Assembly: GCA_947589025.1 (NCBI GenBank)
Contig: CANQAY010000004.1
Span: forward strand, 32,430-96,429
Source: an uncultured Clostridia bacterium
GTDB taxonomy: Bacteria > Bacillota > Clostridia > Christensenellales > UBA1242
Direction: 5' to 3'
Length of the DNA: 64,000 bases
Shown: positions 1-64,000 of the stretch, one piece after another
Layout of the letters: every line of letters starts with the position of its first letter
Position numbering within the stretch: position 1 is the stretch's first letter
The notes under the pieces: generated by a model
Database searches by the model: none
What the model saw: only the letters and a program-made list of their open reading frames with translations
Told to the model about the DNA's origin: nothing
Made by a program: the position numbers and the translations under genes

Positions 1-103
1 CGTTAGTTATCAAATTCCTTTTGTTGACGATATTATAGAATATAACGAAGACCTTGATGTATTTTTAATTAATCAACAAAAGTTTGAGGATGTTAGAATA
101 TGA
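1..103 (+). CDS. rimM: Ribosome maturation factor RimM, 3' end (partial)
   Basis: Frame from nt 2 reads VSYQIPFVDDIIEYNEDLDVFLINQQKFEDVRI*; IPFV is typical of the RimM C-terminus; ATGA overlap with trmD; rimM-trmD synteny. Confidence 0.7.
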   Translation, partial: VSYQIPFVDDIIEYNEDLDVFLINQQKFEDVRI

Positions 104-774
104 AAATTGATATTTTAACGCTTTTCCCTGAAATGTTTGCTCCCTTAAAAGAGAGCATTATTAAACGCGCGGTGGAAAAGGGCAAAGTTAAAATTAACAT
201 TATTAATATACGCGATTTTGCCACTCCGCCACACTACAAATGTGACGATGAGCCTTTTGGTGGTGGTGCGGGCATGGTTATGATGTGTGAACCGTTGTTT
301 AAAGCGATAGAAAGCGTTAAAAAAACTGGCTCGCAAATTTTTTATATGTCCCCACGCGGCAAAGTGTTTGACCAGCAAACCGCTGTTAAACTCTCTAAAA
401 AAAGGCATTTAATTTTAATTTGCGGGCATTATGAAGGCATTGACCAGCGCGTGCTAGATTATTTTAATGTTCAAGAACTTTCTATTGGTGATTATGTGCT
501 AACGGGCGGAGAACTGCCCGCAATGGTGGTGGCAGACACAATAATAAGGCTTATCCCAGATGTTATAACGGCAGAAAGTACGTTGGAAGAAAGTTTTTCA
601 AATAATCTTTTAGAGTATAACCAATACACCCGCCCAGCAACATTTAGGGGGATGACTGTCCCCGAAGTGCTGTTGAACGGCAACCATAAAAAAATAAAGG
701 AATTTAGGGCAAATGAGGCGCTAGAAATAACCAAACGCAACCGCCCAGACCTTTTAAAAAATAAAATCACTTAA
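100..774 (+). CDS. trmD: tRNA (guanine37-N1)-methyltransferase
   Basis: LTLFPEMF, DDEPFGGGAGMVM, CGHYEGIDQR, SIGDYVLTGGE motifs. Confidence 0.98.
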   Translation: MKIDILTLFPEMFAPLKESIIKRAVEKGKVKINIINIRDFATPPHYKCDDEPFGGGAGMVMMCEPLFKAIESVKKTGSQIFYMSPRGKVFDQQTAVKLSKKRHLILICGHYEGIDQRVLDYFNVQELSIGDYVLTGGELPAMVVADTIIRLIPDVITAESTLEESFSNNLLEYNQYTRPATFRGMTVPEVLLNGNHKKIKEFRANEALEITKRNRPDLLKNKIT

Positions 775-790
775 AAATAGTGGTTTTTTT
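762..790 (+). terminator. Probable intrinsic terminator after trmD
   Basis: AAAATCACT..AGTGGTTTT hairpin followed by a T run. Confidence 0.5.
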
Positions 791-815
791 ATTTAATTTG
801 TGCTATTATTAAACT

Positions 816-1646
816 ATGATAAATTGGTTTCCGGGGCATATGAACAAAACTTTAAAGCAAATGCAGGGCGATAGCAAACTTTGTGATTGCTTTATTTACG
901 TGCTGGATGCTCGCTGCCCAACAAGTTGCATTAACCCGGAATTTTTAAAGGTGGTTAAGGGCAAACCAATAATTTACGTGCTAAATAAGGCAGATTTAGT
1001 TAACACTACTGACATTAACAACTTTAAAGCATATTTTAATAACCTGGGCAGTGAGTGCGTAAGCTTAAATGCAACGGTTAGCGGAAATTCCAAAATTATA
1101 ATAAGCACAATAAACAAAATTTTTAAGGATAGGCTTACTGCCAACGCACAAAAAAATGTAAACTTTATAACCCGCGCCATGGTGCTAGGTGTGCCAAATT
1201 CGGGCAAATCCACAATTGTAAACAATCTTTGCAACAAGGCTAGGGCAGTAACTGGCAACAAGGCGGGGGTCACTCGCAACAAACAGTGGGTAAGGGTTAC
1301 TGAAAATATTGAAATTATGGATACCCCGGGCGTGCTTCTGCCAAACTTTGATGATGAAGAAAAGGCGTACAACCTTGCCATTGTTGGCTCGGTTAAAGAT
1401 GAGGTTTTAAACCTTGTTGAAGTAGCATATAAACTTATTGATAGGTTGAATAAACATGTTTTGTCATCTAAATACAACGTAGATATAGACAATAATACAC
1501 CATATAATGCAGTGTTAGAGAAAATTGGTAAAAAGCGTGGCTGCATTATTAAAGGTGGCGAAATTGATTTGGAGCGCGCGGCAAAAACACTTTTAACTGA
1601 TTTCCGCTCCGGCAAGATTGGCAAAATTTGCTTTGAAAAAATTTAA
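816..1646 (+). CDS. rbgA: Ribosome biogenesis GTPase RbgA/YlqF
   Basis: INWFPGHM, NKAD, GVPNSGKS, DTPG: circularly permuted GTPase. Confidence 0.97.
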   Translation: MINWFPGHMNKTLKQMQGDSKLCDCFIYVLDARCPTSCINPEFLKVVKGKPIIYVLNKADLVNTTDINNFKAYFNNLGSECVSLNATVSGNSKIIISTINKIFKDRLTANAQKNVNFITRAMVLGVPNSGKSTIVNNLCNKARAVTGNKAGVTRNKQWVRVTENIEIMDTPGVLLPNFDDEEKAYNLAIVGSVKDEVLNLVEVAYKLIDRLNKHVLSSKYNVDIDNNTPYNAVLEKIGKKRGCIIKGGEIDLERAAKTLLTDFRSGKIGKICFEKI

Positions 1647-1653
1647 AGGGATT

Positions 1654-2280
1654 ATGATAAACACAAAAGAATTATTTGATTACGATTTATCGTTAATGAG
1701 CAACAACATAAAATTAATTGCTGGCATAGACGAAGTTGGGCGCGGCCCACTTGCAGGGCCGGTTGTTACCGCATGCGTAATTATGAATTATGATGAAATG
1801 ATTGATGGCGTTTTTGATAGCAAACAAGTTACAAAAAAGAATAGGGAACTTTTGTACGACCAAATTTTATCCCACGCAAAGGCGGTTTCAATTAGCATGA
1901 GAGATAATAACCGCATTGATGAAATTAACATTTTGCAAGCCACAATAGAGAGCATGAAAGAGAGTTACAACAACCTTGTAATTAAGCCGGATTTGCTTTT
2001 AATTGACGCCGTTAAACTAAATGTTTGCAAAAATGAAAAATCAATTATAAAAGGCGATGCCACAAGTTACGCCATTGCCTGCGCTTCAATTGTGGCAAAG
2101 GTGTATAGGGATAGATTGATGGCAGACCTTGCCAAAACATACCCGAATTATGATTTTGAAAATAATGTGGGTTATGGCACCCAAAAGCACTATGAGGCAA
2201 TTAAAAAATATGGAATAACGCCCATCCACCGTCTATCATTTTTAAAGAAGTTTAATGAAGAACAAGCAAAAGAGGGTTAA
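1654..2280 (+). CDS. rnhB: Ribonuclease HII
   Basis: GIDEVGRGPLAGPV, DSK, KGDA..SIVAKV, GYGT, HRLSF; start moved to ATG 1654. Confidence 0.97.
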   Translation: MINTKELFDYDLSLMSNNIKLIAGIDEVGRGPLAGPVVTACVIMNYDEMIDGVFDSKQVTKKNRELLYDQILSHAKAVSISMRDNNRIDEINILQATIESMKESYNNLVIKPDLLLIDAVKLNVCKNEKSIIKGDATSYAIACASIVAKVYRDRLMADLAKTYPNYDFENNVGYGTQKHYEAIKKYGITPIHRLSFLKKFNEEQAKEG

Positions 2281-2283
2281 ATT

Positions 2284-2631
2284 ATGGATCATTTGTTATA
2301 CGGCAAGAAGAATGAAGCACTTGCCACAAGTTATTTAAAGAAAAAGGGCTACACTATTATTGCAAACAATTATAAGAACAAAATAGGGGAAATTGACATA
2401 ATTGCCAAATATAACAACACAACTGTTTTTGTGGAGGTTAAGGGCAGAATGTCACGCAAATTTGGCGACCCATTTGAGGCAATAGACTATCGCAAACAAA
2501 ACAAAATACGCATGGTCGCCACAATGTATTTAAAAGAGCACAATTTGATTGATGCCCCGTGCCGATTTGACGCCATTTCTGTTTTGGGCGACACAGATGC
2601 CGAAATTCGCCACATAGAAAACGCCTTTTAA
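2284..2631 (+). CDS. yraN: YraN family (UPF0102) endonuclease
   Basis: GEIDIIA, VFVEVKGR, CRFDAI, HIENAF. Confidence 0.95.
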   Translation: MDHLLYGKKNEALATSYLKKKGYTIIANNYKNKIGEIDIIAKYNNTTVFVEVKGRMSRKFGDPFEAIDYRKQNKIRMVATMYLKEHNLIDAPCRFDAISVLGDTDAEIRHIENAF

Positions 2632-2648
2632 AATTAAAAAGGAAAATT

Positions 2649-2988
2649 ATGAATGCAACAAAAATCAGTTTTAACAAAATTAACAGTAAAGAAGTTCAAA
2701 AAGGTTATGTTATAGACAACTATATAAACGAAAAACACGATTTAGGTTTTTCGTTAGTTCGTTCACATTAAATGGGGAACATCCTTTAATGAAAAATAAA
2801 AATTCAAGCAAAACATAATATATAATTCGTGGATTTGGTTGTTTTTTTGTTAATAGCGAACAAATCGAAGTAAAAGCGAGGATGTCATTATTATTCCTAA
2901 AAACACTAAATACAAGTTTAATGGGAAATTCACTGCAATTTTAATTTCAAGCCCAGCCTTTAACCCAAAAGATGACATTTTTTATTAA
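2649..2988 (+). pseudogene. Cupin-domain protein pseudogene
   Basis: Joining three frames gives MNATKISF...LVRSH / LNGEHPLMKNKNSSKT*YIIRGFGCFFVNSEQIEVK / EDVIIIPKNTKYKFNGKFTAILISSPAFNPKDDIFY; cupin beta-barrel pattern; two frameshifts and one internal stop. Confidence 0.75.
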
Positions 2989-3059
2989 AGTTTATAAAAA
3001 TTTTTCAAAAACACTTGCAAATTGCAAAATTATGTGTTATCATACATAAGTTGATTATT

Positions 3060-3092
3060 GGCGGTCCGCTGTGTTCCAATCATATGAACGTC
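3060..3092 (+). promoter_or_regulatory. L19 leader-like RNA element
   Basis: GGCGGTCCGCTGTG...CATATGAACGTC with CCGCUG core and flanking pairing, directly upstream of the rplS SD. Confidence 0.7.
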
Positions 3093-3108
3093 AAATTAGG
3101 AGGTAGAA

Positions 3109-3450
3109 ATGACTATTATCGACCAAATCGAGAAAGAGCAAGTTAGAACAGACATTACTCCTTTCAATATTGGAGACACTGTGCGTGTTATGTACAAAGT
3201 GAAGGAAGGAGATAAAGAGCGTGTTCAGGCCTATGAAGGCGTTGTAATTGCTAAAAAAGGTGCGGGAGTTAGAGAAAACTTTACCGTTAGGCGCATTTCG
3301 TTTGGCGTTGGTGTGGAAAGGACATTCCCTACAAACAGCCCAAGGATTGAAAAAGTTGTGGTTGTTCGCAAAGGTAAAGTTCGCCGTGCTAAAATTTATT
3401 ACATTCGCAATCTTTCTGGTAAGGCAGCAAAAGTTAAAGAAGTTAGATAA
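3109..3450 (+). CDS. rplS: 50S ribosomal protein L19
   Basis: [40 protein letters not shown]; AGGAGG SD. Confidence 0.99.
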
Positions 3451-3473
3451 GGCAGCAATGCCTTTTTTCTTTT
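3449..3473 (+). terminator. Intrinsic terminator after rplS
   Basis: AAGGCA-GCAA-TGCCTT followed by a T run. Confidence 0.8.
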
Positions 3474-3478
3474 AAATT

Positions 3479-3492
3479 CAAACATTTGTTCG
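3479..3492. promoter_or_regulatory. LexA (SOS/Cheo) box upstream of comM
   Basis: CAAACATTTGTTCG, 13/14 match to CGAAC-N4-GTTCG; exact reverse complement of the box at 60671 in the lexA promoter. Confidence 0.7.
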
Positions 3493-3501
3493 ATAATTTA
3501 G

Positions 3502-3530
3502 TTGACACTATTTGCCAAATTTTGTAAAAT
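3502..3530 (+). promoter_or_regulatory. SigA promoter of comM operon (probably leaderless)
   Basis: TTGACA-N17-TAAAAT, ATG 6 nt downstream, no SD. Confidence 0.75.
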
Positions 3531-3536
3531 AAAATC

Positions 3537-5072
3537 ATGTTAGCAAAAATTTTATCTTATGGGTTAACCGGCATAACTGGTTATCCGGTTACAATTGAAT
3601 TAGATATTAACGCGGGTTTGCCCGGCTATGATGTTGTTGGCTTGGCAGATACCGCAATTAAGGAAAGCAAAAGCAGGGTTAAAGCGGCAATTAAAAACAG
3701 CACATTTAACTATCCTATTAACAAAGTTGTTATTAATCTTGCGCCGGCGGACACTAAAAAAGAGGGCAGTATGTACGATTTGCCCATTGCGCTTGGCATT
3801 TTGGTGGCGGAAGAAGTTTTAACCAATGATTCTTTAAAAGACTATGTTGTGCTTGGCGAACTTAGTTTAAATGGTGATGTTAGAAAATTAAATGGCATTT
3901 TGCCAATGCTAATTTCGGCAAAGCAAATGGGCTATAACAAGTTCATTATTCCAAAAGATAACGCCATGGAAGCCGCCTTTATTGATAAAATTGAAGTTTA
4001 TCCGGTTGAAACATTAAAGCAAGTGGTTGGCTTTTTAAAGGGTGAAATTGAAATTAAGCCAAATGACAATAAAACATATGAAAGTGCACTAAAAGAGCAC
4101 AATTTTAAACACGATTTTGCTTATGTTAAAGGTCAGGTTAGTGCAAAACGTGCAATGGAAATTGCAGCAGCAGGCGGCCATAACATAATTTTAATTGGCC
4201 CACCAGGGGCGGGTAAAACCATGCTTGCAAAATGTTTCCCTTCCATTTTGCCCGATTTAACTTTTGAAGAAAGCCTTGAAGTAACCAAAATTCACAGCGT
4301 GGCTGGTGTGTTGGATGCAAAAAAGGGCATAGTGGTAGAGCGCCCATTTAGAAGCCCGCACCACACTGCAACTTTAATTGCCTTAACGGGCGGCGGCTTA
4401 AAAGCAAAGCCGGGTGAAATTAGTTTGGCACACAATGGCGTTCTATTTTTGGACGAATTGCCCGAATATAACCGCAACACCATAGAAACATTGCGCCAAC
4501 CAATGGAAGATGGCTATATTACCGTTGCCAGAAATGCATTAACTGTGCAATATCCTGCCAATTTCATTTTGGTTGCCAGCATGAACCCATGCCCATGCGG
4601 ATATTATGGCAGCACCACGCACGAGTGTAAATGCACGCCAACCGCAATTCATAACTATTTATCTAAAATTTCTGGCCCGTTGCTGGATAGAATTGATTTG
4701 CATATTGAGGTGGATAGCGTTAATTATGAGGAACTTTCTCACTATCAGTTGGAAGAGCCAAGCATCGAAATTAAAAAGCGCGTAAATAAAGCGCGTGAAA
4801 TTCAGCTTAAACGTTTTAAAAACAACAACGGCGTTTATTCTAACAGCAAAATGAACGAAAAAGAATTTAAGCAATATTGCGCACTGGATAAAGAAAGTAG
4901 CAATTTAATTGAAACAGCGTTTAAAAAATTTAACCTTTCCGCGCGTGCTTATAACCGCATTTTAAAGGTGGCACGCACAATTGCCGACCTTGATGGCAAA
5001 GAACACATAGAAAAACAGCATATAATGGAAGCTATACAATATAGAACTTTGGATAAAAAATACACGGTGTAA
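3537..5072 (+). CDS. comM: ComM / YifB-family Mg-chelatase-like AAA+ ATPase
   Basis: INLAPA..KKEG.MYDL, GPPGAGKT, PFRSPHH, GEISLAHNGVLFLDE, SGPLLDRID, SARAY.RILKVARTIAD. Confidence 0.95.
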   Translation: MLAKILSYGLTGITGYPVTIELDINAGLPGYDVVGLADTAIKESKSRVKAAIKNSTFNYPINKVVINLAPADTKKEGSMYDLPIALGILVAEEVLTNDSLKDYVVLGELSLNGDVRKLNGILPMLISAKQMGYNKFIIPKDNAMEAAFIDKIEVYPVETLKQVVGFLKGEIEIKPNDNKTYESALKEHNFKHDFAYVKGQVSAKRAMEIAAAGGHNIILIGPPGAGKTMLAKCFPSILPDLTFEESLEVTKIHSVAGVLDAKKGIVVERPFRSPHHTATLIALTGGGLKAKPGEISLAHNGVLFLDELPEYNRNTIETLRQPMEDGYITVARNALTVQYPANFILVASMNPCPCGYYGSTTHECKCTPTAIHNYLSKISGPLLDRIDLHIEVDSVNYEELSHYQLEEPSIEIKKRVNKAREIQLKRFKNNNGVYSNSKMNEKEFKQYCALDKESSNLIETAFKKFNLSARAYNRILKVARTIADLDGKEHIEKQHIMEAIQYRTLDKKYTV

Positions 5073-5073
5073 C

Positions 5074-6153
5074 ATGACAATTGAAGATAAAAACATAGTT
5101 TGGCTAGATTTATTTCCATTTTTAAGTTATCAAAAGAAAATTAAATTACTTTCCCTTTTTGATGTAAATTTAGATATCAAAAAGGTTTTTCTTTTAAAAC
5201 CTAAGTTTAGAGAGGTGCTTACACAAGAAGAATTTACAAAAATGAGCGCATTGCTAGATGACAATTATTTAAACACCCAAATTCAGCGTTTTGAAAAGGA
5301 TAACATTCAAATAATAACAATATATAATGAAAAATATCCAGCCTTGCTTAAGGAAATTGATAGCCCACCGCTTTGTTTATATTGCAAAGGCAATTTGCAA
5401 CTTTTAAACACAACAGCAATTTCGGTTGTTGGCACAAGAAAACCAACCGATTATGGCACAGTTGTTACAAAACAATTTGTTAAAGAACTTGCTAATTGTG
5501 GGGTAACAATAGTTTCCGGCATGGCAGTTGGCATAGACACAATTGCCCATAAAACCGCCTTAGAAGAAAACGGCAACACTATTGCCGTGCTAGCTGGCGG
5601 GCTAAACCATATTTATCCATCAATAAACATAGGCTTATCTAGAAAAATTGCCGAAAATAACCTGCTTATAACAGAAACAAGCCCCGATATATCTGCACAA
5701 AATTATTATTTCCCTCTTCGCAACCGCATTATTGCTGGCATATCTAAGGGTGTGTTGGTGCCAGAAGCAGGCGAGAAAAGTGGCTCGCTAATAACAATTA
5801 ATTACGCTATTGATTATAATAGAGAAATTTTTGCCGTTCCCGGCAAAATAAATTCGCCAATGTCGGAGGGAGTAAACAAAATTATTAACGACTTTCCGCC
5901 ATCATTCACCATTTCGCCAGAAAAAATATTGGATTTTTTGCAAATAAAAAAGGAAAATTTAAAAAATTCTTCTGTTCAACTTGACTTAAACGAACAAATT
6001 ATATTAAATTATATATCGGCCGATAAACATACATTTCAAGAGATTGCTGACCATACTAAATTGCCAGCAAATCAATTAAACGCAATTTTGCTTGAACTTG
6101 AAATGAATGGGATAGTTACCAAGTTGGCAAATAATAGTTACATTAAAATTTAA
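5074..6153 (+). CDS. dprA: DNA processing protein DprA
   Basis: YP.LLKEIDSPP, VVGTR, IVSGMA.GID, FPLRNRIIAG, KSGSLIT, AVPG; C-terminal winged helix. Confidence 0.96.
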   Translation: MTIEDKNIVWLDLFPFLSYQKKIKLLSLFDVNLDIKKVFLLKPKFREVLTQEEFTKMSALLDDNYLNTQIQRFEKDNIQIITIYNEKYPALLKEIDSPPLCLYCKGNLQLLNTTAISVVGTRKPTDYGTVVTKQFVKELANCGVTIVSGMAVGIDTIAHKTALEENGNTIAVLAGGLNHIYPSINIGLSRKIAENNLLITETSPDISAQNYYFPLRNRIIAGISKGVLVPEAGEKSGSLITINYAIDYNREIFAVPGKINSPMSEGVNKIINDFPPSFTISPEKILDFLQIKKENLKNSSVQLDLNEQIILNYISADKHTFQEIADHTKLPANQLNAILLELEMNGIVTKLANNSYIKI

Positions 6154-6163
6154 GGAAAGTAAA

Positions 6164-8233
6164 ATGAAATTAGTTTTTATTGAAGGACCGGGTAAACAAG
6201 AAACAATTAAAAAATATTTAGGCGCTGAGTATGTTGTTTTTGCAACCAAAGGGCATGTTAGAGATTTGCCCGCTAACAGTTTTGCAATAGATTTAAAAAA
6301 CAATTATGAGCCTAGTTATGAAATTATTCCAAACAAAAAATCAACAGTTGCAGAACTTAAAAAACTGGCGCAAAAGGCGGATGCAATATACCTTGCAAGC
6401 GATCCGGACCGTGAAGGTGAAGCTATCGCTTGGCATCTTTCCACCATTTTAGGGCTAGATAAAGACGCCAAAGTGCGCACAGCATTTAATGAAATTAGCA
6501 AAAAGGCAGTTAATGCTAGCATTGCCAATCCGCAGCCAATTAATTACGATTTAGTTAACGCACAACAGGGCAGGCGCGTGTTAGATAGAATTATGGGTTA
6601 TAAATTAAGCCCGCTTTTATCTAAAAAAATTCACGGCAAACTATCTGCCGGGCGCGTTCAATCGGTTACATTAAAACTTGTTGTGGATAGGGAAAAGGCT
6701 ATAAAAAGTTTCGTTCCGGAAGAATATTGGAACATTTCGGCAGAATTAAGCAAAAATAACAAAAAATTTAAGGCCGACCTTATTCAGTTTAAAGATAAAA
6801 AGTTAGAAATTAAAAATAAAGAGCAAGTTGATGATATATTAAAAGCAATAGAATCAACCGACTATAAAGTTAACCAAGTTAAAAGGCAAATTACTTATTC
6901 AAAACCGCAGCCGCCATATATTACCAGCAGTTTGCAACAAGATGCACTTTCTAAGCTGAAAATGACCCTTGCAAATTTTACAAAAACAGTGCAATCGTTA
7001 TATGAAGGTGTTATTATAAAAGGCGAGGGCAAAACCGCACTTGTCACATATATTCGTACTGATAGCACCCGCGTAAGCACAGATGCACAATTTATGGCAC
7101 GCGATTATATAATAGAACATTTTGGCAAAGATTATCATCCGGGCAAATTTAACGAATATAGCACAAAACAAGGCGCACAAGATGCCCACGAAGCGATAAG
7201 GCCAATAAATTTAAAGTATACGCCAGAATATTTAACCGGCAAAATTGATGATATTTATTTAAAATTATACACACTAATTTTCAACCGCTTTGTTGCAAGT
7301 CAAATGAGTTGGGCACAATATGACAGCTTAACAGTGGATATTGTTGCAAATAACTATAAATTCCGCTCTAATGGCAAGGCACTTATTTTTGAAGGTTACA
7401 CAAAATTGTTAAAGCCGCAAGATGACGATAAAGATGGCATAAATATTCCAGATTTAGTTGAAGGAGAAACTGTAACTAAAAACAAAATAAAAACCGAGCA
7501 AAAATTCACCAAGCCGCCAGTTCGTTTTACCACTGGCACACTAACGCACGAAATGGAAGTGCAGGGCATTGGGCGCCCTTCAACTTATGCAGCCACAATA
7601 ACCACACTGTTTAATAGGGAATATATTAAAACCGAAAGAAATGCGCTTGTTCCAACCGAACTGGGCATTCAAGTAACAGAATATTTAGAAGAATACTTTA
7701 AACAAGCTATGGACATAAAATTTACTGCAGATATGGAAAAGGAACTTGACGATGTTGAACTTGGCAAAGTTAAATGGCAAGATATTGTAGATAGATTTTA
7801 TGTAGATTTTTCCAAGCAGTTGGAATATGCTAGCCAGCAATCGGGCATAAGTTTGCCAAAATCTTCACCAGAGCCAAGCAACATTAAATGCGAAAAATGT
7901 GGAGCAATGATGGTTTATAGAGAGGGTAAATTTGGTAGATTTTTGGCTTGTTCTAATTACCCTAAATGCAAAAACACAAAAAATTTATCTGAAAATCAAA
8001 TAACCGAAACTGGCATCTGCCCAAAATGTGGCGGAGTGGTTAGTGCAAAACACAGCAAACATGGCAAATTGTTTTTCGGGTGCAATAACTATCCTAAATG
8101 TGATTATATTTCTTGGAATTTGCCATTAAACCGAACCTGTCCAAATTGTGGTGCGCCTCTTTATAAAAAATTTGGGGCAAAGCAAACATCAATAATTTGC
8201 GAAACAAAGGGTTGCAACTATGTTGAGCGTTAA
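6164..8233 (+). CDS. topA: DNA topoisomerase I
   Basis: TOPRIM GHVRDL, ASDPDREGE, SAGRVQS, TYIRTDS, QDAHEAIRP, GIGRPSTY, C-terminal C4 zinc ribbons. Confidence 0.98.
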   Translation: MKLVFIEGPGKQETIKKYLGAEYVVFATKGHVRDLPANSFAIDLKNNYEPSYEIIPNKKSTVAELKKLAQKADAIYLASDPDREGEAIAWHLSTILGLDKDAKVRTAFNEISKKAVNASIANPQPINYDLVNAQQGRRVLDRIMGYKLSPLLSKKIHGKLSAGRVQSVTLKLVVDREKAIKSFVPEEYWNISAELSKNNKKFKADLIQFKDKKLEIKNKEQVDDILKAIESTDYKVNQVKRQITYSKPQPPYITSSLQQDALSKLKMTLANFTKTVQSLYEGVIIKGEGKTALVTYIRTDSTRVSTDAQFMARDYIIEHFGKDYHPGKFNEYSTKQGAQDAHEAIRPINLKYTPEYLTGKIDDIYLKLYTLIFNRFVASQMSWAQYDSLTVDIVANNYKFRSNGKALIFEGYTKLLKPQDDDKDGINIPDLVEGETVTKNKIKTEQKFTKPPVRFTTGTLTHEMEVQGIGRPSTYAATITTLFNREYIKTERNALVPTELGIQVTEYLEEYFKQAMDIKFTADMEKELDDVELGKVKWQDIVDRFYVDFSKQLEYASQQSGISLPKSSPEPSNIKCEKCGAMMVYREGKFGRFLACSNYPKCKNTKNLSENQITETGICPKCGGVVSAKHSKHGKLFFGCNNYPKCDYISWNLPLNRTCPNCGAPLYKKFGAKQTSIICETKGCNYVER

Positions 8234-9533
8234 TGTAATTGGGGCAGGCCTTGCCGGAAGCGAATGTGCACTGTATCTTGCAAATCATGGTGTTAAAGTT
8301 AACCTTTATGACATAAAAGGCAAGCAACTTACCCCTGCTCACAACAGCAAAAATTTTGCTGAAATTGTTTGCAGCAACTCATTGAAAAGTGACGATGAAA
8401 ACACTGCATCTGGTGTATTTAAACGCGAACTTACACTGTTGGGGAGCACATTATTAAAAGTGGCATACCAAAATAGCGTGCCTGCTGGCCAAGCTTTAGC
8501 AGTTGATAGAGAAGCGTTTTCTAATGCCATAACAAATTTAATTAAGCAAAACAAAAACATATCTATTTTTTGTGAAGATGTAAATAATTTTAACCCTAAC
8601 GCAATAACGGTTGTTGCCACTGGGCCGTTAACAACGCCCAAAATGTGTGAGGCATTAAAACAAAAAATTGGTGCGGATTTTTTGTATTTTTACGATGCGG
8701 CTTCCCCAATAATTAGTGCGGAAAGCATAGATATGAACATTGCTTTTGCTGGCAGCCGATATAATAAAGGGGATGACGATTATATAAACTGCCCAATGAC
8801 AAAAGACGAATATATTCGCTTTTATAATGAATTAATTAACGCAAAAGTTGTTGAATTGCATAATTTTGAAAAGAAAAATGTGTTTGAAAGTTGCATGCCT
8901 ATAGAAATTTTGGCTCATCGTGGTACGGACGCTATTCGTTTTGGCCCGTTAAAACCTGTTGGTTTAACAAATCCGCATAAAAATATTAAGCCATATGCCG
9001 TAGTTCAGTTGAGAAAAGAAAATAAATGTGCTACAATGTATAATATGGTTGGGTTTCAAACAAACCTAACTTTTGGCGAACAAAAACGGGTGTTTAGGCT
9101 TATTCCGGGGCTTAATAATGCTGAATTTTTGCGCTACGGCGTTATGCACACCAACAATTTTATTAATTTTCCTAATTGCCTAGATAGATTTTCTCGCCTT
9201 AAAATGGATAGCAACATTTTTATTGCCGGCCAGCTTAGTGGGGTTGAAGGCTATGTTGAAAGCATTGCAAGTGGGCTTTATTGTGCAATTAATGTGCTGC
9301 GAATGTTAAGGCATAAAAGTTTAATATCCTTTTCTGCGGATACAATTATTGGTGGGATTTACAACTATTTATCAAACGCCGATGTTAACAATGTTCAGCC
9401 TATAAACGCCAATTTTGGCTTGCTTAACCCTATTGAAGAAAAGGATAAGCAAAAAAGATACGAAAAATTTCGCATCCGCTCGCTAGAGAGCATAAAAAAT
9501 ACGTTAAAGGAGATTGACAATGGAACAATTTAA
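8220..9533 (+). CDS. trmFO: Folate/FAD-dependent tRNA m5U54 methyltransferase TrmFO
   Basis: GAGLAGSE, AEIVCSNS, FYDAASP, FGPLKPVGL, VGFQTNL, AGQLSGVEGYVES. Confidence 0.96.
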   Translation: MLSVNVIGAGLAGSECALYLANHGVKVNLYDIKGKQLTPAHNSKNFAEIVCSNSLKSDDENTASGVFKRELTLLGSTLLKVAYQNSVPAGQALAVDREAFSNAITNLIKQNKNISIFCEDVNNFNPNAITVVATGPLTTPKMCEALKQKIGADFLYFYDAASPIISAESIDMNIAFAGSRYNKGDDDYINCPMTKDEYIRFYNELINAKVVELHNFEKKNVFESCMPIEILAHRGTDAIRFGPLKPVGLTNPHKNIKPYAVVQLRKENKCATMYNMVGFQTNLTFGEQKRVFRLIPGLNNAEFLRYGVMHTNNFINFPNCLDRFSRLKMDSNIFIAGQLSGVEGYVESIASGLYCAINVLRMLRHKSLISFSADTIIGGIYNYLSNADVNNVQPINANFGLLNPIEEKDKQKRYEKFRIRSLESIKNTLKEIDNGTI

Positions 9534-10053
9534 AGGAACAACTATTGTTGCCGTTAAACGCGATGGCAAAACCGTTATTGCGGGTGACGGACAAGTTACA
9601 ATGGGTGAAAGCGTTATTTTTAAAAGCAGTGCACACAAAGTGCGCAGGCTTTTTGATGATAAAGTTGTGGTTGGCTTTGCAGGGGGCACTGCCGACGCAT
9701 TTGCAATGTGTGAAGAATTTGAAAAAATGCTTAACAAATATAGTGGCAGTTTAATGCGCAGCGCGGTGGAATATGCTAAAAGCATACGTTCTCAGGGGCA
9801 TAATAACGCACAGGCGCTTATGATTGTTGCAGATAAAAGCACATTGCTTATTTTAACCTGCATGGGCGATGTTATTGAGCCTGACGATGGCATTTGTGCA
9901 ATTGGCAGCGGTGGCAATTACGCTTTGGCTGCTGCAAAAGCACTTATAAAAAACACCAAATTGTCGGCTAAAGAAATTGCAATTAAATCTATGGAAATTG
10001 CAAGTGATATTTGCGTGTTTACAAACAGCAATTTTGTTGTGGAGGAAGTGTAA
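9520..10053 (+). CDS. hslV: ATP-dependent protease subunit HslV
   Basis: GTTIVAV, AGDGQVT, GFAG.TADA, AIGSGG, ICVFTN; AAGGAG SD before ATG 9520. Confidence 0.96.
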   Translation: MEQFKGTTIVAVKRDGKTVIAGDGQVTMGESVIFKSSAHKVRRLFDDKVVVGFAGGTADAFAMCEEFEKMLNKYSGSLMRSAVEYAKSIRSQGHNNAQALMIVADKSTLLILTCMGDVIEPDDGICAIGSGGNYALAAAKALIKNTKLSAKEIAIKSMEIASDICVFTNSNFVVEEV

Positions 10054-10054
10054 T

Positions 10055-11362
10055 ATGATGACATGTAAAGAAATTGTAACAAATTTGGATAAATATATTG
10101 TTGGACAAGCCAAGGCAAAACGCGCCGTGGCAATTGCGTTAAGAAACAGGTATAGGCGAAGCAAACTTCCAAAAGTGCTAAGTGACATAATTACACCAAA
10201 AAACATTATTTTAAAAGGCCCAACTGGTGTGGGCAAAACCGAAATTGCAAGAAGGCTTGCCAAACTTGTTAACGCGCCATTTATTAAGGTGGAAGCGACA
10301 AAATATACCGAAGTTGGCTATGTTGGGCGCGATGTTGAAAGCATGGTAAGAGATTTGGTTGAAGCTTCGGTTCGAATTGTTAAAGCCGAGCAAACAGAAA
10401 AAATTAAAGATAAGGCAAGCGTTGTTGTAGATAAAAAAATAACAGATATTTTATATCCACTAAAAAAGGCCAACAAGCCTGAGGATATTGATACTGAGTT
10501 GTTTAGGCAAAATTTTTATGAAAATTATCAAAAGGGCTATTATAATAAAGACCAAATTGACATTGACGTGCGTGAGCAACCTAAACAAGTAAATTTGCTA
10601 GATGGCGTTGGTGCCGAAATTAACATTGGGCAAATTATGGGTGGTTTTATTAAAGCACCAAGGAAAATGAAACGCATGACGGTTGAACGCGCGCGTGAAA
10701 TTCTGTTGGAAGAAGAGTGTGACCGCCTAATAGACCCAGACAATTTAAACAAAGAAGCAATTTTCCGCGCTGAACAGGAAGGCATAATTTTTATAGACGA
10801 ATTTGATAAAATTGCAGCCAAGAAAAATAACACCCAAGACGTTTCCCGTGAGGGTGTGCAACGTGACATTTTGCCAATTGTTGAAGGCAGTGTTGTTAAC
10901 ACCAAATATGGTGTAGTTCACACCGATTATATCCTATTTATTGCGGCTGGTGCATTCCATATTTCAAGTGTAAGTGACCTTATTCCTGAGTTGCAAGGCA
11001 GGTTCCCAATTCAAGTGGAGCTTAACAGCTTGGATAAAGAAGATTTTAAAAAGATATTAACAATTCCTGAAAATGCCATAACAACACAATATCAGCAATT
11101 GCTAAAAGTAGATAATGTTAACATAGAGTTTACGCCGGACGCCATTGACACTATTGCCGAACTTGCCTATGAAGAAAATGAAACAAACAAAAACATTGGG
11201 GCAAGGCGTTTGCAAACAATTATGGAAGCATTGCTTGAAGATATTTCATTTAACGCTAGCGACAATAATCCAATAGTAGATGTAAAAATCGATAAACCTT
11301 TTGTTGTTAACACAATGAAAGATTTAATCCGCACACACGACTTTAAAAAATATGTTTTATAA
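10055..11362 (+). CDS. hslU: ATP-dependent protease ATPase subunit HslU
   Basis: GPTGVGKTEIARR, KVEATKYTEVGYVGRD, VSREGVQRD, PELQGRFP, NIGARRL. Confidence 0.97.
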   Translation: MMTCKEIVTNLDKYIVGQAKAKRAVAIALRNRYRRSKLPKVLSDIITPKNIILKGPTGVGKTEIARRLAKLVNAPFIKVEATKYTEVGYVGRDVESMVRDLVEASVRIVKAEQTEKIKDKASVVVDKKITDILYPLKKANKPEDIDTELFRQNFYENYQKGYYNKDQIDIDVREQPKQVNLLDGVGAEINIGQIMGGFIKAPRKMKRMTVERAREILLEEECDRLIDPDNLNKEAIFRAEQEGIIFIDEFDKIAAKKNNTQDVSREGVQRDILPIVEGSVVNTKYGVVHTDYILFIAAGAFHISSVSDLIPELQGRFPIQVELNSLDKEDFKKILTIPENAITTQYQQLLKVDNVNIEFTPDAIDTIAELAYEENETNKNIGARRLQTIMEALLEDISFNASDNNPIVDVKIDKPFVVNTMKDLIRTHDFKKYVL

Positions 11363-11363
11363 T

Positions 11364-12629
11364 ATGAACGAAATGGATGAAAATGAATTAATTAAAAAAC
11401 TTAAAATTTTGCGCCAAGCATTTGAAAAATTTGGCGTTTCTTTCGATAGCAAAACAACCAACCAATTTTTAGAGCAAAAAAGAAATCATGTTGAACATGA
11501 AGAATTTAATGCTTCAAATGGCAAAACATATAGGCACACCACGGCAATTAAGCCAATTAAATTAACAATTACGCCATTGCAAATTGAAAATTCGGGCTAT
11601 GGTGCCAATTCTCATGAAAAATTTTTAGATTGGTTTTTGTATGAAAATGCATCTAACAACCCATTGGTTTGGGAAAATGTTGGCAAACCTTCTAATGCCA
11701 TTAAAAATAGCTTTGTTAACACAAGAAACAACAACGGGCCTTTAGTTATGAATATTAATGGCCAAATTTTTAATGGTGAAGACGGCAATCATAGGTTGCT
11801 AACATTAATTCTTAACCAATTTATTGAATATAGTGCCGCCAAAACAAAAAGCGAAAAGGAAGCAGTTAACGAAAGATATGCAATGAGTTTGGATTGCAGC
11901 ATGCCTTTTGATGCGGACATTGTTGATGCGCTTGAAAGGGTGCAAAAAACTGTTTCGCCGCAGAATGAAAACTCTAACATTCCTTATTTAGTTCGAAATT
12001 ATCGTGATGGCATGTGCAAAAACAAATATGATAATAAATGGGTGGCAAAGTTTAACCCCGAAACAAAATTGTTTGAATATGATTTTAATGGCGAACATTT
12101 TGTTGGCACGCAAACCGAATTGCTAAAGTTTTTAAAAACAAAAAAGCAATCCAATTTGCCTATTATGACATGGGAATTTGATGGTTGTTATTATGTTTCT
12201 TGCTACAACCAAGTTTATAAATCAACAAATAAGCAAAAAATAGACAAAATGCTTGAAACTCTTAAGAAAAAAGTTAATGATATAGAAGATAATTCTTATT
12301 TGGAAATTAAAGATTTAGATACAAACAAATATGAATTGCACCGCGGTATCCGCAAATTTGATGAACCAGCACTATCTAAAAATGTTGCAGAATTTGAACA
12401 ATATTTGTTAGAAAAATATGCAGATATATTATCTTACAAAACAAAATATAATTTTGATTTATTAAAAAAGGATTGCGATGATGCAATCAATTTTGACTGC
12501 GGCATTATTTTAGATGAATTAGTTTATTCTAACTTGTCTAATGAAGAGTTGGCAAATCTTAAACAAGTGTTTGACATGGAAGCATACGAAATTCAGCAAA
12601 TAGAGGATGGGTTTAACGATACATATTGA
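11364..12629 (+). CDS. Hypothetical protein with a possible ParB/Srx-like N-terminal motif
   Basis: Long ORF; PLVMNINGQIFNGEDGNHRLLTL resembles the DGxHR motif; start uncertain (11352/11364/11373). Confidence 0.6.
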   Translation: MNEMDENELIKKLKILRQAFEKFGVSFDSKTTNQFLEQKRNHVEHEEFNASNGKTYRHTTAIKPIKLTITPLQIENSGYGANSHEKFLDWFLYENASNNPLVWENVGKPSNAIKNSFVNTRNNNGPLVMNINGQIFNGEDGNHRLLTLILNQFIEYSAAKTKSEKEAVNERYAMSLDCSMPFDADIVDALERVQKTVSPQNENSNIPYLVRNYRDGMCKNKYDNKWVAKFNPETKLFEYDFNGEHFVGTQTELLKFLKTKKQSNLPIMTWEFDGCYYVSCYNQVYKSTNKQKIDKMLETLKKKVNDIEDNSYLEIKDLDTNKYELHRGIRKFDEPALSKNVAEFEQYLLEKYADILSYKTKYNFDLLKKDCDDAINFDCGIILDELVYSNLSNEELANLKQVFDMEAYEIQQIEDGFNDTY

Positions 12630-13321
12630 TGGAACTAAATTTAGATTATCTTAATAGATTTGCAATTATGTTGCGCCAAGAACAAATAAATAAGTTAATA
12701 TCTGCCAACATAATTGTTTTTGGTGTGGGTGGCGTTGGCAGTGCGGTTGCCAATTTTTTGGTGCGCTCTGGCGTGCAAAACCTATCGGTGGTGGACTATG
12801 ACACGATTGATACAACAAACATAAACAGGCAACTTGTTGCCAATTTAAACAATGTTGGCAAGCTAAAAGTTGATGAAATTAAAAAACAACTGAAAAGCTT
12901 AAACAAAAATTTAAAAATTAAAACATTTCCCATTAAATATGGCAGCGAAACAAAAAATTTAATAAATTTGCAAAATTATGATTATGTTGTTGATTGCATT
13001 GACGATTTAAACGCAAAAAAATTGCTTATTATTGAAGCTAATAACTGCAATGTGCCAATAATTTGTGCTATGGGGGCGGGCAATAGATATAGCGAACTGC
13101 CCAACTTTGAAATTGCCGATATTTCTAAAACTAGTTACGACCCAATTGCCAAAATTTTGCGTAAGTTTTGTGCAAGTGAGGGAATAAAACATCTAAATGT
13201 TTGTTACACTAAACAAAAAGCAGTTAAAAATGATTGCAAAAAGGTGGCAAGTGTGGTATATTATCCTATAAGTATGGCTTGTGCCATTACTGCATTTGTT
13301 GTAAACAACATAATTAAGTGA
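12629..13321 (+). CDS. tcdA: ThiF family, tRNA threonylcarbamoyladenosine dehydratase TcdA-like
   Basis: VFGVGGVGS, DYDTIDTTNINRQ, YVVDCID, AMGAG, DISKTSYDP. Confidence 0.85.
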   Translation: MELNLDYLNRFAIMLRQEQINKLISANIIVFGVGGVGSAVANFLVRSGVQNLSVVDYDTIDTTNINRQLVANLNNVGKLKVDEIKKQLKSLNKNLKIKTFPIKYGSETKNLINLQNYDYVVDCIDDLNAKKLLIIEANNCNVPIICAMGAGNRYSELPNFEIADISKTSYDPIAKILRKFCASEGIKHLNVCYTKQKAVKNDCKKVASVVYYPISMACAITAFVVNNIIK

Positions 13322-13328
13322 GGTTAAA

Positions 13329-13640
13329 ATGAAAGATTTAACAGAAAAAGATTTTGATAAAACAATAAAAAGCAAAAAGCTTTCAGTTATTGATTTTTTT
13401 GCAACTTGGTGCATGCCTTGCCGAATGTTAAAACCAATTTTAGAAAAAGTTGAACAAAATGTTAAAGATGCCAATTTCTATTCACTTGATATTGACGAAA
13501 ATGACGAAATAGCCAAACGCTATAGGGTGTTTAGCGTGCCAACAGTTATCTGTTTTATGAATGGTGAAATTGTAGATAGTTTGGTGGGTTTAAGCAGTTA
13601 TGACGAGGTTATAGATTTTGTAAATAGATGTAAAGGTTAG
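13329..13640 (+). CDS. trxA: Thioredoxin
   Basis: DFFATWCMPC active site, SVPT cis-Pro loop, 103 aa. Confidence 0.9.
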   Translation: MKDLTEKDFDKTIKSKKLSVIDFFATWCMPCRMLKPILEKVEQNVKDANFYSLDIDENDEIAKRYRVFSVPTVICFMNGEIVDSLVGLSSYDEVIDFVNRCKG

Positions 13641-13743
13641 CAAAAATTTGCTAATTTTTTTTATTTTTTATTAAAAAATGGCAAAAATAAGTGTAAAATA
13701 TGCCAAAAATAAAGAATTTTATAAATTTTTTTTGTTTTTGATA

Positions 13744-13772
13744 TTGACAAATTAACATAGTTATGTTAAATT
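13744..13772 (+). promoter_or_regulatory. SigA promoter of iscS
   Basis: TTGACA-N17-TAAATT with TG extension; GGAG SD downstream. Confidence 0.6.
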
Positions 13773-13790
13773 TTATATTGGAGTGAAACT

Positions 13791-14978
13791 ATGGATAAAA
13801 TTTATTTAGATAACGCATCCACCACAAGCCTAAGTGCAGAAGTTTTAAACGCCATGATGCCAGTGTTAACTGACAATTTTGGCAACACTTCATCCATACA
13901 TTCTTTTGGCAGAGAGGCTAGTGCTGTGGTTGATGCAAGTAGAGATTTAATTGCTGAAACAATTAATGCAAATTCAAATGAAATTTATTTTACCTCAAGC
14001 GGAAGTGAGGCAAACACAATGGCAATTATTGGCATTGCAATGGCAAACCGTAACCGCGGCAACCACATTATTACAAGCAAAATTGAACACCCATCAATTT
14101 TAAACGCTTGCAAATTTTTGGAAAGAAACGGCTACGAAGTTACCTATCTTGATGTAGACAAAAACGGCTTTATCCGTTTTGCAGATTTGCTTCGCTACAT
14201 TAAAAACACCACAATTTTGGTGTCTATTATGGGCGCAAATAACGAGTTGGGCACTATTCAAAACCTTAAAGCAATTGCCCAAACAGCACATGAAAAGGGC
14301 GCAATTTTCCACACCGATGCAGTGCAACTTTATGGCAACATGCAGTTAGATGTTGAAGAAATAGGCATAGATGCAATGACAATTTCTGCACACAAAATTT
14401 ATGGCCCTAAAGGGGTTGGTTGCTTATATGTTTCTAACGGCATTAAGGTGGACCCAATTATATTTGGCGGAAATCAAGAAAGGGGCAAACGCGGTGGCAC
14501 AACCAACACGGCAGGCATTGTTGGCTTTGCAAAAGCTTGCGAAATTGCAAATAGAGATATGCGCACAAACAACCACAAATTGCGTGAATTAAGTGAATAT
14601 TTTGTGTCTAAATTAACCGAAATGGTTGAAAACATTACAATAAACGCAAATGTAAGGCAAAAACTTCCACAAATAATTTCAGTTGCATTCACCGGCGTTG
14701 ATGGTGAAAGTTTGCTTACTAAATTAGATTTAAACGGCGTTGCAGTTTCTACCGGCAGCGCTTGCACAAGCAACAGCTTGGCAGTATCACACGTTATGTC
14801 TGCCATTGGGCTTAAAAATGACGATGCTAAAAGCACCATTCGCTTTAGCCTTGGCAAAAACAATAGTTATGAAGAAATAGATACAGCACTTAACATAATT
14901 AAAAAATCGGTAGACGAATTGCGTGCCTATTCCTCAACCTATTCGGCAAAAACTCGTAAAAGAAAGGGGGATAAATAA
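13791..14978 (+). CDS. iscS: Cysteine desulfurase (IscS/NifS type)
   Basis: YLDNASTT, HTDAVQ, SAHKIYGPKG (PLP Lys), STGSACTS (catalytic Cys). Confidence 0.95.
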   Translation: MDKIYLDNASTTSLSAEVLNAMMPVLTDNFGNTSSIHSFGREASAVVDASRDLIAETINANSNEIYFTSSGSEANTMAIIGIAMANRNRGNHIITSKIEHPSILNACKFLERNGYEVTYLDVDKNGFIRFADLLRYIKNTTILVSIMGANNELGTIQNLKAIAQTAHEKGAIFHTDAVQLYGNMQLDVEEIGIDAMTISAHKIYGPKGVGCLYVSNGIKVDPIIFGGNQERGKRGGTTNTAGIVGFAKACEIANRDMRTNNHKLRELSEYFVSKLTEMVENITINANVRQKLPQIISVAFTGVDGESLLTKLDLNGVAVSTGSACTSNSLAVSHVMSAIGLKNDDAKSTIRFSLGKNNSYEEIDTALNIIKKSVDELRAYSSTYSAKTRKRKGDK

Positions 14979-14980
14979 CT

Positions 14981-15358
14981 ATGTATTCAAATGAAGTTTT
15001 AAAAATATTTTCTAATCCATTAAATGCGGGCAGAATTGTTAAAGCTGAAGGCATTGCAGAAAATGTTAATGCCGACAACACCGCAAATGTTGAATTTTCT
15101 CTTAGAATTGAATCTAACGTTATTACCGATGCAAAATTTCGCGCACAGGCTAACCCATATATAATTGCCGTGTGTGACACAATTGCCGGCCTTATAAAAA
15201 ACAAAAAGGCCAATATGCTTTCGTTAGACGAATTTCAAATTAAATCATCACTTGGTGAAAATAACCCTACCGACATTCAATTTTGCATAGATTGTGTTAA
15301 ATTGGCAGTTAATGATTATGTAGAAAAAATGGCAAAATCTAGCAAAACAAAAGCCTAA
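14981..15358 (+). CDS. Divergent IscU/NifU-N family scaffold-like protein
   Basis: MYSNEVL..F.NP.NAG, I.DAKF; follows iscS; two of three cluster Cys missing. Confidence 0.75.
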   Translation: MYSNEVLKIFSNPLNAGRIVKAEGIAENVNADNTANVEFSLRIESNVITDAKFRAQANPYIIAVCDTIAGLIKNKKANMLSLDEFQIKSSLGENNPTDIQFCIDCVKLAVNDYVEKMAKSSKTKA

Positions 15359-15407
15359 AATAATACATATTTCGCCTATTTTAGCAAAAAATAAAGTAGG
15401 AGGGAAT

Positions 15408-15596
15408 ATGAAAGAATTATTAATTGGCATGGGCATTGGTTTTGTTGTTGGTGCCATCACTTGCAAAGTAAACAAACCGGTTGCCGATACCGTTGAAAAA
15501 GGTGTTGAAAAGGGCAAAGAAATCATTGAAGATATTAAAGATGAAATTGAAACCCAAACCAAAAAACAAAAAAAACAAAAGAAAAATGCGGATTAA
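15408..15596 (+). CDS. Small YtxH-like membrane-anchored protein
   Basis: N-terminal LLIGMGIGFVVGA helix plus charged tail; AGGAGG SD; own terminator. Confidence 0.65.
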   Translation: MKELLIGMGIGFVVGAITCKVNKPVADTVEKGVEKGKEIIEDIKDEIETQTKKQKKQKKNAD

Positions 15597-15610
15597 ACCC
15601 GCATTTTTTT
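15583..15610 (+). terminator. Intrinsic terminator
   Basis: AAAAATGCGG-ATTAAAC-CCGCATTTTT plus T run. Confidence 0.8.
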
Positions 15611-15664
15611 ATTGCAATAAGCAAAATGTTTGCTTTTTAACAACATTTGTTTTATAATAATAAT

Positions 15665-16078
15665 ATGAAGGCAATGGGAATAGATTATGGCTTAAAGCGC
15701 ATTGGCATTGCGTTTAGTGATGAAACCAAATTTTTGGCAAGCCCTTACATCGTTTATCACACCCAAGGGGAAGAAAAAGATTTGCAATTTTTGGCCAATT
15801 TAATTAATTTAAATAAGGTTGATGAAATTGTGTGTGGCCTGCCGCTAAACACAAAAGGTGAAGAAGAGGCAATTGCCTTAAAAACTAGGGGTTTTATGGC
15901 TAAATTAATGGCAATAACCCAAATTAAACCCGTGTTCGTAGATGAGCGAATGTCTAGCGTTATGGCAGAAGAATATTTATCCGAGCGCGAAAAAGATTGG
16001 CGCAAAAGAAAAGAAAAATTGGATGCTGTTGCCGCCTCAATAATTTTGCAAGATTATTTAGATAATAAAAGGAGATAA
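15665..16078 (+). CDS. ruvX: RuvX/YqgF pre-16S rRNA nuclease
   Basis: GIDYG.KRIGIA.SD, IVCGLP, DERMSS, DAVAASIILQDYL. Confidence 0.95.
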   Translation: MKAMGIDYGLKRIGIAFSDETKFLASPYIVYHTQGEEKDLQFLANLINLNKVDEIVCGLPLNTKGEEEAIALKTRGFMAKLMAITQIKPVFVDERMSSVMAEEYLSEREKDWRKRKEKLDAVAASIILQDYLDNKRR

Positions 16079-16080
16079 TT

Positions 16081-16428
16081 ATGAAAGATTTAAGGGATGA
16101 CCTTAACTTAAAAAACAAAAAACTAAAGGCAATGGACCCAATTGAACAAATTTTGGATGAAGAAAATTACGATAACGTTATTCTTTATGACCCTGAAAAA
16201 AAACCTATTGAGTTTGAACAAGTGGCAGTAATTCCAGTTGACAAACCAACTGGGGAACAAACACTTTACACAATTATGATTCCTGTAACTCCAATGCAAG
16301 GTGTAAGCGAGGGCGAGGGCGTTGTTTTTAAAATTGACGAACAAACCCGCGATATTGAAGTGGTTAATGATGAAAAGGTTATTGATAAAGTGCTTGAAAT
16401 TTACCAAAAACTTGTTGAAGAGGGTTAA
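16081..16428 (+). CDS. DUF1292 family protein
   Basis: Acidic protein after ruvX; VILYD....IEFEQVA, VVFKI, VNDEKVIDKV pattern. Confidence 0.7.
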   Translation: MKDLRDDLNLKNKKLKAMDPIEQILDEENYDNVILYDPEKKPIEFEQVAVIPVDKPTGEQTLYTIMIPVTPMQGVSEGEGVVFKIDEQTRDIEVVNDEKVIDKVLEIYQKLVEEG

Positions 16429-16514
16429 TTAGCAACCTTGGGTTGTGTTAATTTTATTTTAAAAAATTGTTTAAATCTATTGACTTAAGCAGTTTTTTTT
16501 GTTAATATTTAATA

Positions 16515-16610
16515 GTTTAAAGAAATTAGCACCCAATTTGATTGCTTGTCTGTTCCTTTTTGGTTAAAAGCAAAATGACGATTGGGGAAGACGTAAACAG
16601 GAGGTATAAA
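16515..16610 (+). promoter_or_regulatory. Structured rpsB 5' leader (S2 leader-like)
   Basis: TTGACT/TAATAT promoter at 16480-16508, then ~95-nt leader with CCCAAT(16532)/ATTGGG(16581) pairing. Confidence 0.45.
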
Positions 16611-17459
16611 ATGTCAGTTATTTCTATGAAACAATTATTGGAGGCCGGTTGCCACTTCGGTCACCAAACTAGGAAATGGAATCCTAAAATGAAAAAGTAT
16701 ATCTTCACAGACAGAAATGATATTCATATCATAAATTTGGAAGATACTTCTAAACAAATTGATGTGGCTTATAAATTTATTAAAGAAAAAGTGCAAAGTG
16801 GTGCAAATGTGTTGTTTATTGGCACCAAAAAACAAGCACAAGAGGCCGTTAAGCAAGAGGCTGAGCGCTCTAACATGTTTTACATTAACACCCGTTGGTT
16901 GGGCGGCACTTTAACAAACTTCACCACCATCCGCAAAAGGATTGATAGGATGAACAAGTTAAACAATATGGAAGCTTTGGGGGATTTTGACCTTCTTCCT
17001 AAAAAAGAAGTTATTAAACTTAAAGCTGAGCGTGATAAACTTGCTGCCAACTTGTCCGGCATTAAGGATATGACATCTATCCCAGGCCTAATTATTATGG
17101 TTGACCCACACATTGAGCACATTGCCGTTAAAGAGGCTAAAAAGTTAAATATTCCAACTGTTGGCATTGTGGATACTAATAGTGACCCAGACGATGTTAC
17201 CATTTGCATCCCAGCAAATGATGATGCTATTGGCAGTGTTAACCTAATTTTAAGCGCTTTAACCGATGCAATTATGGAGGCCAAGGGCGGCGTTGTGTTG
17301 CACGACCTTGACGCTAAGGATGAAGATGTTTCTATGGCAAGCGTGGTTGCAGGCAGCACAATAGCAAGGCAGGAAGAAAGCGAAGAGCAGCCAGAAACTG
17401 TTGAAAAGAAAAAGCGCCCAAGCAAGAAAAAAGAAAAGAAAGAAAAGGAAGGGGAATAA
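16611..17459 (+). CDS. rpsB: 30S ribosomal protein S2
   Basis: [40 protein letters not shown]; AGGAGG SD. Confidence 0.99.
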
Positions 17460-17460
17460 T

Positions 17461-18114
17461 ATGCAAATTACAGCAAAAGATGTCGCAAATTTAAGGGAAA
17501 TGACCGGTGCCGGCATGATGGATTGCAAAAAGGCATTAACTGATGCTGACGGCAATTTCGACAAGGCCGTTGAACTTTTGCGTGAACGCGGCGTTGCAAA
17601 GGCCGCTAAAAAAGAGGGCAGAATTGCTGCCGAAGGCTTCATTGAGTGTTATGTTCATGGGGGCGGAGCATTCGCTTCTATGGTGGAAATTAATACCGAA
17701 ACCGATTTCGTTGCTAAAAACCCAGAACTTAGGGAATTTGCTCACAACATTGCAATGCAAGTTGTTGCAAGCAAGCCAATTTGTGTTAATGTAAACGAAG
17801 TTCCGGCAGATAAACTTGCCACCGAGCGCAACATTTACCGCACTCAACTTTTAAACGAGGGCAAACCAGCTGCAATGGTTGATAAAATTGTTGACGGCAA
17901 AATTAACAAATATTATGAAGAAGTTGTGCTTATGGAGCAACCTTATATTAAGGACGAAGCCGGCAAGAAGAAAGTTAAAGATGTTTTAACTGAACTTGTT
18001 GCAAAAATTGGTGAAAAAATCACAATTCGTAGATTTGTGCTTATGACAATGGGCGAGGGCCTTGAAAAGCGCAATGAAGATTTTGCTGCAGAAGTTGCAA
18101 AACAATCAAAATAA
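17461..18114 (+). CDS. tsf: Elongation factor Ts (short form)
   Basis: [33 protein letters not shown]. Confidence 0.98.
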
Positions 18115-18115
18115 T

Positions 18116-18145
18116 AAAAAATAGGGCATAACGCCTTATTTTTTA
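18116..18145. terminator. Bidirectional terminator
   Basis: AAAAAATAGGGC-ATAAC-GCCTTATTTTTT between convergent genes. Confidence 0.75.
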
Positions 18146-18673
18146 TACATTTTTTGTGTCATTAATCATTGATTTATACATTGCCTTTAATTGTTTATAA
18201 ATATATCTTTTGCCGCGTTTAAAACGAAGATCTTTGGCAAGTTGCCTAACACATTCAACATCTCCTGTCGATCTAAGGGCCTCAAACAAACCATCCAACC
18301 ACCAAGCGTCGTATTCAATAAATTTGGCTATATATTTAGCATTTTTTAATTCACAAACATAATCCTTAACTTGAATGATAGTAAAGCCGGGGATAGCACC
18401 GCTGTTAAAATCTTTATGCAAATTTATCATAAATTCATCATCTACACCATTTTCGGTAATATATGCAATTCTTTCATTTAATAATGCGTGAGCCTCTTCT
18501 TTTGTATAATTACTTTTCCCATAACTTGACTCCCACAAGTCATTGCTATTATCTGCATAATAAGTAGCGCCCGCAAAAACAAAGTTTCCAGATTTATCCT
18601 TTTCACCAATTTGCAAATCGTTTAAATAATTTTGAACTAATTTATTTAATAAACTAACATTTTCTGCTTTCAT
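18143..18673 (-). CDS. Hypothetical protein at the usual pyrH position
   Basis: 176-aa ORF from ATG 18673 with AAGGAG SD and TTGACA-N17-TAAATT promoter (18693-18721). Confidence 0.7.
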
Positions 18674-18796
18674 AAATTTACTCCTTGTATATAATTTAGC
18701 ATAATATTGCAAATTTGTCAACACCTAAAATAAATTATAAACTTAAAACAGTTGCTATTTTTTGATAAATTCGCTATCATTATATTAGGAGATTTT

Positions 18797-19363
18797 ATGA
18801 ACGAAAATGTTGAAATGAATTTAATGGAATATGAGGAGCAGTTGGATAAATGCTTTAACCATTTAATAGATGAATATATGGTAATCCGCGTTGGCAGAGC
18901 AAACCCTAAGGTTATTGAAAATGTTATGGTGGACTATTATGGCACACGCACACCACTTAAACTAACTTGCAACATAACAGTGCAGGATGCCCGCATGATT
19001 GTAGTTAGCCCATGGGATGTTTCCACCTTGCGCAATTTGCGCGCCGGGTTGGAAGCGGCAAACACCGGGCTTTCAATTAGTGACGATGGCAAAATAATTA
19101 GGGTAGGCTTTCCAATGTTAACAGAGGAGCGCAGGCGAGAATTTTGTAAAGACGCTAAAAAGCTTTTGGAAGAAAGCAAAGTTGCAATGCGCAATGCTAG
19201 GCGAGATGTGCTTGAAGTTTTTAAAACTATGAAAAAGAATGCCGAAATTAGTGAAGACGAATACAATTCGTTAGAAAAAGATGTTCAAAAAAGCATAGAT
19301 AATTTTACTGCTCGTGCCGATAGCGCTTGCGAAAAGAAAATTGCCGAAATAATGGAAGTTTAA
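18797..19363 (+). CDS. frr: Ribosome recycling factor
   Basis: IRVGRANP, VDYYG, PWD, LTEERRRE, AMRNARR; AGGAG SD. Confidence 0.97.
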   Translation: MNENVEMNLMEYEEQLDKCFNHLIDEYMVIRVGRANPKVIENVMVDYYGTRTPLKLTCNITVQDARMIVVSPWDVSTLRNLRAGLEAANTGLSISDDGKIIRVGFPMLTEERRREFCKDAKKLLEESKVAMRNARRDVLEVFKTMKKNAEISEDEYNSLEKDVQKSIDNFTARADSACEKKIAEIMEV

Positions 19364-20083
19364 ATGAACATAGAAAAACTAAAAACTGACCCACGCATGC
19401 CAAAGCACATTGCTTTTATTGTGGACGGCAATGGCAGATGGGCAACAAAACGCCATTTGTTAAGGTCGGCAGGGCACAAAGCAGGGTTAGATAATTTAAA
19501 ATTGCAAATAGATTTTGTTAAAGATTTAGGCATAAAAAATTTGTCTATGTATTGTTTTTCTTGTGAAAATTGGAAAAGAAACAAAGAAGAAGTTGATTTT
19601 TTAATGAATCTTTTTAATACAATGTTAGACGATTTTAAAAATGACTATTTAAATAAAGATGTGCGCATTCTCATTTCTGGCAATTTGGACGACGAGCGCC
19701 TGCCAAAACAGGTTAGGGATAAAGCAAAAGAAATTATGGAACTAACCAAAAATAAAACTGGGTTTGTTATTAATGCTTGCATAAATTATGGCGGCAGGCA
19801 AGAAATTTTAAAGGCAGTTAATGAACTTTTAGTTGAAAAAGCCACAAAAGTTGACGAAAAAACATTTGAGCAACATCTATACACAGCCGATATGCTTCCG
19901 CTAGATTTTGTTATTAGAACAAGCGGGGAAAATAGAACAAGCAACTTCTTAACCTGGCAGTCTACATATAGTGAATGGTATTTCCCTAAAAAATTATGGC
20001 CTAGCTTTACTAAAAAAGACCTTATAAAAGCATTAAAAATTTATATGAAGCGCGATAGGCGATTTGGAGGGGTTAAAGCATGA
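19364..20083 (+). CDS. uppS: Undecaprenyl diphosphate synthase
   Basis: PKHIAFIVDGNGRWA, FSCENWKR, NYGGRQE, IRTSGE.R.SNF. Confidence 0.97.
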   Translation: MNIEKLKTDPRMPKHIAFIVDGNGRWATKRHLLRSAGHKAGLDNLKLQIDFVKDLGIKNLSMYCFSCENWKRNKEEVDFLMNLFNTMLDDFKNDYLNKDVRILISGNLDDERLPKQVRDKAKEIMELTKNKTGFVINACINYGGRQEILKAVNELLVEKATKVDEKTFEQHLYTADMLPLDFVIRTSGENRTSNFLTWQSTYSEWYFPKKLWPSFTKKDLIKALKIYMKRDRRFGGVKA

Positions 20084-20973
20084 AACAACGAACAATTACA
20101 AGTGTTTATATAGTTTTGGCGGTGGCACTTGCCATTGCAGCCAAGTTTTTGCCTGTTGTTGGCAACTATATTTTTGATATTTTTATTTTAGTATTAACTC
20201 TAGTTGCCAGTTTTGAAATGTGCAACCTGCTAGAAGCAATGGGCAAGCGCATTAATAGAATATTAGTTAGCTTTTATTGCCTATTTAATTACATAATTTT
20301 GCTTATTTTTGTTAATTTTGTTAATTATTATTATATCCCATTAATTCAACTTGGCATGCTTGCGGCGTATTTCTTAATTATATTTTTTGCCGAATTGTCA
20401 GTTAAAAATGGGCTTGCTGCCAAAGTAAAATTAAAAACAAGCCTATTAAGTTTGTTGGCGTGCTTTTATCCGGGCTTTTTATTCACAAATTATTTGTTTA
20501 TAAATCACATAGATGCTTTTGCTGGAATAAATCATCTGTCAGTAGTGCTAATTTTGCTTGTTATTGCCATAACATTTTTAACAGATACATTTGCATATCT
20601 TGTTGGCAGAACATTTAAGGGCCCAAAAATTGCGCCTAAAATTAGCCCTAAAAAAACTTATAGCGGCTGCATTGGTGGTTTATTGGGTGGCATAATTGGG
20701 GCAATGCTGGTGTTTGCTTTGCTTAACGTACCGTCTCTTAAAATTATATTGTCAACTTATTCGCTAAAATGGTGGCATTTTATGTTGGTTGGTTTGGTTG
20801 TGTCGGTTATTGACCAAATTGGTGACCTAGTTGAAAGCAAAATTAAAAGGGTGGCGGCCGTTAAGGATAGCGGCAACATTTTCCCCGGCCATGGCGGAAT
20901 GCTGGATAGAATTGACGCCATGATATTTGTTGTTACATCCATAACAATTTTTGCAATAATTTTCATAATTTAA
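20080..20973 (+). CDS. cdsA: Phosphatidate cytidylyltransferase
   Basis: DTFAY.VG, ISPKKT, GDL.ES.IKR...VKDSG..FPGHGG.LDRID. Confidence 0.96.
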   Translation: MKQRTITSVYIVLAVALAIAAKFLPVVGNYIFDIFILVLTLVASFEMCNLLEAMGKRINRILVSFYCLFNYIILLIFVNFVNYYYIPLIQLGMLAAYFLIIFFAELSVKNGLAAKVKLKTSLLSLLACFYPGFLFTNYLFINHIDAFAGINHLSVVLILLVIAITFLTDTFAYLVGRTFKGPKIAPKISPKKTYSGCIGGLLGGIIGAMLVFALLNVPSLKIILSTYSLKWWHFMLVGLVVSVIDQIGDLVESKIKRVAAVKDSGNIFPGHGGMLDRIDAMIFVVTSITIFAIIFII

Positions 20974-20995
20974 TTTATAAAAAATATATTATATT

Positions 20996-22174
20996 ATGTC
21001 TTGTTTATTAAGTTTTTCATCTGCATTAACTTACATTGGCTATATTGCTATAGCCATTGTTGTTTTGTTGTTAATGGTGCTTATTCACGAACTGGGGCAT
21101 TACACAGCCGGCAAAATTTTAAAATTTAAAATTAACGAGTTTAGCGTTGGCTTTGGCCCAAAAATTTTGCAAAAAACCAAAAAAAATGGCGAGGTTATAT
21201 CGCTTAGGGCATTTCCTTTAGGCGGCTATTGTGCGTTTGAAGGTGAAGACGAAGAGGGCAAGGAAAACCCACTTGCATTTAACAATCAAAAGCCATGGAA
21301 AAGGTTAATTGTGCTATTTTCTGGTGCGTTTTTTAACTTTTTAAGCGCAATAATATTTTCATTTATTTTACTGCTTGCCAATGGTTACGATCTAGTTCAA
21401 GTTAAAACAGTGCCCGAACAATCTATAAATTACAACATTATGCAAACGGGCGATGTAATTTATGGCGTTAACAATAAAAATATTGATTTTGTTAACGATG
21501 ATTATATTACGACATTAATAACTGATTATGTTATGAACAACTTTAAAACCTATTCGGGCGAAAATCTATTAGAAGCTGGCGAACCTTTTGAAGACGAAAA
21601 TAATGAAACATTTTATTTGGTGCAAGAAATTTTACCATTAAATATAAAGCGAAACGGCAAAACTCAGCTTTTAGAATGCAAAATTAACATCATTTATGCT
21701 AGTGATGGCAGCCTAGCCAGTTGGCCAGCTCCCGGATACGAAACTATGAACGATGTATTTGGCGTTCAAATTCACACATATAAATATTCTTTTTTTGAAG
21801 CATTAGCACAGGCAGTGCCTTTTACATTTAAATGGGCATGGAAGGTGCTTGTTGTGTTATTCCAGTTAATAACAGGTAAATTATCCATTAAAGCGCTAGG
21901 CGGCCCAGTTACCACAATTAATATGATTGCTTCGGCAACTCAAACCAATTTTGTAAACATTTTAGTTCTGTTGCCGGCCATTGCTGCCAACCTTGCCGTG
22001 TTTAATTTGTTGCCAATTCCTGCATTGGATGGCTTTCAAATGGTGTTTGTGGCAATAGAGTGGATAAGAAAAAAGCCCGTTAAACGCTCGGTTATTAACG
22101 CAATTAATAATATAGGGTTGTTGCTTTTGTTAGGCTTTGTAATTATTGTTGATATTTTGCAGTTTGCACTTTAA
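20996..22174 (+). CDS. rseP: Site-2 intramembrane metalloprotease RseP
   Basis: HELGH, FSVGFGP, PLGGY, FNLLPIPALDG. Confidence 0.95.
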   Translation: MSCLLSFSSALTYIGYIAIAIVVLLLMVLIHELGHYTAGKILKFKINEFSVGFGPKILQKTKKNGEVISLRAFPLGGYCAFEGEDEEGKENPLAFNNQKPWKRLIVLFSGAFFNFLSAIIFSFILLLANGYDLVQVKTVPEQSINYNIMQTGDVIYGVNNKNIDFVNDDYITTLITDYVMNNFKTYSGENLLEAGEPFEDENNETFYLVQEILPLNIKRNGKTQLLECKINIIYASDGSLASWPAPGYETMNDVFGVQIHTYKYSFFEALAQAVPFTFKWAWKVLVVLFQLITGKLSIKALGGPVTTINMIASATQTNFVNILVLLPAIAANLAVFNLLPIPALDGFQMVFVAIEWIRKKPVKRSVINAINNIGLLLLLGFVIIVDILQFAL

Positions 22175-22181
22175 AAAGGGG

Positions 22182-22210
22182 TTGACTTAAACCTCTTTTT
22201 TTGTTATAAT
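22182..22210 (+). promoter_or_regulatory. SigA promoter of the mini-polC gene, overlapping the rseP terminator
   Basis: TTGACT-N17-TATAAT with TG extension; ATG 6 nt later; hairpin AAAAAGGGGTT..AACCTCTTTTT. Confidence 0.75.
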
Positions 22211-22216
22211 GTTAAT

Positions 22217-23737
22217 ATGGAAAAAATAGAGGTTTTAAACACTCTTTTTGACGGGTTAAAGTTTAAAGATGCAGTATATTTAGAAAAAACAAACACTTGT
22301 ACTGCCAATTTTTTATATAATCCAGACTGTTTTAAACCAACAGATAAAAACAGAAAAATTATTATAGATAAATTAACAGATATTATTGGCAATTATGTCA
22401 GTTTAGATTTAAACTTTATTGCCTGTGCATTAGATAAACGCGCCATTGCTAACCACACTTATAGCACAATTGTTAACACTTTTCCTGCAATTAATAAAAA
22501 CTTTACCTATGATGATGTTGAAGTAGAAGTGCACAATATTAATGTTACAGTTAAGTTAAAATTGGCCCCTTCAGTTTACGAGTATGCCACAAGCCTAAAA
22601 AGGGAAAGTTTGGTGGCAGAAAAATTAAAAGAAAGTTTTTTGGCAGATTTTACTGTTCAATTTATAAAAAAAGAGGATATAGTTAATTCTTCCACCAGTT
22701 ATATTGAAAAAAATATGGAGCTTATGGCAAGCATTAAAGAGGCGGAAGAAAAAACAGTTTATGAACTTTCTAACATTGCCGATATCATTGGCAAAAACGA
22801 TTATAACCTTGCAATAGATTTTACAAAAACCACTCAAGTTGTAGAAAATGTTGTAATTTGCGGCGAAGTAACAAACGTTGCCCGCAAAACTTATACAAGA
22901 AAAACAACAAAAAATGGTGTTTCTAAAGAAATTGAACGCACTTTTTATAATTTTACTTTAAAACTAAACAACAAATTTTTGTATTGTTCAATCTTTCCGC
23001 GCCAAGCAGATGAAGCAAAAGGTGACCTTATTGAAGTTGGCATGAGTGTTTGTTGTTTTGGCTCGTTTAGAGAGTTTAACGGCAAACTAAACTTCACCGC
23101 AGTTAGCATTGCTAGGTGCAATTTTAAATTAGAATCGGTAAAATCTAGCGATAAAAAAGTTAATGAAGAATATCACACGGTTTTCCCTCAAAAATATGTG
23201 GACTATGAGCAAAGCGGTCTGTTTGACGATGCCGATAAATTTTTTGAAGGCAGTTATGTGGTGTTTGACCTTGAAACCACCGGGCTAGAGGCAAATAAAG
23301 ATGAAATTATTGAAATTGGCGCCTGCAAAATTGTGAATGGCAGAATAGATGAAACATTTTCCACTTTTGTAAAGCCTTCAAGGCATATTCCAAGAGAAAT
23401 TACCAGTTTAACTGGCATAAACGATGCAATGGTTAAAGATGCACCATCTATTAACTATGTTTTGCCCGATTTTTATAAATTCTGTTATGGTTCAACCATG
23501 GTAGGGCATAATGTTCAGTTTGATATTGGCTTTATTTACAATGTTGCCAAAAAGTTTTCTTACAATTTTAACAACCCACTTATGGACACAATGGAAATGG
23601 CTCATCAAAAGTTGCCCGGTTTAAAAAATTATAAACTTGGCACAATTGTGGATAAACTTAACATAGTGCTAGAAAATGCTCACCGCGCAATAAACGACGC
23701 AACTGCAACAGCAAAAGTGTTTATTAAATTAAAATAA
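22217..23737 (+). CDS. PolC-derived 3'-5' exonuclease (NTD + OB fold + DEDDh exonuclease; no PHP or polymerase domain)
   Basis: polC locus (rseP..rimP); OB motif VVICGEV...GMSVCCFG; ExoI VVFDLETTG, ExoII GHNVQFD, ExoIII HRAINDA; stop right after the exonuclease. Confidence 0.85.
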   Translation: MEKIEVLNTLFDGLKFKDAVYLEKTNTCTANFLYNPDCFKPTDKNRKIIIDKLTDIIGNYVSLDLNFIACALDKRAIANHTYSTIVNTFPAINKNFTYDDVEVEVHNINVTVKLKLAPSVYEYATSLKRESLVAEKLKESFLADFTVQFIKKEDIVNSSTSYIEKNMELMASIKEAEEKTVYELSNIADIIGKNDYNLAIDFTKTTQVVENVVICGEVTNVARKTYTRKTTKNGVSKEIERTFYNFTLKLNNKFLYCSIFPRQADEAKGDLIEVGMSVCCFGSFREFNGKLNFTAVSIARCNFKLESVKSSDKKVNEEYHTVFPQKYVDYEQSGLFDDADKFFEGSYVVFDLETTGLEANKDEIIEIGACKIVNGRIDETFSTFVKPSRHIPREITSLTGINDAMVKDAPSINYVLPDFYKFCYGSTMVGHNVQFDIGFIYNVAKKFSYNFNNPLMDTMEMAHQKLPGLKNYKLGTIVDKLNIVLENAHRAINDATATAKVFIKLK

Positions 23738-23807
23738 AAGAAATGTTTATTTTAGTTGACAGGCTCCGCAAAACTATGTTAGTATATCCATATACAAAGG
23801 AGAACTT

Positions 23808-24689
23808 ATGGCAAAAGTTAAAATTCCAAAGGCCAGTTGGTGGAAAGCTCACAACATGCCTTTAAAACAAATCCCAATGGATAGAAAAGAACTTAAAAAT
23901 TTAAGCGACGATGATAAAACCATTGCAGCAATGGCAACTTGGCCTTCTATTATAAAAATTTTAATAGGGGCAGCAATTGTTTATGTGTTGTTTGCGGTTT
24001 TCTATTTTGCTTTTTCATTTAGCAGTGATGCAAGTTTTGGTTCATCGTTGCAAAATCTTATTATTTTAATTGTTGTTGCACTGTTTTTGGCGCCAAAGCC
24101 AACCGCGTTGCTAGATGGGTTTGAAACAATAAAGGGCTATGAGCGTTTAGGCATTAACACATTAATTGCATTGCTAATTATGTTATTTACCATTCCAATG
24201 AGGCTTGTGGGCATATTTGCTAATATGATTCTTTCACTTATAAATAGGGTTTCTCAGTCTAGCATGTTGGGCATGCCAAGAATTTGCTTGCCTCAAAATT
24301 GTGATTATGATAGCTTAATTGGTTATTATTCAGAATATGAAAAGCAAGCAGTGTCTGCATCTAACTATGAAATGGCACAACAGAACACTACAGATATAGT
24401 TTCTGGGCGTGCTTCAGATTTAAGAAATGAAATTAACGAGCTTGAAAATAATAACGAAATGGATAGTTATGAAAAATCAAAGCTGATAAGCGAAAAGAAA
24501 GATTTGCTTTATAGTTATGAAAAAACCTTAGATGCCTTATCAAACGATATTAATGATCCGGAATATAAAGAAAAGTTGGAAGACGCTCTTCATTCGGTAG
24601 AAAATTCCGATTCATATGCTGCAAGCGACCTTAAAGATGTTCTTAACAGTTATGATAAATATGAAAATTCTAAAAAAAATAAAAAGTAA
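23808..24689 (+). CDS. Hypothetical membrane protein
   Basis: About 3 hydrophobic segments and a charged helical C-terminus; AAGGAG SD, own promoter and terminator. Confidence 0.75.
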   Translation: MAKVKIPKASWWKAHNMPLKQIPMDRKELKNLSDDDKTIAAMATWPSIIKILIGAAIVYVLFAVFYFAFSFSSDASFGSSLQNLIILIVVALFLAPKPTALLDGFETIKGYERLGINTLIALLIMLFTIPMRLVGIFANMILSLINRVSQSSMLGMPRICLPQNCDYDSLIGYYSEYEKQAVSASNYEMAQQNTTDIVSGRASDLRNEINELENNNEMDSYEKSKLISEKKDLLYSYEKTLDALSNDINDPEYKEKLEDALHSVENSDSYAASDLKDVLNSYDKYENSKKNKK

Positions 24690-24695
24690 ATAACT

Positions 24696-24718
24696 AAAGG
24701 TGCTGTGGCACCTTTTTT
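24696..24718 (+). terminator. Intrinsic terminator
   Basis: AAAGGTGC-TGTG-GCACCTTT plus T run. Confidence 0.8.
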
Positions 24719-24798
24719 ATTTAAAAATTAAATATTTTCACAAAACTTTTTAAAATCTATTGATTTTTAAAAATCTTTATTGTATACTATTAACAATG

Positions 24799-24831
24799 TA
24801 GGAGTGGGCAACCACTCCTAACTTAGTTTTT
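24799..24831 (+). promoter_or_regulatory. rimP-nusA leader attenuator hairpin
   Basis: TAGGAGTGG-GCAA-CCACTCCTA with a poor U tract in the leader; resembles the Firmicutes rimP(ylxS) leader used for NusA autoregulation. Confidence 0.65.
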
Positions 24832-24841
24832 AAGGAGTGAT

Positions 24842-25294
24842 ATGAAAGTAGCAGAAATGGTGTTTAATGAAATATCCCCACTATTTAAAAAGGATATTAA
24901 ACTTGTTGAAGTTGAATATGTTAAAAGGGCGGATGGCATGCACTTGATTGTGTATATTGACAAGCTTGGCGGCGTTGCCATAGACGATTGTGTTGCAGTT
25001 AATGATATGATTGACCCAGTTATTGAAGATCTTAACCCAACACAAGATAAACCTTACATTTTAGATGTTTCTTCCTATGGGTTGGATAAACCATTAAAAT
25101 TTGATTGGCAATTTAAAAAATATCAAAATCAACTCGTAGATGTTAAACTTTATAAAAAAGTTGATGGCCTAAAAGAATTTACTGCCACATTGTTGTTTAG
25201 AGATGAAGATAAAACTGGTTTTAATTTAAACAATAACAACATTGCCATTTTAAACACTGACATTGCTTACATTTTACCACATATTGATTTTTAA
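24842..25294 (+). CDS. rimP: Ribosome maturation factor RimP
   Basis: LVEVEY, LIVYIDK..GV.IDDC, YILDVSS.GLDKPL. Confidence 0.95.
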   Translation: MKVAEMVFNEISPLFKKDIKLVEVEYVKRADGMHLIVYIDKLGGVAIDDCVAVNDMIDPVIEDLNPTQDKPYILDVSSYGLDKPLKFDWQFKKYQNQLVDVKLYKKVDGLKEFTATLLFRDEDKTGFNLNNNNIAILNTDIAYILPHIDF

Positions 25295-25303
25295 GGAGAA
25301 TTT

Positions 25304-26428
25304 ATGATTAATAAAGATTTTTTTGAAGCATTAAAAGATTTGCAAGCCGAAAAGGGCATTAATGAAGATGTTTTTATTGAGGCACTTGAACAAGCTTTAA
25401 CCGCTGCCTACAAAAAGAATAGTGGCATGGCTAAAAATGCACAAGTTAAGCTTTTTCCAGAAAAGAACACAATAAAAATATATTCTTACCGCACAGTTGT
25501 TAGCGAAGTGGAAGACGAAGAAAAGGAAATAAGCTTAGAAGAAGCCAAACAAATTAAACACTCTTATAAAGTGGGCGATTTAGTTATGCAGGAAGAATCC
25601 ACTAAAGATTTTAACCGTATAGCCGTGCAAACAGCAAAACAGGTTATAACCCAAAAAATTAAGGAAATTGAAAAGCAATCAATTTATAAGGATATTGCCG
25701 AAAAAGAGGGCAAACTTATTGTTGCCAATGTTAAACGTATTGATTTAGACAATGTTTACCTTGAAATTGGCGGAACAACATTAGAGGGTTTGCTAACAAA
25801 ACGCGATGTTTTGCCTAACGACAATTTAAAGCCAGGTGACCGCATTAAAGTTTATGTTCGCCACATTAAAGACGATTTTAAAGGCACAGTTGTTCAAGTT
25901 ACCAGAACGCATCCAAACTTTGTTAAATTGCTTTTGGAAATGGAAGTGCCAGAACTAAATAATGGTGAAGTTAACATTGTTGGCATTGTTAGGGAGGCAG
26001 GTTTAAGAACAAAAATTGCCGTTCAATCCACTGTTGCTAATCTTGACCCCGTTGGTGCTTGCGTTGGCAATAAAGGCAGCCGAATCAGTGCCGTTATAAC
26101 CGAGCTTAAAGGCGAAAAGATTGACATTATAAACTATAGTGAAAATCCAGCAGATTACATTGTGGCAGCACTTTCACCAGCCGAAGTTAGTGAAATTACA
26201 GTTGACACAGCGGCCGGCGTTGCCAATGTGCTTGTGCCAGAAAATAAACTTTCGCTTGCAATTGGCAAGGGTGGGCACAATGTAAGGCTTGCAGCCAAAT
26301 TAACTGGCTATAAAATAGATGTTAAACCAGTTAGTTCAACCCCTAAAAATAAGGTTAATGATGTGGTTAGCACCTCAAATGTAAACATTATTTTGGATGA
26401 CGACTTCTTTGAAGATATAGATGAGTAG
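25304..26428 (+). CDS. nusA: Transcription factor NusA
   Basis: RIAVQTAKQV, S1 domain, REAG.RTKIAV, DPVGACVG, SLAIGKGG.NVRLAAKLTG. Confidence 0.98.
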   Translation: MINKDFFEALKDLQAEKGINEDVFIEALEQALTAAYKKNSGMAKNAQVKLFPEKNTIKIYSYRTVVSEVEDEEKEISLEEAKQIKHSYKVGDLVMQEESTKDFNRIAVQTAKQVITQKIKEIEKQSIYKDIAEKEGKLIVANVKRIDLDNVYLEIGGTTLEGLLTKRDVLPNDNLKPGDRIKVYVRHIKDDFKGTVVQVTRTHPNFVKLLLEMEVPELNNGEVNIVGIVREAGLRTKIAVQSTVANLDPVGACVGNKGSRISAVITELKGEKIDIINYSENPADYIVAALSPAEVSEITVDTAAGVANVLVPENKLSLAIGKGGHNVRLAAKLTGYKIDVKPVSSTPKNKVNDVVSTSNVNIILDDDFFEDIDE

Positions 26429-26431
26429 GCT

Positions 26432-26689
26432 ATGCACATAAAAAATGAAAGAAGGTGTATTGCTTGCAGGCAAAACAAGCAACAAAATGAATTAATTCGC
26501 ATTGCCAAAGTTAACGGAGCATTTGTTATAGATAAATTGCACAAACTTGGCGGACGCGGTGCCTATATTTGCAAAAATAATGATTGCATAACATTGGCAA
26601 TCAAAAAAAAGGCATTAAATCGTGCATTTAAAATGCAAATAGATAATGAAATTTATGATGAATTAAAAAATTATGAACAAAGTAATTAG
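26432..26689 (+). CDS. ylxR: YlxR/RnpM family RNA-binding protein
   Basis: RRCIAC, ELIRI, GRGAYIC; position after nusA. Confidence 0.92.
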   Translation: MHIKNERRCIACRQNKQQNELIRIAKVNGAFVIDKLHKLGGRGAYICKNNDCITLAIKKKALNRAFKMQIDNEIYDELKNYEQSN

Positions 26690-26972
26690 TTATTTAGGGT
26701 TTGCAATAAAATCCAACAATGTAATTTTAGGGCAGGGCAAATTAAAGCATTGCGAAAAGGATGTGCATTTAATTTTAGTTTGTTCGTCCGCCACGCCAAA
26801 TTTAAAAGCATTGGCGCATAATGTGGCAAACAAAAAGCATTGCCCTTTAATTGAAACAAAAATTCCGTTGGAAAACTTAACAAACAAGCCGGGCATAAAA
26901 ATAATTGGCGTATTAGAGCCCAATTTAAGTAAAGCAATTTTATTAAATAAGGAGAGTATTAGTATTGGCTAA
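26673..26972 (+). CDS. ylxQ: L7Ae-family protein (YlxQ/RplGA-like)
   Basis: YLGFA.KS..VI.G, KIIGV...NLSKAI; position between ylxR and infB. Confidence 0.75.
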   Translation: MNKVISYLGFAIKSNNVILGQGKLKHCEKDVHLILVCSSATPNLKALAHNVANKKHCPLIETKIPLENLTNKPGIKIIGVLEPNLSKAILLNKESISIG

Positions 26973-29400
26973 CGAAACAAAAAATCAAGATTTTAATAAA
27001 TCAATTAAACAATTACAATCTATGGTAAAAGATAAATTGTTTATTTCTCTTGCTGAAAAATTTTATAACTTAAAAGGTGAAATGAGCGCGTTAACCCGGG
27101 CGGTGAAGGAAAAGGAAACCAACTTAATTGTTGGTGAAAAGAAAGAAGTTGCAGAGCCAAAGCCACCAGTCGCTCCGGTTGTTTCGCAGCCTAAAATTGA
27201 AAAGAAGCCTCAAACCCAATTTGAAGCCGACACTAAAAAACCACAACAAAATTTCAAAAATAATGCCAATTACAATCAAAATAAAAAGCCAAACTTTAAT
27301 CAAAACCCTAACAACAAAAAACCATTTAATAATTTTAAACAAAATAATCAAAAACCAAATTTAAACGCTAAGCCAAATAACCTAAAGCCGGGGCAAAAAC
27401 CTCTGTTTAATAAGGATACTAAACAGCGCCCAAGCATAAATTATGCTCAGCCTGTAATAACTGCCAGCCCAAGCCGAAACTTTAATAAGAAAAAAGAAAC
27501 TCATTTTGAAGAAAAACGCCAGTATTCTAAGCGTGATTTATTAAAGCGCGGCATGCTTGCAGAAGAGGAAAGCGACAGAGAAATTGTAAGAAAAAACCGT
27601 ATAAAGAAAAAGGAAACTTCTGTTGCGGTTGAAAATAGGCCACAAGGTCCATCAGTTATAACAACTGAAAACATAACAGTTAAGTTATTATCCGAATTAA
27701 GTGGAAAGCCAGTTAGCGAAATAATTAAAAAATTTATGGAGCTTGGCATGATGGTTACCATCAATTCAACAATAGATTTTGCAACTGCCGAGCTTATTAT
27801 GTCCGATATGGGCATTGAACTTGTGCAAAAGCTTGACAAAACTGGTGAAGAAAAATTGAAAGACGTTCAAAAGAACATCCGTTCTTACAGCGAAAACGAA
27901 GCGGTTGAGCGCCCTCCAATTGTAACCGTTATGGGCCACGTGGACCATGGCAAAACCAGTTTGCTAGATTATATCCGCAAAACCAAGGTTGCACTTGGTG
28001 AAGCTGGCGGCATAACACAAGCAATTGGTGCATATCGCGTGGCTGTTAAAGATAAATTTATTACATTTATCGATACTCCGGGCCATGAAGCGTTTACTGC
28101 AATGCGCGCAAGGGGCGCTTCAGTTACCGACATTGCTATATTAATTGTTGCGGCGGATGATGGCATTATGCCTCAAACTGTCGAGGCAATTAATCATATA
28201 AAATCTGCCAACATCCCAATGATTGTAGCAATTAATAAAATTGATAAGCCTCAAGCCGACCCTGATAGGATTATGCAACAACTTGCCGAGCACAATGTTT
28301 TGCCAGAAGCTTGGGGTGGCGATGCTATAATATGCAAAATTTCGGCCAAAACAGGTGAGGGGATAGATAAATTGTTAGAAACTATCCTTCTTGTTGCCGA
28401 TGTTCAAGGCTTAAAGGCTAACCCTAATGTTAATGCAATTGGCACAATTTTGGAAGCCCGCCTAGATAAAGGCAAGGGCGCAATTGCATCATTAATTGTA
28501 ACCGATGGCTCACTAAAAGTTGGGGATACTATTGTTTCAGGCACTACATTATGCAAAGTTAAAGCTATGTTTGACGAAAACAATAAAGTTGTTAAAGTTG
28601 CAACTCCTTCCATGCCTGTAACAGTTTTGGGCTTTAATGAGGTTCCGCAAGCGGGCGAAACATTTACAGTTGTGGATGAAAAATTATCTAAACAAATTGT
28701 TGAAGAACGCATAGCAAAGAAAAAGCAAGAGCTAATTAAGGGCAGTGGCGGCAACACTTTGGAAGATTTATTGCAAAAAACCAGCGAAAAGGATGTTAAA
28801 ATATTAAATATAATTTTAAAAACCGATGTCAACGGCTCGCTAGAAGCAGTTAAATCTTCTATTATGAAGCTAGTTAATGATGAAGTAAAAATTAACATTT
28901 TGCATAGCGGTGTGGGCGCAGTTAGTGAAAGTGACTTGATATTAGCAAGTGCTTCCAACGCGATGTTAATTGCGTTTAACATAGGGCAGGATAGTAAAGT
29001 TAAAACCCTTGCCGAGCGCATGAAAATTAAAATTTATAGCTATAAAATAATTTATGAATTGATTGACGATATCGAACGTGTTGTTAAAGGCATGAAAGAG
29101 CCTAAATATGAAGAAGTTTATTTGGGCAGGGCCGAAGTTATTGCTGTGTTTAAGCTATCAAATGCTGGCATCGTGGCAGGTTGTATGGTTAGAGATGGCA
29201 AACTTGTTCGTGGCGAGCATTTAAGAATATATCGCGGAGATAATATTGTTTGTGAAACCGAATTAAAATCTTTAAAAATTGTTAAAGACGATGTCAAAGA
29301 GACAGGCAAGGATAGGGAATGCGGCGTAAAAACTGGATACGATGAAGTGCAAGTTGGCGATAGATTAGAATGCTACACCCTTAAAAGGATTGAGGAATAA
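26965..29400 (+). CDS. infB: Translation initiation factor IF-2
   Basis: [33 protein letters not shown]; TTG start after AAGGAG. Confidence 0.98.
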
Positions 29401-29768
29401 TGAAAAGTGTGCGCATAGAACGAATTAATAGCGAACTAAATAAAGCAATATCTCACATAATAGATAATGACTTAAGAGACCCACAAATAGATGCTATAAT
29501 TGGGGTAACTGGTGTTGAAATTACACCAGATTTAGGATATGCGCGTGTTTATATAACCTCAATTGGCAAAACACCAAAAGAAGAAGTTTTGGCAAGAATT
29601 AAGGGTGCAGCCGGTTTTATTCGCGGCAAATTATCCAAAATGGTGCAGTTAAGAATTACCCCTAGGTTAGAATTTTTGTTAGACACAACTGAAGAATATT
29701 CCAACAAAATTGAAGGCATATTAAAAAACATTAAATATTCCACCCCTGCGGATGGTGAAGATGAATAA
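29400..29768 (+). CDS. rbfA: Ribosome-binding factor A
   Basis: RIERI, LRDP, VEITPDL..ARVY, AAGFIR, LR.TP.L.F..D. Confidence 0.96.
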   Translation: MKSVRIERINSELNKAISHIIDNDLRDPQIDAIIGVTGVEITPDLGYARVYITSIGKTPKEEVLARIKGAAGFIRGKLSKMVQLRITPRLEFLLDTTEEYSNKIEGILKNIKYSTPADGEDE

Positions 29769-30609
29769 GGGGATTATTCCTATAAACAAACCCAGTGGGT
29801 GGACTAGCTTTGATGTTGTTAACAAAATTAAACATTTGTTAAAAACAACCAAAGTTGGTCACCTTGGCACGTTGGACCCTATGGCAACGGGTGTGCTATT
29901 AATAACTGTTGGCAAAGCAACAAAATTGTTTAACATTATGCAAGAAAAACAAAAAACCTATGTTGCCAGCTTTAAATTTGGCGTTTTAACTGACAGTTTG
30001 GATGCAACAGGCAAGCAAATTGACAGTTCTAATGTAATCCCCAGCCATCAAGAAATTGAAAATGTGCTACCACAATTTATTGGCAAAATTCAACAACAAC
30101 CACCTAAATATAGTGCAATTTCCGTAAACGGGGAGCGTGCTTATAAATTGGCACGGCAAAACAAAGAGTTTAACCTGCCATCAAAACAAGTGCAAGTTTA
30201 TGATATTAAACTATTGTCTTATCAAAATGACATTTTAACTTTAAAAATTGTCTGTGGCAGCGGCACATATATCCGTTCACTTGGCAGAGACATAGCCTCA
30301 AAATTAAACACCTTTGCCACAATGACCGAACTTGTGCGCACAAACATTGGCAATTATTCGTTAACAGATTGCCATGAAATTGCTGAACTTACAAGCGAAA
30401 ATATCAGCAAAAAAATTGTTCCAATTAAAGATGTTTTAAACTATGAGTGCATTAATTTGACCGATGTGGACAAACAAAAAATATTAAATGGCCAAACAAT
30501 TAAAATTGAAAGAGCTTCGGGCAATTATTTGTTAGTTGACGAGTTAGACGCCATTGCTATAATTAAAATTAACAATAATTTGGCAAAAATGACTATGTTT
30601 TTGGGTTAA
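29761..30609 (+). CDS. truB: tRNA pseudouridine55 synthase
   Basis: NKP.GWTSFDVV, VGH.GTLDPMATG, PPKYSA, GTYIRSL. Confidence 0.97.
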   Translation: MNKGIIPINKPSGWTSFDVVNKIKHLLKTTKVGHLGTLDPMATGVLLITVGKATKLFNIMQEKQKTYVASFKFGVLTDSLDATGKQIDSSNVIPSHQEIENVLPQFIGKIQQQPPKYSAISVNGERAYKLARQNKEFNLPSKQVQVYDIKLLSYQNDILTLKIVCGSGTYIRSLGRDIASKLNTFATMTELVRTNIGNYSLTDCHEIAELTSENISKKIVPIKDVLNYECINLTDVDKQKILNGQTIKIERASGNYLLVDELDAIAIIKINNNLAKMTMFLG

Positions 30610-30668
30610 ATTTATTGCCAAAATGCCAAAACTATGATATAATAAATTAAGTTTTAAGGAGAAAATTT

Positions 30669-31247
30669 ATGATTTATGCAGGAGATGTAAAAAAGGGTGT
30701 TATATTTGACGATGGCAAATCAACCGACCCAAAGCGCCCAAGTTTGCAACAGGTTATTGATTTCCAACACGTTAAGCCGGGCAAGGGTGCGGCTTTTGTT
30801 CGCATAACTAAAAAGGATTTATTAACCGGCAAGGTTTTGGAAGAAACTTACAACCCTTCAACCAAACTTAACGATGTTTCAATTGAAAGAAAAGAGATGA
30901 TGTATCTATATAACGATGGCTCATTGTATTATTTTATGGATAATGCCACTTATGAGCAAATTCCTTTTAACTACGAAACGGTTAAAGATGCGCTTAATTT
31001 TGTTGTAGAAAACACAAATTGCAACATTCAATTTTATAACGGCGTTCCAATTAGCGTAGAGCCACCAATTTTTGTGGAGTTGACTATTACTAAAACCGAG
31101 CCAGGCGTTAGGGGAGATACTGTTAAAACTGGCGGCAAACCAGCAACGCTTGAAACTGGTTATGTTATTCAAGTGCCTTTATTTGTTAATGAAGGTGACC
31201 GCGTTCGTGTTGACACCCGCACTGGCGAATATATGGAAAGGCTTTAA
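30669..31247 (+). CDS. efp: Elongation factor P
   Basis: [40 protein letters not shown]. Confidence 0.98.
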
Positions 31248-31275
31248 AAATTTAATATATTTTTGGCGAAATTTC

Positions 31276-31303
31276 GGTACTCTTGTAGTATCGATTTTTT
31301 TTT
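31276..31303 (+). terminator. Intrinsic terminator after efp
   Basis: CGGTACT-CTTGT-AGTATCG plus T run. Confidence 0.6.
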
Positions 31304-31304
31304 A

Positions 31305-31333
31305 TCATTTTAAAAATTTTAATTTAATAATTT
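31305..31333 (+). promoter_or_regulatory. Candidate sigma-E promoter of spoIIIA
   Basis: TCATTTT-N14-AATAATTT resembles the sigE consensus; spoIIIA is sigE-controlled in spore formers; ATG 5 nt downstream. Confidence 0.45.
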
Positions 31334-31338
31334 TTACT

Positions 31339-32244
31339 ATGTTAAAAGAATATTTGCCCCGAGACATTTACAACTTAATAATTAAAAATTTTAGCTTCAA
31401 TGACATAACCGAAATTAGAATGCGAGCTAACGAAAACATAATTATTGTTGTTAAAAACAAAAAATTTTATTTAAAGGATGATAACGGCAATTACATTAAA
31501 GCAAATGCTTTTTTAATTGAAAATTTTGTTAGACGCATAAGCGAAAATTCAATTTATGCTTACAACAACAGCATAATAAATGGCTACATAACTCTTCCTA
31601 GGGGAATAAGGGTTGGCCTTTGCGGTTTTGTTGTTAAAGAAGATAATAAAATTATTACCGTTAAAGAATTTCAGTCAGTTAACATAAGAATACCGCATTT
31701 TATTAAAAATTGCAGTTTAGCAGCATATGACTTTTTAGTTAAAGATAGTGAAGTTAAAAACACACTTATAATTTCCCCGCCCGGCAGCGGCAAAACAACA
31801 TTTTTAAGAGATTTCGTTTATCAACTTTATGCTCACAACATTTCTAACAATGTGTTAATTGCTGATGAGCGCAACGAAATTTGCTCGGTTGTAAAGGGTG
31901 AAGCTGGCGTAAATTTGGGCGGATTTTGTGACGTTTACACAAATTGCAGCAAAAAATTTGCATTTAAAAACGGCATAAGAAGTATGCGCCCGGATGTTAT
32001 TGTAACCGACGAATTAGATTTAGAGCAAGATTTACCGTACATTATTGAAACGATTAATTGCGGAGTTAATGTGGTTGCAACAATACACGCAAAAAACATT
32101 GAACAATTAAGCTTAAAACACGGTTTTGATAGCATTTTAAACAATAAATTGTTTTCAAGGTTTGTGGTGCTTTCAAGCGAAGAAGGTCCGGGCACACTAA
32201 ACAACATTTACGATGAAAAACTAAATTGCATTTATTGTAGGTAA
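31339..32244 (+). CDS. spoIIIAA: Stage III sporulation protein AA
   Basis: EIRMR, SIYAY...I.NGYITL..G.RVGLCG, SPPGSGKTTFLRD, DERNE, RSMRPDVIVTDE. Confidence 0.93.
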   Translation: MLKEYLPRDIYNLIIKNFSFNDITEIRMRANENIIIVVKNKKFYLKDDNGNYIKANAFLIENFVRRISENSIYAYNNSIINGYITLPRGIRVGLCGFVVKEDNKIITVKEFQSVNIRIPHFIKNCSLAAYDFLVKDSEVKNTLIISPPGSGKTTFLRDFVYQLYAHNISNNVLIADERNEICSVVKGEAGVNLGGFCDVYTNCSKKFAFKNGIRSMRPDVIVTDELDLEQDLPYIIETINCGVNVVATIHAKNIEQLSLKHGFDSILNNKLFSRFVVLSSEEGPGTLNNIYDEKLNCIYCR

Positions 32245-32247
32245 AAT

Positions 32248-32721
32248 ATGAAATGGTTGCTAATATCCACATTAATATGCGTTATTATGTTAATTGCATT
32301 TGCGTTAACCGAACAATATAAGGATAAGTTTGATTTTTACAACAATTTAAAGATATTTTTAAATCAATTTAAAATAAACCTATCGTTTAAGCAAGAAAAG
32401 GTTAACGAGTTTTTATCTAAAACCGAATGCAAAAAGCAATTTAAAATTTTTATTGACGAATATAAAAACTATCTCAAAACTGACAATTTATCATTTGAAA
32501 AAATTAAAATTTTAGAGCAAAATGAAAGGCTTCAGTTAGAAAACATTGTTAAATGCATTGGCAAATATAATGCCCAAAGCGAAATAGAACAACTGGATAG
32601 TTTTATTTTAGATATTGATGAAAAATTAAAAAAAGCAAATGAAGATAAAACAAAATTGTGCCCATTAATAATTAAATTGTCACTTCTTTTTGCAATAGGG
32701 CTTGCCATTTTATTAATTTAG
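32248..32721 (+). CDS. spoIIIAB: Stage III sporulation protein AB
   Basis: Terminal TM helices, size and position in the operon. Confidence 0.75.
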   Translation: MKWLLISTLICVIMLIAFALTEQYKDKFDFYNNLKIFLNQFKINLSFKQEKVNEFLSKTECKKQFKIFIDEYKNYLKTDNLSFEKIKILEQNERLQLENIVKCIGKYNAQSEIEQLDSFILDIDEKLKKANEDKTKLCPLIIKLSLLFAIGLAILLI

Positions 32722-32732
32722 GGAGGGGATAT

Positions 32733-32921
32733 ATGGAAATTATTTTCAAATTAGCAGGCATAGGCTTAGTTACATCAATTGTTAACCAAATATTAAAGTA
32801 TTGTGGCAAGGAAGAAATAGCTTCAATAACCACGCTAGCCGGCCTAATTATAAGTTTGTTAATGGTTATTAATTTAGTGCAAGATTTATTTAACACGGTA
32901 AAATCGTTATTTACACTTTAG
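32733..32921 (+). CDS. spoIIIAC: Stage III sporulation protein AC
   Basis: IFKLAGIG, GKEEIA..TTLAG, LF.TVKSLF. Confidence 0.93.
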   Translation: MEIIFKLAGIGLVTSIVNQILKYCGKEEIASITTLAGLIISLLMVINLVQDLFNTVKSLFTL

Positions 32922-32928
32922 GGTAGCT

Positions 32929-33315
32929 ATGGCAGTTTTGGTAAAAATTTTTGCGGTTGCCTTAATAACCGTTTTTGCAAACATATTGGTTAAACAATTT
33001 AAACCAGAAGTTGCCATGCTAATAACCATTGCGGGCAGCGTTTTAATAATTTTAATGGCGGTGGATAGCTTACACTCGCTAATTTCGTCATTTTATCACA
33101 TATTTGAATCTACTGGAGTGGAAACAACCCTTTTAACCCCGCTAATAAAAATAATTGCAATAGGCTATATTGCAGAATTTGGGGCAAACATTTGCACCGA
33201 TGCGGGTGCTTCTAGCATTGCAGATAAAATTTTATTTGTGGCAAAAATAATTATTTTATTAACTTCTTTGCCTATTATAACCACAGTGGTGGATATGGTG
33301 GTGGGGTTGCTATGA
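32929..33315 (+). CDS. spoIIIAD: Stage III sporulation protein AD
   Basis: KPEVA, KIIAIGYIAEFGA.IC.DAG.SSIA.KI. Confidence 0.93.
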   Translation: MAVLVKIFAVALITVFANILVKQFKPEVAMLITIAGSVLIILMAVDSLHSLISSFYHIFESTGVETTLLTPLIKIIAIGYIAEFGANICTDAGASSIADKILFVAKIIILLTSLPIITTVVDMVVGLL

Positions 33316-34529
33316 CATTGCAAAAACGAACACATTTAAACAAAATTACAATTATATTATTGGTTGTGTTAATTGTTGTTTTTTCTTGTTTATCTCCACT
33401 TAAAACGTTTTGCGAGTTAGATAGTTCAACTAAATTAAGTGAGCAACTTAACAATTCAGTAATAGAAGAATTAGGGCATATTGACTTTTCTGCTTTTAAT
33501 GAAGTTATTGTAGATTTAGATGCAAAAAACACCAACATCTTTTCAATAGATAACATTAAAAACAAAGTTTATTCAATAATAACAGGTGAAAATGCAATAT
33601 CTTATTCATCATTTTTTGCCAGTTTGCTTTCAATTTTTATAGATTTAATTATAAAATATTTGCCACTTTTGTCCGTTATAATTGCCATTGGGGTTATAGG
33701 CAATTTGTTAACTGGCATAAAAAGCAAATTTAATGAAAAATCTACTGCTAACCTCATACATCTAGTCTGTTTTTTGGCAGTTGTAATTTTGATGATTGGC
33801 ATGGTTAACAATCTTTCCAAAATAACAGCCAATTCGGTGGATAGCATGGTGGGGCAAATGAATATAGTTTTCCCAATTTTGCTTACATTAATGATTGGCA
33901 TTGGGGCAAAGGCAAGTGCAGGAGTGTTTCAACCTGTGGTGGCAATAATTTCTACTTATGTTGCAGATTTCTTTAAATATCTAATTGTTCCACTTTTTAT
34001 GGCAAGTTTTGTTTTTTCAATTATAACAAATTTATCCGACAACATTAAGCTAGATAAATTCAACAGCTTTATTTCAAGCCTTTTTAAATGGTCGGTTGGG
34101 TTAATTTTTACAATATTTTTTGCCACACTAACAATTCAAGGCATTTCGGCTGGCACATTTGATAGTTTAAGCATACGTACCACAAAATACACCATAAAAA
34201 GTTATGTGCCTATTATGGGCGGATATCTATCCGATGGCATGGACTTAATTTTATCTAGCAGCATTTTAATTAAAAATTCAATTGGCCTAGTTGGGGTGCT
34301 TATAATAATTTCTACAATAATTTCACCTTTGGTTGAAATAATTGTGTTTAGTTTAATGTTAAAACTGGTTTCGGCAATTTTGCAACCGATGAGTGACAAC
34401 AAAACATCTAACTTTTTAATGTCCAGTTCAAAATCAATAACAATGTTATCCTCATCAATAATTGCAATTGGCTTTATGTATTTAGTTTCAATGGGGCTAA
34501 TTATGACAACCTCTAACTTGGTGGTGTAA
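33312..34529 (+). CDS. spoIIIAE: Stage III sporulation protein AE
   Basis: Polytopic; PILLTL...G, FQP, VPIMGGYLSD, IKNSIG. Confidence 0.92.
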   Translation: MTLQKRTHLNKITIILLVVLIVVFSCLSPLKTFCELDSSTKLSEQLNNSVIEELGHIDFSAFNEVIVDLDAKNTNIFSIDNIKNKVYSIITGENAISYSSFFASLLSIFIDLIIKYLPLLSVIIAIGVIGNLLTGIKSKFNEKSTANLIHLVCFLAVVILMIGMVNNLSKITANSVDSMVGQMNIVFPILLTLMIGIGAKASAGVFQPVVAIISTYVADFFKYLIVPLFMASFVFSIITNLSDNIKLDKFNSFISSLFKWSVGLIFTIFFATLTIQGISAGTFDSLSIRTTKYTIKSYVPIMGGYLSDGMDLILSSSILIKNSIGLVGVLIIISTIISPLVEIIVFSLMLKLVSAILQPMSDNKTSNFLMSSSKSITMLSSSIIAIGFMYLVSMGLIMTTSNLVV

Positions 34530-34530
34530 T

Positions 34531-35004
34531 ATGGCAGCATACATTTTAAGTGTTTTAGGCATTGTTGTGGCAGGCATTATTATAGATGTTATTATTCCAT
34601 CAGGCAGCATAAATAAATATATTAAAAGCATTTATGCCATATTTGTGGTGGCGGTGCTAATAAGCCCAATAATAAATTTTTTAAATAAAAATCAGGGCTT
34701 TAATTTTAAAGTGGATAATTATGAAATTAATGAAAGCTTAATTAATTATATAAATAAACAAAAAGTATCCGAACTAGAAGACAGCATAAAAACGCATTTA
34801 AATAACGAAGGATTTAGCAATGTCGACATAAAAATCGATTTTGTTTTAAAAAATAACGAATTGGCATTAAATTCTTGCACGGTAAATTTAAAAAATTTGG
34901 CAATAAGTTCGGACAAGCAACATATAAATAAATATGAATTCATTAGAAAAGTTGTGAAGGAATATACAAATTTGACAGATGAGGGGATATTGTTCGATGA
35001 GTGA
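34531..35004 (+). CDS. spoIIIAF: Stage III sporulation protein AF
   Basis: IDVIIPSG...KYI...F.V...ISPI; operon position. Confidence 0.85.
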   Translation: MAAYILSVLGIVVAGIIIDVIIPSGSINKYIKSIYAIFVVAVLISPIINFLNKNQGFNFKVDNYEINESLINYINKQKVSELEDSIKTHLNNEGFSNVDIKIDFVLKNNELALNSCTVNLKNLAISSDKQHINKYEFIRKVVKEYTNLTDEGILFDE

Positions 35005-35437
35005 AGAAAAAAAAACTTTTAAATGGCTGGAAAAATTAAAAAAAGTTAAGCATATCGAAATTTATATCGCCATATTATTTATTGTAATTTTGCTGTTAAT
35101 TTACATGTCAAACTTTGGCAAAAACAAAAATTCTAACACAACCACAACAAATGAATTGTCAATTACTGCTTATGTGGACAAGCTTGAAAGCGACTTAGAA
35201 GATATACTATCTAACATAGGAGGTGTATCAAATGTTAAAGTTATGATAACTTTAGATATTAAGCAAACTCAGGTGGTGGACTCCCAAATTAATTTAAATG
35301 AATTTCCGCCCATAAAGGGGGTTATTGTTACCGCAAAAGGCGTTAACGACACCGCCACAAAACTTAAAGTTTTGCACGCAATTGAAGCCGTTATTGACAT
35401 TACAAATGGAAACATAGAGATATTATCAAGTGATTAG
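34997..35437 (+). CDS. spoIIIAG: Stage III sporulation protein AG
   Basis: Y...LE.DL..ILS.I.GV..VKVMITL, P.IKGVIV.A.G. Confidence 0.88.
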   Translation: MSEEKKTFKWLEKLKKVKHIEIYIAILFIVILLLIYMSNFGKNKNSNTTTTNELSITAYVDKLESDLEDILSNIGGVSNVKVMITLDIKQTQVVDSQINLNEFPPIKGVIVTAKGVNDTATKLKVLHAIEAVIDITNGNIEILSSD

Positions 35438-35446
35438 GAGGTTAAA

Positions 35447-35932
35447 ATGAAAAATATGTCTAAGAAAAAGAAAATTATTATTTTATCAGTTATGATTGCT
35501 TTGTTGTTAATCACCGGTTATGTTAATGTGGCATTAAATAGCACCATAGCAAGCGGCGCAACAACCACAACAAGCACAACCACAGCCAATTTTTATTCCA
35601 CATATAGAACTCAGCGTGATGCCACCCGTGCACAAGAAGTTCAATTTTACGATTCTATTATTCAAAGTTCAGCAAGCAGTGCCGAAGCTAAATTAGAAGC
35701 AGAAGCCGGCAAACTTGCACTTGTAAAACAAATGGAATTAGAGCTTATAACCGAAGGCATCATTCGTGGAAAGGGTTTTTCAGATGCTGTTATAACCACT
35801 TCAAGCGCCAATATTAACGTTTTTGTTAAGTGTTCCGAGTTAACTAAAGACGAAGTTACACAAATTGTTTCAGTTGTTTGCAAACAATTTGGGGTGGAGA
35901 ATGATAAAGTTATAATTATCCCTTCAGAATAA
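35447..35932 (+). CDS. spoIIIAH: Stage III sporulation protein AH
   Basis: N-terminal TM, YR..RD..R, E.II..KGF.DAV, QIVSVV. Confidence 0.88.
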   Translation: MKNMSKKKKIIILSVMIALLLITGYVNVALNSTIASGATTTTSTTTANFYSTYRTQRDATRAQEVQFYDSIIQSSASSAEAKLEAEAGKLALVKQMELELITEGIIRGKGFSDAVITTSSANINVFVKCSELTKDEVTQIVSVVCKQFGVENDKVIIIPSE

Positions 35933-35978
35933 TTGCCAAATAAAAATTTTTGTGATATAATACCACTAAGAGGGAATT

Positions 35979-36323
35979 ATGGCAAAAATAAAAAAAGTTA
36001 ATGACGATACCACTTATATAAATAAATCCATGGTGGTTTCAATTGTTAGTTTGGCAACTAAAGAAATTCAAGGTGTGGTTGATGTTTATCAGCCAACCAA
36101 ACTAACATTAAGGCGCTTGTTTAATAGAAACATTGGCAAAGGTGTTAGGGTTAAATACACAAACTCTGGCATTATAATAGATATTTATGTTGTTGTTACA
36201 ACAGATTCTGAAGTAAGTGATATTGTTTATCGCATTCAACAGAATGTTAAAAACAGCATAACTTCGGTTTTGCCAATAAAAATTAAAGCCATTAATGTTT
36301 ATGTAATGGATGCAAAAAAATAA
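35979..36323 (+). CDS. Asp23/Gls24 family protein (YqhY-like)
   Basis: VVSIV.LA.KEI.GV, KGVRV, IQ.NVK.SI, INVYV; upstream of nusB. Confidence 0.85.
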   Translation: MAKIKKVNDDTTYINKSMVVSIVSLATKEIQGVVDVYQPTKLTLRRLFNRNIGKGVRVKYTNSGIIIDIYVVVTTDSEVSDIVYRIQQNVKNSITSVLPIKIKAINVYVMDAKK

Positions 36324-36349
36324 ATTCTCTCTCGGATGAGAGAGTTTTT
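36323..36349 (+). terminator. Terminator-like hairpin between asp23 and nusB
   Basis: AAATTCTCTCTC-GGAT-GAGAGAGTTTTT. Confidence 0.65.
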
Positions 36350-36365
36350 CTGTTTAGGAGCACAT

Positions 36366-36734
36366 ATGAAACGTACAGAAGCAAGGGAACTTGCATTTAA
36401 AACTATTTACTCTAAATTTTTTAACCCAACTGAGGAAGATATTTTTGCAAAGGCGGACGCGGATGGGCTTACTTTTGTTAGTGAAGTTTTAAAAAATTTT
36501 GCAGCGCATTATTCCGAAATTAATGATTTAATATCTGCAAATTTAAAGGGCTATACTATAAATAGGGTAAATAAGGTGGACCTTGCCATAATAATTGAAG
36601 CCATTATTGAATTTAACTATTTAAAAACCCCCAAAGAGGTTATTATTAACGAAGCAGTAGAGCTTTCTAAAAAATATTCAACTGAAAAAAGCCCTAAATT
36701 TATAAATGGCCTTTTAAAAGATTTAATTAAATGA
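36366..36734 (+). CDS. nusB: Transcription antitermination factor NusB
   Basis: R..ARE.A, R...VDLAI, P..VIINEAVELSKKYS, FING.L. Confidence 0.95.
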   Translation: MKRTEARELAFKTIYSKFFNPTEEDIFAKADADGLTFVSEVLKNFAAHYSEINDLISANLKGYTINRVNKVDLAIIIEAIIEFNYLKTPKEVIINEAVELSKKYSTEKSPKFINGLLKDLIK

Positions 36735-37906
36735 AAACTTACACCGTATCGGCAATAAATAAAATAATTAAGGATTTAATTGACAATGAAGTAATTTTGG
36801 AAGATATTACTGTTACTGGCGAATTGTCTAGTTTTTCCATAACAAGAAATATTGCATATTTTACACTTAAGGATAACGACGATTTGCTTTCTTGCGTTCA
36901 ATTTAACGCCAAAACGCCATTTAATATTGGAGATTTAGTTCAAGTAAGGGGCAATATAAAATACTATCCCAAGGGCGGCAAGTTAACCTTTAACGCGCTG
37001 AGTATGGAGCTTTGCGGGCAGGGTGAATTGTATAAACAGTTCCTAAATTTAAAAGCCAAACTAGAATTAGAAGGCTTGTTTGATGAGCAACATAAAATAC
37101 CTTTACCCAGATTTATTAACTCAATTGGCGTTGTTACAAGCAAAACTGGCGCCGTGCTGCAAGATATTAGAAATGTAACCTCTAGGCGCAACCCCAATTT
37201 GGATATTTATGTTTACGATGCCCAAGTGCAAGGGAAGATGGCAGTTAACGATGTAATTCAGGGAATAACTTATTTTGACAATTTATCCGATGTTGACGTT
37301 ATAATTGTGGCACGAGGTGGCGGCAGTATTGAAGATTTATCCGCATTTAATGATGAGGAACTTGCCCGTGTTGCTTTTATATGTAATAAGCCGCTAATAA
37401 GCGCAGTGGGGCATGAAACCGACTTTTCTATATTAGATTTTGTTGCAGATCTTCGCGCTCCAACCCCAAGCGCGGCCGCCGAAATTGTAACATTTGATAG
37501 GGCAGAATTAAAAAGATATGTGAATGAGCTAGTTATTCGCATGGAAAAATCAATTAATGATAACATCGCCGAGTTGGAAAATGATGTTAATATGCACGCG
37601 TTAAACATAGAGAATAATATTACATCTGCTGTAAATGACGAAATTTTGTATATAAACAACCTGCTTAATGATATAGAAAAAAACATAGAAGGTCAAATAG
37701 TTGATACAACATTTAGAGTAAATATGGCATTAAATACACTAGATAAACTTAACCCCGTTAAATTATTGCAGTCAGGATATTCATACGCGTCCGTAAATGG
37801 CCAGCCGGTTAACTATAACAATGCACGTCTGCACGACACATTAAAAATTGTTGCTTCGGATATTGTTATTAAAGCAGAGATAAAAGAAAAGGAGAAAAGA
37901 GAATGA
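36731..37906 (+). CDS. xseA: Exodeoxyribonuclease VII large subunit
   Basis: GELS, YFTLKD, IGVVTS.TGAV..D, ARGGGSIEDL, SAVGHETD, APTPSAAAE. Confidence 0.97.
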   Translation: MKTYTVSAINKIIKDLIDNEVILEDITVTGELSSFSITRNIAYFTLKDNDDLLSCVQFNAKTPFNIGDLVQVRGNIKYYPKGGKLTFNALSMELCGQGELYKQFLNLKAKLELEGLFDEQHKIPLPRFINSIGVVTSKTGAVLQDIRNVTSRRNPNLDIYVYDAQVQGKMAVNDVIQGITYFDNLSDVDVIIVARGGGSIEDLSAFNDEELARVAFICNKPLISAVGHETDFSILDFVADLRAPTPSAAAEIVTFDRAELKRYVNELVIRMEKSINDNIAELENDVNMHALNIENNITSAVNDEILYINNLLNDIEKNIEGQIVDTTFRVNMALNTLDKLNPVKLLQSGYSYASVNGQPVNYNNARLHDTLKIVASDIVIKAEIKEKEKRE

Positions 37907-38109
37907 TAGAGCAAAACATTAAAAGGCTTGAAGAAATTGCAAAAAAAATTGAACAAGGCGTAAGCCTAGATGAAAGCTTACAATTGTATGAAGAGGGCTG
38001 TAAGCTTGCCAAATTAAGTTTAACCGAGCTTGAAAAAGCAAAGGGCAAAATTTTAATGGTTAAAAAAGAATTGAACAAAAAAGATAAAAGCGAGGCAAAC
38101 AATGGCTAA
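37903..38109 (+). CDS. xseB: Exodeoxyribonuclease VII small subunit
   Basis: RLEEI..KIE..VSLDESL.LYEEG. Confidence 0.93.
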   Translation: MIEQNIKRLEEIAKKIEQGVSLDESLQLYEEGCKLAKLSLTELEKAKGKILMVKKELNKKDKSEANNG

Positions 38110-39526
38110 GGAATTTGTAAATGAAATAACCGATATGCACACCGATTTTGCGCAATGGTATACTGACGTTGTGCTTAAAACCGAAATGGTGGATTACGGC
38201 CCAGTTAAAGGCACAATGGTAATTCGCCCTTATGGATACGCTGTTTGGGAAAATATTCAGCATTATTTTGATAACGAATTTAAAAAAGTTGGCGTTCAAA
38301 ATGCCTATTTCCCAATGTTTATCCCTGAAAGTTTTTTAAAAAGGGAGGCTGAACATGTTGAAGGCTTTGCACCCGAAGTTGCCGTTGTAACATATGCTGG
38401 CGGGCAAGATTTGGCAGAAAAATTAATTGTTAGGCCAACAAGCGAAACTATAATATGCGAAATGTTTGCAAAATGGGTTAAATCGTATAGAGATTTGCCT
38501 TTAAAAATAAACCAGTGGTGCAATGTGGTTAGATGGGAAAAAACAACCCGCCCATTTTTAAGAACTAGTGAATTTTTGTGGCAAGAGGGTCACACTGCCC
38601 AAGCAAGCATGCAAGATGCTGAAAACGATGCCCAAACCATGCTAAAAATTTATGAAAAAGGGTTAAGGGAATTGCTTGCCATACCTACTATAACCGGGCA
38701 AAAAACGGAAAATGAAAAATTTGCCGGTGCGGTTAACACTTATAGCTTAGAAGCGGTTATGAAAGATGGCAAATGTTTACAATCGGGCACCACACACAAT
38801 ATGGGGCAAAATTTTGCCAAGGCAAGCGATATAAAATTTTTAAATAAAGATGAAAAATTAGAATACGCATATTCTTCAAGTTGGGGCGTAAGCACCCGTC
38901 TAATTGGCGCACTTGTTATGGTGCATGGTGACGAACGCGGCATGAGAATGCCACCAAATGTGGCACCAATTCAGGTTGTTATCATTCCAATTGCTAGCAA
39001 GGCTGCTGGCGTAATTGAAAAATGCAACGAAGTGGCAGAAATTCTTACAAATAATGGCTTTAGAGTTAAAGTGGATAATTCTAATAACACCCCGGGATGG
39101 AAATTTAATGAATATGAAATGAAGGGTGTGCCTTTACGCCTTGAAATTGGCCCACGAGACATTGAAAATGACGTTGCCACGGCAGTAAGACGCGACACCC
39201 ACGAAAAAACACAACTTAACTTAAAAAACATTGAAAATGAAGTTAAAGCTATGCTTAATAGCATTCAAAATAATATGTTTAATCAGGCAGCAGAAACTCT
39301 TAAAAACGCCATTGTTGAAACTGATGATTTTAGCACACTTGTAAATGAAGTTAACAACGGCAAAGTGGCGTTAGCTTATCATTGTGGCAACAGCAAATGT
39401 GAAACCGAAATTAAAGATAAAACCACCATCAAAACTAGGGTAATTCAGTCATTAGACGACAAACATAAATGCATTTATTGCGGCAAAAAAAGCAAATATA
39501 GAGTTTATTTTGGCAAACAATATTAA
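38102..39526 (+). CDS. proS: Prolyl-tRNA synthetase (archaeal/eukaryotic type)
   Basis: DFAQWY, EHVEGFAPE, RPTSET, FLRTSEFLWQEGHT, SWGVSTR, C-terminal F...Y. Confidence 0.97.
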   Translation: MAKEFVNEITDMHTDFAQWYTDVVLKTEMVDYGPVKGTMVIRPYGYAVWENIQHYFDNEFKKVGVQNAYFPMFIPESFLKREAEHVEGFAPEVAVVTYAGGQDLAEKLIVRPTSETIICEMFAKWVKSYRDLPLKINQWCNVVRWEKTTRPFLRTSEFLWQEGHTAQASMQDAENDAQTMLKIYEKGLRELLAIPTITGQKTENEKFAGAVNTYSLEAVMKDGKCLQSGTTHNMGQNFAKASDIKFLNKDEKLEYAYSSSWGVSTRLIGALVMVHGDERGMRMPPNVAPIQVVIIPIASKAAGVIEKCNEVAEILTNNGFRVKVDNSNNTPGWKFNEYEMKGVPLRLEIGPRDIENDVATAVRRDTHEKTQLNLKNIENEVKAMLNSIQNNMFNQAAETLKNAIVETDDFSTLVNEVNNGKVALAYHCGNSKCETEIKDKTTIKTRVIQSLDDKHKCIYCGKKSKYRVYFGKQY

Positions 39527-39599
39527 TTTTTAACTAGCTATTTACAAATTTAAAAAAATATGTTAATCTTAATAAATAAAATTTCATATTTATATTTAG

Positions 39600-40292
39600 A
39601 TGAGCATAATAACAAAACTTAAAACCATTTCCGAACGGAAATATATTATTGTTATGGGCAAGTTGGCTTTTATAAAAAACTTGCTTTATTTTGCTTTTAA
39701 AGTTACAGTTGGGTTTTTAACACATTCGCTTTTCCTTATTGCAATTGCAATTTATTCTGCCTTCATTGGCATTGTTAAAAACAATTGTTCAAGGGGGCTA
39801 AAAAAGAATAAAGATACTCTTCGTGATATTTATTCTTACATACGCGGCGGTGCCATCCTTGCCAGTTCAAGTATAATGTATATAATTTATTCTATATTTC
39901 AAATTTTTTATCCAACCAACTCACAATATCATATGGTTTTGGCCATTGCAATTGCAACCTTTGCCACATTTGCCATAACAATTTCCATAATTGGCGTTGT
40001 TAAAGCAAAGGGCAAAACAATGCTTATAAAAGAGTATAGGCTAACCAATTTGGCAACGGCTTTTAATAACATTGTGCTTGCCCAAATCGCCATATTGTCA
40101 TTTACAAACCCAGACGGTCAGTTGGCATTATATAACGGCTTAAGTGGTGTAGCTGTTGGCATAATAGTACTAGGCATTGGGCTTTATTTATTAATAGATG
40201 GAATATTGAAAAAGAAAAAATACTATCAATTAATAAAAAAATATCCAGATTTCTTTAATCACCCAGTGTTTAATAACAATTCAACAAAATAA
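39600..40292 (+). CDS. Hypothetical membrane protein
   Basis: About 6 hydrophobic segments; followed by terminator AAGTGTC-TTCA-GGCACTTTTT. Confidence 0.7.
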   Translation: MSIITKLKTISERKYIIVMGKLAFIKNLLYFAFKVTVGFLTHSLFLIAIAIYSAFIGIVKNNCSRGLKKNKDTLRDIYSYIRGGAILASSSIMYIIYSIFQIFYPTNSQYHMVLAIAIATFATFAITISIIGVVKAKGKTMLIKEYRLTNLATAFNNIVLAQIAILSFTNPDGQLALYNGLSGVAVGIIVLGIGLYLLIDGILKKKKYYQLIKKYPDFFNHPVFNNNSTK

Positions 40293-40387
40293 GTGTCTTC
40301 AGGCACTTTTTTAGTTTATTTTTAACAAAATTATAAAATACACTTGATAATTATAAATAATTATGTTATATTATAGAAGTCAATCGT

Positions 40388-40462
40388 GGCTCTATAGTCT
40401 AGAGGTTAGGACGCGACCCTCTCACGGTTGAGACTGGGGTTCGATTCCCCATAGGGCTACCA
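40388..40462 (+). tRNA. tRNA-Glu (anticodon CUC)
   Basis: Acceptor GGCTCTA/TAGGGCT, anticodon arm CGACC-CTCTCAC-GGTTG, T arm TGGGG-TTCGATT-CCCCA, encoded ACCA end. Confidence 0.95.
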
Positions 40463-40487
40463 TAATTATAAAGCAGTATGGAGTTGT

Positions 40488-40844
40488 ATGGACGATAAAA
40501 ATAACTTTGTTTTTAAAGACAAAGATACAACGATTAATTTTCAAGGTTTATCTCTAAAGCAATTAAAAAATATTCTTGAATTGGCTGTTTGTTTAGTTGA
40601 CGATAAACAATATAAAAAACTTGAAAGCATACACAAACAAAAATATAAAAATTCTCAAATAAGAATGTGTGTAGATGATGAAAACGGAATCGATACGATC
40701 GTTGAATTAACACGCTGTGGAGATCTCTTTGATATTACAATGGGAACAAATTTAGATCCAATAACCGCAATAAATAGTAAAAATCTAACAAAGAAACAAT
40801 TTCAGTTATTTATAAAAGAGCTAGACGCTTTTATTAAAAAATAA
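40488..40844 (+). CDS. Hypothetical protein
   Basis: 118-aa ORF with GGAG SD right after the tRNA. Confidence 0.55.
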   Translation: MDDKNNFVFKDKDTTINFQGLSLKQLKNILELAVCLVDDKQYKKLESIHKQKYKNSQIRMCVDDENGIDTIVELTRCGDLFDITMGTNLDPITAINSKNLTKKQFQLFIKELDAFIKK

Positions 40845-40863
40845 CTTACCTTTTGTACTAAAG

Positions 40864-42378
40864 ATGAAAAGCCGCTGGTTTAATTATCGTCCATTATGTT
40901 TAGTTTTTTTGTTCCTTTTAATAGGAAGCATTTTTGCTTTTTATGTGGTTTCTAACAGCATAGCTTCAATAATAATTATTGTTATTACGTTCGCCATAAT
41001 TTTGCTAGTGGCAATATTAAAACGCAAAATTAAATATTTTATTATTCCATTAATTTCTTTTGCTTTGGGTGCCGGATGTTACAACTTGGCAGTTTCTAAC
41101 TTTTCTAAAACTATAGAAAAGCAGCCATCGTTAGTTCAAGCCCGAATTTATAGAGTGCAAGAGACTAATGATAATTACACCCGCGTTTATGCAGATAACG
41201 TTACATTTGATGGGGAGAGTGCGAACTCCAACCTTATTATTTACATTTATGATGACGAAAGTCTTTATAAAAACATTGAAATTGGCAGTGTTATTTCTTT
41301 TGTTCCGCTCAATTTTTATGAAAGCGAGCTGTTTTATTATGAAACGCCTAATGCCGGATATTTTAACGAAAATTTAAAATATACCGCCTCAGTTAATATG
41401 GAAAGTGTTAATTACATAAAAACTGATAAAACCTTGGCGGAATTAGTTAAGGAAAGAATAAAAGAAAATTTAGCTAACGGGCTTAATAACGAAAATTTGG
41501 AATATTCATATGCATCCTTGTTTGGCGATAAAGATACGCTAAACGATAACTTATATGGCAACTTTAAACTTTCTGGCATTGCGCATTTGTTGGCTGTATC
41601 TGGCTTGCATGTTGGCATAATTGCCTCAATTTTAACATTTATTTTAAACAAACTTAAAGCCAAACGTGTTGTTAAATTGATAGTGATTTCCGCCTTTTTG
41701 CTAATTTATGCCTATTTATGCAATTTTTCAGTATCCGTCATTCGCGCTTCAATAATGACCATTTTTATGCTGTTAGCGCCACTGTTTTATAGGGAATATG
41801 ACAGCGTTTCCGCAATTTCGTTTGCTGGCATCATTATATTTTTACTTAATCCATTAACAGCTTTTGATGTTAGTTTTCTTTTAAGTTTTAGCTGTGTGTT
41901 GGGCATAATAATGCTTTACAAACCAATTAAATATGCAGTTGCCAAAACCAAAATGCCAACAAAAATTACCGATGCCTTTTCAATAAGTTTAGCAACAACC
42001 ACATCTTTAATTTTTATTATGGCTTACTATTTTAACAACCTTAACATTATTGCTTTGTTGGCAAACATCATTTTAATTCCTATATTTACCTTTGCATTTA
42101 TGATAATTTTTGTTCTGGCAATGCTTTCATTAATTTTGCCATTTATAACTTATTTGCTGTTCCCAGTTAATTACATATTAAATTTCATTGCGCTGGTGGC
42201 CAATATTTTAGGCAATTTGCCAATTGCAAACTTCGCCACAATATCAACGCCGTATCTATCCATGTTATTATATTTTATTTTAATATTCCTATTGGGCAGG
42301 TTCTGCACGGCAGATAAAAAATATAAAATTTTATTATCCATTCCAACAGTTGCAATTTTAATTATAAGTTTGCTATAA
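40864..42378 (+). CDS. comEC: ComEC/Rec2 family DNA-uptake channel (no C-terminal metallo-beta-lactamase domain)
   Basis: GIAHLLAVSGLHVG, SVIRASIM, NP....DVSF.LSF; upstream of holA. Confidence 0.9.
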   Translation: MKSRWFNYRPLCLVFLFLLIGSIFAFYVVSNSIASIIIIVITFAIILLVAILKRKIKYFIIPLISFALGAGCYNLAVSNFSKTIEKQPSLVQARIYRVQETNDNYTRVYADNVTFDGESANSNLIIYIYDDESLYKNIEIGSVISFVPLNFYESELFYYETPNAGYFNENLKYTASVNMESVNYIKTDKTLAELVKERIKENLANGLNNENLEYSYASLFGDKDTLNDNLYGNFKLSGIAHLLAVSGLHVGIIASILTFILNKLKAKRVVKLIVISAFLLIYAYLCNFSVSVIRASIMTIFMLLAPLFYREYDSVSAISFAGIIIFLLNPLTAFDVSFLLSFSCVLGIIMLYKPIKYAVAKTKMPTKITDAFSISLATTTSLIFIMAYYFNNLNIIALLANIILIPIFTFAFMIIFVLAMLSLILPFITYLLFPVNYILNFIALVANILGNLPIANFATISTPYLSMLLYFILIFLLGRFCTADKKYKILLSIPTVAILIISLL

Positions 42379-42385
42379 TAATAAT

Positions 42386-43300
42386 ATGAAATTTATTGAA
42401 CTTGTGGGCAATTTAAAACAAAACATTCTTCCGCTATATAACATAAAAGGGGAAGATGCATTTTTGGTGCGCCAAGCCATTTTAAATATAAAAAGGACAG
42501 TGGTAAGCGACATGGAAGAGTTTAACTATTTAAAATTAGAAGCTGACAAAATGAAGCCAACCGAACTTGTTGCTACAATTTCCACATTGCCAATTTCAAG
42601 CGAACATAGGCTTGTTGTGCTGGTTAACCCATCTAACGATGTGGTTAAAACCTTAAATAAATATGATTTTGCCGATAACTCAACTGTTGTTGTAACCGTT
42701 AATGCGTACAAACTAACAAAAGGCGAAACAATTGATTGCTCCAAATTAGATAAAGCGGACATTCAAAAATATGTGTTAAACATGTTAAACAAAAACAACC
42801 TTTCTATTCAAGAGCAGGCAGTTGACTATTTAATTGAAGCAACAAATGGCAATATGTCTTACATTTCAAGCGAATTAAACAAATTAATAAGCTACGCTAT
42901 AGATAAAGAGGTTATTACAATTGAAATGGTAACAAATCTTGTTGCAAACACAACAGAATATGCCGTTTATCTTTTAACAAACGCAATAGATTTAAAAGAC
43001 TATTCAAAATATCAAGCAATAATAAACGAACTCAGCAAACACAACACGGCAAACGAACTTTTTTCGTATATGGGCAAATATTTTAGGCGTATGCAATATA
43101 TAAGTTTAAATAAAAATGATAATGAGTTAGCAACTATATTGAACATTAAGCCATATGCAATTAAAATGTCTAGGCAGGCTGTTGCAAAAAATGGCATTAA
43201 TTATTACATTAACCTTTATCAAAAATATATAGACCTTGATTATAAAATTAAATCGGGCAAAATATCGGCTTTAAACGCATTATACGAACTTGTGTTTTAA
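42386..43300 (+). CDS. holA: DNA polymerase III delta subunit
   Basis: PLY.I.GED.FL, FNY, TLP...E.RLV, ELNKL, D.KIKSG; comEC-holA-rpsT synteny. Confidence 0.88.
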   Translation: MKFIELVGNLKQNILPLYNIKGEDAFLVRQAILNIKRTVVSDMEEFNYLKLEADKMKPTELVATISTLPISSEHRLVVLVNPSNDVVKTLNKYDFADNSTVVVTVNAYKLTKGETIDCSKLDKADIQKYVLNMLNKNNLSIQEQAVDYLIEATNGNMSYISSELNKLISYAIDKEVITIEMVTNLVANTTEYAVYLLTNAIDLKDYSKYQAIINELSKHNTANELFSYMGKYFRRMQYISLNKNDNELATILNIKPYAIKMSRQAVAKNGINYYINLYQKYIDLDYKIKSGKISALNALYELVF

Positions 43301-43340
43301 ACATTTTGAAATTTTATAGTTTTTTGCTATAATGATTAAT

Positions 43341-44003
43341 ATGAACGAACTTTTAATTCCAAGCAAAATTGTGCACAGCAAAAGAAAAAGCATTGCTTTA
43401 ATTGTGGATAGAGAAGGGCAATTGGTTGTGCGTGCACCTTTACATTGCAAAGATGAGGATATAACAGACTTTATATTAAAAAAGTCTAATTGGATAATTA
43501 CAAAGCGCAGCGAATATCTAAATAGCGCTTTTAAGGTTTTAACCTTTAACAATGGCGAAACTGTTCAAATTTTAGGCAAACCTTACCGCATTTCACTATA
43601 TAATGGCTATAAAGTATATTTAAAAGACGATTGTATCTGTATACCAACTGTTAAGCCAAGTGTTAGATTAAAACAATATTTACGTAATTTAACCAAAACA
43701 ATTATTAACGAAAAAGTTACATTTTATTGCCAAAATTATAACTTAACACATAAACAAATAACCATAACCGGCGCCAAAACGAGATGGGGCTCGTGCGGAT
43801 ACAAAAACAGCTTAAACTTTACTTACAAATTGGCAATGTGCCCAGAGGATGTTATTGACTATGTGGTTGTTCACGAACTTTGCCATACAATAGAAAAAAA
43901 TCATAGCAGAAAGTTTTGGGCCAGGGTGGCGGATATCCTTCCAAACTATAAGCAACAAGAAAAATGGCTTAAAGATAATAAGCGCATTATTGATGTAATA
44001 TAA
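43341..44003 (+). CDS. M48/YgjP-like (DUF45) zinc metalloprotease family protein
   Basis: SKRKSI, VVRAP, TRWGSC, IDYVVVHELCH, NHS..FW. Confidence 0.9.
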   Translation: MNELLIPSKIVHSKRKSIALIVDREGQLVVRAPLHCKDEDITDFILKKSNWIITKRSEYLNSAFKVLTFNNGETVQILGKPYRISLYNGYKVYLKDDCICIPTVKPSVRLKQYLRNLTKTIINEKVTFYCQNYNLTHKQITITGAKTRWGSCGYKNSLNFTYKLAMCPEDVIDYVVVHELCHTIEKNHSRKFWARVADILPNYKQQEKWLKDNKRIIDVI

Positions 44004-44026
44004 AAAAACACCTTAACGGTGTTTTT
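44002..44026. terminator. Bidirectional terminator
   Basis: AAAAAAACACC-TTAAC-GGTGTTTTT. Confidence 0.75.
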
Positions 44027-44282
44027 ATTTTGCGGTGTAAACAGATAATCTAGCTTTCTTTCTATTGGCAGTTGCTTTTTGCAAAATGCCCTTAGATACA
44101 GCAGAATCTATTAAAGAAAAAGCCTCACTCAAATATTTTTGAGCATTTTCAGCCTCTTTATTATCAACAGCCAACTTATATTTTTTAACTTGAGTTGCAA
44201 TCTTAGATTTATAAGATTTATTCTCTAAAGTTTGTCTATTAATAACTTCAATTCTCTTTTTTGCTGATTTGATATTAGCCAT
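44025..44282 (-). CDS. rpsT: 30S ribosomal protein S20
   Basis: MANIKSAKKR, ID.A.SKGI, A.RKKARL; GGAGG SD. Confidence 0.98.
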   Translation of the reverse strand: MANIKSAKKRIEVINRQTLENKSYKSKIATQVKKYKLAVDNKEAENAQKYLSEAFSLIDSAVSKGILQKATANRKKARLSVYTAK

Positions 44283-44370
44283 ACAAACCTCCAATCTTTG
44301 TTATTATAACAAACATTTTTTTATTTTGCAAGTAGTTTAACAAATTTTTTATAAATTCATAAACTATATT

Positions 44371-45039
44371 ATGTTAAAAAAGTTAAGGCCCACCATAGGC
44401 ATTATTGATAGCGGCATTGGTGGAATAAGCATTTTAAACGCCTTAAAAGCAAAATTTAAAGGTGGAAATTATATCTATTTTGCGGATAATTTAAACATGC
44501 CATACGGCAATAAAAGTGCAAAATTTTTAAAAAATAGGGTAAACAACTTAATTAATTATTTAAAAACAAATTATTTAACCGATTATATTTTTATAGCCTG
44601 CAACACGGCATCAAGCGTGCTAAAACTAGCAGATGCCGATGTTATAAAAATGCAATTTGACACAAATTATACATATTTAGTAACCCCACTAACAAAACAG
44701 ACTTTGCAAAACATAAATGTTGTGGCCGACAAAACCCTTGCAAAACTCATTGAAAAACATATATTTAACACAAAGGCTTTAAATAGAATAATTAAATATC
44801 ACGTTAATTTGCACAAACTAAATGCAATGGATTGTTTTGTGCTTGGCTGCACACATTATGAACTTGTTTATGATTTGTTTAAAAAATATTGTCCTAATAG
44901 CAAAATTATAAAAAATTCCGATTTTATTTTAAAAGATTTTAATATGAATTTTGAAACCAACGAAACATCAATTCTATTTTTACAATCTAAAAGTTCTAAA
45001 AGCTATATTCAAAAATTAAAATCGTTGGTGGAGGATTAA
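44371..45039 (+). CDS. murI: Glutamate racemase (shortened)
   Basis: DSGIGG, PYG.KS, IACNTAS and LGCTHY catalytic Cys motifs. Confidence 0.85.
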   Translation: MLKKLRPTIGIIDSGIGGISILNALKAKFKGGNYIYFADNLNMPYGNKSAKFLKNRVNNLINYLKTNYLTDYIFIACNTASSVLKLADADVIKMQFDTNYTYLVTPLTKQTLQNINVVADKTLAKLIEKHIFNTKALNRIIKYHVNLHKLNAMDCFVLGCTHYELVYDLFKKYCPNSKIIKNSDFILKDFNMNFETNETSILFLQSKSSKSYIQKLKSLVED

Positions 45040-45040
45040 C

Positions 45041-46711
45041 ATGTGCGGAATATATGGTTATGTTGGCAAATTAGATGCTTATAACGAGGTTTTTAATGGC
45101 CTAAAATTGCTTCAATATAGGGGTTATGATAGTTGCGGAATTGCATATTTAAGCAATAACGAATTGAAAATTGTTAAAACAGTGGGCACAATTGACAATT
45201 TGCCAAAAATCAAAATAAAGTGTAATTTATCGTTTGGACACACAAGATGGGCTACCAACGGGGCGGTTAATTATGACAACACGCACCCACACATTTCATT
45301 TGATAAACGCTTTACGGTTGTTCACAACGGAATAATCTACAATGCCAACGAAATAAAACTGGCATTGCAAAATAAGGGGATTAATTTCTATTCAAATACG
45401 GATACTGAAGTTATTGCCAATTTACTTGCTAGCCTTAACGGAGATGTAGATGAAAGAATTAAAAGCTTGTTTAATCATTTAAAAGGCACTTTTGCTTTAA
45501 TAATAGAAAATGAAGGTGCGCTATATTTGGTTAAAAAGTTTAGCCCATTAAACATTTTAAAAGCCGAAGATGGCATCTACATATCAAGTGATGTAAGCAG
45601 TTTAAAAACTGGGCAGCTTTATTCACTTAAGGATTATGATGTAATAAAAATAAAAGACAACCAAATTTTGCCATTATCTGGGGAAATCGCGTTCACTAAA
45701 TATAATAATTGCATACAAAATTATTCGCTAAATAATTTCCCTCATTTTATGCTTAAAGAGATATATGAAACTCCAACTGCCATTGAAAACACATATAATT
45801 ATTTAAAAGATATTGATGTTTCCCCTTATTTTAAAAACATTAAAGATATAACATTAATAGGATGTGGAACGGCATATCATTCATGTTTAATAGGCGGAGA
45901 GGTGTTAAAAAAGCTTAACTTTAACATAAAAACAGAACTTGCATCTAATTTTACTTTATTTAAAAAAATAAATAAACATCATTTGCACATCATTGTTAGC
46001 CAAAGTGGGGAAACTGCTGACTGCATAAAAGCGGCAGAAAACATTAAAAAATTTGGCGGCAAAATTTTGGTTATAACCAATGAGGCTAAAAGTAGCATTG
46101 TAAAATTTGCTAACCACATAATTTTAACCAAAGCACAAAAAGAACTGGCAGTGGCAAGCACAAAAACATATTGTTCTCAAGTTTTTGCTTTTATTTTAAT
46201 TGCCAAAAAATTAAAAAATGCAAATTACACAATTAACATTAAAAAATTTAAAAAAAGTTTAACAAATTACATTAAAAATTCAAACATAATTTCAGCTGCA
46301 AAAATGCTAAGCAAATTAGATAAAACTATTTTAATTGGCAAAGACATTGATTATTTAACCCTGCTTGAAGCTAGCTTGAAAATAAGAGAAATAGACTATA
46401 TTTACACAATTCCAATCTATTCGGGCGAACTAAAACACGGCACACTTTCGCTAATAGATAATCAAAGCATTGTGCTATCTTTAAACACGGATAATGTTGC
46501 CAACAAACTAAGCAATGCAATAAACGAAATAGAATCTCGCGGCGGAAAAGTAATTAAATTTGAACAATTTATGCCAAAAAAATATTATAAAGATTTTAGC
46601 TGCATTTATTCAATAATTCCATTTCAACTTTTTAGTTATTTTATAGCTATTGAAAAAGGCTACAACCCCGATATGCCCAAAAATTTGGCAAAAAGTGTAA
46701 CAGTTGAATAA
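45041..46711 (+). CDS. glmS: Glutamine-fructose-6-phosphate transaminase
   Basis: MCGI, YRGYDS, GHTRWAT, HNGII, SQSGETAD, VASTKTY, GELKHG, NLAKSVTVE. Confidence 0.96.
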   Translation: MCGIYGYVGKLDAYNEVFNGLKLLQYRGYDSCGIAYLSNNELKIVKTVGTIDNLPKIKIKCNLSFGHTRWATNGAVNYDNTHPHISFDKRFTVVHNGIIYNANEIKLALQNKGINFYSNTDTEVIANLLASLNGDVDERIKSLFNHLKGTFALIIENEGALYLVKKFSPLNILKAEDGIYISSDVSSLKTGQLYSLKDYDVIKIKDNQILPLSGEIAFTKYNNCIQNYSLNNFPHFMLKEIYETPTAIENTYNYLKDIDVSPYFKNIKDITLIGCGTAYHSCLIGGEVLKKLNFNIKTELASNFTLFKKINKHHLHIIVSQSGETADCIKAAENIKKFGGKILVITNEAKSSIVKFANHIILTKAQKELAVASTKTYCSQVFAFILIAKKLKNANYTINIKKFKKSLTNYIKNSNIISAAKMLSKLDKTILIGKDIDYLTLLEASLKIREIDYIYTIPIYSGELKHGTLSLIDNQSIVLSLNTDNVANKLSNAINEIESRGGKVIKFEQFMPKKYYKDFSCIYSIIPFQLFSYFIAIEKGYNPDMPKNLAKSVTVE

Positions 46712-48949
46712 TTAAACATACCATTTCTTTTTACTTGTTTTAATTTGATTATTAAGTTTATTTACAATATAATCTTTTGGCCTAATTTTAATTTGTTCCT
46801 CTTTTTCATTATCCGATAACACATAACAAATTTCATTAAAGTTAAATATATTGTTATCAAAATAATCAATATGTCCCAACTTGTTTTTATAGCAATTTAC
46901 AAGCTCTTTTTTGCCGTTAATCAATTTATATAAATTATATTCTTTGTTTGGTAAAGCTAAAAAAGATATGTTTGCGCCATCGTTAGTTATTTCTGCCGTT
47001 AAATTAAATTTGCTAGAATTTGTATTAACTGCTGGTGGGTTAGAAAGTTTAAAATAGTCGTAAGCAATATATCTATCCAAATTTACAGTTGGTGCAATAA
47101 TTTTGTGATTTTGCTCATATTCAATTAAATCATATGGCATTTTCGCAACAGAACTAGGGCAGGCGAAATCTTTTGGCTGTCTATTTTTATAAAGATTAGC
47201 CAATATCTGTTTATTAATTTCGGTTGCCTGTGCTGAACTATAAAAATTGTCTGGCAAAAATTTATTTTTTATGTTTGCAATCCAACAAAAAACAGTGTGT
47301 TCATTAGTATACGCAACATTATATAAATCAGTAGTTTTTCCGCCAACCGATGCCGTGCCGGTTTTGCTGCAAACTGGCAAATTTAAGCTATTAAGCCGCC
47401 TTGCAGTGCCACTAATGGCAGCATCCTTTAGCATGTTGTTAATTAAATAGCAGTCGTCTTCATTAAGCACTCTTTCGCTGTAAGGAGAATACTCATAAAC
47501 AATACTTCCTTTTTCGTCTAAAATTTTGTTAACAAAAGTTACGCCGTTATCTTCGCCCATATTGGCAAGAATTGAATATGCATTAAGCATTTTCATCAAT
47601 GGAATGCCATTTTTAGTTGACCCCAAAGCTAAGCTTAAGTTTAAGTCGCTTTTATCAATAAAAATGCCTAGTTTGTTTAAATATTCCTTGGCAGCATTTA
47701 GGCCGGCAAATTCAAGGGCCTTAACTGCCGGAATGTTGTAAGAATTTTTAATGGCATCACGCGTGGAAACATATCCATGAAACTTGTTATCGGCATTTGT
47801 TGGGGCAAAGCCATTATAATCAATTTTTTCATCCAAAATTTGCGTTGCGGGTGTTAAAATGTTGTTTGCCACATTGGGTAAATAAACTGCCAAAGGCTTT
47901 AAAAGTGAAGCGGATTGCCGCTTTAAGTTATGCAAGTTGTAGTTAGAATTAGCGTAATATGCAACAACTTGCCCACAATTGTTAACAACAACAGAAAGGC
48001 TATCCAAATTTTTATCTCCATCTAAAACTTTGGCATTACAACTAATAACTTGTTGTTGCAAATCATCATCTTTAAAGGTAATTATTTGATACTTTTTGTT
48101 AATTAAGTCGCGTTCGCTTATATTTAAAAGTTTGCATGCTTCATAAATGGCTTCTTCCTCATATGCATGGTCAAATTCATTAAAATTAACAATTTCTATG
48201 CCCGAATTTATAACCGCGTTGTATTCTTGCGCGTTAATATCCTTAGCTTTAAAAAGTTGCTTTGCCACCAAATTTTTTCTGTTAACTGAATTTTCATAAT
48301 TGGTTATTGGGGAATATGTATAGGGCGATTTTATAATTCCGGCAAGCACGCAAACTTCATTTAAGGTTAAATCTTTTGCCGATTTGTTAAAATAAACCTT
48401 GCTAGCATTTTCAATTCCGTATGCATTAGAGCCAAAATATATAGTGTTTAAATACATCTCTAAAATGTCATCTTTGCTAAACTTTTTTTCCATTTTCATT
48501 GCCAAAATTATCTCTTTAATTTTTCTTGCATATGTTTTTTCGTTAGTTAAAAGTGCATTTTTAACAAGCTGTTGGCTTATGGTGGAAGCCCCCTGCGATT
48601 TTGAATTTGTTAATAAATTTACGGCTCCCGCCTTTAAAATTCGTTTTAAATCAAAGCCGTTATGCTTATAAAATCTTTTGTCTTCAACATCCACAAACGC
48701 TTTTTTAACATAAGTAGGCAAAGTTTCAATTTCAATTATCGATCTATCAGTATTATAAAGTGTGGTTTCGCTCATACTTGCCGAATAAACTTTAATGCCA
48801 TTATTCATTTTAGTAAGGCTATCTACATCTAAATCATATTTGTTATATAAAATTGTAAAACCAATGCCAAAAACCAAAAAAGTGCTTGAAATAAGCAAGC
48901 AAAACACCAAAAGCACTTTTTTAAAGGTTTTTTTCTTTTTATTTTTCAT
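46712..48949 (-). CDS. Class A penicillin-binding protein (PBP1A-like)
   Basis: TM anchor; GT51 motifs EDKRFY.H.G, GASTISQQL, RKIKE, YLN.IYFG; TP motifs SLLK, SYN, KTG. Confidence 0.92.
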   Translation of the reverse strand: MKNKKKKTFKKVLLVFCLLISSTFLVFGIGFTILYNKYDLDVDSLTKMNNGIKVYSASMSETTLYNTDRSIIEIETLPTYVKKAFVDVEDKRFYKHNGFDLKRILKAGAVNLLTNSKSQGASTISQQLVKNALLTNEKTYARKIKEIILAMKMEKKFSKDDILEMYLNTIYFGSNAYGIENASKVYFNKSAKDLTLNEVCVLAGIIKSPYTYSPITNYENSVNRKNLVAKQLFKAKDINAQEYNAVINSGIEIVNFNEFDHAYEEEAIYEACKLLNISERDLINKKYQIITFKDDDLQQQVISCNAKVLDGDKNLDSLSVVVNNCGQVVAYYANSNYNLHNLKRQSASLLKPLAVYLPNVANNILTPATQILDEKIDYNGFAPTNADNKFHGYVSTRDAIKNSYNIPAVKALEFAGLNAAKEYLNKLGIFIDKSDLNLSLALGSTKNGIPLMKMLNAYSILANMGEDNGVTFVNKILDEKGSIVYEYSPYSERVLNEDDCYLINNMLKDAAISGTARRLNSLNLPVCSKTGTASVGGKTTDLYNVAYTNEHTVFCWIANIKNKFLPDNFYSSAQATEINKQILANLYKNRQPKDFACPSSVAKMPYDLIEYEQNHKIIAPTVNLDRYIAYDYFKLSNPPAVNTNSSKFNLTAEITNDGANISFLALPNKEYNLYKLINGKKELVNCYKNKLGHIDYFDNNIFNFNEICYVLSDNEKEEQIKIRPKDYIVNKLNNQIKTSKKKWYV

Positions 48950-49039
48950 TGTTTATAGTATGTGCAAATGAAAAAATTTAATTATCAATTTAGCAAAATT
49001 TAGTTGAAAAAAGTAGATTTTTATATTATAATATAAAAT

Positions 49040-50365
49040 ATGAATAGTTATCAGGGCAAAACTTTTGCCGTTGTCACATATGGTTGTCAAATGAATGTGC
49101 ACGAAAGTGAAAAAATTCGTGGCATTTTGTCTTCGCTTGCAATGTTGGAAATTGACGATGTTGAAAAGGCTGATGTTGTTGTTTTTAACACTTGTTGCAT
49201 CCGTGAAGGGGCAGAAGACAGGGCATATAACAATGTGGCAGCATTAAAAAAAAGCAAGGCGGAAAATCCTGCTAAGGTAATTGTTATTTGCGGTTGCATG
49301 CCTCAACAAAAGCAAGGCAAATATGATTTAGCAACGAAATTGCCTTTTGTGGATATTATTATTGGCACTTATAACATAAATGCTTTGGCGCAATATCTAT
49401 TGTTATACGCAGTTAATAAAAAACGAATTATTGATATTTTAGATAAACCAAATAGCAATTTAGATAGCGAATTTTGCGTAAGAGATGACGCAACAAACGC
49501 ATATGTAAACATTATTTATGGGTGCAACAAATTTTGCACTTATTGCATTGTGCCATATGTTAGGGGCAGGGAAATGAGTAGAACCCCACAAACAATATAT
49601 AATGAAGTTAAAGATCTGGTGCAAAACAAAGGCTATAAATATATTACATTGCTTGGCCAAAATGTTAACTCTTATGGTAAGGATTTAAAAGAAAAAACTT
49701 CGTTTAGTGAACTTTTAACCTATCTTTGCACCATTGAAGGGGATTTTAAAATTAAATTTATGACATCTCATCCTATGGATTTAGGTGATGATTTAATAAA
49801 AACGATGAAAAAAGAGCCCAAAATTGCCAAGGCTCTGCATCTTCCAGTGCAATCTGGCAGCAGTGCAATTTTAAAACGCATGAATAGGCATTATGATATT
49901 AGGCATTATTATAGAATAATAAGAAAATTAAAACACGCCATGCCAAACATCTCCCTTTCTACGGACATTATTGTTGGTTTCCCGGGGGAGACTGAAAAGG
50001 ATTTTAATTTAACATTAAAATTATTAAAAAAGGTTAAATATGATCAAGTTTTTGCCTTTATGTATTCTAGGCGCACAGGAACCCCAGCAGCCGAGTTTGA
50101 AGACCAAATTGACGAAAAAGTTAAAAACATTAGGGTAAACAAACTTTTGCGCCTTCAAAAAATTATTCAAAAGGAACAGGTTAAAAAATACTTTAACAAA
50201 ACTTACAATTGCCTAATTAAATTTATTAACGGCGTTGCTGTTGGCATAACCGATGGGGGAAAGGAAATTTATATACCAAACTATAAATATGTTAACCAAA
50301 ACTATTTTGCCAATGTTAAAATTGAGGGCGTTCGCAACCACAAGTTATCAGGAGTAATCAAATGA
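49040..50365 (+). CDS. miaB: tRNA methylthiotransferase MiaB
   Basis: TYGCQMN, NTCCIRE, CNKFCTYCIVP radical SAM motif, HLPVQSG, DIIVGFPGE. Confidence 0.96.
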   Translation: MNSYQGKTFAVVTYGCQMNVHESEKIRGILSSLAMLEIDDVEKADVVVFNTCCIREGAEDRAYNNVAALKKSKAENPAKVIVICGCMPQQKQGKYDLATKLPFVDIIIGTYNINALAQYLLLYAVNKKRIIDILDKPNSNLDSEFCVRDDATNAYVNIIYGCNKFCTYCIVPYVRGREMSRTPQTIYNEVKDLVQNKGYKYITLLGQNVNSYGKDLKEKTSFSELLTYLCTIEGDFKIKFMTSHPMDLGDDLIKTMKKEPKIAKALHLPVQSGSSAILKRMNRHYDIRHYYRIIRKLKHAMPNISLSTDIIVGFPGETEKDFNLTLKLLKKVKYDQVFAFMYSRRTGTPAAEFEDQIDEKVKNIRVNKLLRLQKIIQKEQVKKYFNKTYNCLIKFINGVAVGITDGGKEIYIPNYKYVNQNYFANVKIEGVRNHKLSGVIK

Positions 50366-52902
50366 AAAATCAGTTATCAGCTATGATGACACAATATTTG
50401 CAAACAAAGGAACAATATAAAGATTGTATACTTTTTTATAGGCTTGGCGATTTTTACGAAATGTTTTACGATGATGCAATAGTGGCAAGTAAAGAGCTAG
50501 ATCTAACTTTAACAGGCAAAGATTGTGGCGTGGATGAGCGCGCTCCTATGTGCGGTGTTCCGTTTCATGCTTATGAGGGATATGCACAAAAACTTTTGCA
50601 AAAAGGCTATAAAGTGGCTATTTGTGAGCAAACCGATCAAATTGTTAACAAAGTTATGCAACGCGAAGTTGTGCGCATTATAACGCCCGGCACAGTAATA
50701 GACCCTTCTATGCTTAAAGATAATTGCAATTCATATATAATGTGTGTGTATAAAAATAAAGACACTATATCTTATGCATATTGTGATATTTCAACCGGAG
50801 AATTGAACGTTGGTGAATACACTGGCGATAATTTTATTAACTATGTTAATGATCAAATTGTGCGTGTTATGCCAAACGAAATTATTTGCAATGCCGAAAT
50901 GAACAACTTTTCAAAAGACATTTTATCTTGTCAAAATAATGATTATAAATTTGATTTATACAACGAATGGGCATTTAATTATAACAATGCCGAAAAAAAT
51001 GTTTTAAAGCAATATAATTTAAATTCGCTTAAGGGGTTTGATTTTAACCTAAAAAATTGCGTTATTGCTGTGGGAGCACTGCTTGAATATTTATATGAAA
51101 CGCAAAAACGTGAGCTTAAGCATTTAAACATGCCAAAATTGATTAAAGATGATCAATTTATGTATTTGGATACTAACACAAGGCGTAACCTAGAAATTGA
51201 GTCCACCATGCGGGATGGCACTAAATATGGTAGCTTGCTTTGGGTTTTGGATAAAACTTCCACCAATGGCGGCAGCAGGCTTTTAAGAAATTGGGTTCGT
51301 CAACCATTGCAAGATGAAGTAAAAATTAATGCCAGATTATCTATGGTTGAAACCCTTGTTAACAACAAAATGCTGCTAAATGATATTGATATGTCACTAT
51401 CGCACATACAAGATATTGAAAGAATTGTTGGGCGCATTGCATATGGCAACATAACCCCTAAAGAGTGCCTTGCATTGGCTGTTAGCCTGCAACAAACACC
51501 AAGTGTTAAAAAATGTTTGCAAATTTCTCACAACACTGAGTTTGAAAAACTGGCAGAGGACATTGTTGATACTTCCAGCATTGCAAACTTAATTTTGGCA
51601 ACATTATCTGAAAAGCAGCCTGCCGTTATGAAGGACGGGGGATACATTAGAGAAGGCTTTAATAAGCAACTTGACGAATATAGGAACATGAAACAAAATG
51701 CCGAAAACATCATTTTGCAAATGCAGCAACATGAGCGCGAAGCCACCGGCATTAAAAACCTAAAAATTGGTTATAACCGCGTTTTTGGTTACTATATTGA
51801 AGTTAATAAGCAATATAACAACCTTGTGCCTTTTTCTTATATAAGAAAACAAACCATTTCTAACAACGAACGATATATTACCGAAGAACTTAAAAAATTT
51901 GAAGAAGAAGTTTTAACAAGTAACGAAAATGCCTTAAAGCTTGAAGAAGTTATATTTAACGAACTTAAAACGCAGCTGTTGGCTAATACTGAAATTTTGC
52001 AAAAAGTGGCAACGGCCATTTCGGTGGTGGATTGCATAACCTCGCTTGCCAAAGTGGCAGCGGAAAATGACTACGTTAGGCCAACAATTTCAAAAGGCAA
52101 AGAAATAAACATTGTTGAAGGTAGGCACCCAGTTGTTGAAAAAATTAATAAATCTACCGATTTTATTCCTAACGATTGTTTACTAAACGAAAGTGACCAA
52201 CGCACCATCATTTTAACCGGCCCAAATATGGCAGGTAAATCCACATATATGCGCCAAGTTGCTTTAATAACTTATCTTGCCCATATTGGCAGTTTTGTTC
52301 CGGCAAAATCTGCCACAATTTCACTTGTGGATAGAATTTTTACCCGCATAGGTGCCAGTGATGATTTGGCTGTTGGGCAATCAACTTTTATGGTTGAAAT
52401 GATTGAAGTGGCCAACATTTTAAATTTTAGCACTAACAATAGTTTGATTATTTTGGATGAAGTTGGCAGGGGAACATCCACCTTTGATGGACTTTCTATA
52501 GCTTGGGCAGTGGTGGAATATTTATCTAAAAATTTGCATGCAAAAACGCTATTTGCAACCCATTATCACGAACTTATGCAGTTAGAAGGCAAATATGACG
52601 GCGTTAAAAATTTTTGCATTTCAATTAAAGAAATTGGCGGCAAACTTGTGTTTTTGCGTAAAATTATGCGGGGCAGTGCAACCAGAAGTTATGGCATTGA
52701 AGTGGCAAGTTTGGCTGGTTTGCCTAACACAGTAATTTCCCGCGCAAAGGAGTTAATTAAGGAATTGGAAAGCGAAAAACTAAACACTACTGAGCAAAAA
52801 TCTAGCGAAATTATAAACATGTTAAAAGAGATTGACATTAACAAATTATCACCACTTTCCGCATTTGACACCCTTGCACATTTGGTTGAAATGGTAAAAT
52901 AG
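50362..52902 (+). CDS. mutS: DNA mismatch repair protein MutS
   Basis: GDFYEMF, TGPNMAGKSTYMRQ, DRIFTRIGASD, STFMVEM, DEVGRGTS, FATHYHE. Confidence 0.99.
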   Translation: MKNQLSAMMTQYLQTKEQYKDCILFYRLGDFYEMFYDDAIVASKELDLTLTGKDCGVDERAPMCGVPFHAYEGYAQKLLQKGYKVAICEQTDQIVNKVMQREVVRIITPGTVIDPSMLKDNCNSYIMCVYKNKDTISYAYCDISTGELNVGEYTGDNFINYVNDQIVRVMPNEIICNAEMNNFSKDILSCQNNDYKFDLYNEWAFNYNNAEKNVLKQYNLNSLKGFDFNLKNCVIAVGALLEYLYETQKRELKHLNMPKLIKDDQFMYLDTNTRRNLEIESTMRDGTKYGSLLWVLDKTSTNGGSRLLRNWVRQPLQDEVKINARLSMVETLVNNKMLLNDIDMSLSHIQDIERIVGRIAYGNITPKECLALAVSLQQTPSVKKCLQISHNTEFEKLAEDIVDTSSIANLILATLSEKQPAVMKDGGYIREGFNKQLDEYRNMKQNAENIILQMQQHEREATGIKNLKIGYNRVFGYYIEVNKQYNNLVPFSYIRKQTISNNERYITEELKKFEEEVLTSNENALKLEEVIFNELKTQLLANTEILQKVATAISVVDCITSLAKVAAENDYVRPTISKGKEINIVEGRHPVVEKINKSTDFIPNDCLLNESDQRTIILTGPNMAGKSTYMRQVALITYLAHIGSFVPAKSATISLVDRIFTRIGASDDLAVGQSTFMVEMIEVANILNFSTNNSLIILDEVGRGTSTFDGLSIAWAVVEYLSKNLHAKTLFATHYHELMQLEGKYDGVKNFCISIKEIGGKLVFLRKIMRGSATRSYGIEVASLAGLPNTVISRAKELIKELESEKLNTTEQKSSEIINMLKEIDINKLSPLSAFDTLAHLVEMVK

Positions 52903-52909
52903 GAGAATT

Positions 52910-54730
52910 ATGGCAATTAATATTTTAGATAGTTTTATTATTAACAGAATTTCCGCTGGCGAAGTGGTGGAAAGCCCTTTTTCTATTGTAAAGGAGTTAA
53001 TGGATAATTCACTTGATGCCAACGCAACTAAAATTACTGTGGAAATAAAAAATGGCGGAATAGACCAAATTATAGTTAAAGATAACGGCAAGGGGATAGA
53101 TAAAGAAGATATGATTAAAGCTTTTATGCCTCACGCAACAAGCAAAATTAAGGATGTTGACGATTTATCTAGTATTGCAACGCTTGGTTTTAGGGGGGAA
53201 GCTTTAGCCAGCATTTCCAATGTTAGCCAAACAAGCTTGTTAACCAAAACTAAAAATGTTGACACCGCCTATTATTTGGAGATTAATGGCGGCAAATTTG
53301 GTGAAATTACCGCTTCTTCAAGTGAAAACGGCACCAAAATAGAAGTAAATAATTTGTTTTTTAACACTCCGGCAAGGCGAAAATTCCTTAAAAAGCCAAA
53401 GCAGGAAGAAAATCAAATAACAAATATCGTATCCCGCTATATTTTAGCACATCCAACAATTCAATTTAAATATATTGTGGATGGCAAAACGATATTTAAC
53501 AAATCAGGCACAGATTTACTTAGTGCAATAGAAACGGTATATGATGTAGAAACCACACAAAATATTGTTTATGTTGAAAAACAAGTTGGCAATATTAAGC
53601 TTTTTGGCTATGTGTCAAAAGTGGGTTATAGCAAACCTAACACAACCTATCAAACACTTATAATAAATGGCAGATATGTTATTGATGAAATAGTCTCCAA
53701 GGCTGTTTATATGGCTTTTGAAGAATATTTAATGACAAGGCAATTCCCTTTTTACGTGCTAAACATAGAAATGCCAAATGTTGATGTTGATGTAAATGTG
53801 CACCCAAGCAAACTTAACGTTAAATTTGCAAGCCCAAGCAAAATTTATGATGTAGTTTACACCGCAGTGAAAGAGGCAGTGTTCAGGCAAATTAACCCAA
53901 CAGTGGCAACTGTTAATAATTACAATTACACAAAGCCAGAAGAAAATTTAATTAAAACGGACATAAATTCTTTAAAAGAAATATCTATAGACCCTAACCC
54001 AATAACACCAAATATAAATAAAACTATAGAATTAAGGCAAACCAGCTTTTCACCTATAACGATGTTCGATTTAAAAAAGGAACTAGAGCCTTTAAAAGCC
54101 GATGATGCACCTAAGGATGAGCCTAAGCAAAATGAACTGGTTAGTGTTAATAATTTTTTAGATTATAAAATTGTTGGTGAATTATTTAATGAGTTTTTAA
54201 TTCTTGAAAAAGATGAAACCATGATTTTACTAGATTTTCATGCCGGTCATGAACGATTGAATTATGACAAATTTACTAACATGGTAAAAAATAGGGCAGT
54301 TGTTCAACAGGATTTGCTTATACCTTACACACAGCAACTTTCTAAAATTGAAATAGATTTTATTATGAATTTAAAGCCACAATTAAACGAGCTGGGTTTT
54401 GATATTGGTGAATTTGGAGATAATAAAATTATTATAAACACTGTGCCAATGCAGTTAAAGGATATTGACCTTAAAGCCTTTGTAGACGATTTATTGCATG
54501 ATTTAAAAAATTTTAAGCCTACCTTAAACAACGAAATAAGGCATTATTTAATGCAAAAGGCATGCAAAAGCAGCGTAAAATCTGGCATGAAACTTTCTAA
54601 TATGGAAATAAATGAGCTATTAAAGGATTTAGATTTAAAAAATCCGGTTCTTTTGTGTCCGCATGGCAGACCGGTTATAACCGTGCTGCCAAAATCTCAA
54701 ATAGAAAAATGGTTTAGGCGTATTGTATGA
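52910..54730 (+). CDS. mutL: DNA mismatch repair endonuclease MutL
   Basis: AGEVVE, HATSK, LGFRGEAL, DVNVHP, endonuclease DFHAGHER, ACK, CPHGRP. Confidence 0.98.
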   Translation: MAINILDSFIINRISAGEVVESPFSIVKELMDNSLDANATKITVEIKNGGIDQIIVKDNGKGIDKEDMIKAFMPHATSKIKDVDDLSSIATLGFRGEALASISNVSQTSLLTKTKNVDTAYYLEINGGKFGEITASSSENGTKIEVNNLFFNTPARRKFLKKPKQEENQITNIVSRYILAHPTIQFKYIVDGKTIFNKSGTDLLSAIETVYDVETTQNIVYVEKQVGNIKLFGYVSKVGYSKPNTTYQTLIINGRYVIDEIVSKAVYMAFEEYLMTRQFPFYVLNIEMPNVDVDVNVHPSKLNVKFASPSKIYDVVYTAVKEAVFRQINPTVATVNNYNYTKPEENLIKTDINSLKEISIDPNPITPNINKTIELRQTSFSPITMFDLKKELEPLKADDAPKDEPKQNELVSVNNFLDYKIVGELFNEFLILEKDETMILLDFHAGHERLNYDKFTNMVKNRAVVQQDLLIPYTQQLSKIEIDFIMNLKPQLNELGFDIGEFGDNKIIINTVPMQLKDIDLKAFVDDLLHDLKNFKPTLNNEIRHYLMQKACKSSVKSGMKLSNMEINELLKDLDLKNPVLLCPHGRPVITVLPKSQIEKWFRRIV

Positions 54731-55629
54731 AAAAGGTAGTAATTATTACTGGGCTAACATGCTCGGGCAAAAGTGAACTTGCTTTTAAATTAGCCAAGCA
54801 GTTTAATGGTGAAATAATTTCAGCTGACAGTGTTCAAATTTACAAAGGATTAAACATTGGCAGCGCTAAAGTTGATGCCAAATATAGAAAAATAATACCT
54901 CATCACCTTATTGACATTAGGGCAGCAGACGAAAGTTATAATGTTAACAATTTTGTATTAGATTGCCAAAAATCAATAGATTGTATATTTAATAAAAATA
55001 AAACACCATTTATTGTGGGCGGAACAGGGCTATATGTTAAAGCACTTATTTCGGGTTACACATTTGGAGGTTTAGCTACAAGCGATAATAGGGAAAAGTA
55101 TGAAAAACTTGCAGCCGAAAAAGGCAATGAATATGTTTGGCAGATTTTAAATAAAATTAACCCAAACAAAGCTAAATCCGTGCACCCAAATAACATTAAA
55201 CGTGTTATAAGATACATTGAAATTGAACAATCTGGGGAAACACCCAATAAGTCAGTAAGCATTTTAAACAATATTGATTATCTAGCTGTGGGCATAATTG
55301 ATGATAGAGATACAATATATGGCAAAATAAACGACCGTGTTGACAAAATGATAAATGCCGGGTTGCAAAGTGAAGTAAAAACATTAATTAATTCAGGTGC
55401 AAAGCGAAACTGGCAATCTATGACCTCCATAGGATACAAAGAGTGGTTTGACTTTTTTGAGGGCAAAACCGATTTAAACACAACCGTTGACCTTATAAAA
55501 CAGCATACAAGGAATTATTGCAAACGCCAACTAACCTTTTTAAAAACAATGCCTGAGCTTAAACTGTGCACAATTGACGAAGCGGAAAAATTAATTAAGG
55601 AGTTTTTGAATGATCAAAATAAAAAATGA
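54727..55629 (+). CDS. miaA: tRNA dimethylallyltransferase
   Basis: G.TCSGKS, ADSVQIY, IGSAK, VGGTGLY, IGYKE, TRNYCKRQ. Confidence 0.97.
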   Translation: MKKVVIITGLTCSGKSELAFKLAKQFNGEIISADSVQIYKGLNIGSAKVDAKYRKIIPHHLIDIRAADESYNVNNFVLDCQKSIDCIFNKNKTPFIVGGTGLYVKALISGYTFGGLATSDNREKYEKLAAEKGNEYVWQILNKINPNKAKSVHPNNIKRVIRYIEIEQSGETPNKSVSILNNIDYLAVGIIDDRDTIYGKINDRVDKMINAGLQSEVKTLINSGAKRNWQSMTSIGYKEWFDFFEGKTDLNTTVDLIKQHTRNYCKRQLTFLKTMPELKLCTIDEAEKLIKEFLNDQNKK

Positions 55630-56854
55630 TACTTTAAAATTTTTAAACGAATGCGAAAAAGAATGCCAGCAGCAATTTGAACAAATTGCTAAAATTGAAT
55701 TTGATAATCAACTAAAGGTGCTTAACGCCTTTAATGAGGCGGGGGTAGAGGCTCGCCATTTTATAGGAAGCACAGGTTATGGTCATAATGATATTGGCAA
55801 AGAGAAGCTGTGTGAAGTTTTTGCCCGGGTTTTTAATGCCGAATCCGCATTTGTAACCCCTTTAATAAGTTGCGGCACAGAAGCAATTAGCCAAACGTTG
55901 TTTGGGCTACTGCGCCCAACAGATAGTATGCTTTGCATAAGCGGCACACCATATGACACTTTAAAATCAGTAATACACGGCCAAGAGGGTAAAGATATTG
56001 GTTCACTTAAAGATTACAATATAAAATATAGCGAAGTTGCTTTAAAGTACAACGATTTTGACCTGCCAGCCATAATAAAAGCAGTTAAAAGCAAAAACCC
56101 AAAACTTATTTATATTCAACGTTCGCGCGGGTATTCGCTTAGAAATGCCCTTAACATATCTCAAATTGAAAACGCCATTAAAGCAATTAGGCAATCTGGC
56201 TGCAAGGCGTATGTTGTTGTGGATAACTGTTATGGCGAGTTTACAGAGACCAAAGAGCCAACCGATGTTGGGGCAGATATTGTGGTAGGTTCACTTTTAA
56301 AGAACATGGGTGGGGGCATAGCACCTACAGGCGGGTATATCGCCGGCAAGCAGAATTTGGTTGAAAAGGTGGTTTTTAAAGCCATGAGCCCCGCATTAAG
56401 TTCAGATAATGGCTCGTACGAATTAGGGTATAAGGCATTTTTTGAAGGGTTGTTCGTTTCACCACATGTGGTGGCAGAGGCAAAAAAGTTAACCGTTCTT
56501 GCGAGCTATTCGTTATCAAAACTAGGGTATGAAACCAACCCTAAACCGGGCGACAAACTTTCTGACATTGTCTGCTGCATCAATTTTAAGGATAAATCTA
56601 AACTTATAAATTTCACTAGGGCAATTCAATACGCCAGCGCAGTTGACAGCAATTCCACATTAGAGGCCGGTGATATGGACGGCTATGAAGACAAAATTAT
56701 AATGGCCAGCGGAAGTTTTAATCAGGGCAGCAGCATAGAACTAAGTTGCGATGGCCCAATCCGTCCGCCATACGCAGCATTCCTTCAAGGCTCGCTAAGC
56801 TACGCCCATGGCAAAATAGGATTAGCTTATGCAATAGAAAAATCCCTCCTTTAG
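55610..56854 (+). CDS. ynbB: YnbB / methionine gamma-lyase family (aluminium resistance) PLP protein
   Basis: STGYG..D.G, G.PYDTL, IQRSRGY, DNCYGEF, GSLLKN.GGGIAPTGGY, SIELS.DGP. Confidence 0.9.
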   Translation: MIKIKNDTLKFLNECEKECQQQFEQIAKIEFDNQLKVLNAFNEAGVEARHFIGSTGYGHNDIGKEKLCEVFARVFNAESAFVTPLISCGTEAISQTLFGLLRPTDSMLCISGTPYDTLKSVIHGQEGKDIGSLKDYNIKYSEVALKYNDFDLPAIIKAVKSKNPKLIYIQRSRGYSLRNALNISQIENAIKAIRQSGCKAYVVVDNCYGEFTETKEPTDVGADIVVGSLLKNMGGGIAPTGGYIAGKQNLVEKVVFKAMSPALSSDNGSYELGYKAFFEGLFVSPHVVAEAKKLTVLASYSLSKLGYETNPKPGDKLSDIVCCINFKDKSKLINFTRAIQYASAVDSNSTLEAGDMDGYEDKIIMASGSFNQGSSIELSCDGPIRPPYAAFLQGSLSYAHGKIGLAYAIEKSLL

Positions 56855-56871
56855 GTGGGATTTATTTTTTT
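56840..56871 (+). terminator. Intrinsic terminator after ynbB
   Basis: AAATCCCTCC-TTTA-GGTGGGATTT plus T run. Confidence 0.7.
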
Positions 56872-57005
56872 GCAAAAAATGCGGGTTTTCTTGCATTGGG
56901 GCATTTGGGTCCAAGGTGCAAGAAAACGGCTTTTTCTTTATCTATTATCTCCAAATATCCATTAGGGTAGGGCTAATAAGCATTATCAAACGCCTTAAAA
57001 GCCAC

Positions 57006-57153
57006 TGTGCATAACTGTGCATAACTATGGGGCAGTGCGGAAAGTTTTATCCATATCTTTGCGTAAAAGCCTTCTTTTACGCAAAGATTGTGCCAAAAAT
57101 GGCCTAATTTGTGTGGAAAACACCAAATTTGTCCACAGCCAGCCAGTTGATAA
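57006..57153. promoter_or_regulatory. Cluster of DnaA-box-like 9-mers
   Basis: TGTGCATAA (57006, 57016), TTATCCATA (57047), TGTGGAAAA (57112), TTGTCCACA (57129), each one mismatch from TTATCCACA; AGTTGATAA (57145) two mismatches. Confidence 0.65.
57055..57088. other. Candidate dif-type recombination site
   Basis: ATCTTTGCGTAAAA-GCCTTC-TTTTACGCAAAGAT, perfect 14-bp arms with a 6-bp spacer; arm recurs at 57440, 57498 and 59505; about 2.4 kb from a tyrosine recombinase gene. Confidence 0.65.
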
Positions 57154-57280
57154 CTTTAAGCATGTTTAAAACATGTTTGGCTCGTCAGCCAAAATTGGCA
57201 CTGCAAAAAAACGACTTTTTGTAAACTTCGTTAATTAATTAATTTTGCAACAAAACGCCATTTTCTTGCACGGCTCAAAT

Positions 57281-57413
57281 TTGCAAGTTAACCAATTGTT
57301 CATCTTATTGTTCCGCAATTCGTCTCACGGCAGATCTCTTAACCCCATCGGCTGACCGATTGCTGACTTATATTATTATTTCAATTTTTAAATAATTTGG
57401 TTAAAGCTGGCAA
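57281..57413. ncRNA. Candidate structured non-coding RNA (long hairpin with central bubble)
   Basis: Pairings 57281-57300/57391-57413, 57315-57324/57354-57363, 57329-57335/57347-57353; no family recognised; strand unknown. Confidence 0.3.
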
Positions 57414-57439
57414 TTATCAGCGGAAAACCGCGAAATATC

Positions 57440-57511
57440 ATCTTTGCGTAAAAACTGCTTAAAAATTATATTCAAATAATATCAACTATTAAACAACATC
57501 TTTGCGTAAAA
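57440..57511 (+). repeat. Two lone half-sites ATCTTTGCGTAAAA
   Basis: Exact copies at 57440-57453 and 57498-57511. Confidence 0.85.
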
Positions 57512-57533
57512 AAATCGGCTTATGCCGATTTTA
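57508..57533 (-). terminator. Terminator of serS
   Basis: AAAATCGGC-TTAT-GCCGATTTT with a T run on the minus strand. Confidence 0.75.
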
Positions 57534-57534
57534 A

Positions 57535-58818
57535 TTATTTTACCTTAATAACTTTTGTTCCGCCCATATATGGCCAAAGAACTTTTGGTATTGTTACGCT
57601 GCCATCCTTTTGCAGGTGGTTTTCCACAAAAGCAATCAGCATTCTAGGTGGCGCCACAACAGTGTTGTTTAATGTGTGGGCAAACTGATTACCCTTCTCC
57701 GTCTTATATCTTATGCCCAACCTACGCGCCTGTGCATCGGTTAAATTGCTGCAAGAGCCAACTTCAAAATATTTTTTCTGCCTTGGGCTCCATGCCTCAA
57801 CATCCAAGCTGCGATATTTTAAATCAGCCAAATCGCCCGAGCAGCAAACCAATGTGCGAACAGGTATTTCCATAGAAACAAACAACTCAACTGTATACTG
57901 CCACATTTTTTTATACCATTCTTCACTTTCTTCCGGCTTGCAGATAACCACCATCTCTTGTTTTTCAAACTGGTGAATGCGGTAAATCCCTCTTTCTTCC
58001 AAGCCGTGGGCGCCCTTTTCTTTTCTAAAGCAAGGGCTGTAAGAAGTTAAAGTTATTGGCAATTTTTCTTCTGGAATTATGGTATCCATAAATCGTCCAA
58101 TCATGGAATGCTCACTTGTGCCAATTAAATAAAGGTCTTCCCCTTCAATTTTGTACATCATGTTGCCCATCTCTTCAAAACTCATAACGCCTTGAACAAC
58201 ATTGCCGTGAATCATAAATGGCGGTATAACATAAGTAAAGCCCTTGTTTATCATAAAATCTCGCGCATAAGATAAAATTGCACTATGAAGCCTAGCAATA
58301 TCCCCGGTTAAATAATAAAAGCCTTGGCCTGATGTACGCCTAGCACTGTCAACGTCAATTCCGTCAAGCTTTTCCAAAATTTCGGTGTGATAAGGTATAT
58401 CAAAATCGGGCAGTTTAGCTTCCAAAAAGGTTTCCGCCTGAACATTTTTGCTATCGTCTTCACCAATTGGCACATCGTCTGCAATAATGTTTGGTATGCT
58501 CATCATGTTTTGCTTAATTTTGGCATCTAACTCAGCCGTCTCTTTTTCAATAACTGCAATACGCTCGTTATTCTTAACCACTTGGGCTTTAATTTTTTCG
58601 GCTTCATCTCGTTTGCCGACTTTCATTAAAACGCCAATTTCACCAGAAAGACTATTGCGCTTTGCACGCAATTCATCCCCTTCTTGTTTTAAAAGGCGCA
58701 CTTTTTTATCTAATTCAAGCACCTCATCAACAAGCGGCAATTTATGATTTTGAAATTTTTTCTTTATATTTTCTTTAACTTTTTCAGGGTTAGTTCTTAT
58801 TAAATTAATATCTATCAT
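57535..58818 (-). CDS. serS: Seryl-tRNA synthetase
   Basis: MIDI.LIR, IPN, YLIGTSEH, CFRKE.GA, RIHQF.KQE, EVGSCSN, HTLNNT. Confidence 0.97.
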   Translation of the reverse strand: MIDINLIRTNPEKVKENIKKKFQNHKLPLVDEVLELDKKVRLLKQEGDELRAKRNSLSGEIGVLMKVGKRDEAEKIKAQVVKNNERIAVIEKETAELDAKIKQNMMSIPNIIADDVPIGEDDSKNVQAETFLEAKLPDFDIPYHTEILEKLDGIDVDSARRTSGQGFYYLTGDIARLHSAILSYARDFMINKGFTYVIPPFMIHGNVVQGVMSFEEMGNMMYKIEGEDLYLIGTSEHSMIGRFMDTIIPEEKLPITLTSYSPCFRKEKGAHGLEERGIYRIHQFEKQEMVVICKPEESEEWYKKMWQYTVELFVSMEIPVRTLVCCSGDLADLKYRSLDVEAWSPRQKKYFEVGSCSNLTDAQARRLGIRYKTEKGNQFAHTLNNTVVAPPRMLIAFVENHLQKDGSVTIPKVLWPYMGGTKVIKVK

Positions 58819-58892
58819 AAATACTCCATTTCTTATTATACAAAAAAAAGCGCACTTTGTAAATCAAAATGCGAATTTTTTTAGATTTCTTG

Positions 58893-59411
58893 TTAAAGTA
58901 TTTCATCGCTTAAAAATGTGTTAAATGCGGTTAAAAATAAATCTTGGTCAACTGTCATGCCCGCCTTTTCTGCTTTTTCAGCATCTTTTAAGCGGCCAGC
59001 GTGCGCGCTAAATGTCCTATTTATGCTTGTGGCAATTGCGTTAGAAAACTTTTCAGCAAAAAGTTCGTTATGCTTTTGATATAAGTGATCGGTATCAGCA
59101 ATTAACTTCTCTGCCCTCTTTTCTGGCATGCCAGTAAATATAGACACTAATTGAGCATTGGTTAAATCGTCTTTTAGCTTATTTTCTTTTGCTTTAATAA
59201 GTTGCAACACAACACTAAATTTTAATTGGCAATAATGAGTTAAAACATACATTGCATTTTTAAATTTTTTATTGCAGAATTCAACAATGTTGTTATACCC
59301 TAAACCATATTTCTTTTCTATATCAATTAATTTATTAATATCTGATCTTTCAATTTCAGTTAAATGCATCAATTCTTCTAAGCCCTTTTTTCTTAACATT
59401 TCATTATCCAT
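58893..59411 (-). CDS. Hypothetical protein
   Basis: 172-aa ORF, GGAGG SD, perfect TTGACA-N17-TATAAT promoter at 59433-59461 (minus strand). Confidence 0.75.
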   Translation of the reverse strand: MDNEMLRKKGLEELMHLTEIERSDINKLIDIEKKYGLGYNNIVEFCNKKFKNAMYVLTHYCQLKFSVVLQLIKAKENKLKDDLTNAQLVSIFTGMPEKRAEKLIADTDHLYQKHNELFAEKFSNAIATSINRTFSAHAGRLKDAEKAEKAGMTVDQDLFLTAFNTFLSDEIL

Positions 59412-59499
59412 AATTCCTCCAAAGTTGTTAATATTATAAATTAATAATAAAAATATGTCAATTAATTTATAAAAAATAACAAAACACGCCTACAAATGT

Positions 59500-59528
59500 T
59501 TGTTTTTTACGCAAAGATGGTGTAAAAT
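59500..59528 (+). promoter_or_regulatory. Promoter of the recombinase gene, containing a dif-like half-site
   Basis: TTGTTT-N17-TAAAAT; TTTTACGCAAAGAT at 59505-59518; ATG 6 nt after the -10. Confidence 0.6.
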
Positions 59529-59534
59529 AAAATT

Positions 59535-60575
59535 ATGTCAAACAATTATTATTTAGATAGAAACCGCAACAATATGCGCAAATTAAATGAAATGTTAAAG
59601 GACTTGCCAACATTTTGTAGCATTTTCTTTATAGGCATACAAGATACCACAACACCATTAACCAGAATTAATTATGCTGTAGACTTAAAAACCTTTTTTA
59701 CTTACCTTACAACTTATGAAAGCGACTTTTTAAATAAGCCTTTTAACCAAATAACCATTGCCGATTTAGATAATGTTACCTCCCAAACCATTGAGCGCTA
59801 TATGGCCTATTTATCATATTACGATAAAGAAAATGGCGTTGTAATCACCAATTCTGAGCGTGGTAAACTGAGAAAACTATCCAGTTTGCGGGCATTTTTT
59901 AAATACTTTTTTAATAAAGATATGCTTAAAGCAAATGTGGCAAGCAAAGTTAGCTCACCCAAATTGCATGAAAAACCCATCATAAAACTAGAGCCGCAAG
60001 AAACACAAGAACTTATGTATTTTTGCGAAACCTTAAATGGATTTTCTAATCATCAACAAAAATATAATGAAAAATTTAAAATTAGGGATAATGCCATAAT
60101 TTCACTATTTTTAACTACGGGGATACGTGTTAGCGAATGTGTTGGCCTTAATATTGATGACTTTAACTTTACCCTTAATTCGTTTAGAGTTACAAGAAAA
60201 GGCGGCAACCAAGTTATATTATATTTTGGTGAAGAAACCTCCAAAATTTTGCAAGATTATTTAAAGTATAGAGACAGTTTAAATGTGCCAAAAGAAGAAC
60301 GCGCCATGTTTTTATCTAGCCAAAATAAGCGCATGATGGTTCGAACTATGGAATATTTAGTTAAAAAATATACTAAATTGGCCACCCCTTTAAAAAACAT
60401 TACCCCACACAAACTGCGCTCTACTTATGGCACAAATTTGTATAATGAAACAAAAGACATTTACATTGTTGCCGAAGTTTTGGGCCACAAAGATGTTAAC
60501 ACAACCAAAAAACACTATGCCGCAATTAGCGATGATATCAGGCGTTCTGTTGCAGGAAAGGTAAAATTAAAATAG
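59535..60575 (+). CDS. Tyrosine recombinase, XerS/XerC-like
   Basis: Complete catalytic set TGIRVSE, RKGG, TPHKLR, LGH, HY; 346 aa; next to lexA as in clostridial ynbB-xer-lexA clusters. Confidence 0.9.
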   Translation: MSNNYYLDRNRNNMRKLNEMLKDLPTFCSIFFIGIQDTTTPLTRINYAVDLKTFFTYLTTYESDFLNKPFNQITIADLDNVTSQTIERYMAYLSYYDKENGVVITNSERGKLRKLSSLRAFFKYFFNKDMLKANVASKVSSPKLHEKPIIKLEPQETQELMYFCETLNGFSNHQQKYNEKFKIRDNAIISLFLTTGIRVSECVGLNIDDFNFTLNSFRVTRKGGNQVILYFGEETSKILQDYLKYRDSLNVPKEERAMFLSSQNKRMMVRTMEYLVKKYTKLATPLKNITPHKLRSTYGTNLYNETKDIYIVAEVLGHKDVNTTKKHYAAISDDIRRSVAGKVKLK

Positions 60576-60648
60576 ATTTTGTGTATTATACATTTTAAAT
60601 ACACAACATTCAGTTTAAATTTAAAAAATAATTTAATATAGTGTCTTT

Positions 60649-60699
60649 CGAAAAAATTTTCGAAAAATATCGAACAAATGTTTGACAAACAATTGTTTT
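60649..60699. promoter_or_regulatory. LexA boxes in the lexA promoter
   Basis: CGAACAAATGTTTG (60671), CAAACAATTGTTTT (60686), CGAAAAAATTTTCG (60649), around TTGACA (60682)..TATTAT. Confidence 0.75.
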
Positions 60700-60730
60700 T
60701 TTGCTATTATAAAATTAATTAAGGAGCAAT

Positions 60731-61318
60731 ATGAATAAAACTGAACAAACTTATGAATTTATCACTAAATACATAGAAAACAATAAATACCCCCCTACTA
60801 TTAGGGAAATTTGTGATAATTTGAACTTGGATTCCACTTCAAGTGCGGTTTATCATTTAAAAAAACTTGAAAAAATGGGCAAAATTTTAAGAGGCACAAA
60901 CAAAAACCGTGCCATTGAATTAGCTCACAACAACCTAAACAATGGCATTACCCTTTCAGTTGTTGGTGAAATTGCCGCCGGCACCCCAATTTTGGCCGAG
61001 CAAAATTTGATTGATAGTTTTGTTGTTTCTGAAAATCTTTTTACGGGTAAAGACATGTTTGTGTTAAAAGTTAAAGGTGATAGCATGATAAATGTTGGCA
61101 TATATAATGGCGATTACGTTGTAATTTCTAAACAATCTGTGGCAAATAATGGTGAAATTGTTGCCTGTTTAATTGACAACGAAGCCACCGTGAAACGCTA
61201 TTATAAAGAAAATGGCTTTTTTAGGCTTCAACCAGAAAATTCGTTTATGCAGCCAATTTACACCACTCAATTGGAAATTTTGGGCAAAGTTGTAGGCTTA
61301 ATAAGAAATAACATTTAA
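60731..61318 (+). CDS. lexA: SOS repressor LexA
   Basis: YPPTIREI, VG.IAAG.P cleavage site, V.GDSM (Ser), EATVK (Lys), RLQPEN. Confidence 0.97.
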   Translation: MNKTEQTYEFITKYIENNKYPPTIREICDNLNLDSTSSAVYHLKKLEKMGKILRGTNKNRAIELAHNNLNNGITLSVVGEIAAGTPILAEQNLIDSFVVSENLFTGKDMFVLKVKGDSMINVGIYNGDYVVISKQSVANNGEIVACLIDNEATVKRYYKENGFFRLQPENSFMQPIYTTQLEILGKVVGLIRNNI

Positions 61319-61347
61319 AAATAAAGGTTATATAATCTTTATTTTTT
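61317..61347 (+). terminator. Terminator after lexA
   Basis: AAAAATAAAGGTT-ATAT-AATCTTTATTTTT. Confidence 0.65.
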
Positions 61348-61412
61348 ATTTTAAATTGTTTGCTTATTATTAAATAAATATATATAATTTATATATATGC
61401 ATAAGAGGTGTT

Positions 61413-62600
61413 ATGAAAACAACAGATTTAATACCCTTAATTCTTTTAGAATTAAATGAAAGTGATAAATATGGCTTTGAATTAACAAAGGCTATAGAAA
61501 CAAAATCTAGTGGCAAAATTGTAATTAAACAGCCCACCCTATACACTATTTTAAAGAAGTTGGAAAAATCCAAGTTCATAACTTCTTATTGGGAAGATAG
61601 CGAAATTGGTGGCAAGCGCCATTATTATAAAATTACCGAAAACGGCAAAGCATTAATTAGCACTTTGCCTAATTACTCCACCCTGCTTTCTAACATATCA
61701 AACGATGAGGCTGACGACGCTGAAGTTGGCCAAGAGTTTGATAGCCAAAATAGCAACATAATGGCAGATGGTGCACCAAATGAAGAGCAACAAGAAACCG
61801 AAATCAACGCAGAACCAGAACAGGTAGTTTTTGAACAAGAACTTAAAGAGTCTGCTCTGCCTAGTGAAGAAATTTTTAAAGATGATTCAGTTGACACTTT
61901 AACTGAACACGAACTTAATTCTATGAATAGCAGCATTTTAAAAGATGATAAAGTGAACAATGAACAACAATTTGCGGCTAACGAAAGTGTTTCTAAATTT
62001 ACTGAAACAAAATCGGCAGAAATTAGTGATGAATATAAAACAAAGTTAAAAACTGTTTCTAACAGCACATTATTTGGTTTGGAACCTGCCACGCCAAAAG
62101 AAGATGAAGAGAAAAATGTTAAATTTGTTGAATATTCTAACATTAAATCTGCCCCAAATTACATATACTCAAACAAAATGGCAAAAAACATGCTGTATCG
62201 CATAATTTCAAGCTCTGCCTATCTTTTATTTATGCTTATTTTCACCTCCATTATTGTGGGGTTTACTGGCAGCGGCGCTTTATATTATTTATTTTTAATT
62301 ATTGGAATTTTAGCCTTAGTGTTGTTTCCTGCCATATATGCTTTTAATTATGATAAATTTAAACAAAAATGCCAAAATAAACAATATAAATTGAACTTAA
62401 AAAAACAAATTATATTTGCCCTATCGTTTATGTTGGCCGTTCTTTTAATGTGCTTTATTGTAAACCTATGCATGGGCGTAAGTTTCTTTAAAATATTTGC
62501 TAGTTTTGCCAATTTTTATGCCCCATTGTTAATTTCAAGTTGTGTTTGTATGGACATTCTATTTTCTTACTTGTTCGTTTTTAAAAATTTAAAGGATTAG
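61413..62600 (+). CDS. PadR-family wHTH fused to an acidic linker and a 4-TM membrane domain
   Basis: IL.EL...DKYGFEL, TLY.ILKKLE, I.SYW, RHYY.ITE.G; D/E-rich middle; four C-terminal hydrophobic helices. Confidence 0.85.
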   Translation: MKTTDLIPLILLELNESDKYGFELTKAIETKSSGKIVIKQPTLYTILKKLEKSKFITSYWEDSEIGGKRHYYKITENGKALISTLPNYSTLLSNISNDEADDAEVGQEFDSQNSNIMADGAPNEEQQETEINAEPEQVVFEQELKESALPSEEIFKDDSVDTLTEHELNSMNSSILKDDKVNNEQQFAANESVSKFTETKSAEISDEYKTKLKTVSNSTLFGLEPATPKEDEEKNVKFVEYSNIKSAPNYIYSNKMAKNMLYRIISSSAYLLFMLIFTSIIVGFTGSGALYYLFLIIGILALVLFPAIYAFNYDKFKQKCQNKQYKLNLKKQIIFALSFMLAVLLMCFIVNLCMGVSFFKIFASFANFYAPLLISSCVCMDILFSYLFVFKNLKD

Positions 62601-62607
62601 GAGATTT

Positions 62608-63540
62608 ATGATACCTGTTTTAAGCGTTAAAAACATTACAAAGGTGTATGGAACAAAAAAGGTTGTAAAAAATGTTTCATTTAGTTTGTATCCCGGGCAA
62701 ATTTTTGGTTTTGTTGGGCCTAACGGTGCCGGAAAGTCTACTACTATTAGAATGATTACTGGCCTTACTTTGCCAACAAGTGGAAGCATAAGAATTTGCG
62801 GATACAGCATAACAAAAAGCTTTAAACAAGCAATTTCTAATGTTGGTGCAGTAGTTGAAATGCCTCAACTATACCCTTACCTCTCGGGTGAAAAAAACTT
62901 AAAACTTTATGCAAAATTTTATGGCAAGGCGGCAGTAAAGCGCATCCCTCAAATTGTTAAATTGGTTGGCATGGAAAACCGAATTAAAGATAAAGTATCG
63001 GCATATTCTTTAGGCATGAAGCAACGTTTGGGCATTGCTCAGGCATTGTTAAACAAACCAAAACTTTTAATTTTGGACGAACCAACTAACGGCCTTGACC
63101 CTAATGGAATTGTTGAAATGCGCAACATTTTAAAAATTCTTGCAGAAAAAGAAAACATAACTATTATTATTTCCAGCCATAATTTAGCCGAACTTGAACA
63201 AACTTGTGATGTTATTGGCTTAATAAACAATGGTTCGCTTATTGAATATAAAACCATGGCAGAAATAGATAAAATGATTGAAAATGAACAAAAAATTCAA
63301 TTTTTGTGCAATTACCCTAACTATGCGGCAATGCTTGTTAAAAAGAAATTTAAATTAATGAGCAAAGTGGTTGGCAATTCAATTTTGTTGCCTTTAAAAG
63401 AAAAAGATATTGCAACTGTAGTTTCTTATTTAACCAACAACAAAATTAAAATTTATAGCATAAAGAAAATTCAAAAAACCTTAGAAGAATTATACTTTGA
63501 ATTGCTTAACAGCACTCGCTCATCGTCTAGCATATTATAG
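62608..63540 (+). CDS. ABC transporter ATP-binding protein (BcrA/exporter type)
   Basis: GPNGAGKST, YSLGMKQRL, LILDEPTNGLDP, SSH. Confidence 0.95.
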   Translation: MIPVLSVKNITKVYGTKKVVKNVSFSLYPGQIFGFVGPNGAGKSTTIRMITGLTLPTSGSIRICGYSITKSFKQAISNVGAVVEMPQLYPYLSGEKNLKLYAKFYGKAAVKRIPQIVKLVGMENRIKDKVSAYSLGMKQRLGIAQALLNKPKLLILDEPTNGLDPNGIVEMRNILKILAEKENITIIISSHNLAELEQTCDVIGLINNGSLIEYKTMAEIDKMIENEQKIQFLCNYPNYAAMLVKKKFKLMSKVVGNSILLPLKEKDIATVVSYLTNNKIKIYSIKKIQKTLEELYFELLNSTRSSSSIL

Positions 63541-63547
63541 GAGATTT

Positions 63548-64000
63548 ATGTTTAAAGTTATTAATGCGGAAATTAAAAAAATGTTATCTAAGCCCGGTAT
63601 TTACATATTGGCTGTTGTTTTGGCAGTTATTTTAATATTGGGCGCCTTTATTTATAAACCCACAGTTTATGAAGATACAACTATAATCTTAAATGGTCAA
63701 GATTTTACAACTAAATATAACAGCTTTACAAACGGCATTAAAGTTGATGTGGATAGTTCAATTGAAGAAACTGTTTCAAAAATAAGCAGCTACTCTATTG
63801 TAGAGAATGACAAAACATTAACCTATAAAGATAAGATTGCAAGCATAAAAAAGGATCTTGAAGATCATCTAAAAGATTATGCTAGCAGCCAACAAAAAGA
63901 GCTTCCTGAAGACACAATTATTAGATATCAAAACAATGTGGTTAATACATTAACCAATTTAAAAGATACCGTTATTAATGGCGTTGACAATATAAAAAAA
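63548..64000 (+). CDS. ABC transporter permease (partial, runs off the window)
   Basis: AGGAG SD; MFKVINAEIKKMLSKPGIYILAVVLAVILILG matches ABC-2 permease N-termini; frame open to window end. Confidence 0.75.
   Translation, partial: MFKVINAEIKKMLSKPGIYILAVVLAVILILGAFIYKPTVYEDTTIILNGQDFTTKYNSFTNGIKVDVDSSIEETVSKISSYSIVENDKTLTYKDKIASIKKDLEDHLKDYASSQQKELPEDTIIRYQNNVVNTLTNLKDTVINGVDNIKK

Follow-up and report, generated by a model that had tools for sequence, protein, structure and literature searches.

The window analyzed here, a 64,000-nt stretch of DNA from an uncultured Clostridia bacterium, contains at the syntenic polC position, mid-contig, a short open reading frame that we call mini-PolC (Table 1). 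The gene order at the locus is tsf, frr, uppS, cdsA, rseP, mini-PolC, an unknown ORF, rimP, nusA, ylxR-like, ylxQ-like, and infB, the names of the neighboring genes being our reading of their translations. A context of rseP-ispG-[508-534 aa or 1397-1441 aa]-rimP-nusA is common to relatives carrying either the short or the full gene. The stretch was found in three public DNA runs, all from one study, and no RNA runs containing it were listed. The original prediction of a clean 506-aa ORF at the polC locus with its own consensus promoter was borne out by the promoter match and by the rimP-nusA context. The -10 box ends 6 nt 5' of the ATG, a spacing that would imply a leaderless mRNA for mini-PolC. 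A similar promoter, whose end lies 6-8 nt upstream of the ATG, precedes 7 of the 9 genus orthologs recovered from the 13 loci compared, the pattern used having yielded no ORF in the other four (L010, L011, L015, and L017). Annotated names of mini-PolC proteins are inconsistent ("3'-5' exoribonuclease," "hypothetical protein," and "PolC-type DNA polymerase III").

Table 1. Features of the mini-PolC gene and its upstream region, in window coordinates
Feature	Position	Strand	Description and basis
rseP	20996-22174		Upstream of mini-PolC
Terminator-like hairpin after rseP	22173-22200	+	Pattern scan: 11 pairs, then a T run; overlaps the -35 box
Sigma-70-type promoter	22182-22210	+	TTGACT, 17-nt spacer, TG-extended TATAAT; 11/12 matches
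mini-PolC CDS	22217-23737	+	506 aa plus stop, ATG start; orthologs found in relatives
N-terminal domain	22217-22669	+	Residues 1-151; tandem pair of alpha/beta subdomains with type II KH-like topology; homolog of the N-terminal domain of PolC
OB fold	22751-23140	+	Residues 179-308; PF01336 matches in 37/42 family members; hhalign
Linker	23141-23251	+	Residues 309-345; in the place of the PolC N-terminal PHP segment (alignment with full PolCs)
QSGLF, candidate beta-clamp-binding motif	23210-23224	+	Q332-F336; conservation across the family
DEDDh 3'-5' exonuclease	23252-23734	+	Residues 346-506; RNase_T, 1.5e-42
Exo I, D351/E353 (DLETTG)	23267-23275	+	Read in the translation
Exo II, D436 (HNVQFD)	23522-23524	+	Read in the translation
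Exo III, H489/D494 (HRAIND)	23681-23698	+	Read in the translation

When aligned with full PolCs from its own order, mini-PolC is collinear with them across the N-terminal domain and the OB fold, has no PHP segment (ELHxHT...AITDHG), and stops at the last exonuclease helix. By this alignment, the two losses originally proposed, that of the PHP segment and that of everything after the exonuclease, are real. Comparison of 28 short-form N-termini with the pre-PHP region of nine PolCs by hhalign (the PolC of G027 was left out, the motif pattern having missed its N-terminus) gave a probability of 99.6% and an E-value of 5.6e-24 over 264 columns. The Pfam models of the PolC N-terminus matched few of the 42 family members (NI, 0/42; NII, 1/42); we did not take these misses as absence of the domain, because the hhalign result against PolCs of the order is decisive. 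When residues 1-345 were compared as a single sequence with 1.84 billion representatives by phmmer, no full-length PolC came back, and the only two matches longer than 600 aa were multi-stretch alignments of 35-50 residues. In sequence, the N-terminus of mini-PolC has diverged too far from canonical PolC for such a search, with only profile comparison connecting the two. In AF2 models of the N-terminal domain (pLDDT 89.9 for the domain-only model), residues 73-153 matched the KH domains of Era and S3 (Z 9.2-9.5), and Foldseek matched the domain to the ring-building motifs of PrgH (E 3e-4); these middling fold matches (KH type II and PrgH) were used for topology only. Lower matches, to DciA and DnaA domain I, were set aside, their Z scores of 6.3-6.7 being too weak. 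Residues 188-506 of the model, which span the OB fold and the exonuclease, align with residues 218-587 of Enterococcus faecium PolC (9qpc_A) at a Z score of 21.6.

The sole Pfam match of mini-PolC is RNase_T at residues 348-502, and the same scan found neither PHP nor PF07733, the catalytic core of Pol III alpha. The NCBIfam PolC model NF001688 matched by its positions 418-584 only, which correspond to the exonuclease part (E 6e-53), and the whole-protein PolC scores fell below the curated cut-offs (179.8 bits versus 873 for NF001688 and 162.7 versus 1043 for TIGR01405). The best PDB sequence matches of the exonuclease are PolC exonuclease domains (2p1j, 8.4e-59; 9qpc, 2.9e-57). The score for TIGR00573, the DnaQ/epsilon-family exonuclease model, exceeded its cut-off (119.1 versus 71.5 bits), and that for TIGR01406, the E. 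coli-type Pol III epsilon model, lay below its own (96 versus 222.7 bits). The DEDDh catalytic residues D351, E353, D436, H489, and D494 are invariant in 105/105 sequences (a set of 104 without P0120, which was counted beside the 150 listed representatives). These results, together with the hhalign comparison and the 9qpc_A alignment, uphold the PolC-like N-terminal domains, OB fold, and intact DEDDh exonuclease of the original reading. The C-terminus (...AKVFIKLK) has no clamp pentapeptide and no residues beyond the nuclease domain. Mini-PolC cannot polymerize.

The genome from which the window derives (0.96 Mb, 99.3% complete, 19 contigs) has a single PF07733 match, its only Pol III alpha, which is of the DnaE1 type. 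Neither a full-length polC nor the missing PolC half was found in this genome or in the 29 other short-form genomes. Across these 30 genomes, PF07733 matched once in 27, twice in one, and not at all in two that are 69% and 76% complete. The second match of the genome with two (G010) lies on a contig of 2,039 bases and was not accepted as a PolC, being a DnaE-like fragment that shares 35-38% identity with DnaEs. Meanwhile, all 10 good-quality full-PolC genomes, from sister families, carry both PolC and DnaE (G035, 51% complete, was ignored in the tallies, and L057 was omitted from alignment A3). Because the source assembly is in 19 contigs, the case against a PolC polymerase is built on agreement among many genomes. 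It is well supported by this gene content that DnaE is the sole C-family polymerase of the clade, as had been anticipated when DnaE was named the sole replicase. The accompanying expectation of degenerate metal ligands in the DnaE PHP domain failed: all 19 DnaEs have all nine PHP ligands, along with an internal QxxLF motif and the C-terminal domain.

The mini-PolC architecture is not limited to one assembly. It was present in all 24 congeners searched and across the order in 15 families (Ca. Onthoplasma and Christensenellales in the record titles), and the short architecture spans more than 100 protein clusters at 50% identity. In the survey of the order, a stop-free frame of about 505-560 aa was found in 94/150 among the matches listed, and the orthologs of mini-PolC contain no in-frame stops. 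Among congeners, dN was low, at 0.11-0.30; the dN/dS ratio proposed as a check could not be properly estimated, as 23 of the 28 species pairs had a dS that was saturated or could not be computed, and low dN alone is reported. In the DnaE tree, one branch (SH-aLRT 100) has the 9 short-form genomes on one side and the 10 full-form genomes on the other, so that this tree does not reject a single origin of the short form. The reduction of polC appears to have happened once, in the ancestor of a large Christensenellales clade.

The linker, which is modeled with low confidence (pLDDT 58 at residues 331-340), carries the candidate clamp motif. Q332 is conserved in 101/105 sequences, position 335 is L, M, F, or I in 101/105, and position 336 is F or L in 96/105. 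The strict motif Q-x-x-[LMIF]-[FL] occurs in 90/98 representatives (89/97 without P0120) and is missing in the other eight, whereas 1000 shuffles gave 5.2 on average and never more than 13. In 80 of the 90 it lies 22-25 residues N-terminal to the Exo I Asp. Among divergent orthologs from 15 families, 27/28 have QxxLF, the exception being that of G047. The conservation foreseen for QSGLF thus stood up in both sets. In full PolCs of the order, the motif was found at the same junction in 0/3, and their C-termini read QLTFL, QVCLF, or QLSFF; the clamp motif of Bacillus subtilis PolC is likewise C-terminal (PMC12309361). The linker motif seems to stand in for the C-terminal clamp motif of PolC, lost with the polymerase. 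No dnaN was found in the source assembly by TIGR00663, and tblastn with a congener DnaN gave a best E-value of 3.7; because dnaN is present in 21/24 congeners, we treated its absence as an assembly gap, and docking was therefore performed on the clamp of a congener (G014). Residues 300-506 docked on this DnaN dimer with an ipSAE of 0.55, against 0.00 for the best control, which lends weak support to binding. Solved clamp-peptide complexes may have been remembered by the model. In calibration, the 0.55 mark was reached by 58/80 solved complexes and 2/110 mismatched pairs (7 of the 80 and both mismatches at ≤0.60). The docking runs agreed in at least 92% of contacts, with a partner pLDDT of at least 79. 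From the catalytic residues, the motif, and the docking, we infer that mini-PolC may be a clamp-binding proofreader. The first two of these agree with the original proposal to that effect, and clamp binding itself stays a prediction, the docking being weak.

Our best explanation, to which we assign a probability of about 0.6, is that the polC remnant serves as a clamp-tethered proofreader acting in trans for DnaE1. In this explanation, polC lost its PHP domain and the whole polymerase module in place, while the N-terminal domain, OB fold, and DEDDh exonuclease stayed. Since that reduction, as genome content shows, the DnaE1-type enzyme has been the only C-family polymerase and hence the replicase. 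Mini-PolC would work at the replication fork as a 3'-5' proofreading nuclease in its own right. The Q-x-x-L-F motif in the linker, presumed to have arisen after the C-terminal clamp motif of PolC was lost with the polymerase, would tether it to the beta clamp, and the OB fold and N-terminal domain would keep it on template DNA, the clamp loader, or both. There, mini-PolC could clear mismatched primer ends let go by DnaE1, beside the intact PHP nuclease of DnaE1, and the resulting replisome would have two proofreaders. The sequences show the architecture, its homology to PolC, the synteny, the distribution, and the conservation of active site and motif, and it is expected from this scheme that the protein is an active nuclease, binds the clamp, and acts on DnaE1 products in trans. 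A precedent exists in B. subtilis, where the PolC exonuclease complements DnaE in trans (PMC12926913). The PHP site of DnaE1 is intact; therefore, a trans proofreader is not obviously required.

This last point also bears on a rather unlikely alternative, that mini-PolC is a clamp-recruited repair or end-processing nuclease (for excision in mismatch repair, for taking off 3' flaps or damaged ends, or for trimming of the RNase T/Exo X kind) kept as the only DEDDh nuclease of a reduced genome. Mini-PolC is indeed the sole RNase_T/DEDDh family match in the source genome, DinG-exo, Exo X, and RNase T are among its fold neighbors (Z 17-23), and QxxLF motifs occur in many repair proteins too (PMC12309361). 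However, the exonuclease is closest to PolC proofreading domains, the protein still has the N-terminal domain and OB fold specific to PolC and still sits at the polC locus adjoining rimP-nusA-infB, and the occurrence of mini-PolC exactly mirrors the loss of the PolC polymerase. We consider it quite improbable that the protein is mainly a structural replisome subunit, with the N-terminal domain and OB fold kept for a contact such as that with the DnaX clamp loader and the nuclease secondary. Clamp-loader binding has been proposed for the PolC N-terminal domain (Timinskas 2014, PMC3919608), a PolC-DnaX interaction is mentioned in PMC12309361, and both domains were retained throughout the history of the clade, but of the folded parts the N-terminal domain is conserved least (column identity averaging 0.32, versus 0.59 for the exonuclease), and the invariance of the catalytic residues argues for catalysis as the selected function. 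A decaying remnant, a mis-assembly, or a gene split with its polymerase half elsewhere is refuted as far as sequence data go and would be most surprising: the assembly is fragmented and, with dnaN missing, some genes are absent from it, and HMM matches extend a few codons beyond the stop, but the ORF lies mid-contig, its stop-free frame recurs across the clusters described above, the active site is invariant, and no short-form genome holds a second PolC-type piece.

With mini-PolC taken as a proofreader in trans, its relation to known systems can be considered. With PolC it shares, arranged alike and at the same chromosomal position, a homologous N-terminal domain, an OB fold, and a DEDDh exonuclease, but at about 506 aa rather than about 1400 aa it is without the PHP, palm, thumb, and fingers domains, the HhH motif, and the C-terminal clamp motif. 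The E. coli epsilon subunit (DnaQ) is likewise a separate DEDDh proofreader with a clamp motif beside the nuclease (QTSMAF; PMC12309361, PMC10634781), and it serves a DnaE1-type polymerase. The C-terminal tail of epsilon binds the PHP domain of alpha, which is inactive, whereas mini-PolC ends at its nuclease, and its own motif lies N-terminal to the nuclease and is accompanied by two extra PolC domains. Mini-PolC has no epsilon-like C-terminal tail able to bind alpha. The epsilon-like subunit originally envisaged thus holds for the separate DEDDh nuclease and the DnaE1-type partner and does not extend to the tail, and the analogy with E. coli is inexact because the PHP ligands of DnaE are intact. 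In how the system would work, the mycobacterial DnaQ appears to be the closest match, closer than E. coli epsilon. It combines a DEDDh nuclease and a clamp motif alongside a DnaE1 with an active PHP, and it binds the clamp and acts with that active PHP as an "alternative proofreader" (PMC10634781). It differs in its C-terminal motif and BRCT-like extension, mini-PolC being PolC-derived with an N-terminal domain and OB fold. The exonuclease-less PolC variants described from Clostridia and Negativicutes (Timinskas 2014, PMC3919608) are a further case of natural modular reshaping in lineages that pair PolC with DnaE1. As described there, they are the reciprocal case, in which the polymerase was kept and the nuclease lost; mini-PolC is the reverse.

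PolC counts as a hallmark of the low-GC Bacillota. In their openly available text, surveys recognize only three polymerase sets, namely DnaE1-only, PolC+DnaE1, and PolC+DnaE3 (PMC3919608, PMC12926913). We found no description of a polymerase-less PolC in the main texts of the open literature searched. The clade represents a DnaE1-only state that arose inside Clostridia with a PolC relic retained. As a natural deletion experiment, it suggests that a clostridial DnaE1 can serve as the sole replicase, and that the N-terminal domain, OB fold, and exonuclease of PolC are of value as a unit by themselves, which makes the role of the N-terminal domain testable. We regard as evenly balanced the fuller proposition that a Bacillota clade dropped the PolC polymerase, replicates by DnaE1 alone, and recycled these three parts as a clamp-tethered proofreading subunit in trans, epsilon-like, born by the reductive evolution of a replicase, with the clamp motif re-invented at a new site. 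If true, a separate proofreading subunit would have been reached by a second route, and a replisome with two proofreaders would be on record for the second time. PolC inhibitors such as ibezapolstat have been reasoned to hit Bacillota according to their carriage of polC (PMC13003532). Gut bacteria of the mini-PolC clade should be spared by such inhibitors because the target domain of the drug is absent from them, which bears on the reading of microbiome effects.

The short form of PolC found at the polC locus (mini-PolC) is a PolC derivative that has stayed at its original position. The gene order rseP-ispG-X-rimP-nusA was identical in all relatives' loci examined, X being a gene of 508-534 aa in five families and a polC of 1397-1441 aa in three others. 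The motifs listed in the original prediction (DLETTG, HNVQFD, HRAIND and QSGLF, 23210-23224) were all found in the translation. In Pfam the sole match above threshold was an RNase_T (DEDDh) exonuclease, residues 348-502 (1.5e-42), with an OB fold falling below it, and the NCBIfam PolC equivalog aligned over model positions 418-584 only (179.8 bits; cut-off 873). When aligned by MAFFT with full PolCs (the complete form of sister families in the same order) cut to their first 720 residues, the short proteins were collinear with PolC over the N-terminal domain and OB fold, were devoid of the PHP segment (ELHxHT...AITDHG), resumed at the exonuclease and ended at its last helix. The missing PHP segment and the stop at this helix therefore represent two separate deletions, as had been proposed from the sequence. 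The N-terminal homology to PolC is visible to profile-profile comparison, not to sequence-level tools: Pfam NI and NII matched 0/42 and 1/42 short-form members, respectively, and phmmer with residues 1-345 found no PolC, while the comparison of N-termini from the short form (n=28) and same-order PolC (n=9) gave 99.6% probability (E 5.6e-24, 264 columns). The AlphaFold2 model of mini-PolC (mean pLDDT 85.4, pTM 0.49) had as its top Foldseek match in the PDB E. faecium PolC 9qpc_A (E 1.7e-20, 382 columns), a structure whose N-terminal domain is unresolved (PMC12592400); VIA-align placed residues 188-506 onto 9qpc_A 218-587, an alignment that covers the OB fold and the exonuclease and skips the PHP piece (Z 21.6). 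Residues 1-165 modelled by themselves (pLDDT 89.9) formed two alpha-beta-beta-alpha-(alpha)-beta units, and residues 73-153 resembled KH domains of type II, those of Era and S3 (Z 9.2-9.5). The nearest PDB sequences of the nuclease were likewise PolC nucleases (2p1j, 8.4e-59; 9qpc, 2.9e-57).

Features of the mini-polC locus (window positions) and of its product (residues of the AlphaFold2 model)
Feature	Position	Strand	Details
ORF between tsf and frr	18143-18724	-	193 aa; sole match a weak Imm27, E 0.059
Near-consensus promoter	22182-22210		TTGACT, 17 nt, TG-extended TATAAT; overlaps terminator-like hairpin after rseP
mini-polC ORF	22217-23737	+	506 aa
ORF between mini-polC and rimP	23808-24689	+	293 aa; hydrophobic stretches, no Pfam match
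N-terminal domain	residues 1-151		AlphaFold2 model
OB fold	residues 179-308		AlphaFold2 model
Linker	residues 309-345		AlphaFold2 model; confidence low around motif
Nuclease	residues 346-506		AlphaFold2 model

In the window, where neighbouring genes were named by reading their translations, mini-polC lies in a Bacillota housekeeping run of tsf, frr, uppS, cdsA and rseP before it, and rimP, nusA, two small ORFs and infB after it. Its -10 box stands 6 nt from the ATG, with no Shine-Dalgarno sequence (window 22182-22219), and this box ends 6-8 nt before the ATG in seven of the nine genus orthologues recovered (loci L007-L009, L012-L014, L016, L023, L024); one of the remaining two has an 11-nt gap, and the other a 19-nt leader carrying AAAGGA. 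This layout points to a leaderless mRNA, conserved in the genus. The ORF preceding rimP has a promoter-like site of its own (23756-23785), and in each of the five other families examined the gene next after the short form is rimP. In the relatives' loci (L018-L022, L025-L027), rseP is preceded by dxr and followed by ispG; the locus of this genus (window 19364-22174) has neither gene and runs uppS-cdsA-rseP-mini-polC, which suggests that MEP-pathway genes were lost or relocated. The usual occupant of the tsf-frr interval is pyrH.

Our survey of polymerases showed that a complete DnaE1 is the only C-family polymerase in genomes with mini-PolC, consistent with the earlier proposal of DnaE as sole replicase. 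The genome of origin (962,226 bases, 19 contigs, 99.26% complete) contained a single PF07733 match, a 1208-aa DnaE, and the PolC model run over its contigs found nothing beyond mini-PolC. Among the 30 short-form genomes in a set of 41 relatives, 27 had one Pol III alpha match, and the two without any were 69% and 76% complete. All ten good-quality genomes with a PolC frame of 1416-1474 aa carried PolC plus DnaE. A second Pol III alpha match in one short-form genome (G010) was rejected as PolC, being a DnaE-like fragment on a small contig of 2,039 bases (L183, G010:C42); its diverged N-terminus shares 35-38% identity with the order's DnaEs and has the first PHP histidine replaced, and it could represent either the polymerase of a mobile element or contamination. 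In the 19 DnaEs extracted (nine from short-form and ten from full-PolC genomes), all nine PHP ligands (HHDHEHCDH), the internal QxxLF motif and the C-terminal domain were present throughout, so the proteins belong to the DnaE1 type, and the suspected degeneration of the PHP metal ligands did not materialise. DnaE1 is the type normally paired with PolC in Clostridia, according to PMC3919608 and PMC12926913. Short-form DnaEs (G000:C3:9993-13631 (-) in the genome of origin, and L039-L046) had longer acidic inserts than full-PolC DnaEs in the stretch from clamp motif to OB fold, and their PF07733 region tended to be slightly longer (774-864 nt vs 765-777 nt, the lowest value overlapping); these features might reflect either adaptation to a solitary role or drift. 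The genome of origin also has polA, and mini-PolC is its only RNase_T-family match. Across all its contigs (99.3% complete), dnaN was found neither with TIGR00663 nor by tblastn with a congener's DnaN (best E 3.7); the gene is present in 21/24 congeners, and here it probably falls in an assembly gap near the origin. The gene-rich + strand of window 1-42000 has a positive GC skew and a positive AT skew. Purine excess of this kind has been linked to PolC-bearing genomes, and it seems to persist here without a PolC polymerase.

The short architecture extends well beyond one assembly, as its gene occurred in 24/24 congeners searched (48-78% identity) and in at least 15 families. More than 1000 relatives were found in a metagenome protein collection, the best 120 all measuring 502-533 aa; a 50%-identity library gave 154 matches to the N-terminal 345 residues, and the 150 listed were mostly 480-600 aa and included no PolC. 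Within the order (251 genomes), the best 150 matches, beyond which there were 157 more, comprised 94 in open frames of 490-600 aa, 49 in frames of at least 1100 aa and seven in fragments. Among these listed matches, no family mixed the two states, the short form occupying f1, f8, f11, f13, f16, f17, f19, f21, f23, f24, f29, f34, f36, f40 and f42 and full PolC at least 19 other families. Some genera of f42 (e.g., g45) gave weak nuclease matches only (E 1e-13 to 1e-20), and several f22 and f26 genomes gave no match with the mini-PolC query; the order may harbour other polC-locus variants. Across 400 scored genomes sampled from the whole class, matches including the N-terminus were confined to the same order (the genome of origin and 15/17 sampled members), and those listed outside it covered the nuclease part only, nearly all in PolC-sized frames. 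Such frames also occurred in other Clostridia whose genomes measure 1.1-1.3 Mb, so a reduced genome is not by itself enough to account for the loss. The family UBA1242 has been described as gut bacteria with reduced genomes, in an account that does not mention replication (PMC12306168, 2025). In a DnaE phylogeny of 19 rows (LG+G4, quick search; midpoint root for drawing only), one branch (SH-aLRT 100) divided short-form from full-form genomes, which is compatible with a single origin of the short form; altered constraints on DnaE could also contribute to the split.

The linker motif, QSGLF at Q332-F336, was conserved as had been anticipated: Q332 was kept in 101/105 proteins, with L, M, F or I at position 335 in 101/105 and F or L at position 336 in 96/105, and Q-x-x-[LMFIA]-[FL] was present in 27 of 28 divergent orthologues from 15 families, the exception being L065 (G047, family f24). 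In the 42-residue stretch preceding Exo I, the strict form Q..[LMIF][FL] was present in 90/98 proteins; shuffled windows averaged 5.2 and never exceeded 13, and elsewhere in the same proteins the rate was 0.027 per 42 residues. It lay 22-25 residues ahead of the Exo I aspartate in 80/90. The order's three complete PolCs have no QxxLF-type motif at the corresponding junction, and their C-termini end in QLTFL, QVCLF and QLSFF; the clamp motif of B. subtilis PolC is also C-terminal, the general consensus being QL[S/D]LF or QxxLF (PMC12309361). Most simply read, the linker regained a clamp motif once the original had gone with the polymerase. Docking of residues 300-506 to a dimer of a congener's DnaN gave an ipSAE of 0.55 (best of three controls, 0.00), with at least 92% of contacts shared between runs and a partner pLDDT of at least 79. 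The docking mark was reached by 58/80 solved complexes and 2/110 mismatched pairs, and scores of at most 0.60 included 7/80 solved complexes and both mismatches. The model lends slight support to clamp binding, and it may remember solved clamp-peptide complexes.

Mini-PolC would most likely be a 3'-5' proofreading nuclease held by the clamp at the fork through the linker motif, clearing mismatched ends in trans, while its OB fold and N-terminal domain might additionally contact template DNA and perhaps the clamp loader. Clamp-loader contact has been proposed for the PolC N-terminal domain (PMC3919608), and the B. subtilis PolC nuclease is stated to complement DnaE (PMC12926913), a precedent for trans action. 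Of the epsilon-like proofreader in the original prediction, the separate DEDDh nuclease and the motif stand, but E. coli epsilon is the poorer match: the PHP site of DnaE is intact in these genomes, and mini-PolC has no counterpart of epsilon's alpha-binding tail. The better analogue, and a second precedent for action in trans, is the two-proofreader design of mycobacteria, in which DnaQ is clamp-bound and clamp-stimulated and acts jointly with the active DnaE1 PHP without stable DnaE1 binding (PMC10634781). Mini-PolC could instead be a clamp-recruited repair or trimming nuclease, which we consider rather unlikely. That it is mainly a structural subunit is less likely still. D351, E353, D436, H489 and D494 are invariant in the window protein and 104 family members. 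Congeners gave dN of 0.11-0.30 with dS saturated, and sequence conservation shows the PolC relic (N-terminal domain, OB fold and exonuclease) to be under apparently strong purifying selection; a remnant or artefact is very improbable.

The recognised polymerase sets are DnaE1-only, PolC+DnaE1 and PolC+DnaE3 only, and nuclease-less PolCs have been noted (PMC3919608, PMC12926913); the reverse case, nuclease kept and polymerase lost, was not found in the portions available of these two papers, nor was a description of a polymerase-less PolC found in the main texts of the open full-text literature searched. Separate clamp-binding proofreaders are already known as a kind. What is new is the origin of a candidate proofreader by reduction of a replicase, with the N-terminal domain and OB fold retained and the putative clamp motif relocated, and a DnaE1-only clade inside Clostridia.

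What the first reader, a model, noticed from the sequence alone, without database searches (positions are those of the whole stretch)
56871..57270. Mirror-symmetric 400-bp multi-motif element at the probable replication terminus
Seen: everything is arranged around the axis 57071.5 of a perfect palindrome. The inner 25-bp repeats end at 56941 and start at 57202, both 130.5 bp from the axis. The outer ones start at 56871 and end at 57270 (200.5 and 198.5 bp). Inverted DnaA-like boxes at 57006-57014 and 57129-57137 are in exact mirror positions. About 57 kb of + strand genes converge here on serS(-), and by eye third-codon positions on the + strand turn C-rich to the right. Inference: a designed nucleoprotein platform at ter, combining a recombinase core site, DnaA sites and sites for a further factor, reminiscent of accessory-sequence-controlled sites such as cer/psi but chromosomal. 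It could link dimer resolution or termination to DnaA. I know no description of this arrangement.
Basis: partly seen in the sequence, partly recalled or inferred. Interest (0 to 1): 0.85.

Follow-up and report, generated by a model that had tools for sequence, protein, structure and literature searches.

The report
Terminus dif site ringed by DnaA boxes
The perfect palindrome is the chromosome-dimer resolution (dif) site of a single Xer recombinase at the replication terminus of a small gut Clostridia genome. In this genus it is flanked at fixed spacing by conserved DnaA boxes, whereas the 25-bp repeats and the exact 400-bp mirror layout occur in this one species only.

Summary
All stated features are at the stated coordinates. 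The organism is a Ca. Onthoplasma-like Clostridia MAG (record titles).

**Core site.** The palindrome at 57055-57088 reads as arm 14 / centre 6 / arm 14.
- It is conserved downstream of ynbB in 17 of 24 same-genus genomes, and 16 of those 17 have perfectly symmetric arms.
- It lies at the GC-skew switch.
- Its arm motif occurs only in this locus.
- One half-site sits inside the promoter of the neighbouring XerS-like recombinase gene.
- Integrase-less microvirus prophages are inserted exactly at its centre in three relatives.

I read it as a dif site.

**DnaA boxes.** They are conserved in fixed register at -51.5, +44.5, +61.5 and +123.5 bp from the axis. They are missing from the deep clade, from other families and from one sub-lineage.

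**What is not conserved.** The four 25-bp repeats occur in this genome only and pair into two hairpins.

**Verdict.** The Xer/dif module is a new member of a known kind. The DnaA-box collar is unusual and its function is untested.

The parts
55610..56854 (+). ynbB-like PLP enzyme gene, the last of the long run of + strand genes (left flank)
   Evidence: Pfam Met_gamma_lyase PF06838, 481.6 bits. A match was found in 39 of 41 related genomes.
56833..56870 (+). intrinsic terminator hairpin of ynbB with a T run
   Evidence: Inverted repeat I6. RNA fold of 56826-56875: -17.9 kcal/mol, z -4.5.
56871..56941 (+). 25-bp repeats a (56871-56895) and b (56917-56941). The right half of a pairs with the left half of b to form a hairpin followed by a U-rich tail. 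Found in this genome only.
   Evidence: D1, I18; -25.6 kcal/mol, z -3.4. Not found in the relatives' intervals.
57006..57024 (-). two DnaA-like boxes TGTGCATAA (57006-57014 and 57016-57024) created by a 10-bp tandem duplication ACTGTGCATA x2. The second is the genus-conserved box at -51.5.
   Evidence: (D14). The -51.5 box has at most 2 mismatches in 30 of 31 loci. The -61.5 box has at most 1 mismatch in 3 of 31.
57047..57055 (+). DnaA-like box TTATCCATA abutting the left arm (weakly conserved)
   Evidence: at most 2 mismatches in 5 of 31 loci.
57055..57088 (.). dif-type core site: left arm ATCTTTGCGTAAAA (57055-57068), central region GCCTTC (57069-57074), right arm TTTTACGCAAAGAT (57075-57088)
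   Evidence: Microvirus prophages are inserted at the boundary of the central region in relatives. The site lies at the skew switch.
57112..57137 (.). head-to-head pair of DnaA boxes: TGTGGAAAA (57112-57120, - strand, +44.5) and TTGTCCACA (57129-57137, + strand, +61.5)
   Evidence: The +61.5 box has at most 1 mismatch in 28 of 31 loci. The +44.5 box has at most 2 mismatches in 27 of 31.
57202..57270 (-). 25-bp repeats c (57202-57226) and d (57246-57270), which pair with each other into one long hairpin. Found in this genome only.
   Evidence: - strand fold -25.1 kcal/mol, z -3.6. Not found in the relatives' intervals.
57441..57511 (+). two lone half-sites TCTTTGCGTAAAA (57441-57453 and 57499-57511), oriented towards the palindrome. 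The second follows the serS terminator.
57511..57532 (-). serS terminator hairpin
   Evidence: -11.2 kcal/mol, z -5.2.
57535..58818 (-). serS (seryl-tRNA synthetase), convergent on ynbB
   Evidence: Pfam tRNA-synt_2b and Seryl_tRNA_N.
59505..59517 (-). lone half-site (TTTTACGCAAAGA on the + strand) inside the xer promoter, between a -35-like TTGTTT and the -10 box
   Evidence: Present in 37 of 43 genus loci. The deep clade has its own arm variant at the same place.
59535..60575 (+). XerS-like tyrosine recombinase, the only Xer-type gene found in the genome
   Evidence: Pfam Phage_integrase. NCBIfam XerS 176.2 bits over nearly the full length, below the cut-off of 267. No XerD over the cut-off in 25 genus genomes. 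PDB best match XerD, E 1.4e-20.
60671..61318 (+). lexA with its own Cheo-type SOS box CGAACAAATGTTTG (60671-60684). This shows that the palindrome motif is not the LexA operator.

Best explanation
SHOWN BY SEQUENCE AND COMPARISON.
- The 34-bp palindrome is the single, terminus-located recombination site of the neighbouring XerS-like tyrosine recombinase. It is a dif site with two near-identical 11-14 bp arms around an asymmetric 6-bp central region.
- The genome has one Xer-type gene and an FtsK with a gamma domain.
- Integrase-less microviruses have inserted at the edge of the central region in three relatives.

INFERRED.
- After replication, FtsK brings the two dif copies of a chromosome dimer together. 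Two Xer monomers per site then exchange strands across the 6-bp centre.
- Xer also binds a lone half-site in the spacer of its own promoter and so represses itself.
- Further lone half-sites point inward from both flanks. Their role is unknown.
- In the main clade of the genus, the core is embraced by three or four DnaA boxes at fixed distances. The spacing is rigid while the surrounding intergenic DNA cannot be aligned. I therefore think DnaA most likely binds here as part of one nucleoprotein complex with the Xer site, as an accessory or insulating partner, and not as an independent titration site. This step is a weak inference, about 0.35.
- The four 25-bp repeats of this genome are the arms of two hairpins, one on each side. 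They are most likely inward-facing terminator or insulator structures of the two convergent transcription units. That would explain the mirror layout in this one species.
For: Terminus.
- Cumulative GC skew of C4 peaks in the bin that holds the site.
- In relative G020, a 275,764-bp contig has skew of about +0.15 for roughly 120 kb on the left and about -0.15 for roughly 110 kb on the right. The maximum is in the 135-140 kb bin, and the palindrome is at 139,459. ORF strands are 84+/16- on the left and 31+/77- on the right.
- In two closed genomes of other families, xer lies about opposite dnaA: G033 at 24 kb against 1,254 kb of about 2.4 Mb, and G028 at 2,269 kb against 911 kb of 2.56 Mb.

Core site.
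- 17 of 24 same-genus genomes have an arm-6-arm site within 1.5 kb after ynbB. Of these, 16 have perfectly symmetric 13-nt arms across five arm variants.
- In the wider, overlapping set, 29 of 32 main-clade sites are symmetric.
- A homologous 28-bp site, CTATTCGYAAAA-N6-TTTTRCGAATAG, is present in the deep clade and in other families, 80-290 bp upstream of xer in several of them.

Locus specificity.
- All 5 copies in G000 lie in this locus.
- In relatives, 4 of 4 copies (G015, G002, G018, G001, G020, G017) and 7 of 7 copies (G024) lie in the ynbB-xer interval. The reversed control pattern gives 0-1 per genome.

Recombinase.
- The XerS model matches residues 11-339.
- The gene is found in 37 of 41 related genomes.
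- No XerD scores over the cut-off in 25 genus genomes.
- The second tyrosine recombinase of G000 scores 65.9 bits against the XerD cut-off of 329.6.
- FtsK with a gamma domain is present.

Natural recombination events. G008, G019 and the L169/L198 genome carry 5.2-5.3 kb microvirus prophages with a major head protein (phrog_514, 734.6 and 550.8 bits), a replication initiator (phrog_942) and a pilot protein, but no integrase. The host-to-phage sequence break falls right after or inside the 6-bp centre.

Autoregulation. The half-site lies between the -35 and -10 boxes of the xer promoter in 37 of 43 genus loci. In 3 of 3 deep-clade loci the half-site at that place is TTTTGCGAATAG, which matches that clade's own palindrome arms.

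DnaA boxes, in 31 main-clade loci.
- -51.5: at most 2 mismatches in 30.
- +44.5: at most 2 mismatches in 27.
- +61.5: at most 1 mismatch in 28.
- +123.5: at most 1 mismatch in 16.
- Random 9-mers of the same loci reach at most 2 mismatches in 0.2% of cases.
- The block from -56 to +66 aligns without gaps in 15 of 17 sequences.
- The site is the top DnaA-box cluster of G020's 275-kb contig.
- The same consensus is clustered upstream of dnaA in relatives.

Hairpins.

Not LexA: lexA has its own Cheo-type box.
Against: - No binding, cleavage or expression data exist. All genomes are MAGs.
- dnaA itself is not in the G000 assembly, although 18 of 24 genus relatives have it.
- The recombinase is below NCBI's XerS cut-off, and the site has a 6-bp centre, not the 11-bp centre of difSL.
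- The DnaA boxes are absent within +/-150 bp of the homologous site in 8 of 9 deep-clade and other-family loci. They are also absent in G010/G019, where the right arm is degenerate as well. They are therefore not needed for Xer function in general.
- In L169/L198 the left flank of the functional site is phage coding DNA. The left-hand box is therefore dispensable or replaceable.
- 3 of 32 main-clade sites have asymmetric arms.
- The concerted symmetry of the arms is not explained by protein binding alone and would also fit a hairpin or cruciform.
- The right-hand 25-bp hairpin has no U tail.
- Only 18 of 46 lone half-sites follow a hairpin by my crude detector.
- Related genomes are not independent observations.
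Confidence: 0.6

Rival explanations
1. The DnaA-box cluster is an independent DnaA titration or regulation locus, like datA or the DnaA-box clusters of B. subtilis. It merely shares the long terminus intergenic region with dif. Because it is replicated last, it could report completion of replication to the initiator pool. It would have no physical role in Xer recombination.
For: - Three to five consensus-like boxes are clustered here. This is the second-densest cluster in G000 and the densest on G020's contig.
- Passages read in PMC3245932 say that a single B. subtilis cluster partly complemented a six-cluster deletion even when placed in the terminus region.
- The boxes are absent from outgroup dif sites, so Xer does not need them.
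Against: - The same passages say natural clusters are almost all close to oriC and that the effect depends on location.
- A titration site needs no fixed register to a neighbouring palindrome. Yet the -56 to +66 block is ungapped in 15 of 17 species while the surrounding DNA cannot be aligned.
- The boxes lie on both sides of the core.
Confidence: 0.25
2. The boxes are operators of one or more DnaA-regulated promoters in this 680-1400 bp intergenic region. These would drive a small RNA, a small protein or transcription across dif. The conserved spacing would then reflect promoter geometry.
For: - The intergenic region is long and holds further conserved blocks, for example 57290-57330.
- Many lone half-sites are followed by TTGACA-like and TATAAT-like hexamers reading towards the core.
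- Promoter-like sites are over-represented: 9 found against 3.6 +/- 2.0 in shuffles.
Against: - No Rfam family reaches its gathering score.
- No conserved ORF was seen.
- No RNA run was available to test transcription.
- No -10 or -35 box stands in a conserved register to the boxes in the alignment.
Confidence: 0.15
3. The palindrome is only an operator, or a hairpin-forming structural element, for a regulator of the xer-lexA-padR genes. It would not be a recombination site.
For: - The same half-site sits in the xer promoter.
- The arms co-vary symmetrically, as stem pairs would.
- The RNA fold gives -19.9 kcal/mol, z -8.3.
- A PadR-family regulator is encoded downstream.
Against: - Three integrase-less prophages are inserted at the edge of the central region.
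- The site sits at the skew switch.
- It has the 11-6-11 layout with inner AAAA/TTTT, like the difSL and difH arms quoted in PMC5357621.
- In other families the site stays next to xer.
- There is no T tract after the hairpin, so it is not a terminator.
- lexA has its own canonical box.
Confidence: 0.05
4. The element is a second or dormant replication origin, or the remnant of an integrated replicon's origin: DnaA boxes around a structure-prone palindrome.
For: A cluster of DnaA boxes on both strands lies around an easily extruded palindrome.
Against: - The skew polarity and gene orientation show forks converging here, not diverging.
- dnaA with its own box cluster lies elsewhere.
- A parAB-linked cluster on C8 fits the origin region.
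- I looked for no unwinding element.
Confidence: 0.03

Closest known systems
XerS/difSL of streptococci and lactococci (single-recombinase dimer resolution module)
   Same: - One long Xer-type recombinase of about 350 aa. The XerS model is its best NCBIfam match and covers nearly the full length.
- No XerD partner in the genus.
- The site and the gene are genetically linked at the terminus.
- The arms end in ...CG.AAAA / TTTT..., like the difSL arms TTTCCGAAAA / TTTTCTTGAAA quoted in PMC5357621 (passages read).
- FtsK with a gamma domain is present.
   Different: - The score is below the XerS equivalog cut-off (176 against 267).
- The centre is 6 bp, not 11 bp, and the site is 28-34 bp, not 31 bp.
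- The arms are near-perfectly symmetric, whereas difSL is asymmetric.
- In this genus, serS separates the site from xer by about 2.4 kb. A separate half-site remains in the xer promoter.
- The host is a Christensenellales-like Clostridia lineage.
IMEX: integrative elements exploiting Xer, including the microvirus proviruses of Bacteroidetes (PMC3091885) and the gokushovirus prophages of enterobacteria (PMC7062461)
   Same: Microvirus prophages of about 5 kb without an integrase gene are inserted at the dif-type site. They are flanked by one hybrid site and one complete site. I read passages of PMC3091885. For PMC7062461 I saw only the search listing and the start of the abstract.
   Different: The host system is a single XerS-like recombinase in Clostridia, not XerC/D. 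In G008 about 45 bp of the box-bearing left flank is duplicated next to the phage.
DnaA-box clusters outside oriC (E. coli datA, DARS1/2; the six B. subtilis clusters, PMC3245932)
   Same: A non-coding cluster of consensus-like DnaA boxes outside the dnaA/oriC region, conserved among relatives.
   Different: The known clusters are origin-proximal or mid-replichore and are not built around a recombination site (passages read). This one is at the terminus and is in rigid register with dif. In the listings of two literature searches I saw no paper whose title or abstract start reports DnaA boxes flanking dif.
cer/psi accessory sequences of plasmid Xer sites
   Same: A Xer core site with adjacent conserved protein-binding DNA that could shape the synapse.
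   Different: As I recall (no call read on this), cer and psi have about 180 bp of accessory DNA on one side, bound by ArgR/PepA or ArcA/PepA. Here the boxes lie on both sides, are of DnaA type and are chromosomal. No function is shown.

Membership tests
dif/Xer chromosome dimer resolution site (generic) | Two inverted recombinase-binding arms of about 11 bp around a 6-8 bp central region | tested here: met
   Arms of 14 nt, centre of 6 nt, arms of 14 nt in G000. A conserved 11-6-11 core is present across the order.
dif/Xer chromosome dimer resolution site (generic) | Location at the replication terminus (GC-skew switch, opposite dnaA) | tested here: met
   (maximum in the bin holding the site). 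(closed genomes G033 and G028).
dif/Xer chromosome dimer resolution site (generic) | One complete site per chromosome | tested here: met
   The complete palindrome occurs once in G000. Relatives have one complete site plus lone half-sites.
dif/Xer chromosome dimer resolution site (generic) | A Xer-type tyrosine recombinase acts on it, dependent on FtsK | not testable with these tools
   The genes are present. The only natural proxy is prophage insertion at the centre without a phage integrase.
XerS/difSL | The recombinase reaches the XerS equivalog score | tested here: not met
   176.2 bits against the cut-off of 267. It is still the best-scoring family.
XerS/difSL | A 31-bp site with an 11-bp central region and unequal arms | tested here: not met
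   The centre is 6 bp and the arms are symmetric. The difSL features are as quoted in PMC5357621.
XerS/difSL | The site is immediately adjacent to the recombinase gene; a single recombinase without a XerC/D pair | tested here: inconclusive
   The site is adjacent (80-290 bp) in other families and in the deep outgroup. It is about 2.4 kb away in this genus, with only a half-site at the promoter. No XerD is present in 25 genus genomes, but two other families have one.
DnaA-box cluster (datA / DBC type) | Several boxes close to TTATCCACA within a few hundred bp, conserved in relatives | tested here: met
   Not met in the deep clade, in other families or in G010/G019.
DnaA-box cluster (datA / DBC type) | DnaA binds and initiation control is affected | not testable with these tools
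   No binding data exist. dnaA is missing from the G000 assembly but present in 18 of 24 genus relatives.
oriC | Skew minimum and diverging genes, normally next to dnaA/dnaN | tested here: not met
   The skew is at its maximum and the genes converge. dnaA lies elsewhere.
Intrinsic terminators (for the 25-bp repeats) | A stable hairpin followed by a U run on the transcribed strand | tested here: inconclusive
   The left hairpin has a U-rich tail. The right hairpin does not, but is followed by a second small terminator-like hairpin.

The most novel reading that the evidence does not exclude
In Ca. Onthoplasma the replication initiator DnaA is a structural partner of the dimer-resolution site. 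DnaA bound at fixed positions on both sides of dif would gate or orient Xer recombination. Alternatively, or in addition, it would let the last-replicated locus feed back on the initiator pool. Either way, termination and dimer resolution would be physically coupled to initiation control. Microviruses that integrate here may copy part of this collar.
Probability: 0.2. Interest if true: 0.85.

Novelty: new variant of a known kind. Interest (0 to 1): 0.6.

Why it matters
Single-recombinase Xer systems are known from streptococci and lactococci, epsilon-proteobacteria, archaea and Legionellales. This locus adds a Christensenellales-like Clostridia lineage. It comes with a clearly defined site, a likely self-repression loop and natural microvirus hijackers.

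The unusual part is the conserved DnaA-box collar in rigid register with dif at the terminus. If DnaA binds there, it would be a direct and testable link between the initiator protein and the end of the replication cycle. I saw no report of such a link in the listings of my searches.

The element is short, about 135 bp. It could be tested in vitro with two purified proteins, even though the organism is uncultured.

Tried and rejected
Rfam. A scan of 56300-57900 at E <= 1 gave five weak matches, all far below their gathering scores. The best was BSnc120 at 29.8 bits against 114, lying over the ynbB terminator. I treat them as chance.

Extended inverted duplication of the 400 bp: rejected. Mirrored identity is 65 of 200 against 53 +/- 6 for shuffles. 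The best offset gives 73 of 200 among 13 offsets tried.

Motif B as a promoter element by itself: rejected by reading the four contexts.

Motif B as the LexA operator: rejected, because lexA has a Cheo-type box. GAAC-N4-GTTC occurs once in the window, elsewhere.

Origin of replication: rejected on skew polarity.

Viral collection scans.
- The full palindrome pattern gave 0 hits.
- The left arm plus one base gave 32 hits. That is about what I estimated by hand for chance, and none had the flank context.
- Of 78 microvirus contigs related to the G008 capsid, 7 carried any arm-like match. Only L198 is informative, and it is the same prophage and host as L169. L263 has a possible attP of the other-family type.

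Sequencing runs. No RNA holder was listed: three DNA runs of one study, kept as contigs.

The 172-aa ORF at 58893-59411 has no Pfam or NCBIfam match. Its one PHROG hit is E 0.064. It was found in 2 of 40 other genomes. I saw no link to the repeats.

The hairpin-before-half-site idea holds for only 18 of 46 copies, by a crude detector.

Not run: structure prediction, complex prediction, the large protein searches and the protein atlas. They would not change the reading.

Supplementary files of papers were not opened. The supplements of PMC3091885 (Xer tables) and PMC3245932 could bear on comparisons.
Full report
**What is at the coordinates**

- A perfect palindrome: 15-nt arms, 4 nt between them, axis 57071.5.
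- Four related 25-bp units at 56871, 56917, 57202 and 57246.
- DnaA-like boxes with one mismatch at 57006-57014 and 57129-57137, each centred 61.5 bp from the axis. Three more lie at 57016-57024, 57047-57055 and 57112-57120.

The motifs are not background.
- The 13-nt arm TCTTTGCGTAAAA occurs five times in the 962-kb genome. All five copies lie in this locus: the two arms, two lone copies at 57441 and 57499, and one at 59505 just upstream of a tyrosine recombinase gene.
- The 25-bp unit is also nearly confined to this spot.
- This is the second-densest DnaA-box cluster of the genome.

**Where it lies**

The window is contig C4:32430-96429 of a 19-contig, 99%-complete genome. Record titles of close relatives name Candidatus Onthoplasma and uncultured Clostridia or Christensenella from animal and human guts.

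On C4 nearly all long ORFs are on the + strand up to 88 kb. The cumulative GC skew peaks in the 88-90 kb bin that holds the finding, and a clear - strand run starts at 98 kb.

The best test comes from relative G020.
- On a 275,764-bp contig the skew is about +0.15 for roughly 120 kb and then about -0.15 for roughly 110 kb.
- The maximum is in the 135-140 kb bin. The homologous palindrome is at 139,459.
- ORF strands are 84+/16- to its left and 31+/77- to its right.

In two closed genomes of other families, the xer/ynbB locus lies about opposite dnaA. The terminus assignment stands.

**The palindrome is a dif-type site**

The neighbouring 346-aa recombinase matches NCBI's XerS model best. The match covers residues 11-339 and scores 176 bits, below the cut-off of 267.
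- It is present in 37 of 41 related genomes.
- No XerD reaches its cut-off in any of the 25 genus genomes.
- The only other tyrosine recombinase of G000 is a generic integrase.
- An FtsK with a gamma domain is present.

Census of the 24 same-genus genomes.
- 17 have an arm-6-arm site within 1.5 kb after ynbB.
- 2 have it displaced by a prophage.
- 3 contigs end too early.
- 2 deep-clade genomes carry extra genes there.

Of the 17, 16 have perfectly symmetric 13-nt arms, although five arm variants occur. G010 has 3 mismatches. In a wider, overlapping set, 29 of 32 main-clade sites are symmetric. The 6-bp centre is asymmetric and varies (GCCTTC, CACTTC, CTCTTC, CCCTTC, CAACAC).

The deep clade and other families carry a homologous 28-bp site, CTATTCGYAAAA-N6-TTTTRCGAATAG, often 80-290 bp upstream of xer. 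This is the 11-6-11 format of dif. The arm ends resemble the difSL and difH arms quoted in a review (PMC5357621, passages read).

The strongest evidence comes from prophages in relatives. In G008, a 5.3-kb insert sits exactly at the site.
- It encodes a microvirus major head protein (734.6 bits), a replication initiator, a pilot protein and a repressor, but no integrase.
- The left junction keeps the left arm plus CACTTC and then diverges.
- The right junction is the complete palindrome.

G019 and the L169/L198 genome carry similar prophages at the same place. This is the signature of elements that exploit Xer, as proposed for Bacteroidetes microviruses (PMC3091885, passages read).

**Lone half-sites**

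In 37 of 43 genus loci, one half-site lies between a -35-like TTGTTT and an extended -10 box of the xer promoter. In 3 of 3 deep-clade loci the half-site at that place has that clade's own arm sequence. This co-variation argues that one protein reads both the dif arms and the promoter, so Xer probably represses itself.

Other lone copies point towards the palindrome from one or both sides, often in pairs. 18 of 46 follow a terminator-like hairpin by a crude detector. I cannot say what they do.

lexA, downstream of xer, has its own Cheo-type box, so the motif is not the LexA operator.

**The DnaA boxes**

An alignment of 17 genus loci shows one rigid block around the palindrome, ungapped in 15 of the 17. 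Outside the arms, its only invariant columns are the GTGGA and TCCAC cores of DnaA boxes.

Box conservation in 31 main-clade loci:

| Position from axis | Threshold | Loci meeting it |
|---|---|---|
| -51.5 | at most 2 mismatches | 30 of 31 |
| +44.5 | at most 2 mismatches | 27 of 31 |
| +61.5 | at most 1 mismatch | 28 of 31 |
| +123.5 | at most 1 mismatch | 16 of 31 |
| random 9-mers of the same loci | at most 2 mismatches | 0.2% |

In G000 the -61.5 box comes from a 10-bp tandem duplication (D14). The exact mirror is therefore a local accident. The conserved layout is asymmetric.

The same consensus is clustered upstream of dnaA in relatives, and next to parAB in G000. The site is the top cluster on G020's 275-kb contig.

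Against a general requirement:
- No box lies within +/-150 bp of the site in 8 of 9 deep-clade and other-family loci.
- G010 and G019 lack the boxes.
- In L169/L198 the left flank of the working site is phage coding DNA.
- dnaA is missing from the G000 assembly but present in 18 of 24 genus relatives. I take this to be an assembly gap.

**The 25-bp repeats**

They were found in none of the relatives' ynbB-xer intervals. The only match in 52 loci, about 567 kb, is one terminator-like hit downstream of xer in L139. Four relatives examined for other flanking repeat families showed none beyond the arm motif.

Folding shows that the repeats are the arms of two hairpins.
- Left: a pairs with b, -25.6 kcal/mol, z -3.4, followed by a U-rich tail.
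- Right: d pairs with c on the - strand, -25.1 kcal/mol, z -3.6, with no U tail. A small terminator-like hairpin follows it.

Two inward-facing hairpins at the ends of two convergent transcription units would give a mirror layout without any designed platform. I hold this reading at about 0.4-0.5.

**Mechanism, with odds**

- About 0.85: forks meet here, and the XerS-like recombinase resolves dimers at the 34-bp site with FtsK. Microviruses use the same reaction to integrate.
- About 0.6: Xer represses its own promoter through the half-site.
- About 0.7: DnaA binds the boxes.
- About 0.35: DnaA binding is coupled to the Xer complex as an accessory, orienting or insulating partner. The argument is the rigid register on both sides of the core.
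- The rivals are an independent titration or regulation cluster (0.25) and promoter control of an unseen transcript (0.15). A B. subtilis study reports that such clusters are nearly all origin-proximal, although one placed at the terminus still had a partial effect (PMC3245932, passages read).

**Comparison and novelty**

The Xer/dif module is a new member of the single-recombinase kind. It is closest to XerS/difSL but fails two of its defining features, the score cut-off and the 11-bp centre. The prophages are ordinary IMEX-type microviruses in a new host group.

The DnaA-box collar in register with dif at the terminus matched nothing I saw in the listings of two full-text searches: 'DnaA box' + 'dif site' + 'terminus' (24 papers, 15 listed) and 'DnaA-box cluster' + 'terminus' (18 papers, 12 listed). 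This is not proof of absence.

**Limits**

- Everything rests on MAG sequence and comparison among related, non-independent genomes.
- There are no binding or expression data.
- No RNA run was listed.

Noticed in passing
G000 whole genome; contig C8:19263-19390: No dnaA gene was found in this 99%-complete assembly: the DnaA model scores 41.5 bits at best and there is no DnaA C-terminal domain. 18 of 24 genus relatives have dnaA. The densest DnaA-box cluster of G000 (6 boxes, 3 perfect) lies next to parA/parB and a DHH-family gene on C8, probably in the origin region.
   Followed up: partly
L064 (G008) oriented 1932-7271; L196 (G019) 526-5762; L169/L198: Three microvirus prophages of 5.2-5.3 kb without an integrase are inserted at the dif-type site of relatives. 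In G008, about 45 bp of the host-like left flank, including two box-like motifs, is repeated next to the phage replication gene.
   Followed up: yes
window 59535-63540 compared with L075-L080: In other families of the order, the gene order is ynbB(+) lexA(-) xer(-). In this genus the xer-lexA-padR block is inverted and serS lies between ynbB and xer. This points to a past inversion at the terminus.
   Followed up: partly
window 57290-57330: A further conserved block, AACCAATTGTTCATCTT...CAATTCGTCT, is shared by many genus loci about 250 bp right of the palindrome. It has no Rfam match and no conserved ORF. Its function is unknown.
   Followed up: no
window 56962-56978 and 57026-57040: A TAGGG(T/C)AG motif recurs left of the palindrome (TTAGGGTAGGG about 100 bp away, GGGGCAGTG next to it). 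It is conserved in the 17-locus alignment. Its role is unknown.
   Followed up: no
window 58893-59411 (-): A 172-aa ORF with no family match was found in only 2 of 40 other genomes. One is G013, in the same terminus region. It is a sporadic accessory gene between serS and xer.
   Followed up: partly
window 60671-60684: A Cheo-type SOS box, CGAACAAATGTTTG, overlaps the -35 box (TTGACA) of the lexA promoter.
   Followed up: partly
window 59523-59537: In G000 and several relatives, the -10 box of xer ends about 6 nt before the ATG. This suggests a leaderless mRNA. Other relatives have a 30-60 nt leader with a GGAG-type ribosome-binding site.
   Followed up: no
L197 (G013:C3) 860-900: A pair of lone half-sites 28 bp apart, following a terminator hairpin, lies 13 kb to the left of the palindrome (upstream of murI). 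This is far outside the usual interval.
   Followed up: no
L263 (IMG/VR microvirus contig, 5591 bp) 3377: A free microvirus genome carries CTATTCGCAAAA-CATGTG followed by a degenerate second arm. This resembles the dif variant of other Christensenellales families and may be an attP.
   Followed up: no

Follow-up and report, generated by a model that had tools for sequence, protein, structure and literature searches.

The locus described here lies in a 64,000-nucleotide stretch of contig C4 (the window) and comprises a 34-base palindrome, the seryl-tRNA ligase gene serS and a gene for a tyrosine recombinase (Table 1). Two 14-base arms enclose an asymmetric central region of 6 bases, GCCTTC (57069-57074), which would be the site of crossover. 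The 14-mer ATCTTTGCGTAAAA forms the arms (57055-57068 on the plus strand, 57075-57088 on the minus strand) and recurs alone at three further positions. A scan of all 19 contigs of the 962,226-base genome returned these five exact copies, all inside 2.5 kb, and nothing else within 1 mismatch; base composition predicts 0.023 exact copies, which makes the five significant. When up to two mismatches were allowed in the window, we counted 6 sites against 2.61 expected, a number reached by 5 of 100 shuffles and thus not significant by itself. The copies, the palindrome and a stretch of 17 bases shared by 57497-57513 and the reverse complement of 59503-59519 had been noted in a preliminary description of this DNA, and all are confirmed on the sequence. 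A scatter of the 14-mer across the genome, which that description had raised as a possible refutation, is not seen. As is typical of dif sites, the palindrome has inverted arms around a central region within the 6-8-base range, is intergenic and occurs once in the source genome.

serS lies between the palindrome and the recombinase gene, a layout that holds across the family, and is not part of the mechanism. The 172-residue open reading frame has no Pfam, NCBIfam or PHROG match and no homolog at 12 genus loci, with one weak homolog (38% identity) in genome G013; it does not belong to the system. The neighbours of the recombinase gene include lexA and a gene for a PadR regulator.

Table 1. Positions of genes, candidate sites and promoter elements in the window
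Feature	Position	Strand	Remarks
Five DnaA-box-like 9-mers (at most 1 mismatch)	57006..57137	.	Flank the palindrome on both sides
Candidate dif site	57055..57088	.	Perfect palindrome ATCTTTGCGTAAAA-GCCTTC-TTTTACGCAAAGAT (14-N6-14), 34 bases
Lone satellite half-site	57440..57453	+	14-mer followed by A; partner arm 6 bases off absent
Lone satellite half-site	57498..57511	+	Just downstream of serS terminator hairpin; 17 bases common to promoter copy
Terminator-like hairpin of serS	57511-57532
serS (seryl-tRNA ligase)	57535..58818	-	410 bits against a cut-off of 301.65
172-aa open reading frame	58893..59411	-	Strain-specific insertion between serS and recombinase promoter
Lone half-site in recombinase promoter, putative operator	59505..59518	-	Ends 4 bases before -10-like TAAAAT
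Predicted -10 hexamer TAAAAT	59523..59528	+	6 bases before ATG
Tyrosine recombinase, XerS-like, 346 aa	59535..60575	+	Only conserved Xer-type recombinase of the genome

The XerS-like recombinase and its linked site

The recombinase belongs to the Pfam tyrosine recombinase family PF00589 (111 bits, cut-off 27.1), and its residues Arg-198, Lys-222, His-292, Arg-295, His-318 and Tyr-328, located in motifs that align with streptococcal XerS, make up the complete R-K-H-R-H-Y catalytic set previously ascribed to it. It scores 176.2 bits on the NCBIfam XerS equivalog model NF003462, below the curated cut-off of 267, and 160 and 153 bits on the XerC (TIGR02224) and XerD (TIGR02225) models, below their cut-offs of 335 and 330. 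Ten orthologs from other genomes reach 160-200 bits on NF003462, and XerS is the top model for all 11 orthologs tested. Residues 11-339 align to positions 4-352 of the 360 in NF003462, in agreement with the ∼350-residue architecture with a long N-terminal domain; the alignment is also full-length in 9 of 10 orthologs, the best stretch listed for G027 comprising model positions 182-353 only. As expected for XerS, the gene is linked to its putative recombination site (2.4 kb apart, with a half-site at the promoter). Sequence identity with Streptococcus sanguinis XerS is only 28% and, with the XerS score below the cut-off, homology of function is thus extrapolated across a long branch. In a quick IQ-TREE analysis of 59 rows the clostridial clade (SH-aLRT 95) and XerS (SH-aLRT 100) are each recovered, the order between clades being without support. 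A tree constrained to unite the two has a higher likelihood and is not rejected (p-AU 0.827), for a group that was named after the tree had been seen and whose branches are long. The earlier label "XerS-like" therefore holds in that XerS is the best-matching family; it does not extend to XerS proper, given the score of 176 against 267 bits.

We found neither XerC nor XerD in the source genome, where the preliminary description had named a canonical XerCD dif elsewhere as a possible refutation, and no other gene outscores the recombinase on TIGR02224 or TIGR02225. There are five Phage_integrase matches in the genome, one of them a pseudogene; only the 346-residue protein resembles Xer, and none of the other three intact proteins exceeds 87 bits with any Xer model. 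A 309-residue recombinase on contig C1 is present in none of 25 other genus genomes. RecA, FtsK with its γ domain and SMC are all encoded. Of 61 genomes surveyed in the order, 2 have a XerD match above the cut-off and 57 return some match, mostly the recombinase ortholog itself. Two genomes (G019 and G023) encode a true XerD alongside the ortholog, which thus need not be the dimer resolvase everywhere. Among Clostridia that lack the ortholog, XerD is over the cut-off in three of five.

The ortholog is present in 28 of 31 relatives. All 11 genus loci bearing the 14-mer share the order miaA, lyase gene, site, serS, recombinase gene and lexA, with the recombinase at 78-95% identity. Allowing one mismatch, the 14-mer is found in 37 of 41 genus genomes and in all 24 of good quality, a reversed control pattern being rare. 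At the level of the order, a related palindrome, CTATTCGYAAAA-N6-TTTTRCGAATAG, lies no more than 1.5 kb from the ortholog at 10 of 11 loci, and the same palindrome is found beside 5 to 7 of 29 loci sampled from the class. This site is single-copy in four of five relatives tested; the fifth has one additional site with 1 mismatch. In G020, G021, G022, G025 and G027 it is located 60-120 bp upstream of the recombinase gene. The arms vary by lineage while gene and site remain together, from genus and family up to the order and part of the class. That the enzyme is instead the integrase of a mobile element, with the palindrome serving for its attachment and not as a housekeeping dif, could be suggested by the Pfam assignment, which is just "Phage_integrase", by the public names of close relatives ("integrase" or "tyrosine-type recombinase/integrase") and by a comparison of single-recombinase dif-xer modules with integration modules in the available part of PMC1914069. 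We consider this very improbable: identity and synteny across the genus, the presence of the gene in most relatives and the absence of element genes around it all speak against an integrase, as does its being the sole Xer-type enzyme of a 0.96-Mb genome that has RecA.

Location at the replication terminus and microvirus prophages

The cumulative GC skew of contig C4 has its maximum at window position 56754, 301 bp from the palindrome. The origin region (dnaA, dnaN, recF and gidB) is absent from the source assembly, and the assignment of the terminus thus rests on the skew and gene orientation of this one contig, together with the relatives. In complete relatives the skew minimum falls at dnaA, and ortholog and site lie opposite, at 50.8% (G027) and 47/53% (G022) of the circle from dnaA. 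The skew maximum is 1.3 kb from ortholog and site in G022, 0.3 kb in G027 and 0.7 kb in G049. The site is hence found at the skew switch and opposite the origin, as expected for dif (G022, G027 and G049, and the source contig for the skew). Five 9-mers close to what we take to be the DnaA-box consensus surround the palindrome; they form the second densest such cluster in the genome and are kept in all eight aligned genus genomes.

In 4 of 41 genus genomes a Microviridae prophage sits exactly at the dif-type site. These prophages are 5.2-5.6 kb long, contain capsid F, scaffold, pilot and Rep genes, and are all bounded by a hybrid junction, in which host arm and spacer are followed by phage sequence, and by an intact site; the latter faces the recombinase gene in 4 of 4. 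Junctions in G048, G035, G031, G008 and G050 have the host arm and spacer in common and diverge thereafter. No recombinase is found among nine selected open reading frames of the G048 prophage (57-556 residues, from all frames of at least 40 residues); this integrase scan covered G048 only, the reading frames of the G008, G031 and G050 prophages having been identified by tblastn with capsid, scaffold and Rep. No such junction was seen in the source genome or in the contigs of public runs. The combination of hybrid and intact site around an integrase-less prophage is the apparent signature of elements that exploit Xer. The accessible part of PMC7062461 describes E. coli microviruses of this type that integrate at dif via XerC/XerD, and the dif prophages of gokushoviruses and microviruses (PMC7062461; PMC3091885, as far as these sources extend here) likewise lack an integrase and are flanked by a host-type and a hybrid site. 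The hosts considered here differ in having neither XerC nor XerD, and their phages would exploit the single XerS-like enzyme. Besides the arm, ∼40 bases of left flank that include a DnaA box are copied in the phage attachment regions, which would be consistent with the flank having a function.

In an alternative reading, an ordinary transcription factor distinct from the recombinase uses the 14-mers as operators to control the recombinase gene and its neighbours, and the terminus position is a coincidence. Operators are typically palindromic, one copy is in a promoter, and the lexA and PadR regulator genes are nearby. However, the site is linked to the recombinase gene and changes in sequence along with it across families, it is always at the skew maximum, and integrase-less phages have inserted at its central region. 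Moreover, the adjacent 172-residue open reading frame is not conserved, and the pair of 14-base arms, 6 bases apart, matches the design of a tyrosine-recombinase core site and is similar to difSL, so that there is only a very slight chance that the operator reading is correct. We conclude from comparative evidence that the palindrome very probably is the chromosome dimer resolution site (dif) and that the XerS-like protein would be the single Xer-type recombinase acting on it. The previously proposed Xer/dif system, XerS-like and with one recombinase and a symmetric site, is thus strengthened by its position at the terminus, by the lack of XerC and XerD, by conservation and co-variation, by its likeness to difSL and by the microvirus prophages in relatives.

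By analogy with XerS, XerH and XerCD, one recombinase monomer would occupy each 14-base arm, the two sites of a chromosome dimer would synapse at the septum, and strands would be exchanged across GCCTTC, whose asymmetry alone would give the site its direction. FtsK, with its γ domain, probably licenses the reaction.

Lone half-sites and the recombinase promoter

The half-site at the 57498 position is present in all 11 genus loci bearing the 14-mer, and the interval between palindrome and serS contains one to three lone half-sites across the genus. The satellite half-sites postulated earlier are thus real and conserved in the genus. Those between palindrome and serS are oriented away from the site, an arrangement predicted neither by a dif model nor by simple integration scars, and lone half-sites point outwards to the left and right of the palindrome in G036 and G048, but to one side in the source genome. 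It is possible but unlikely that the satellites, as distinct from the dif site itself, are functionless remnants left at dif by past phage integrations or by duplications. Phage integration here does create lone arms (at the hybrid junctions of G048, G031, G008 and G050), and the number of satellites varies between 2 and at least 8 per genus genome. Scars would point towards the intact site, though, and not away from it; the satellites retain all 14 bases and the following A despite diverging flanks; and the copy in the promoter stays at constant spacing from the -10 box and changes in step with the arms.

In 11 of 12 genus genomes this promoter half-site abuts the -10 box; it changes with the palindrome arms in G003 and is present in G072 too. 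Since the predicted -10 hexamer is only 6 bases from the ATG, the recombinase mRNA is predicted to be leaderless; the spacing between TAAAAT and ATG is identical in G014, G003 and G072, and a consensus promoter scanner put the -10 element five bases further on than TAAAAT. From the conserved geometry and the co-variation we infer, in line with the preliminary description, that the recombinase may regulate its own gene, with a monomer probably bound to the half-site between -35 and -10 and repressing transcription. The remaining lone half-sites beside dif would bind further monomers, and may have the accessory role at the terminus that the preliminary description proposed.

The half-sites at 57498 (plus strand) and 59505 (minus strand) are inverted, have 17 bases in common and bracket a 2-kb segment adjoining the recombinase gene, as would be expected if the enzyme flipped serS with or without the 172-residue open reading frame. 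Such inversion is extremely improbable: both are lone arms without a partner and hence provide no crossover site, serS and the recombinase gene run in opposite directions in 12 of 12 genus loci and also in G211 and G181, and there is no obvious benefit in flipping a tRNA ligase gene that is essential and single-copy.

The recombinase may double as a site-specific DNA-binding protein. Monomers on lone half-sites would repress its leaderless promoter and form an oriented array on either side of dif, within the conserved DnaA-box cluster. The result would be a small "terminus organiser" at which a translocating machine (FtsK, SMC or the replisome) is halted or unloaded at dif, and which couples the resolution of dimers to the replication initiator. 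We regard this as a speculation with a rather low probability. In Bacillus subtilis, XerD reportedly binds extra dif-like half-sites near ter. There, as proposed here, an Xer recombinase binds DNA near the terminus outside dif, and SMC is encoded in both organisms; the extra sites here differ in lying within 0.5 kb of dif (2.5 kb including the promoter copy), with nothing linking them to SMC. XerD is described as a sequence-specific SMC unloader in the B. subtilis terminus region (Karaboja 2021, as cited in the available part of PMC12322038).

Relation to known single-recombinase systems

In the literature compared, single-recombinase Xer systems are named only for Streptococcaceae (XerS), ε-proteobacteria (XerH), Legionellales (XerL) and archaea (XerA). 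We checked the difSL arm at 12 loci of named Streptococcus genomes. In 8 of the 12 it reads ATC+TTTCCGAAAA+A, identical to our 14-mer at 12 of 14 positions, which bears out the left-arm match given in the preliminary description. XerS/difSL (Le Bourgeois 2007, PMC1914069; Nolivos 2010, PMC2965235; the review PMC5357621, in the parts available) likewise consists of one ∼350-residue recombinase with a linked site at the terminus, the site has a comparable arm-6-arm layout, and its distance from the gene (80-110 bp upstream of xerS) is similar to the 60-120 bp seen in other families of this order. The system described here differs in that its arms are perfectly symmetric, those of difSL being unequal; in that serS splits the site from the gene, a lone half-site remaining at the promoter; in the additional lone half-sites flanking the site; and in that its recombinase forms a separate, well supported clade, which may be the sister of XerS.

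XerH/difH of Helicobacter and Campylobacter (PMC2731167; PMC5357621) also combines a single recombinase of ∼355 residues with a site near the gene and the skew peak, and difH is described as similar to difSL in the same papers. XerH is reported there to be phylogenetically unrelated to XerS, and our comparison of XerH with the recombinase is by description; no XerH structure is among its PDB matches at E values up to 1e-10, where XerD and XerA are matched. The XerL system of Legionellales (bioRxiv 10.1101/2021.09.12.459815, PMC9765430) again relies on a single recombinase, its dif arms are long uninterrupted inverted repeats, and the site was revealed by a mobile element integrated there, an argument of the same form as ours from microvirus prophages. 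There, however, >400 kb separate site and gene, and the sequence of the enzyme does not identify it as Xer, in contrast to the linked and clearly Xer-like recombinase here (PMC9765430).

In an order of gut Clostridia, and in some lineages close to it, XerCD appears to be replaced by a distinct clade of XerS-like enzymes that has a dif family of its own. The perfectly symmetric dif, the half-site operator and the natural microvirus insertions are all rarities in this area. The symmetry of the candidate dif raises the question of how the order of strand exchange is set. Autoregulation of xerS through its site was already speculated upon in the part of PMC1914069 available, and the putative half-site operator makes this old idea directly testable. 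The natural microvirus insertions mark the crossover region and link gut gokushovirus-like phages to Clostridia hosts; predicted microvirus prophages are listed only in Bacteroidales, Hyphomicrobiales and Enterobacteriaceae in the accessible part of PMC9753089.

Conservation of the palindrome, its half-sites and the recombinase gene

The preliminary description had placed five copies of the 14-mer ATCTTTGCGTAAAA in the window, and our search returned all five at exactly these positions, listed in the table below with the neighbouring features. The first two form a perfect palindrome of 14-base arms around GCCTTC, which lies together with two single copies in a 680-base intergenic region. A scan of the whole assembly (G000; 962,226 bases in 19 contigs, 99.26% complete), which had been suggested as a check, found no further copy at ≤1 mismatch. 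With 0.023 exact copies expected genome-wide from base composition, the five exact ones are significant; the window count at ≤2 mismatches (6 versus 2.61 expected) is not. By sequence inspection, we could recognize no partner arm 6 bases off any of the three single copies. An RNA family was considered as an explanation of the intergenic region, and none fits: an Rfam scan of 56500-60000 (E ≤1) returned 5 weak matches, all far under their gathering scores. Contigs from three public runs (one study) span the stretch piecewise with no joints at the sites; this material consists of contigs only, in pieces, and is thus uninformative on inversion, excision and expression.

Features of the palindrome locus and of the prophage loci (window positions unless a contig is named)
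Feature	Position	Strand	Remark
14-mer, left palindrome arm	57055	+	exact
14-mer, right palindrome arm	57075	-	exact
14-mer, satellite	57440	+	exact
14-mer, satellite	57498	+	exact
14-mer, promoter copy	59505	-	exact
Five DnaA-box-like 9-mers	57006-57137 (G000:C4:89435-89566)		flank the palindrome; ≤1 mismatch to consensus
172-aa ORF	58893-59411	-	between serS and recombinase promoter in G000
Gene order			miaA, methionine-gamma-lyase-like, 680-base intergenic region, serS (-), 172-aa ORF (-), recombinase (+, 346 aa), lexA, PadR-type, ABC ATPase
Prophage locus L047	G048:C10
Prophage loci L247/L248	G035
Prophage locus L250	G031:C61
Prophage locus L252	G008:C3
Prophage locus L251	G050:C3
Prophage locus L257	viral contig

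An ortholog of the recombinase is present in 28 of 31 relatives. In public records, proteins close to the recombinase go under Candidatus Onthoplasma, a genus filed by NCBI under Christensenellales, or 'Clostridiales bacterium'. Full-length matches within the genus share 78-95% sequence identity (61% in the exceptional genome G003), identity is ∼50% in 11 of 12 other families of the order, and 31 of 151 genomes in a class-wide sample match at E ≤1e-40. Of 41 genus genomes, 37 contain the 14-mer (≤1 mismatch), among them all 24 of good quality. Eleven of 12 genus loci share the layout palindrome, single copy (+), serS (-), single copy (-), recombinase, and the twelfth (G048) has the identical layout divided between two contigs; serS again separates palindrome and gene in other genera of the family (G211 and G181). 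The palindrome arms always vary in concert (variants ...GCGC..., ...TTTTCGC... and ...CATTGCGC...). Outside the genus, 10 of 11 order-level loci (L024-L033; not L034) carry a palindrome of the form CTATTCGYAAAA-N6-TTTTRCGAATAG in their 1.5-kb flanks. In the class sample (29 loci), it also adjoins L080, L081, L085, L087 and L092 and, in weaker form, L084 and L086; it accompanies none of 8 distant homologs (32-37% identity). The spacer is often CTTGTG, CTTGTA or CTTGTC, or the reverse complement. Four genomes (G020, G021, G023 and G025) each have one copy of the full order-type site, and a fifth (G022) contains one extra site with 1 mismatch.

We considered the 172-aa ORF as a site-binding protein and rejected it, because it has no match in Pfam, NCBIfam or PHROG and is missing from the 12 genus loci examined, all of which retain the sites; G013 has a weakly similar ORF (38% identity) at the same place. 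The motif ACAAATGTTTG is common to the recombinase promoter (59489-59504) and the lexA upstream region (∼60668-60685), where the copy resembles an SOS box of the form GAAC-N4-GTTT. Given this shared motif, the recombinase gene might also be LexA-controlled.

In all of 12 genus genomes but one (G046), the promoter copy has a TATAAT or TAAAAT hexamer 2-6 bases after it. The gap between this hexamer and the ATG is just 6 bases in G000, G014, G003 and, from another genus, G072, which predicts a leaderless mRNA. The palindrome arms of G003 read CTATTCGTAAAA and its promoter copy reads CTATTCGCAAAA, so that the promoter copy co-varies with the arms. At loci from other families, it is the full site that adjoins a -35-like TTGAC or TTGTT. 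In the simplest reading, a bound monomer would fill the spacer of the recombinase's own promoter; a passage in Le Bourgeois et al. (PMC1914069) speculates on autoregulation of the same kind for difSL-xerS.

Besides the promoter copy, there are two satellite half-sites in G000 and up to eight elsewhere. They retain the 14 bases and the following A, their flanks diverge, and they are oriented away from the palindrome, on both of its sides in G036 and G048. Scars of past integration would face the palindrome, and we therefore do not think that the satellites are simple scars. For B. subtilis, PMC12322038 describes XerD as unloading SMC in a sequence-specific manner in the region of the terminus.

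Replication terminus and DnaA-box-like words

The palindrome is at the replication terminus. GC skew along its contig (C4) is positive from 3 kb to ∼88 kb and negative thereafter, except for ∼4 kb (C4:93-97.5 kb) with the plus-strand recombinase-lexA-PadR-ABC block. The cumulative skew maximum is located at C4:89183 (window 56754), 301 bases from the palindrome, and nearly all genes to its left are on the plus strand. In the relative G027 (one contig, 2,422,126 bases), dnaA (1,254,057) and the ortholog (24,225) are 50.8% of the circle apart, and the site (∼25,321-25,354) lies next to the cumulative skew maximum (25,634). The corresponding values are 2,270,628 (site) and 2,269,332 (maximum) in G022 (2,560,186 bases, dnaA at ∼911,000), and 131,758 (palindrome) and 131,039 (maximum) in G049. 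In both complete genomes (G022 and G027), dnaA coincides with the skew minimum.

A scan allowing ≤1 mismatch to the DnaA-box consensus located five 9-mers within 124 bases around the palindrome, the second densest cluster of the genome. One directly adjoins the left arm, and 22 bases past the right arm comes a pair in inverted orientation, 8 bases apart. The words are kept in all 8 genus genomes aligned; none were seen around the G211 and G181 palindromes. Such a cluster could mark an origin, against which stand the skew polarity, the gene orientation and the position of dnaA, opposite and at the skew minimum. The terminus evidence in G000 and its relatives thus indicates that the DnaA-box-like words beside the palindrome do not make an origin. 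Just left of the palindrome (57008-57030), CTGTGCATAA occurs twice as a tandem direct repeat, that is, as two degenerate DnaA-box-like words, where relatives read TGTGGATA.

The densest DnaA-box cluster of G000 (C8:19263-19380, L239:4264-4381; 6 boxes in 118 bases) has a DHH-family gene on one side and an amidase gene on the other, with parB 1 kb off, on a contig whose skew is indecisive for an origin. The origin-region genes dnaA, dnaN, recF and gidB of G049 (L238, G049:C2:6000-16000) have no tblastn match in G000 at E ≤0.01; of this neighbourhood, just the adjacent mnmG-like gene has a match, on C8. Probably, the origin region of G000 was left unassembled. Elsewhere in the window, positions 40001-48000 have a low G+C content (0.30-0.31) and a GC skew of ∼0, breaking an otherwise steady positive skew, and contain the sole long ORF that the region has on its minus strand (46712-48949); this stretch may be acquired DNA.

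Xer complement and relationship to XerS

A canonical XerCD dif elsewhere had been named as evidence that would count against the single-recombinase reading, and no canonical XerC or XerD was found in G000. The genome has five Phage_integrase matches, one a pseudogene. The recombinase scores 176 bits with XerS, 160 with XerC and 153 with XerD, and the three other intact genes reach ≤87 bits on any Xer model; one of the genome's recombinases, on C1 (309 aa), is present in none of 25 other genus genomes. RecA, FtsK with its gamma domain and SMC are also encoded. XerD exceeds its curated cut-off in 2 of 61 genomes of the order (G019 and G023); 57 of the 61 have a match at E ≤1e-30, mostly the 350-370-aa ortholog at 134-158 bits. 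All five Clostridia sampled without the ortholog encode an XerD-like gene, above the cut-off in 3, and 4 have a second, XerC-like gene. In G019 and G023, both larger genomes, the XerD genes (G019:C2:478935-479798 and G023:C1:970080-970943) accompany an XerS-like gene and site, just 24 kb from the XerS-like gene in G023; the two systems may coexist there. Kono 2011 noted such coexistence for Lactobacillus helveticus.

Searching the genome collection with the difSL arms quoted in a review (PMC5357621) returned overwhelmingly Streptococcus. The site at 12 Streptococcus loci is TTTCCGAAAA-ACT[A/G]TAA-TTTTCTTGAAA, and the gene (356-357 aa) starts 80-110 bases 3' of it in 11, the twelfth locus being too short. 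The left arm with flank reads ATCTTTCCGAAAAA in 8 of 12 and is identical to the 14-mer at 12 of 14 positions, in line with the comparison originally drawn. The recombinase shares 28% sequence identity with S. sanguinis XerS (291 residues, E 2e-23) with aligned catalytic motifs. XerS is the top NCBIfam model for the recombinase and for 10 of 10 orthologs; the match is full-length in 9 (the best listed stretch in G027 covers model positions 182-353), and scores are 160-200 bits throughout, under the 267-bit cut-off. A tree of 59 rows, built by a quick maximum-likelihood run with XerH, XerL and XerA outside the sample, places the clostridial proteins in one clade (SH-aLRT 95) apart from XerS (100), XerD-like (98) and XerC-like (100) proteins, with the order of deeper branches unresolved. 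A tree constrained to group XerS with the clostridial clade has the higher likelihood, and the constraint is not rejected (p-AU 0.827). This phylogeny, too, had been suggested at the outset: given the sub-cut-off scores and the separate clade, we call the recombinase XerS-like rather than filing it as XerS.

The case for a dif/XerS-like system is entirely comparative. The literature consulted names only XerS, XerH, XerL and XerA as single-recombinase systems. In the open-access main texts and abstracts covered, we found no matching description of a single-recombinase dif/Xer system in Clostridia, a point of novelty for which the dif-site tables of Kono 2011 and Kirchberger 2020 could be relevant. 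No paper naming a Christensenell- taxon was among the listed open-access matches for XerS, XerD or dif sites.

Microvirus prophages at the palindrome

In relatives, Microviridae prophages of gokushovirus type, 5.2-5.6 kb long, sit at the dif palindrome. In G048, the 14-mer, spacer and 42 bases of left flank are present three times, spaced 5171 and 5173 bases; copies 1 and 2 run on into ATTTTTGACA... and copy 3 is the complete palindrome. The two intervening tandem units are 97.9% identical, and their gene set is that of Microviridae, with capsid protein F (565 bits), a Chlamydia-phage-type scaffold, an ORF5 DNA-binding protein, a pilot-like protein, Rep and an HTH repressor. An integrase scan of the G048 unit detected no recombinase among the 9 ORFs searched. 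A junction of the G048 type and a scaffold gene with 99% identity are present on a short contig of G035. Four of 41 genus genomes (G008, G031, G048 and G050) carry the capsid family, and in all four the prophage lies between a lone arm-plus-spacer junction and an intact site on the recombinase side. The G031 and G048 capsids share only 44% identity, and G050 has different dif arms (GTTTTCGCAAAA-TCTGTA-TTTTGCGAACAA), with 30 bases repeated at the far junction. A DnaA-box-like word also lies in the flank on the phage side in G048 and G031.

The exact G048 phage junction has no match in viral contigs. A search for host-type arms in 80 related microvirus contigs returned two: L257, a prophage with host flank containing palindrome and satellite, and L254, whose lone 12-base arm may be due to chance (∼0.2 expected by a rough estimate).

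The same architecture is described for Escherichia gokushovirus prophages, which have no integrase and require XerC, XerD and a phage dif-motif for integration (PMC7062461); PMC3091885 proposes it for Bacteroidetes microviruses. Unlike the Escherichia hosts, those described here are without XerC and XerD, which makes the XerS-like enzyme a candidate for phage integration. The hosts of predicted microvirus prophages named in the abstract of PMC9753089 are Bacteroidales, Hyphomicrobiales and Enterobacteriaceae, and Gram-positive microvirus hosts are speculation only in Roux 2012. We regard the prophage junctions, which come from relatives rather than from G000, as the strongest single argument for the putative strand exchange at the palindrome. 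The prophages tie gokushovirus-like phages to these Clostridia and to a single-recombinase Xer system.
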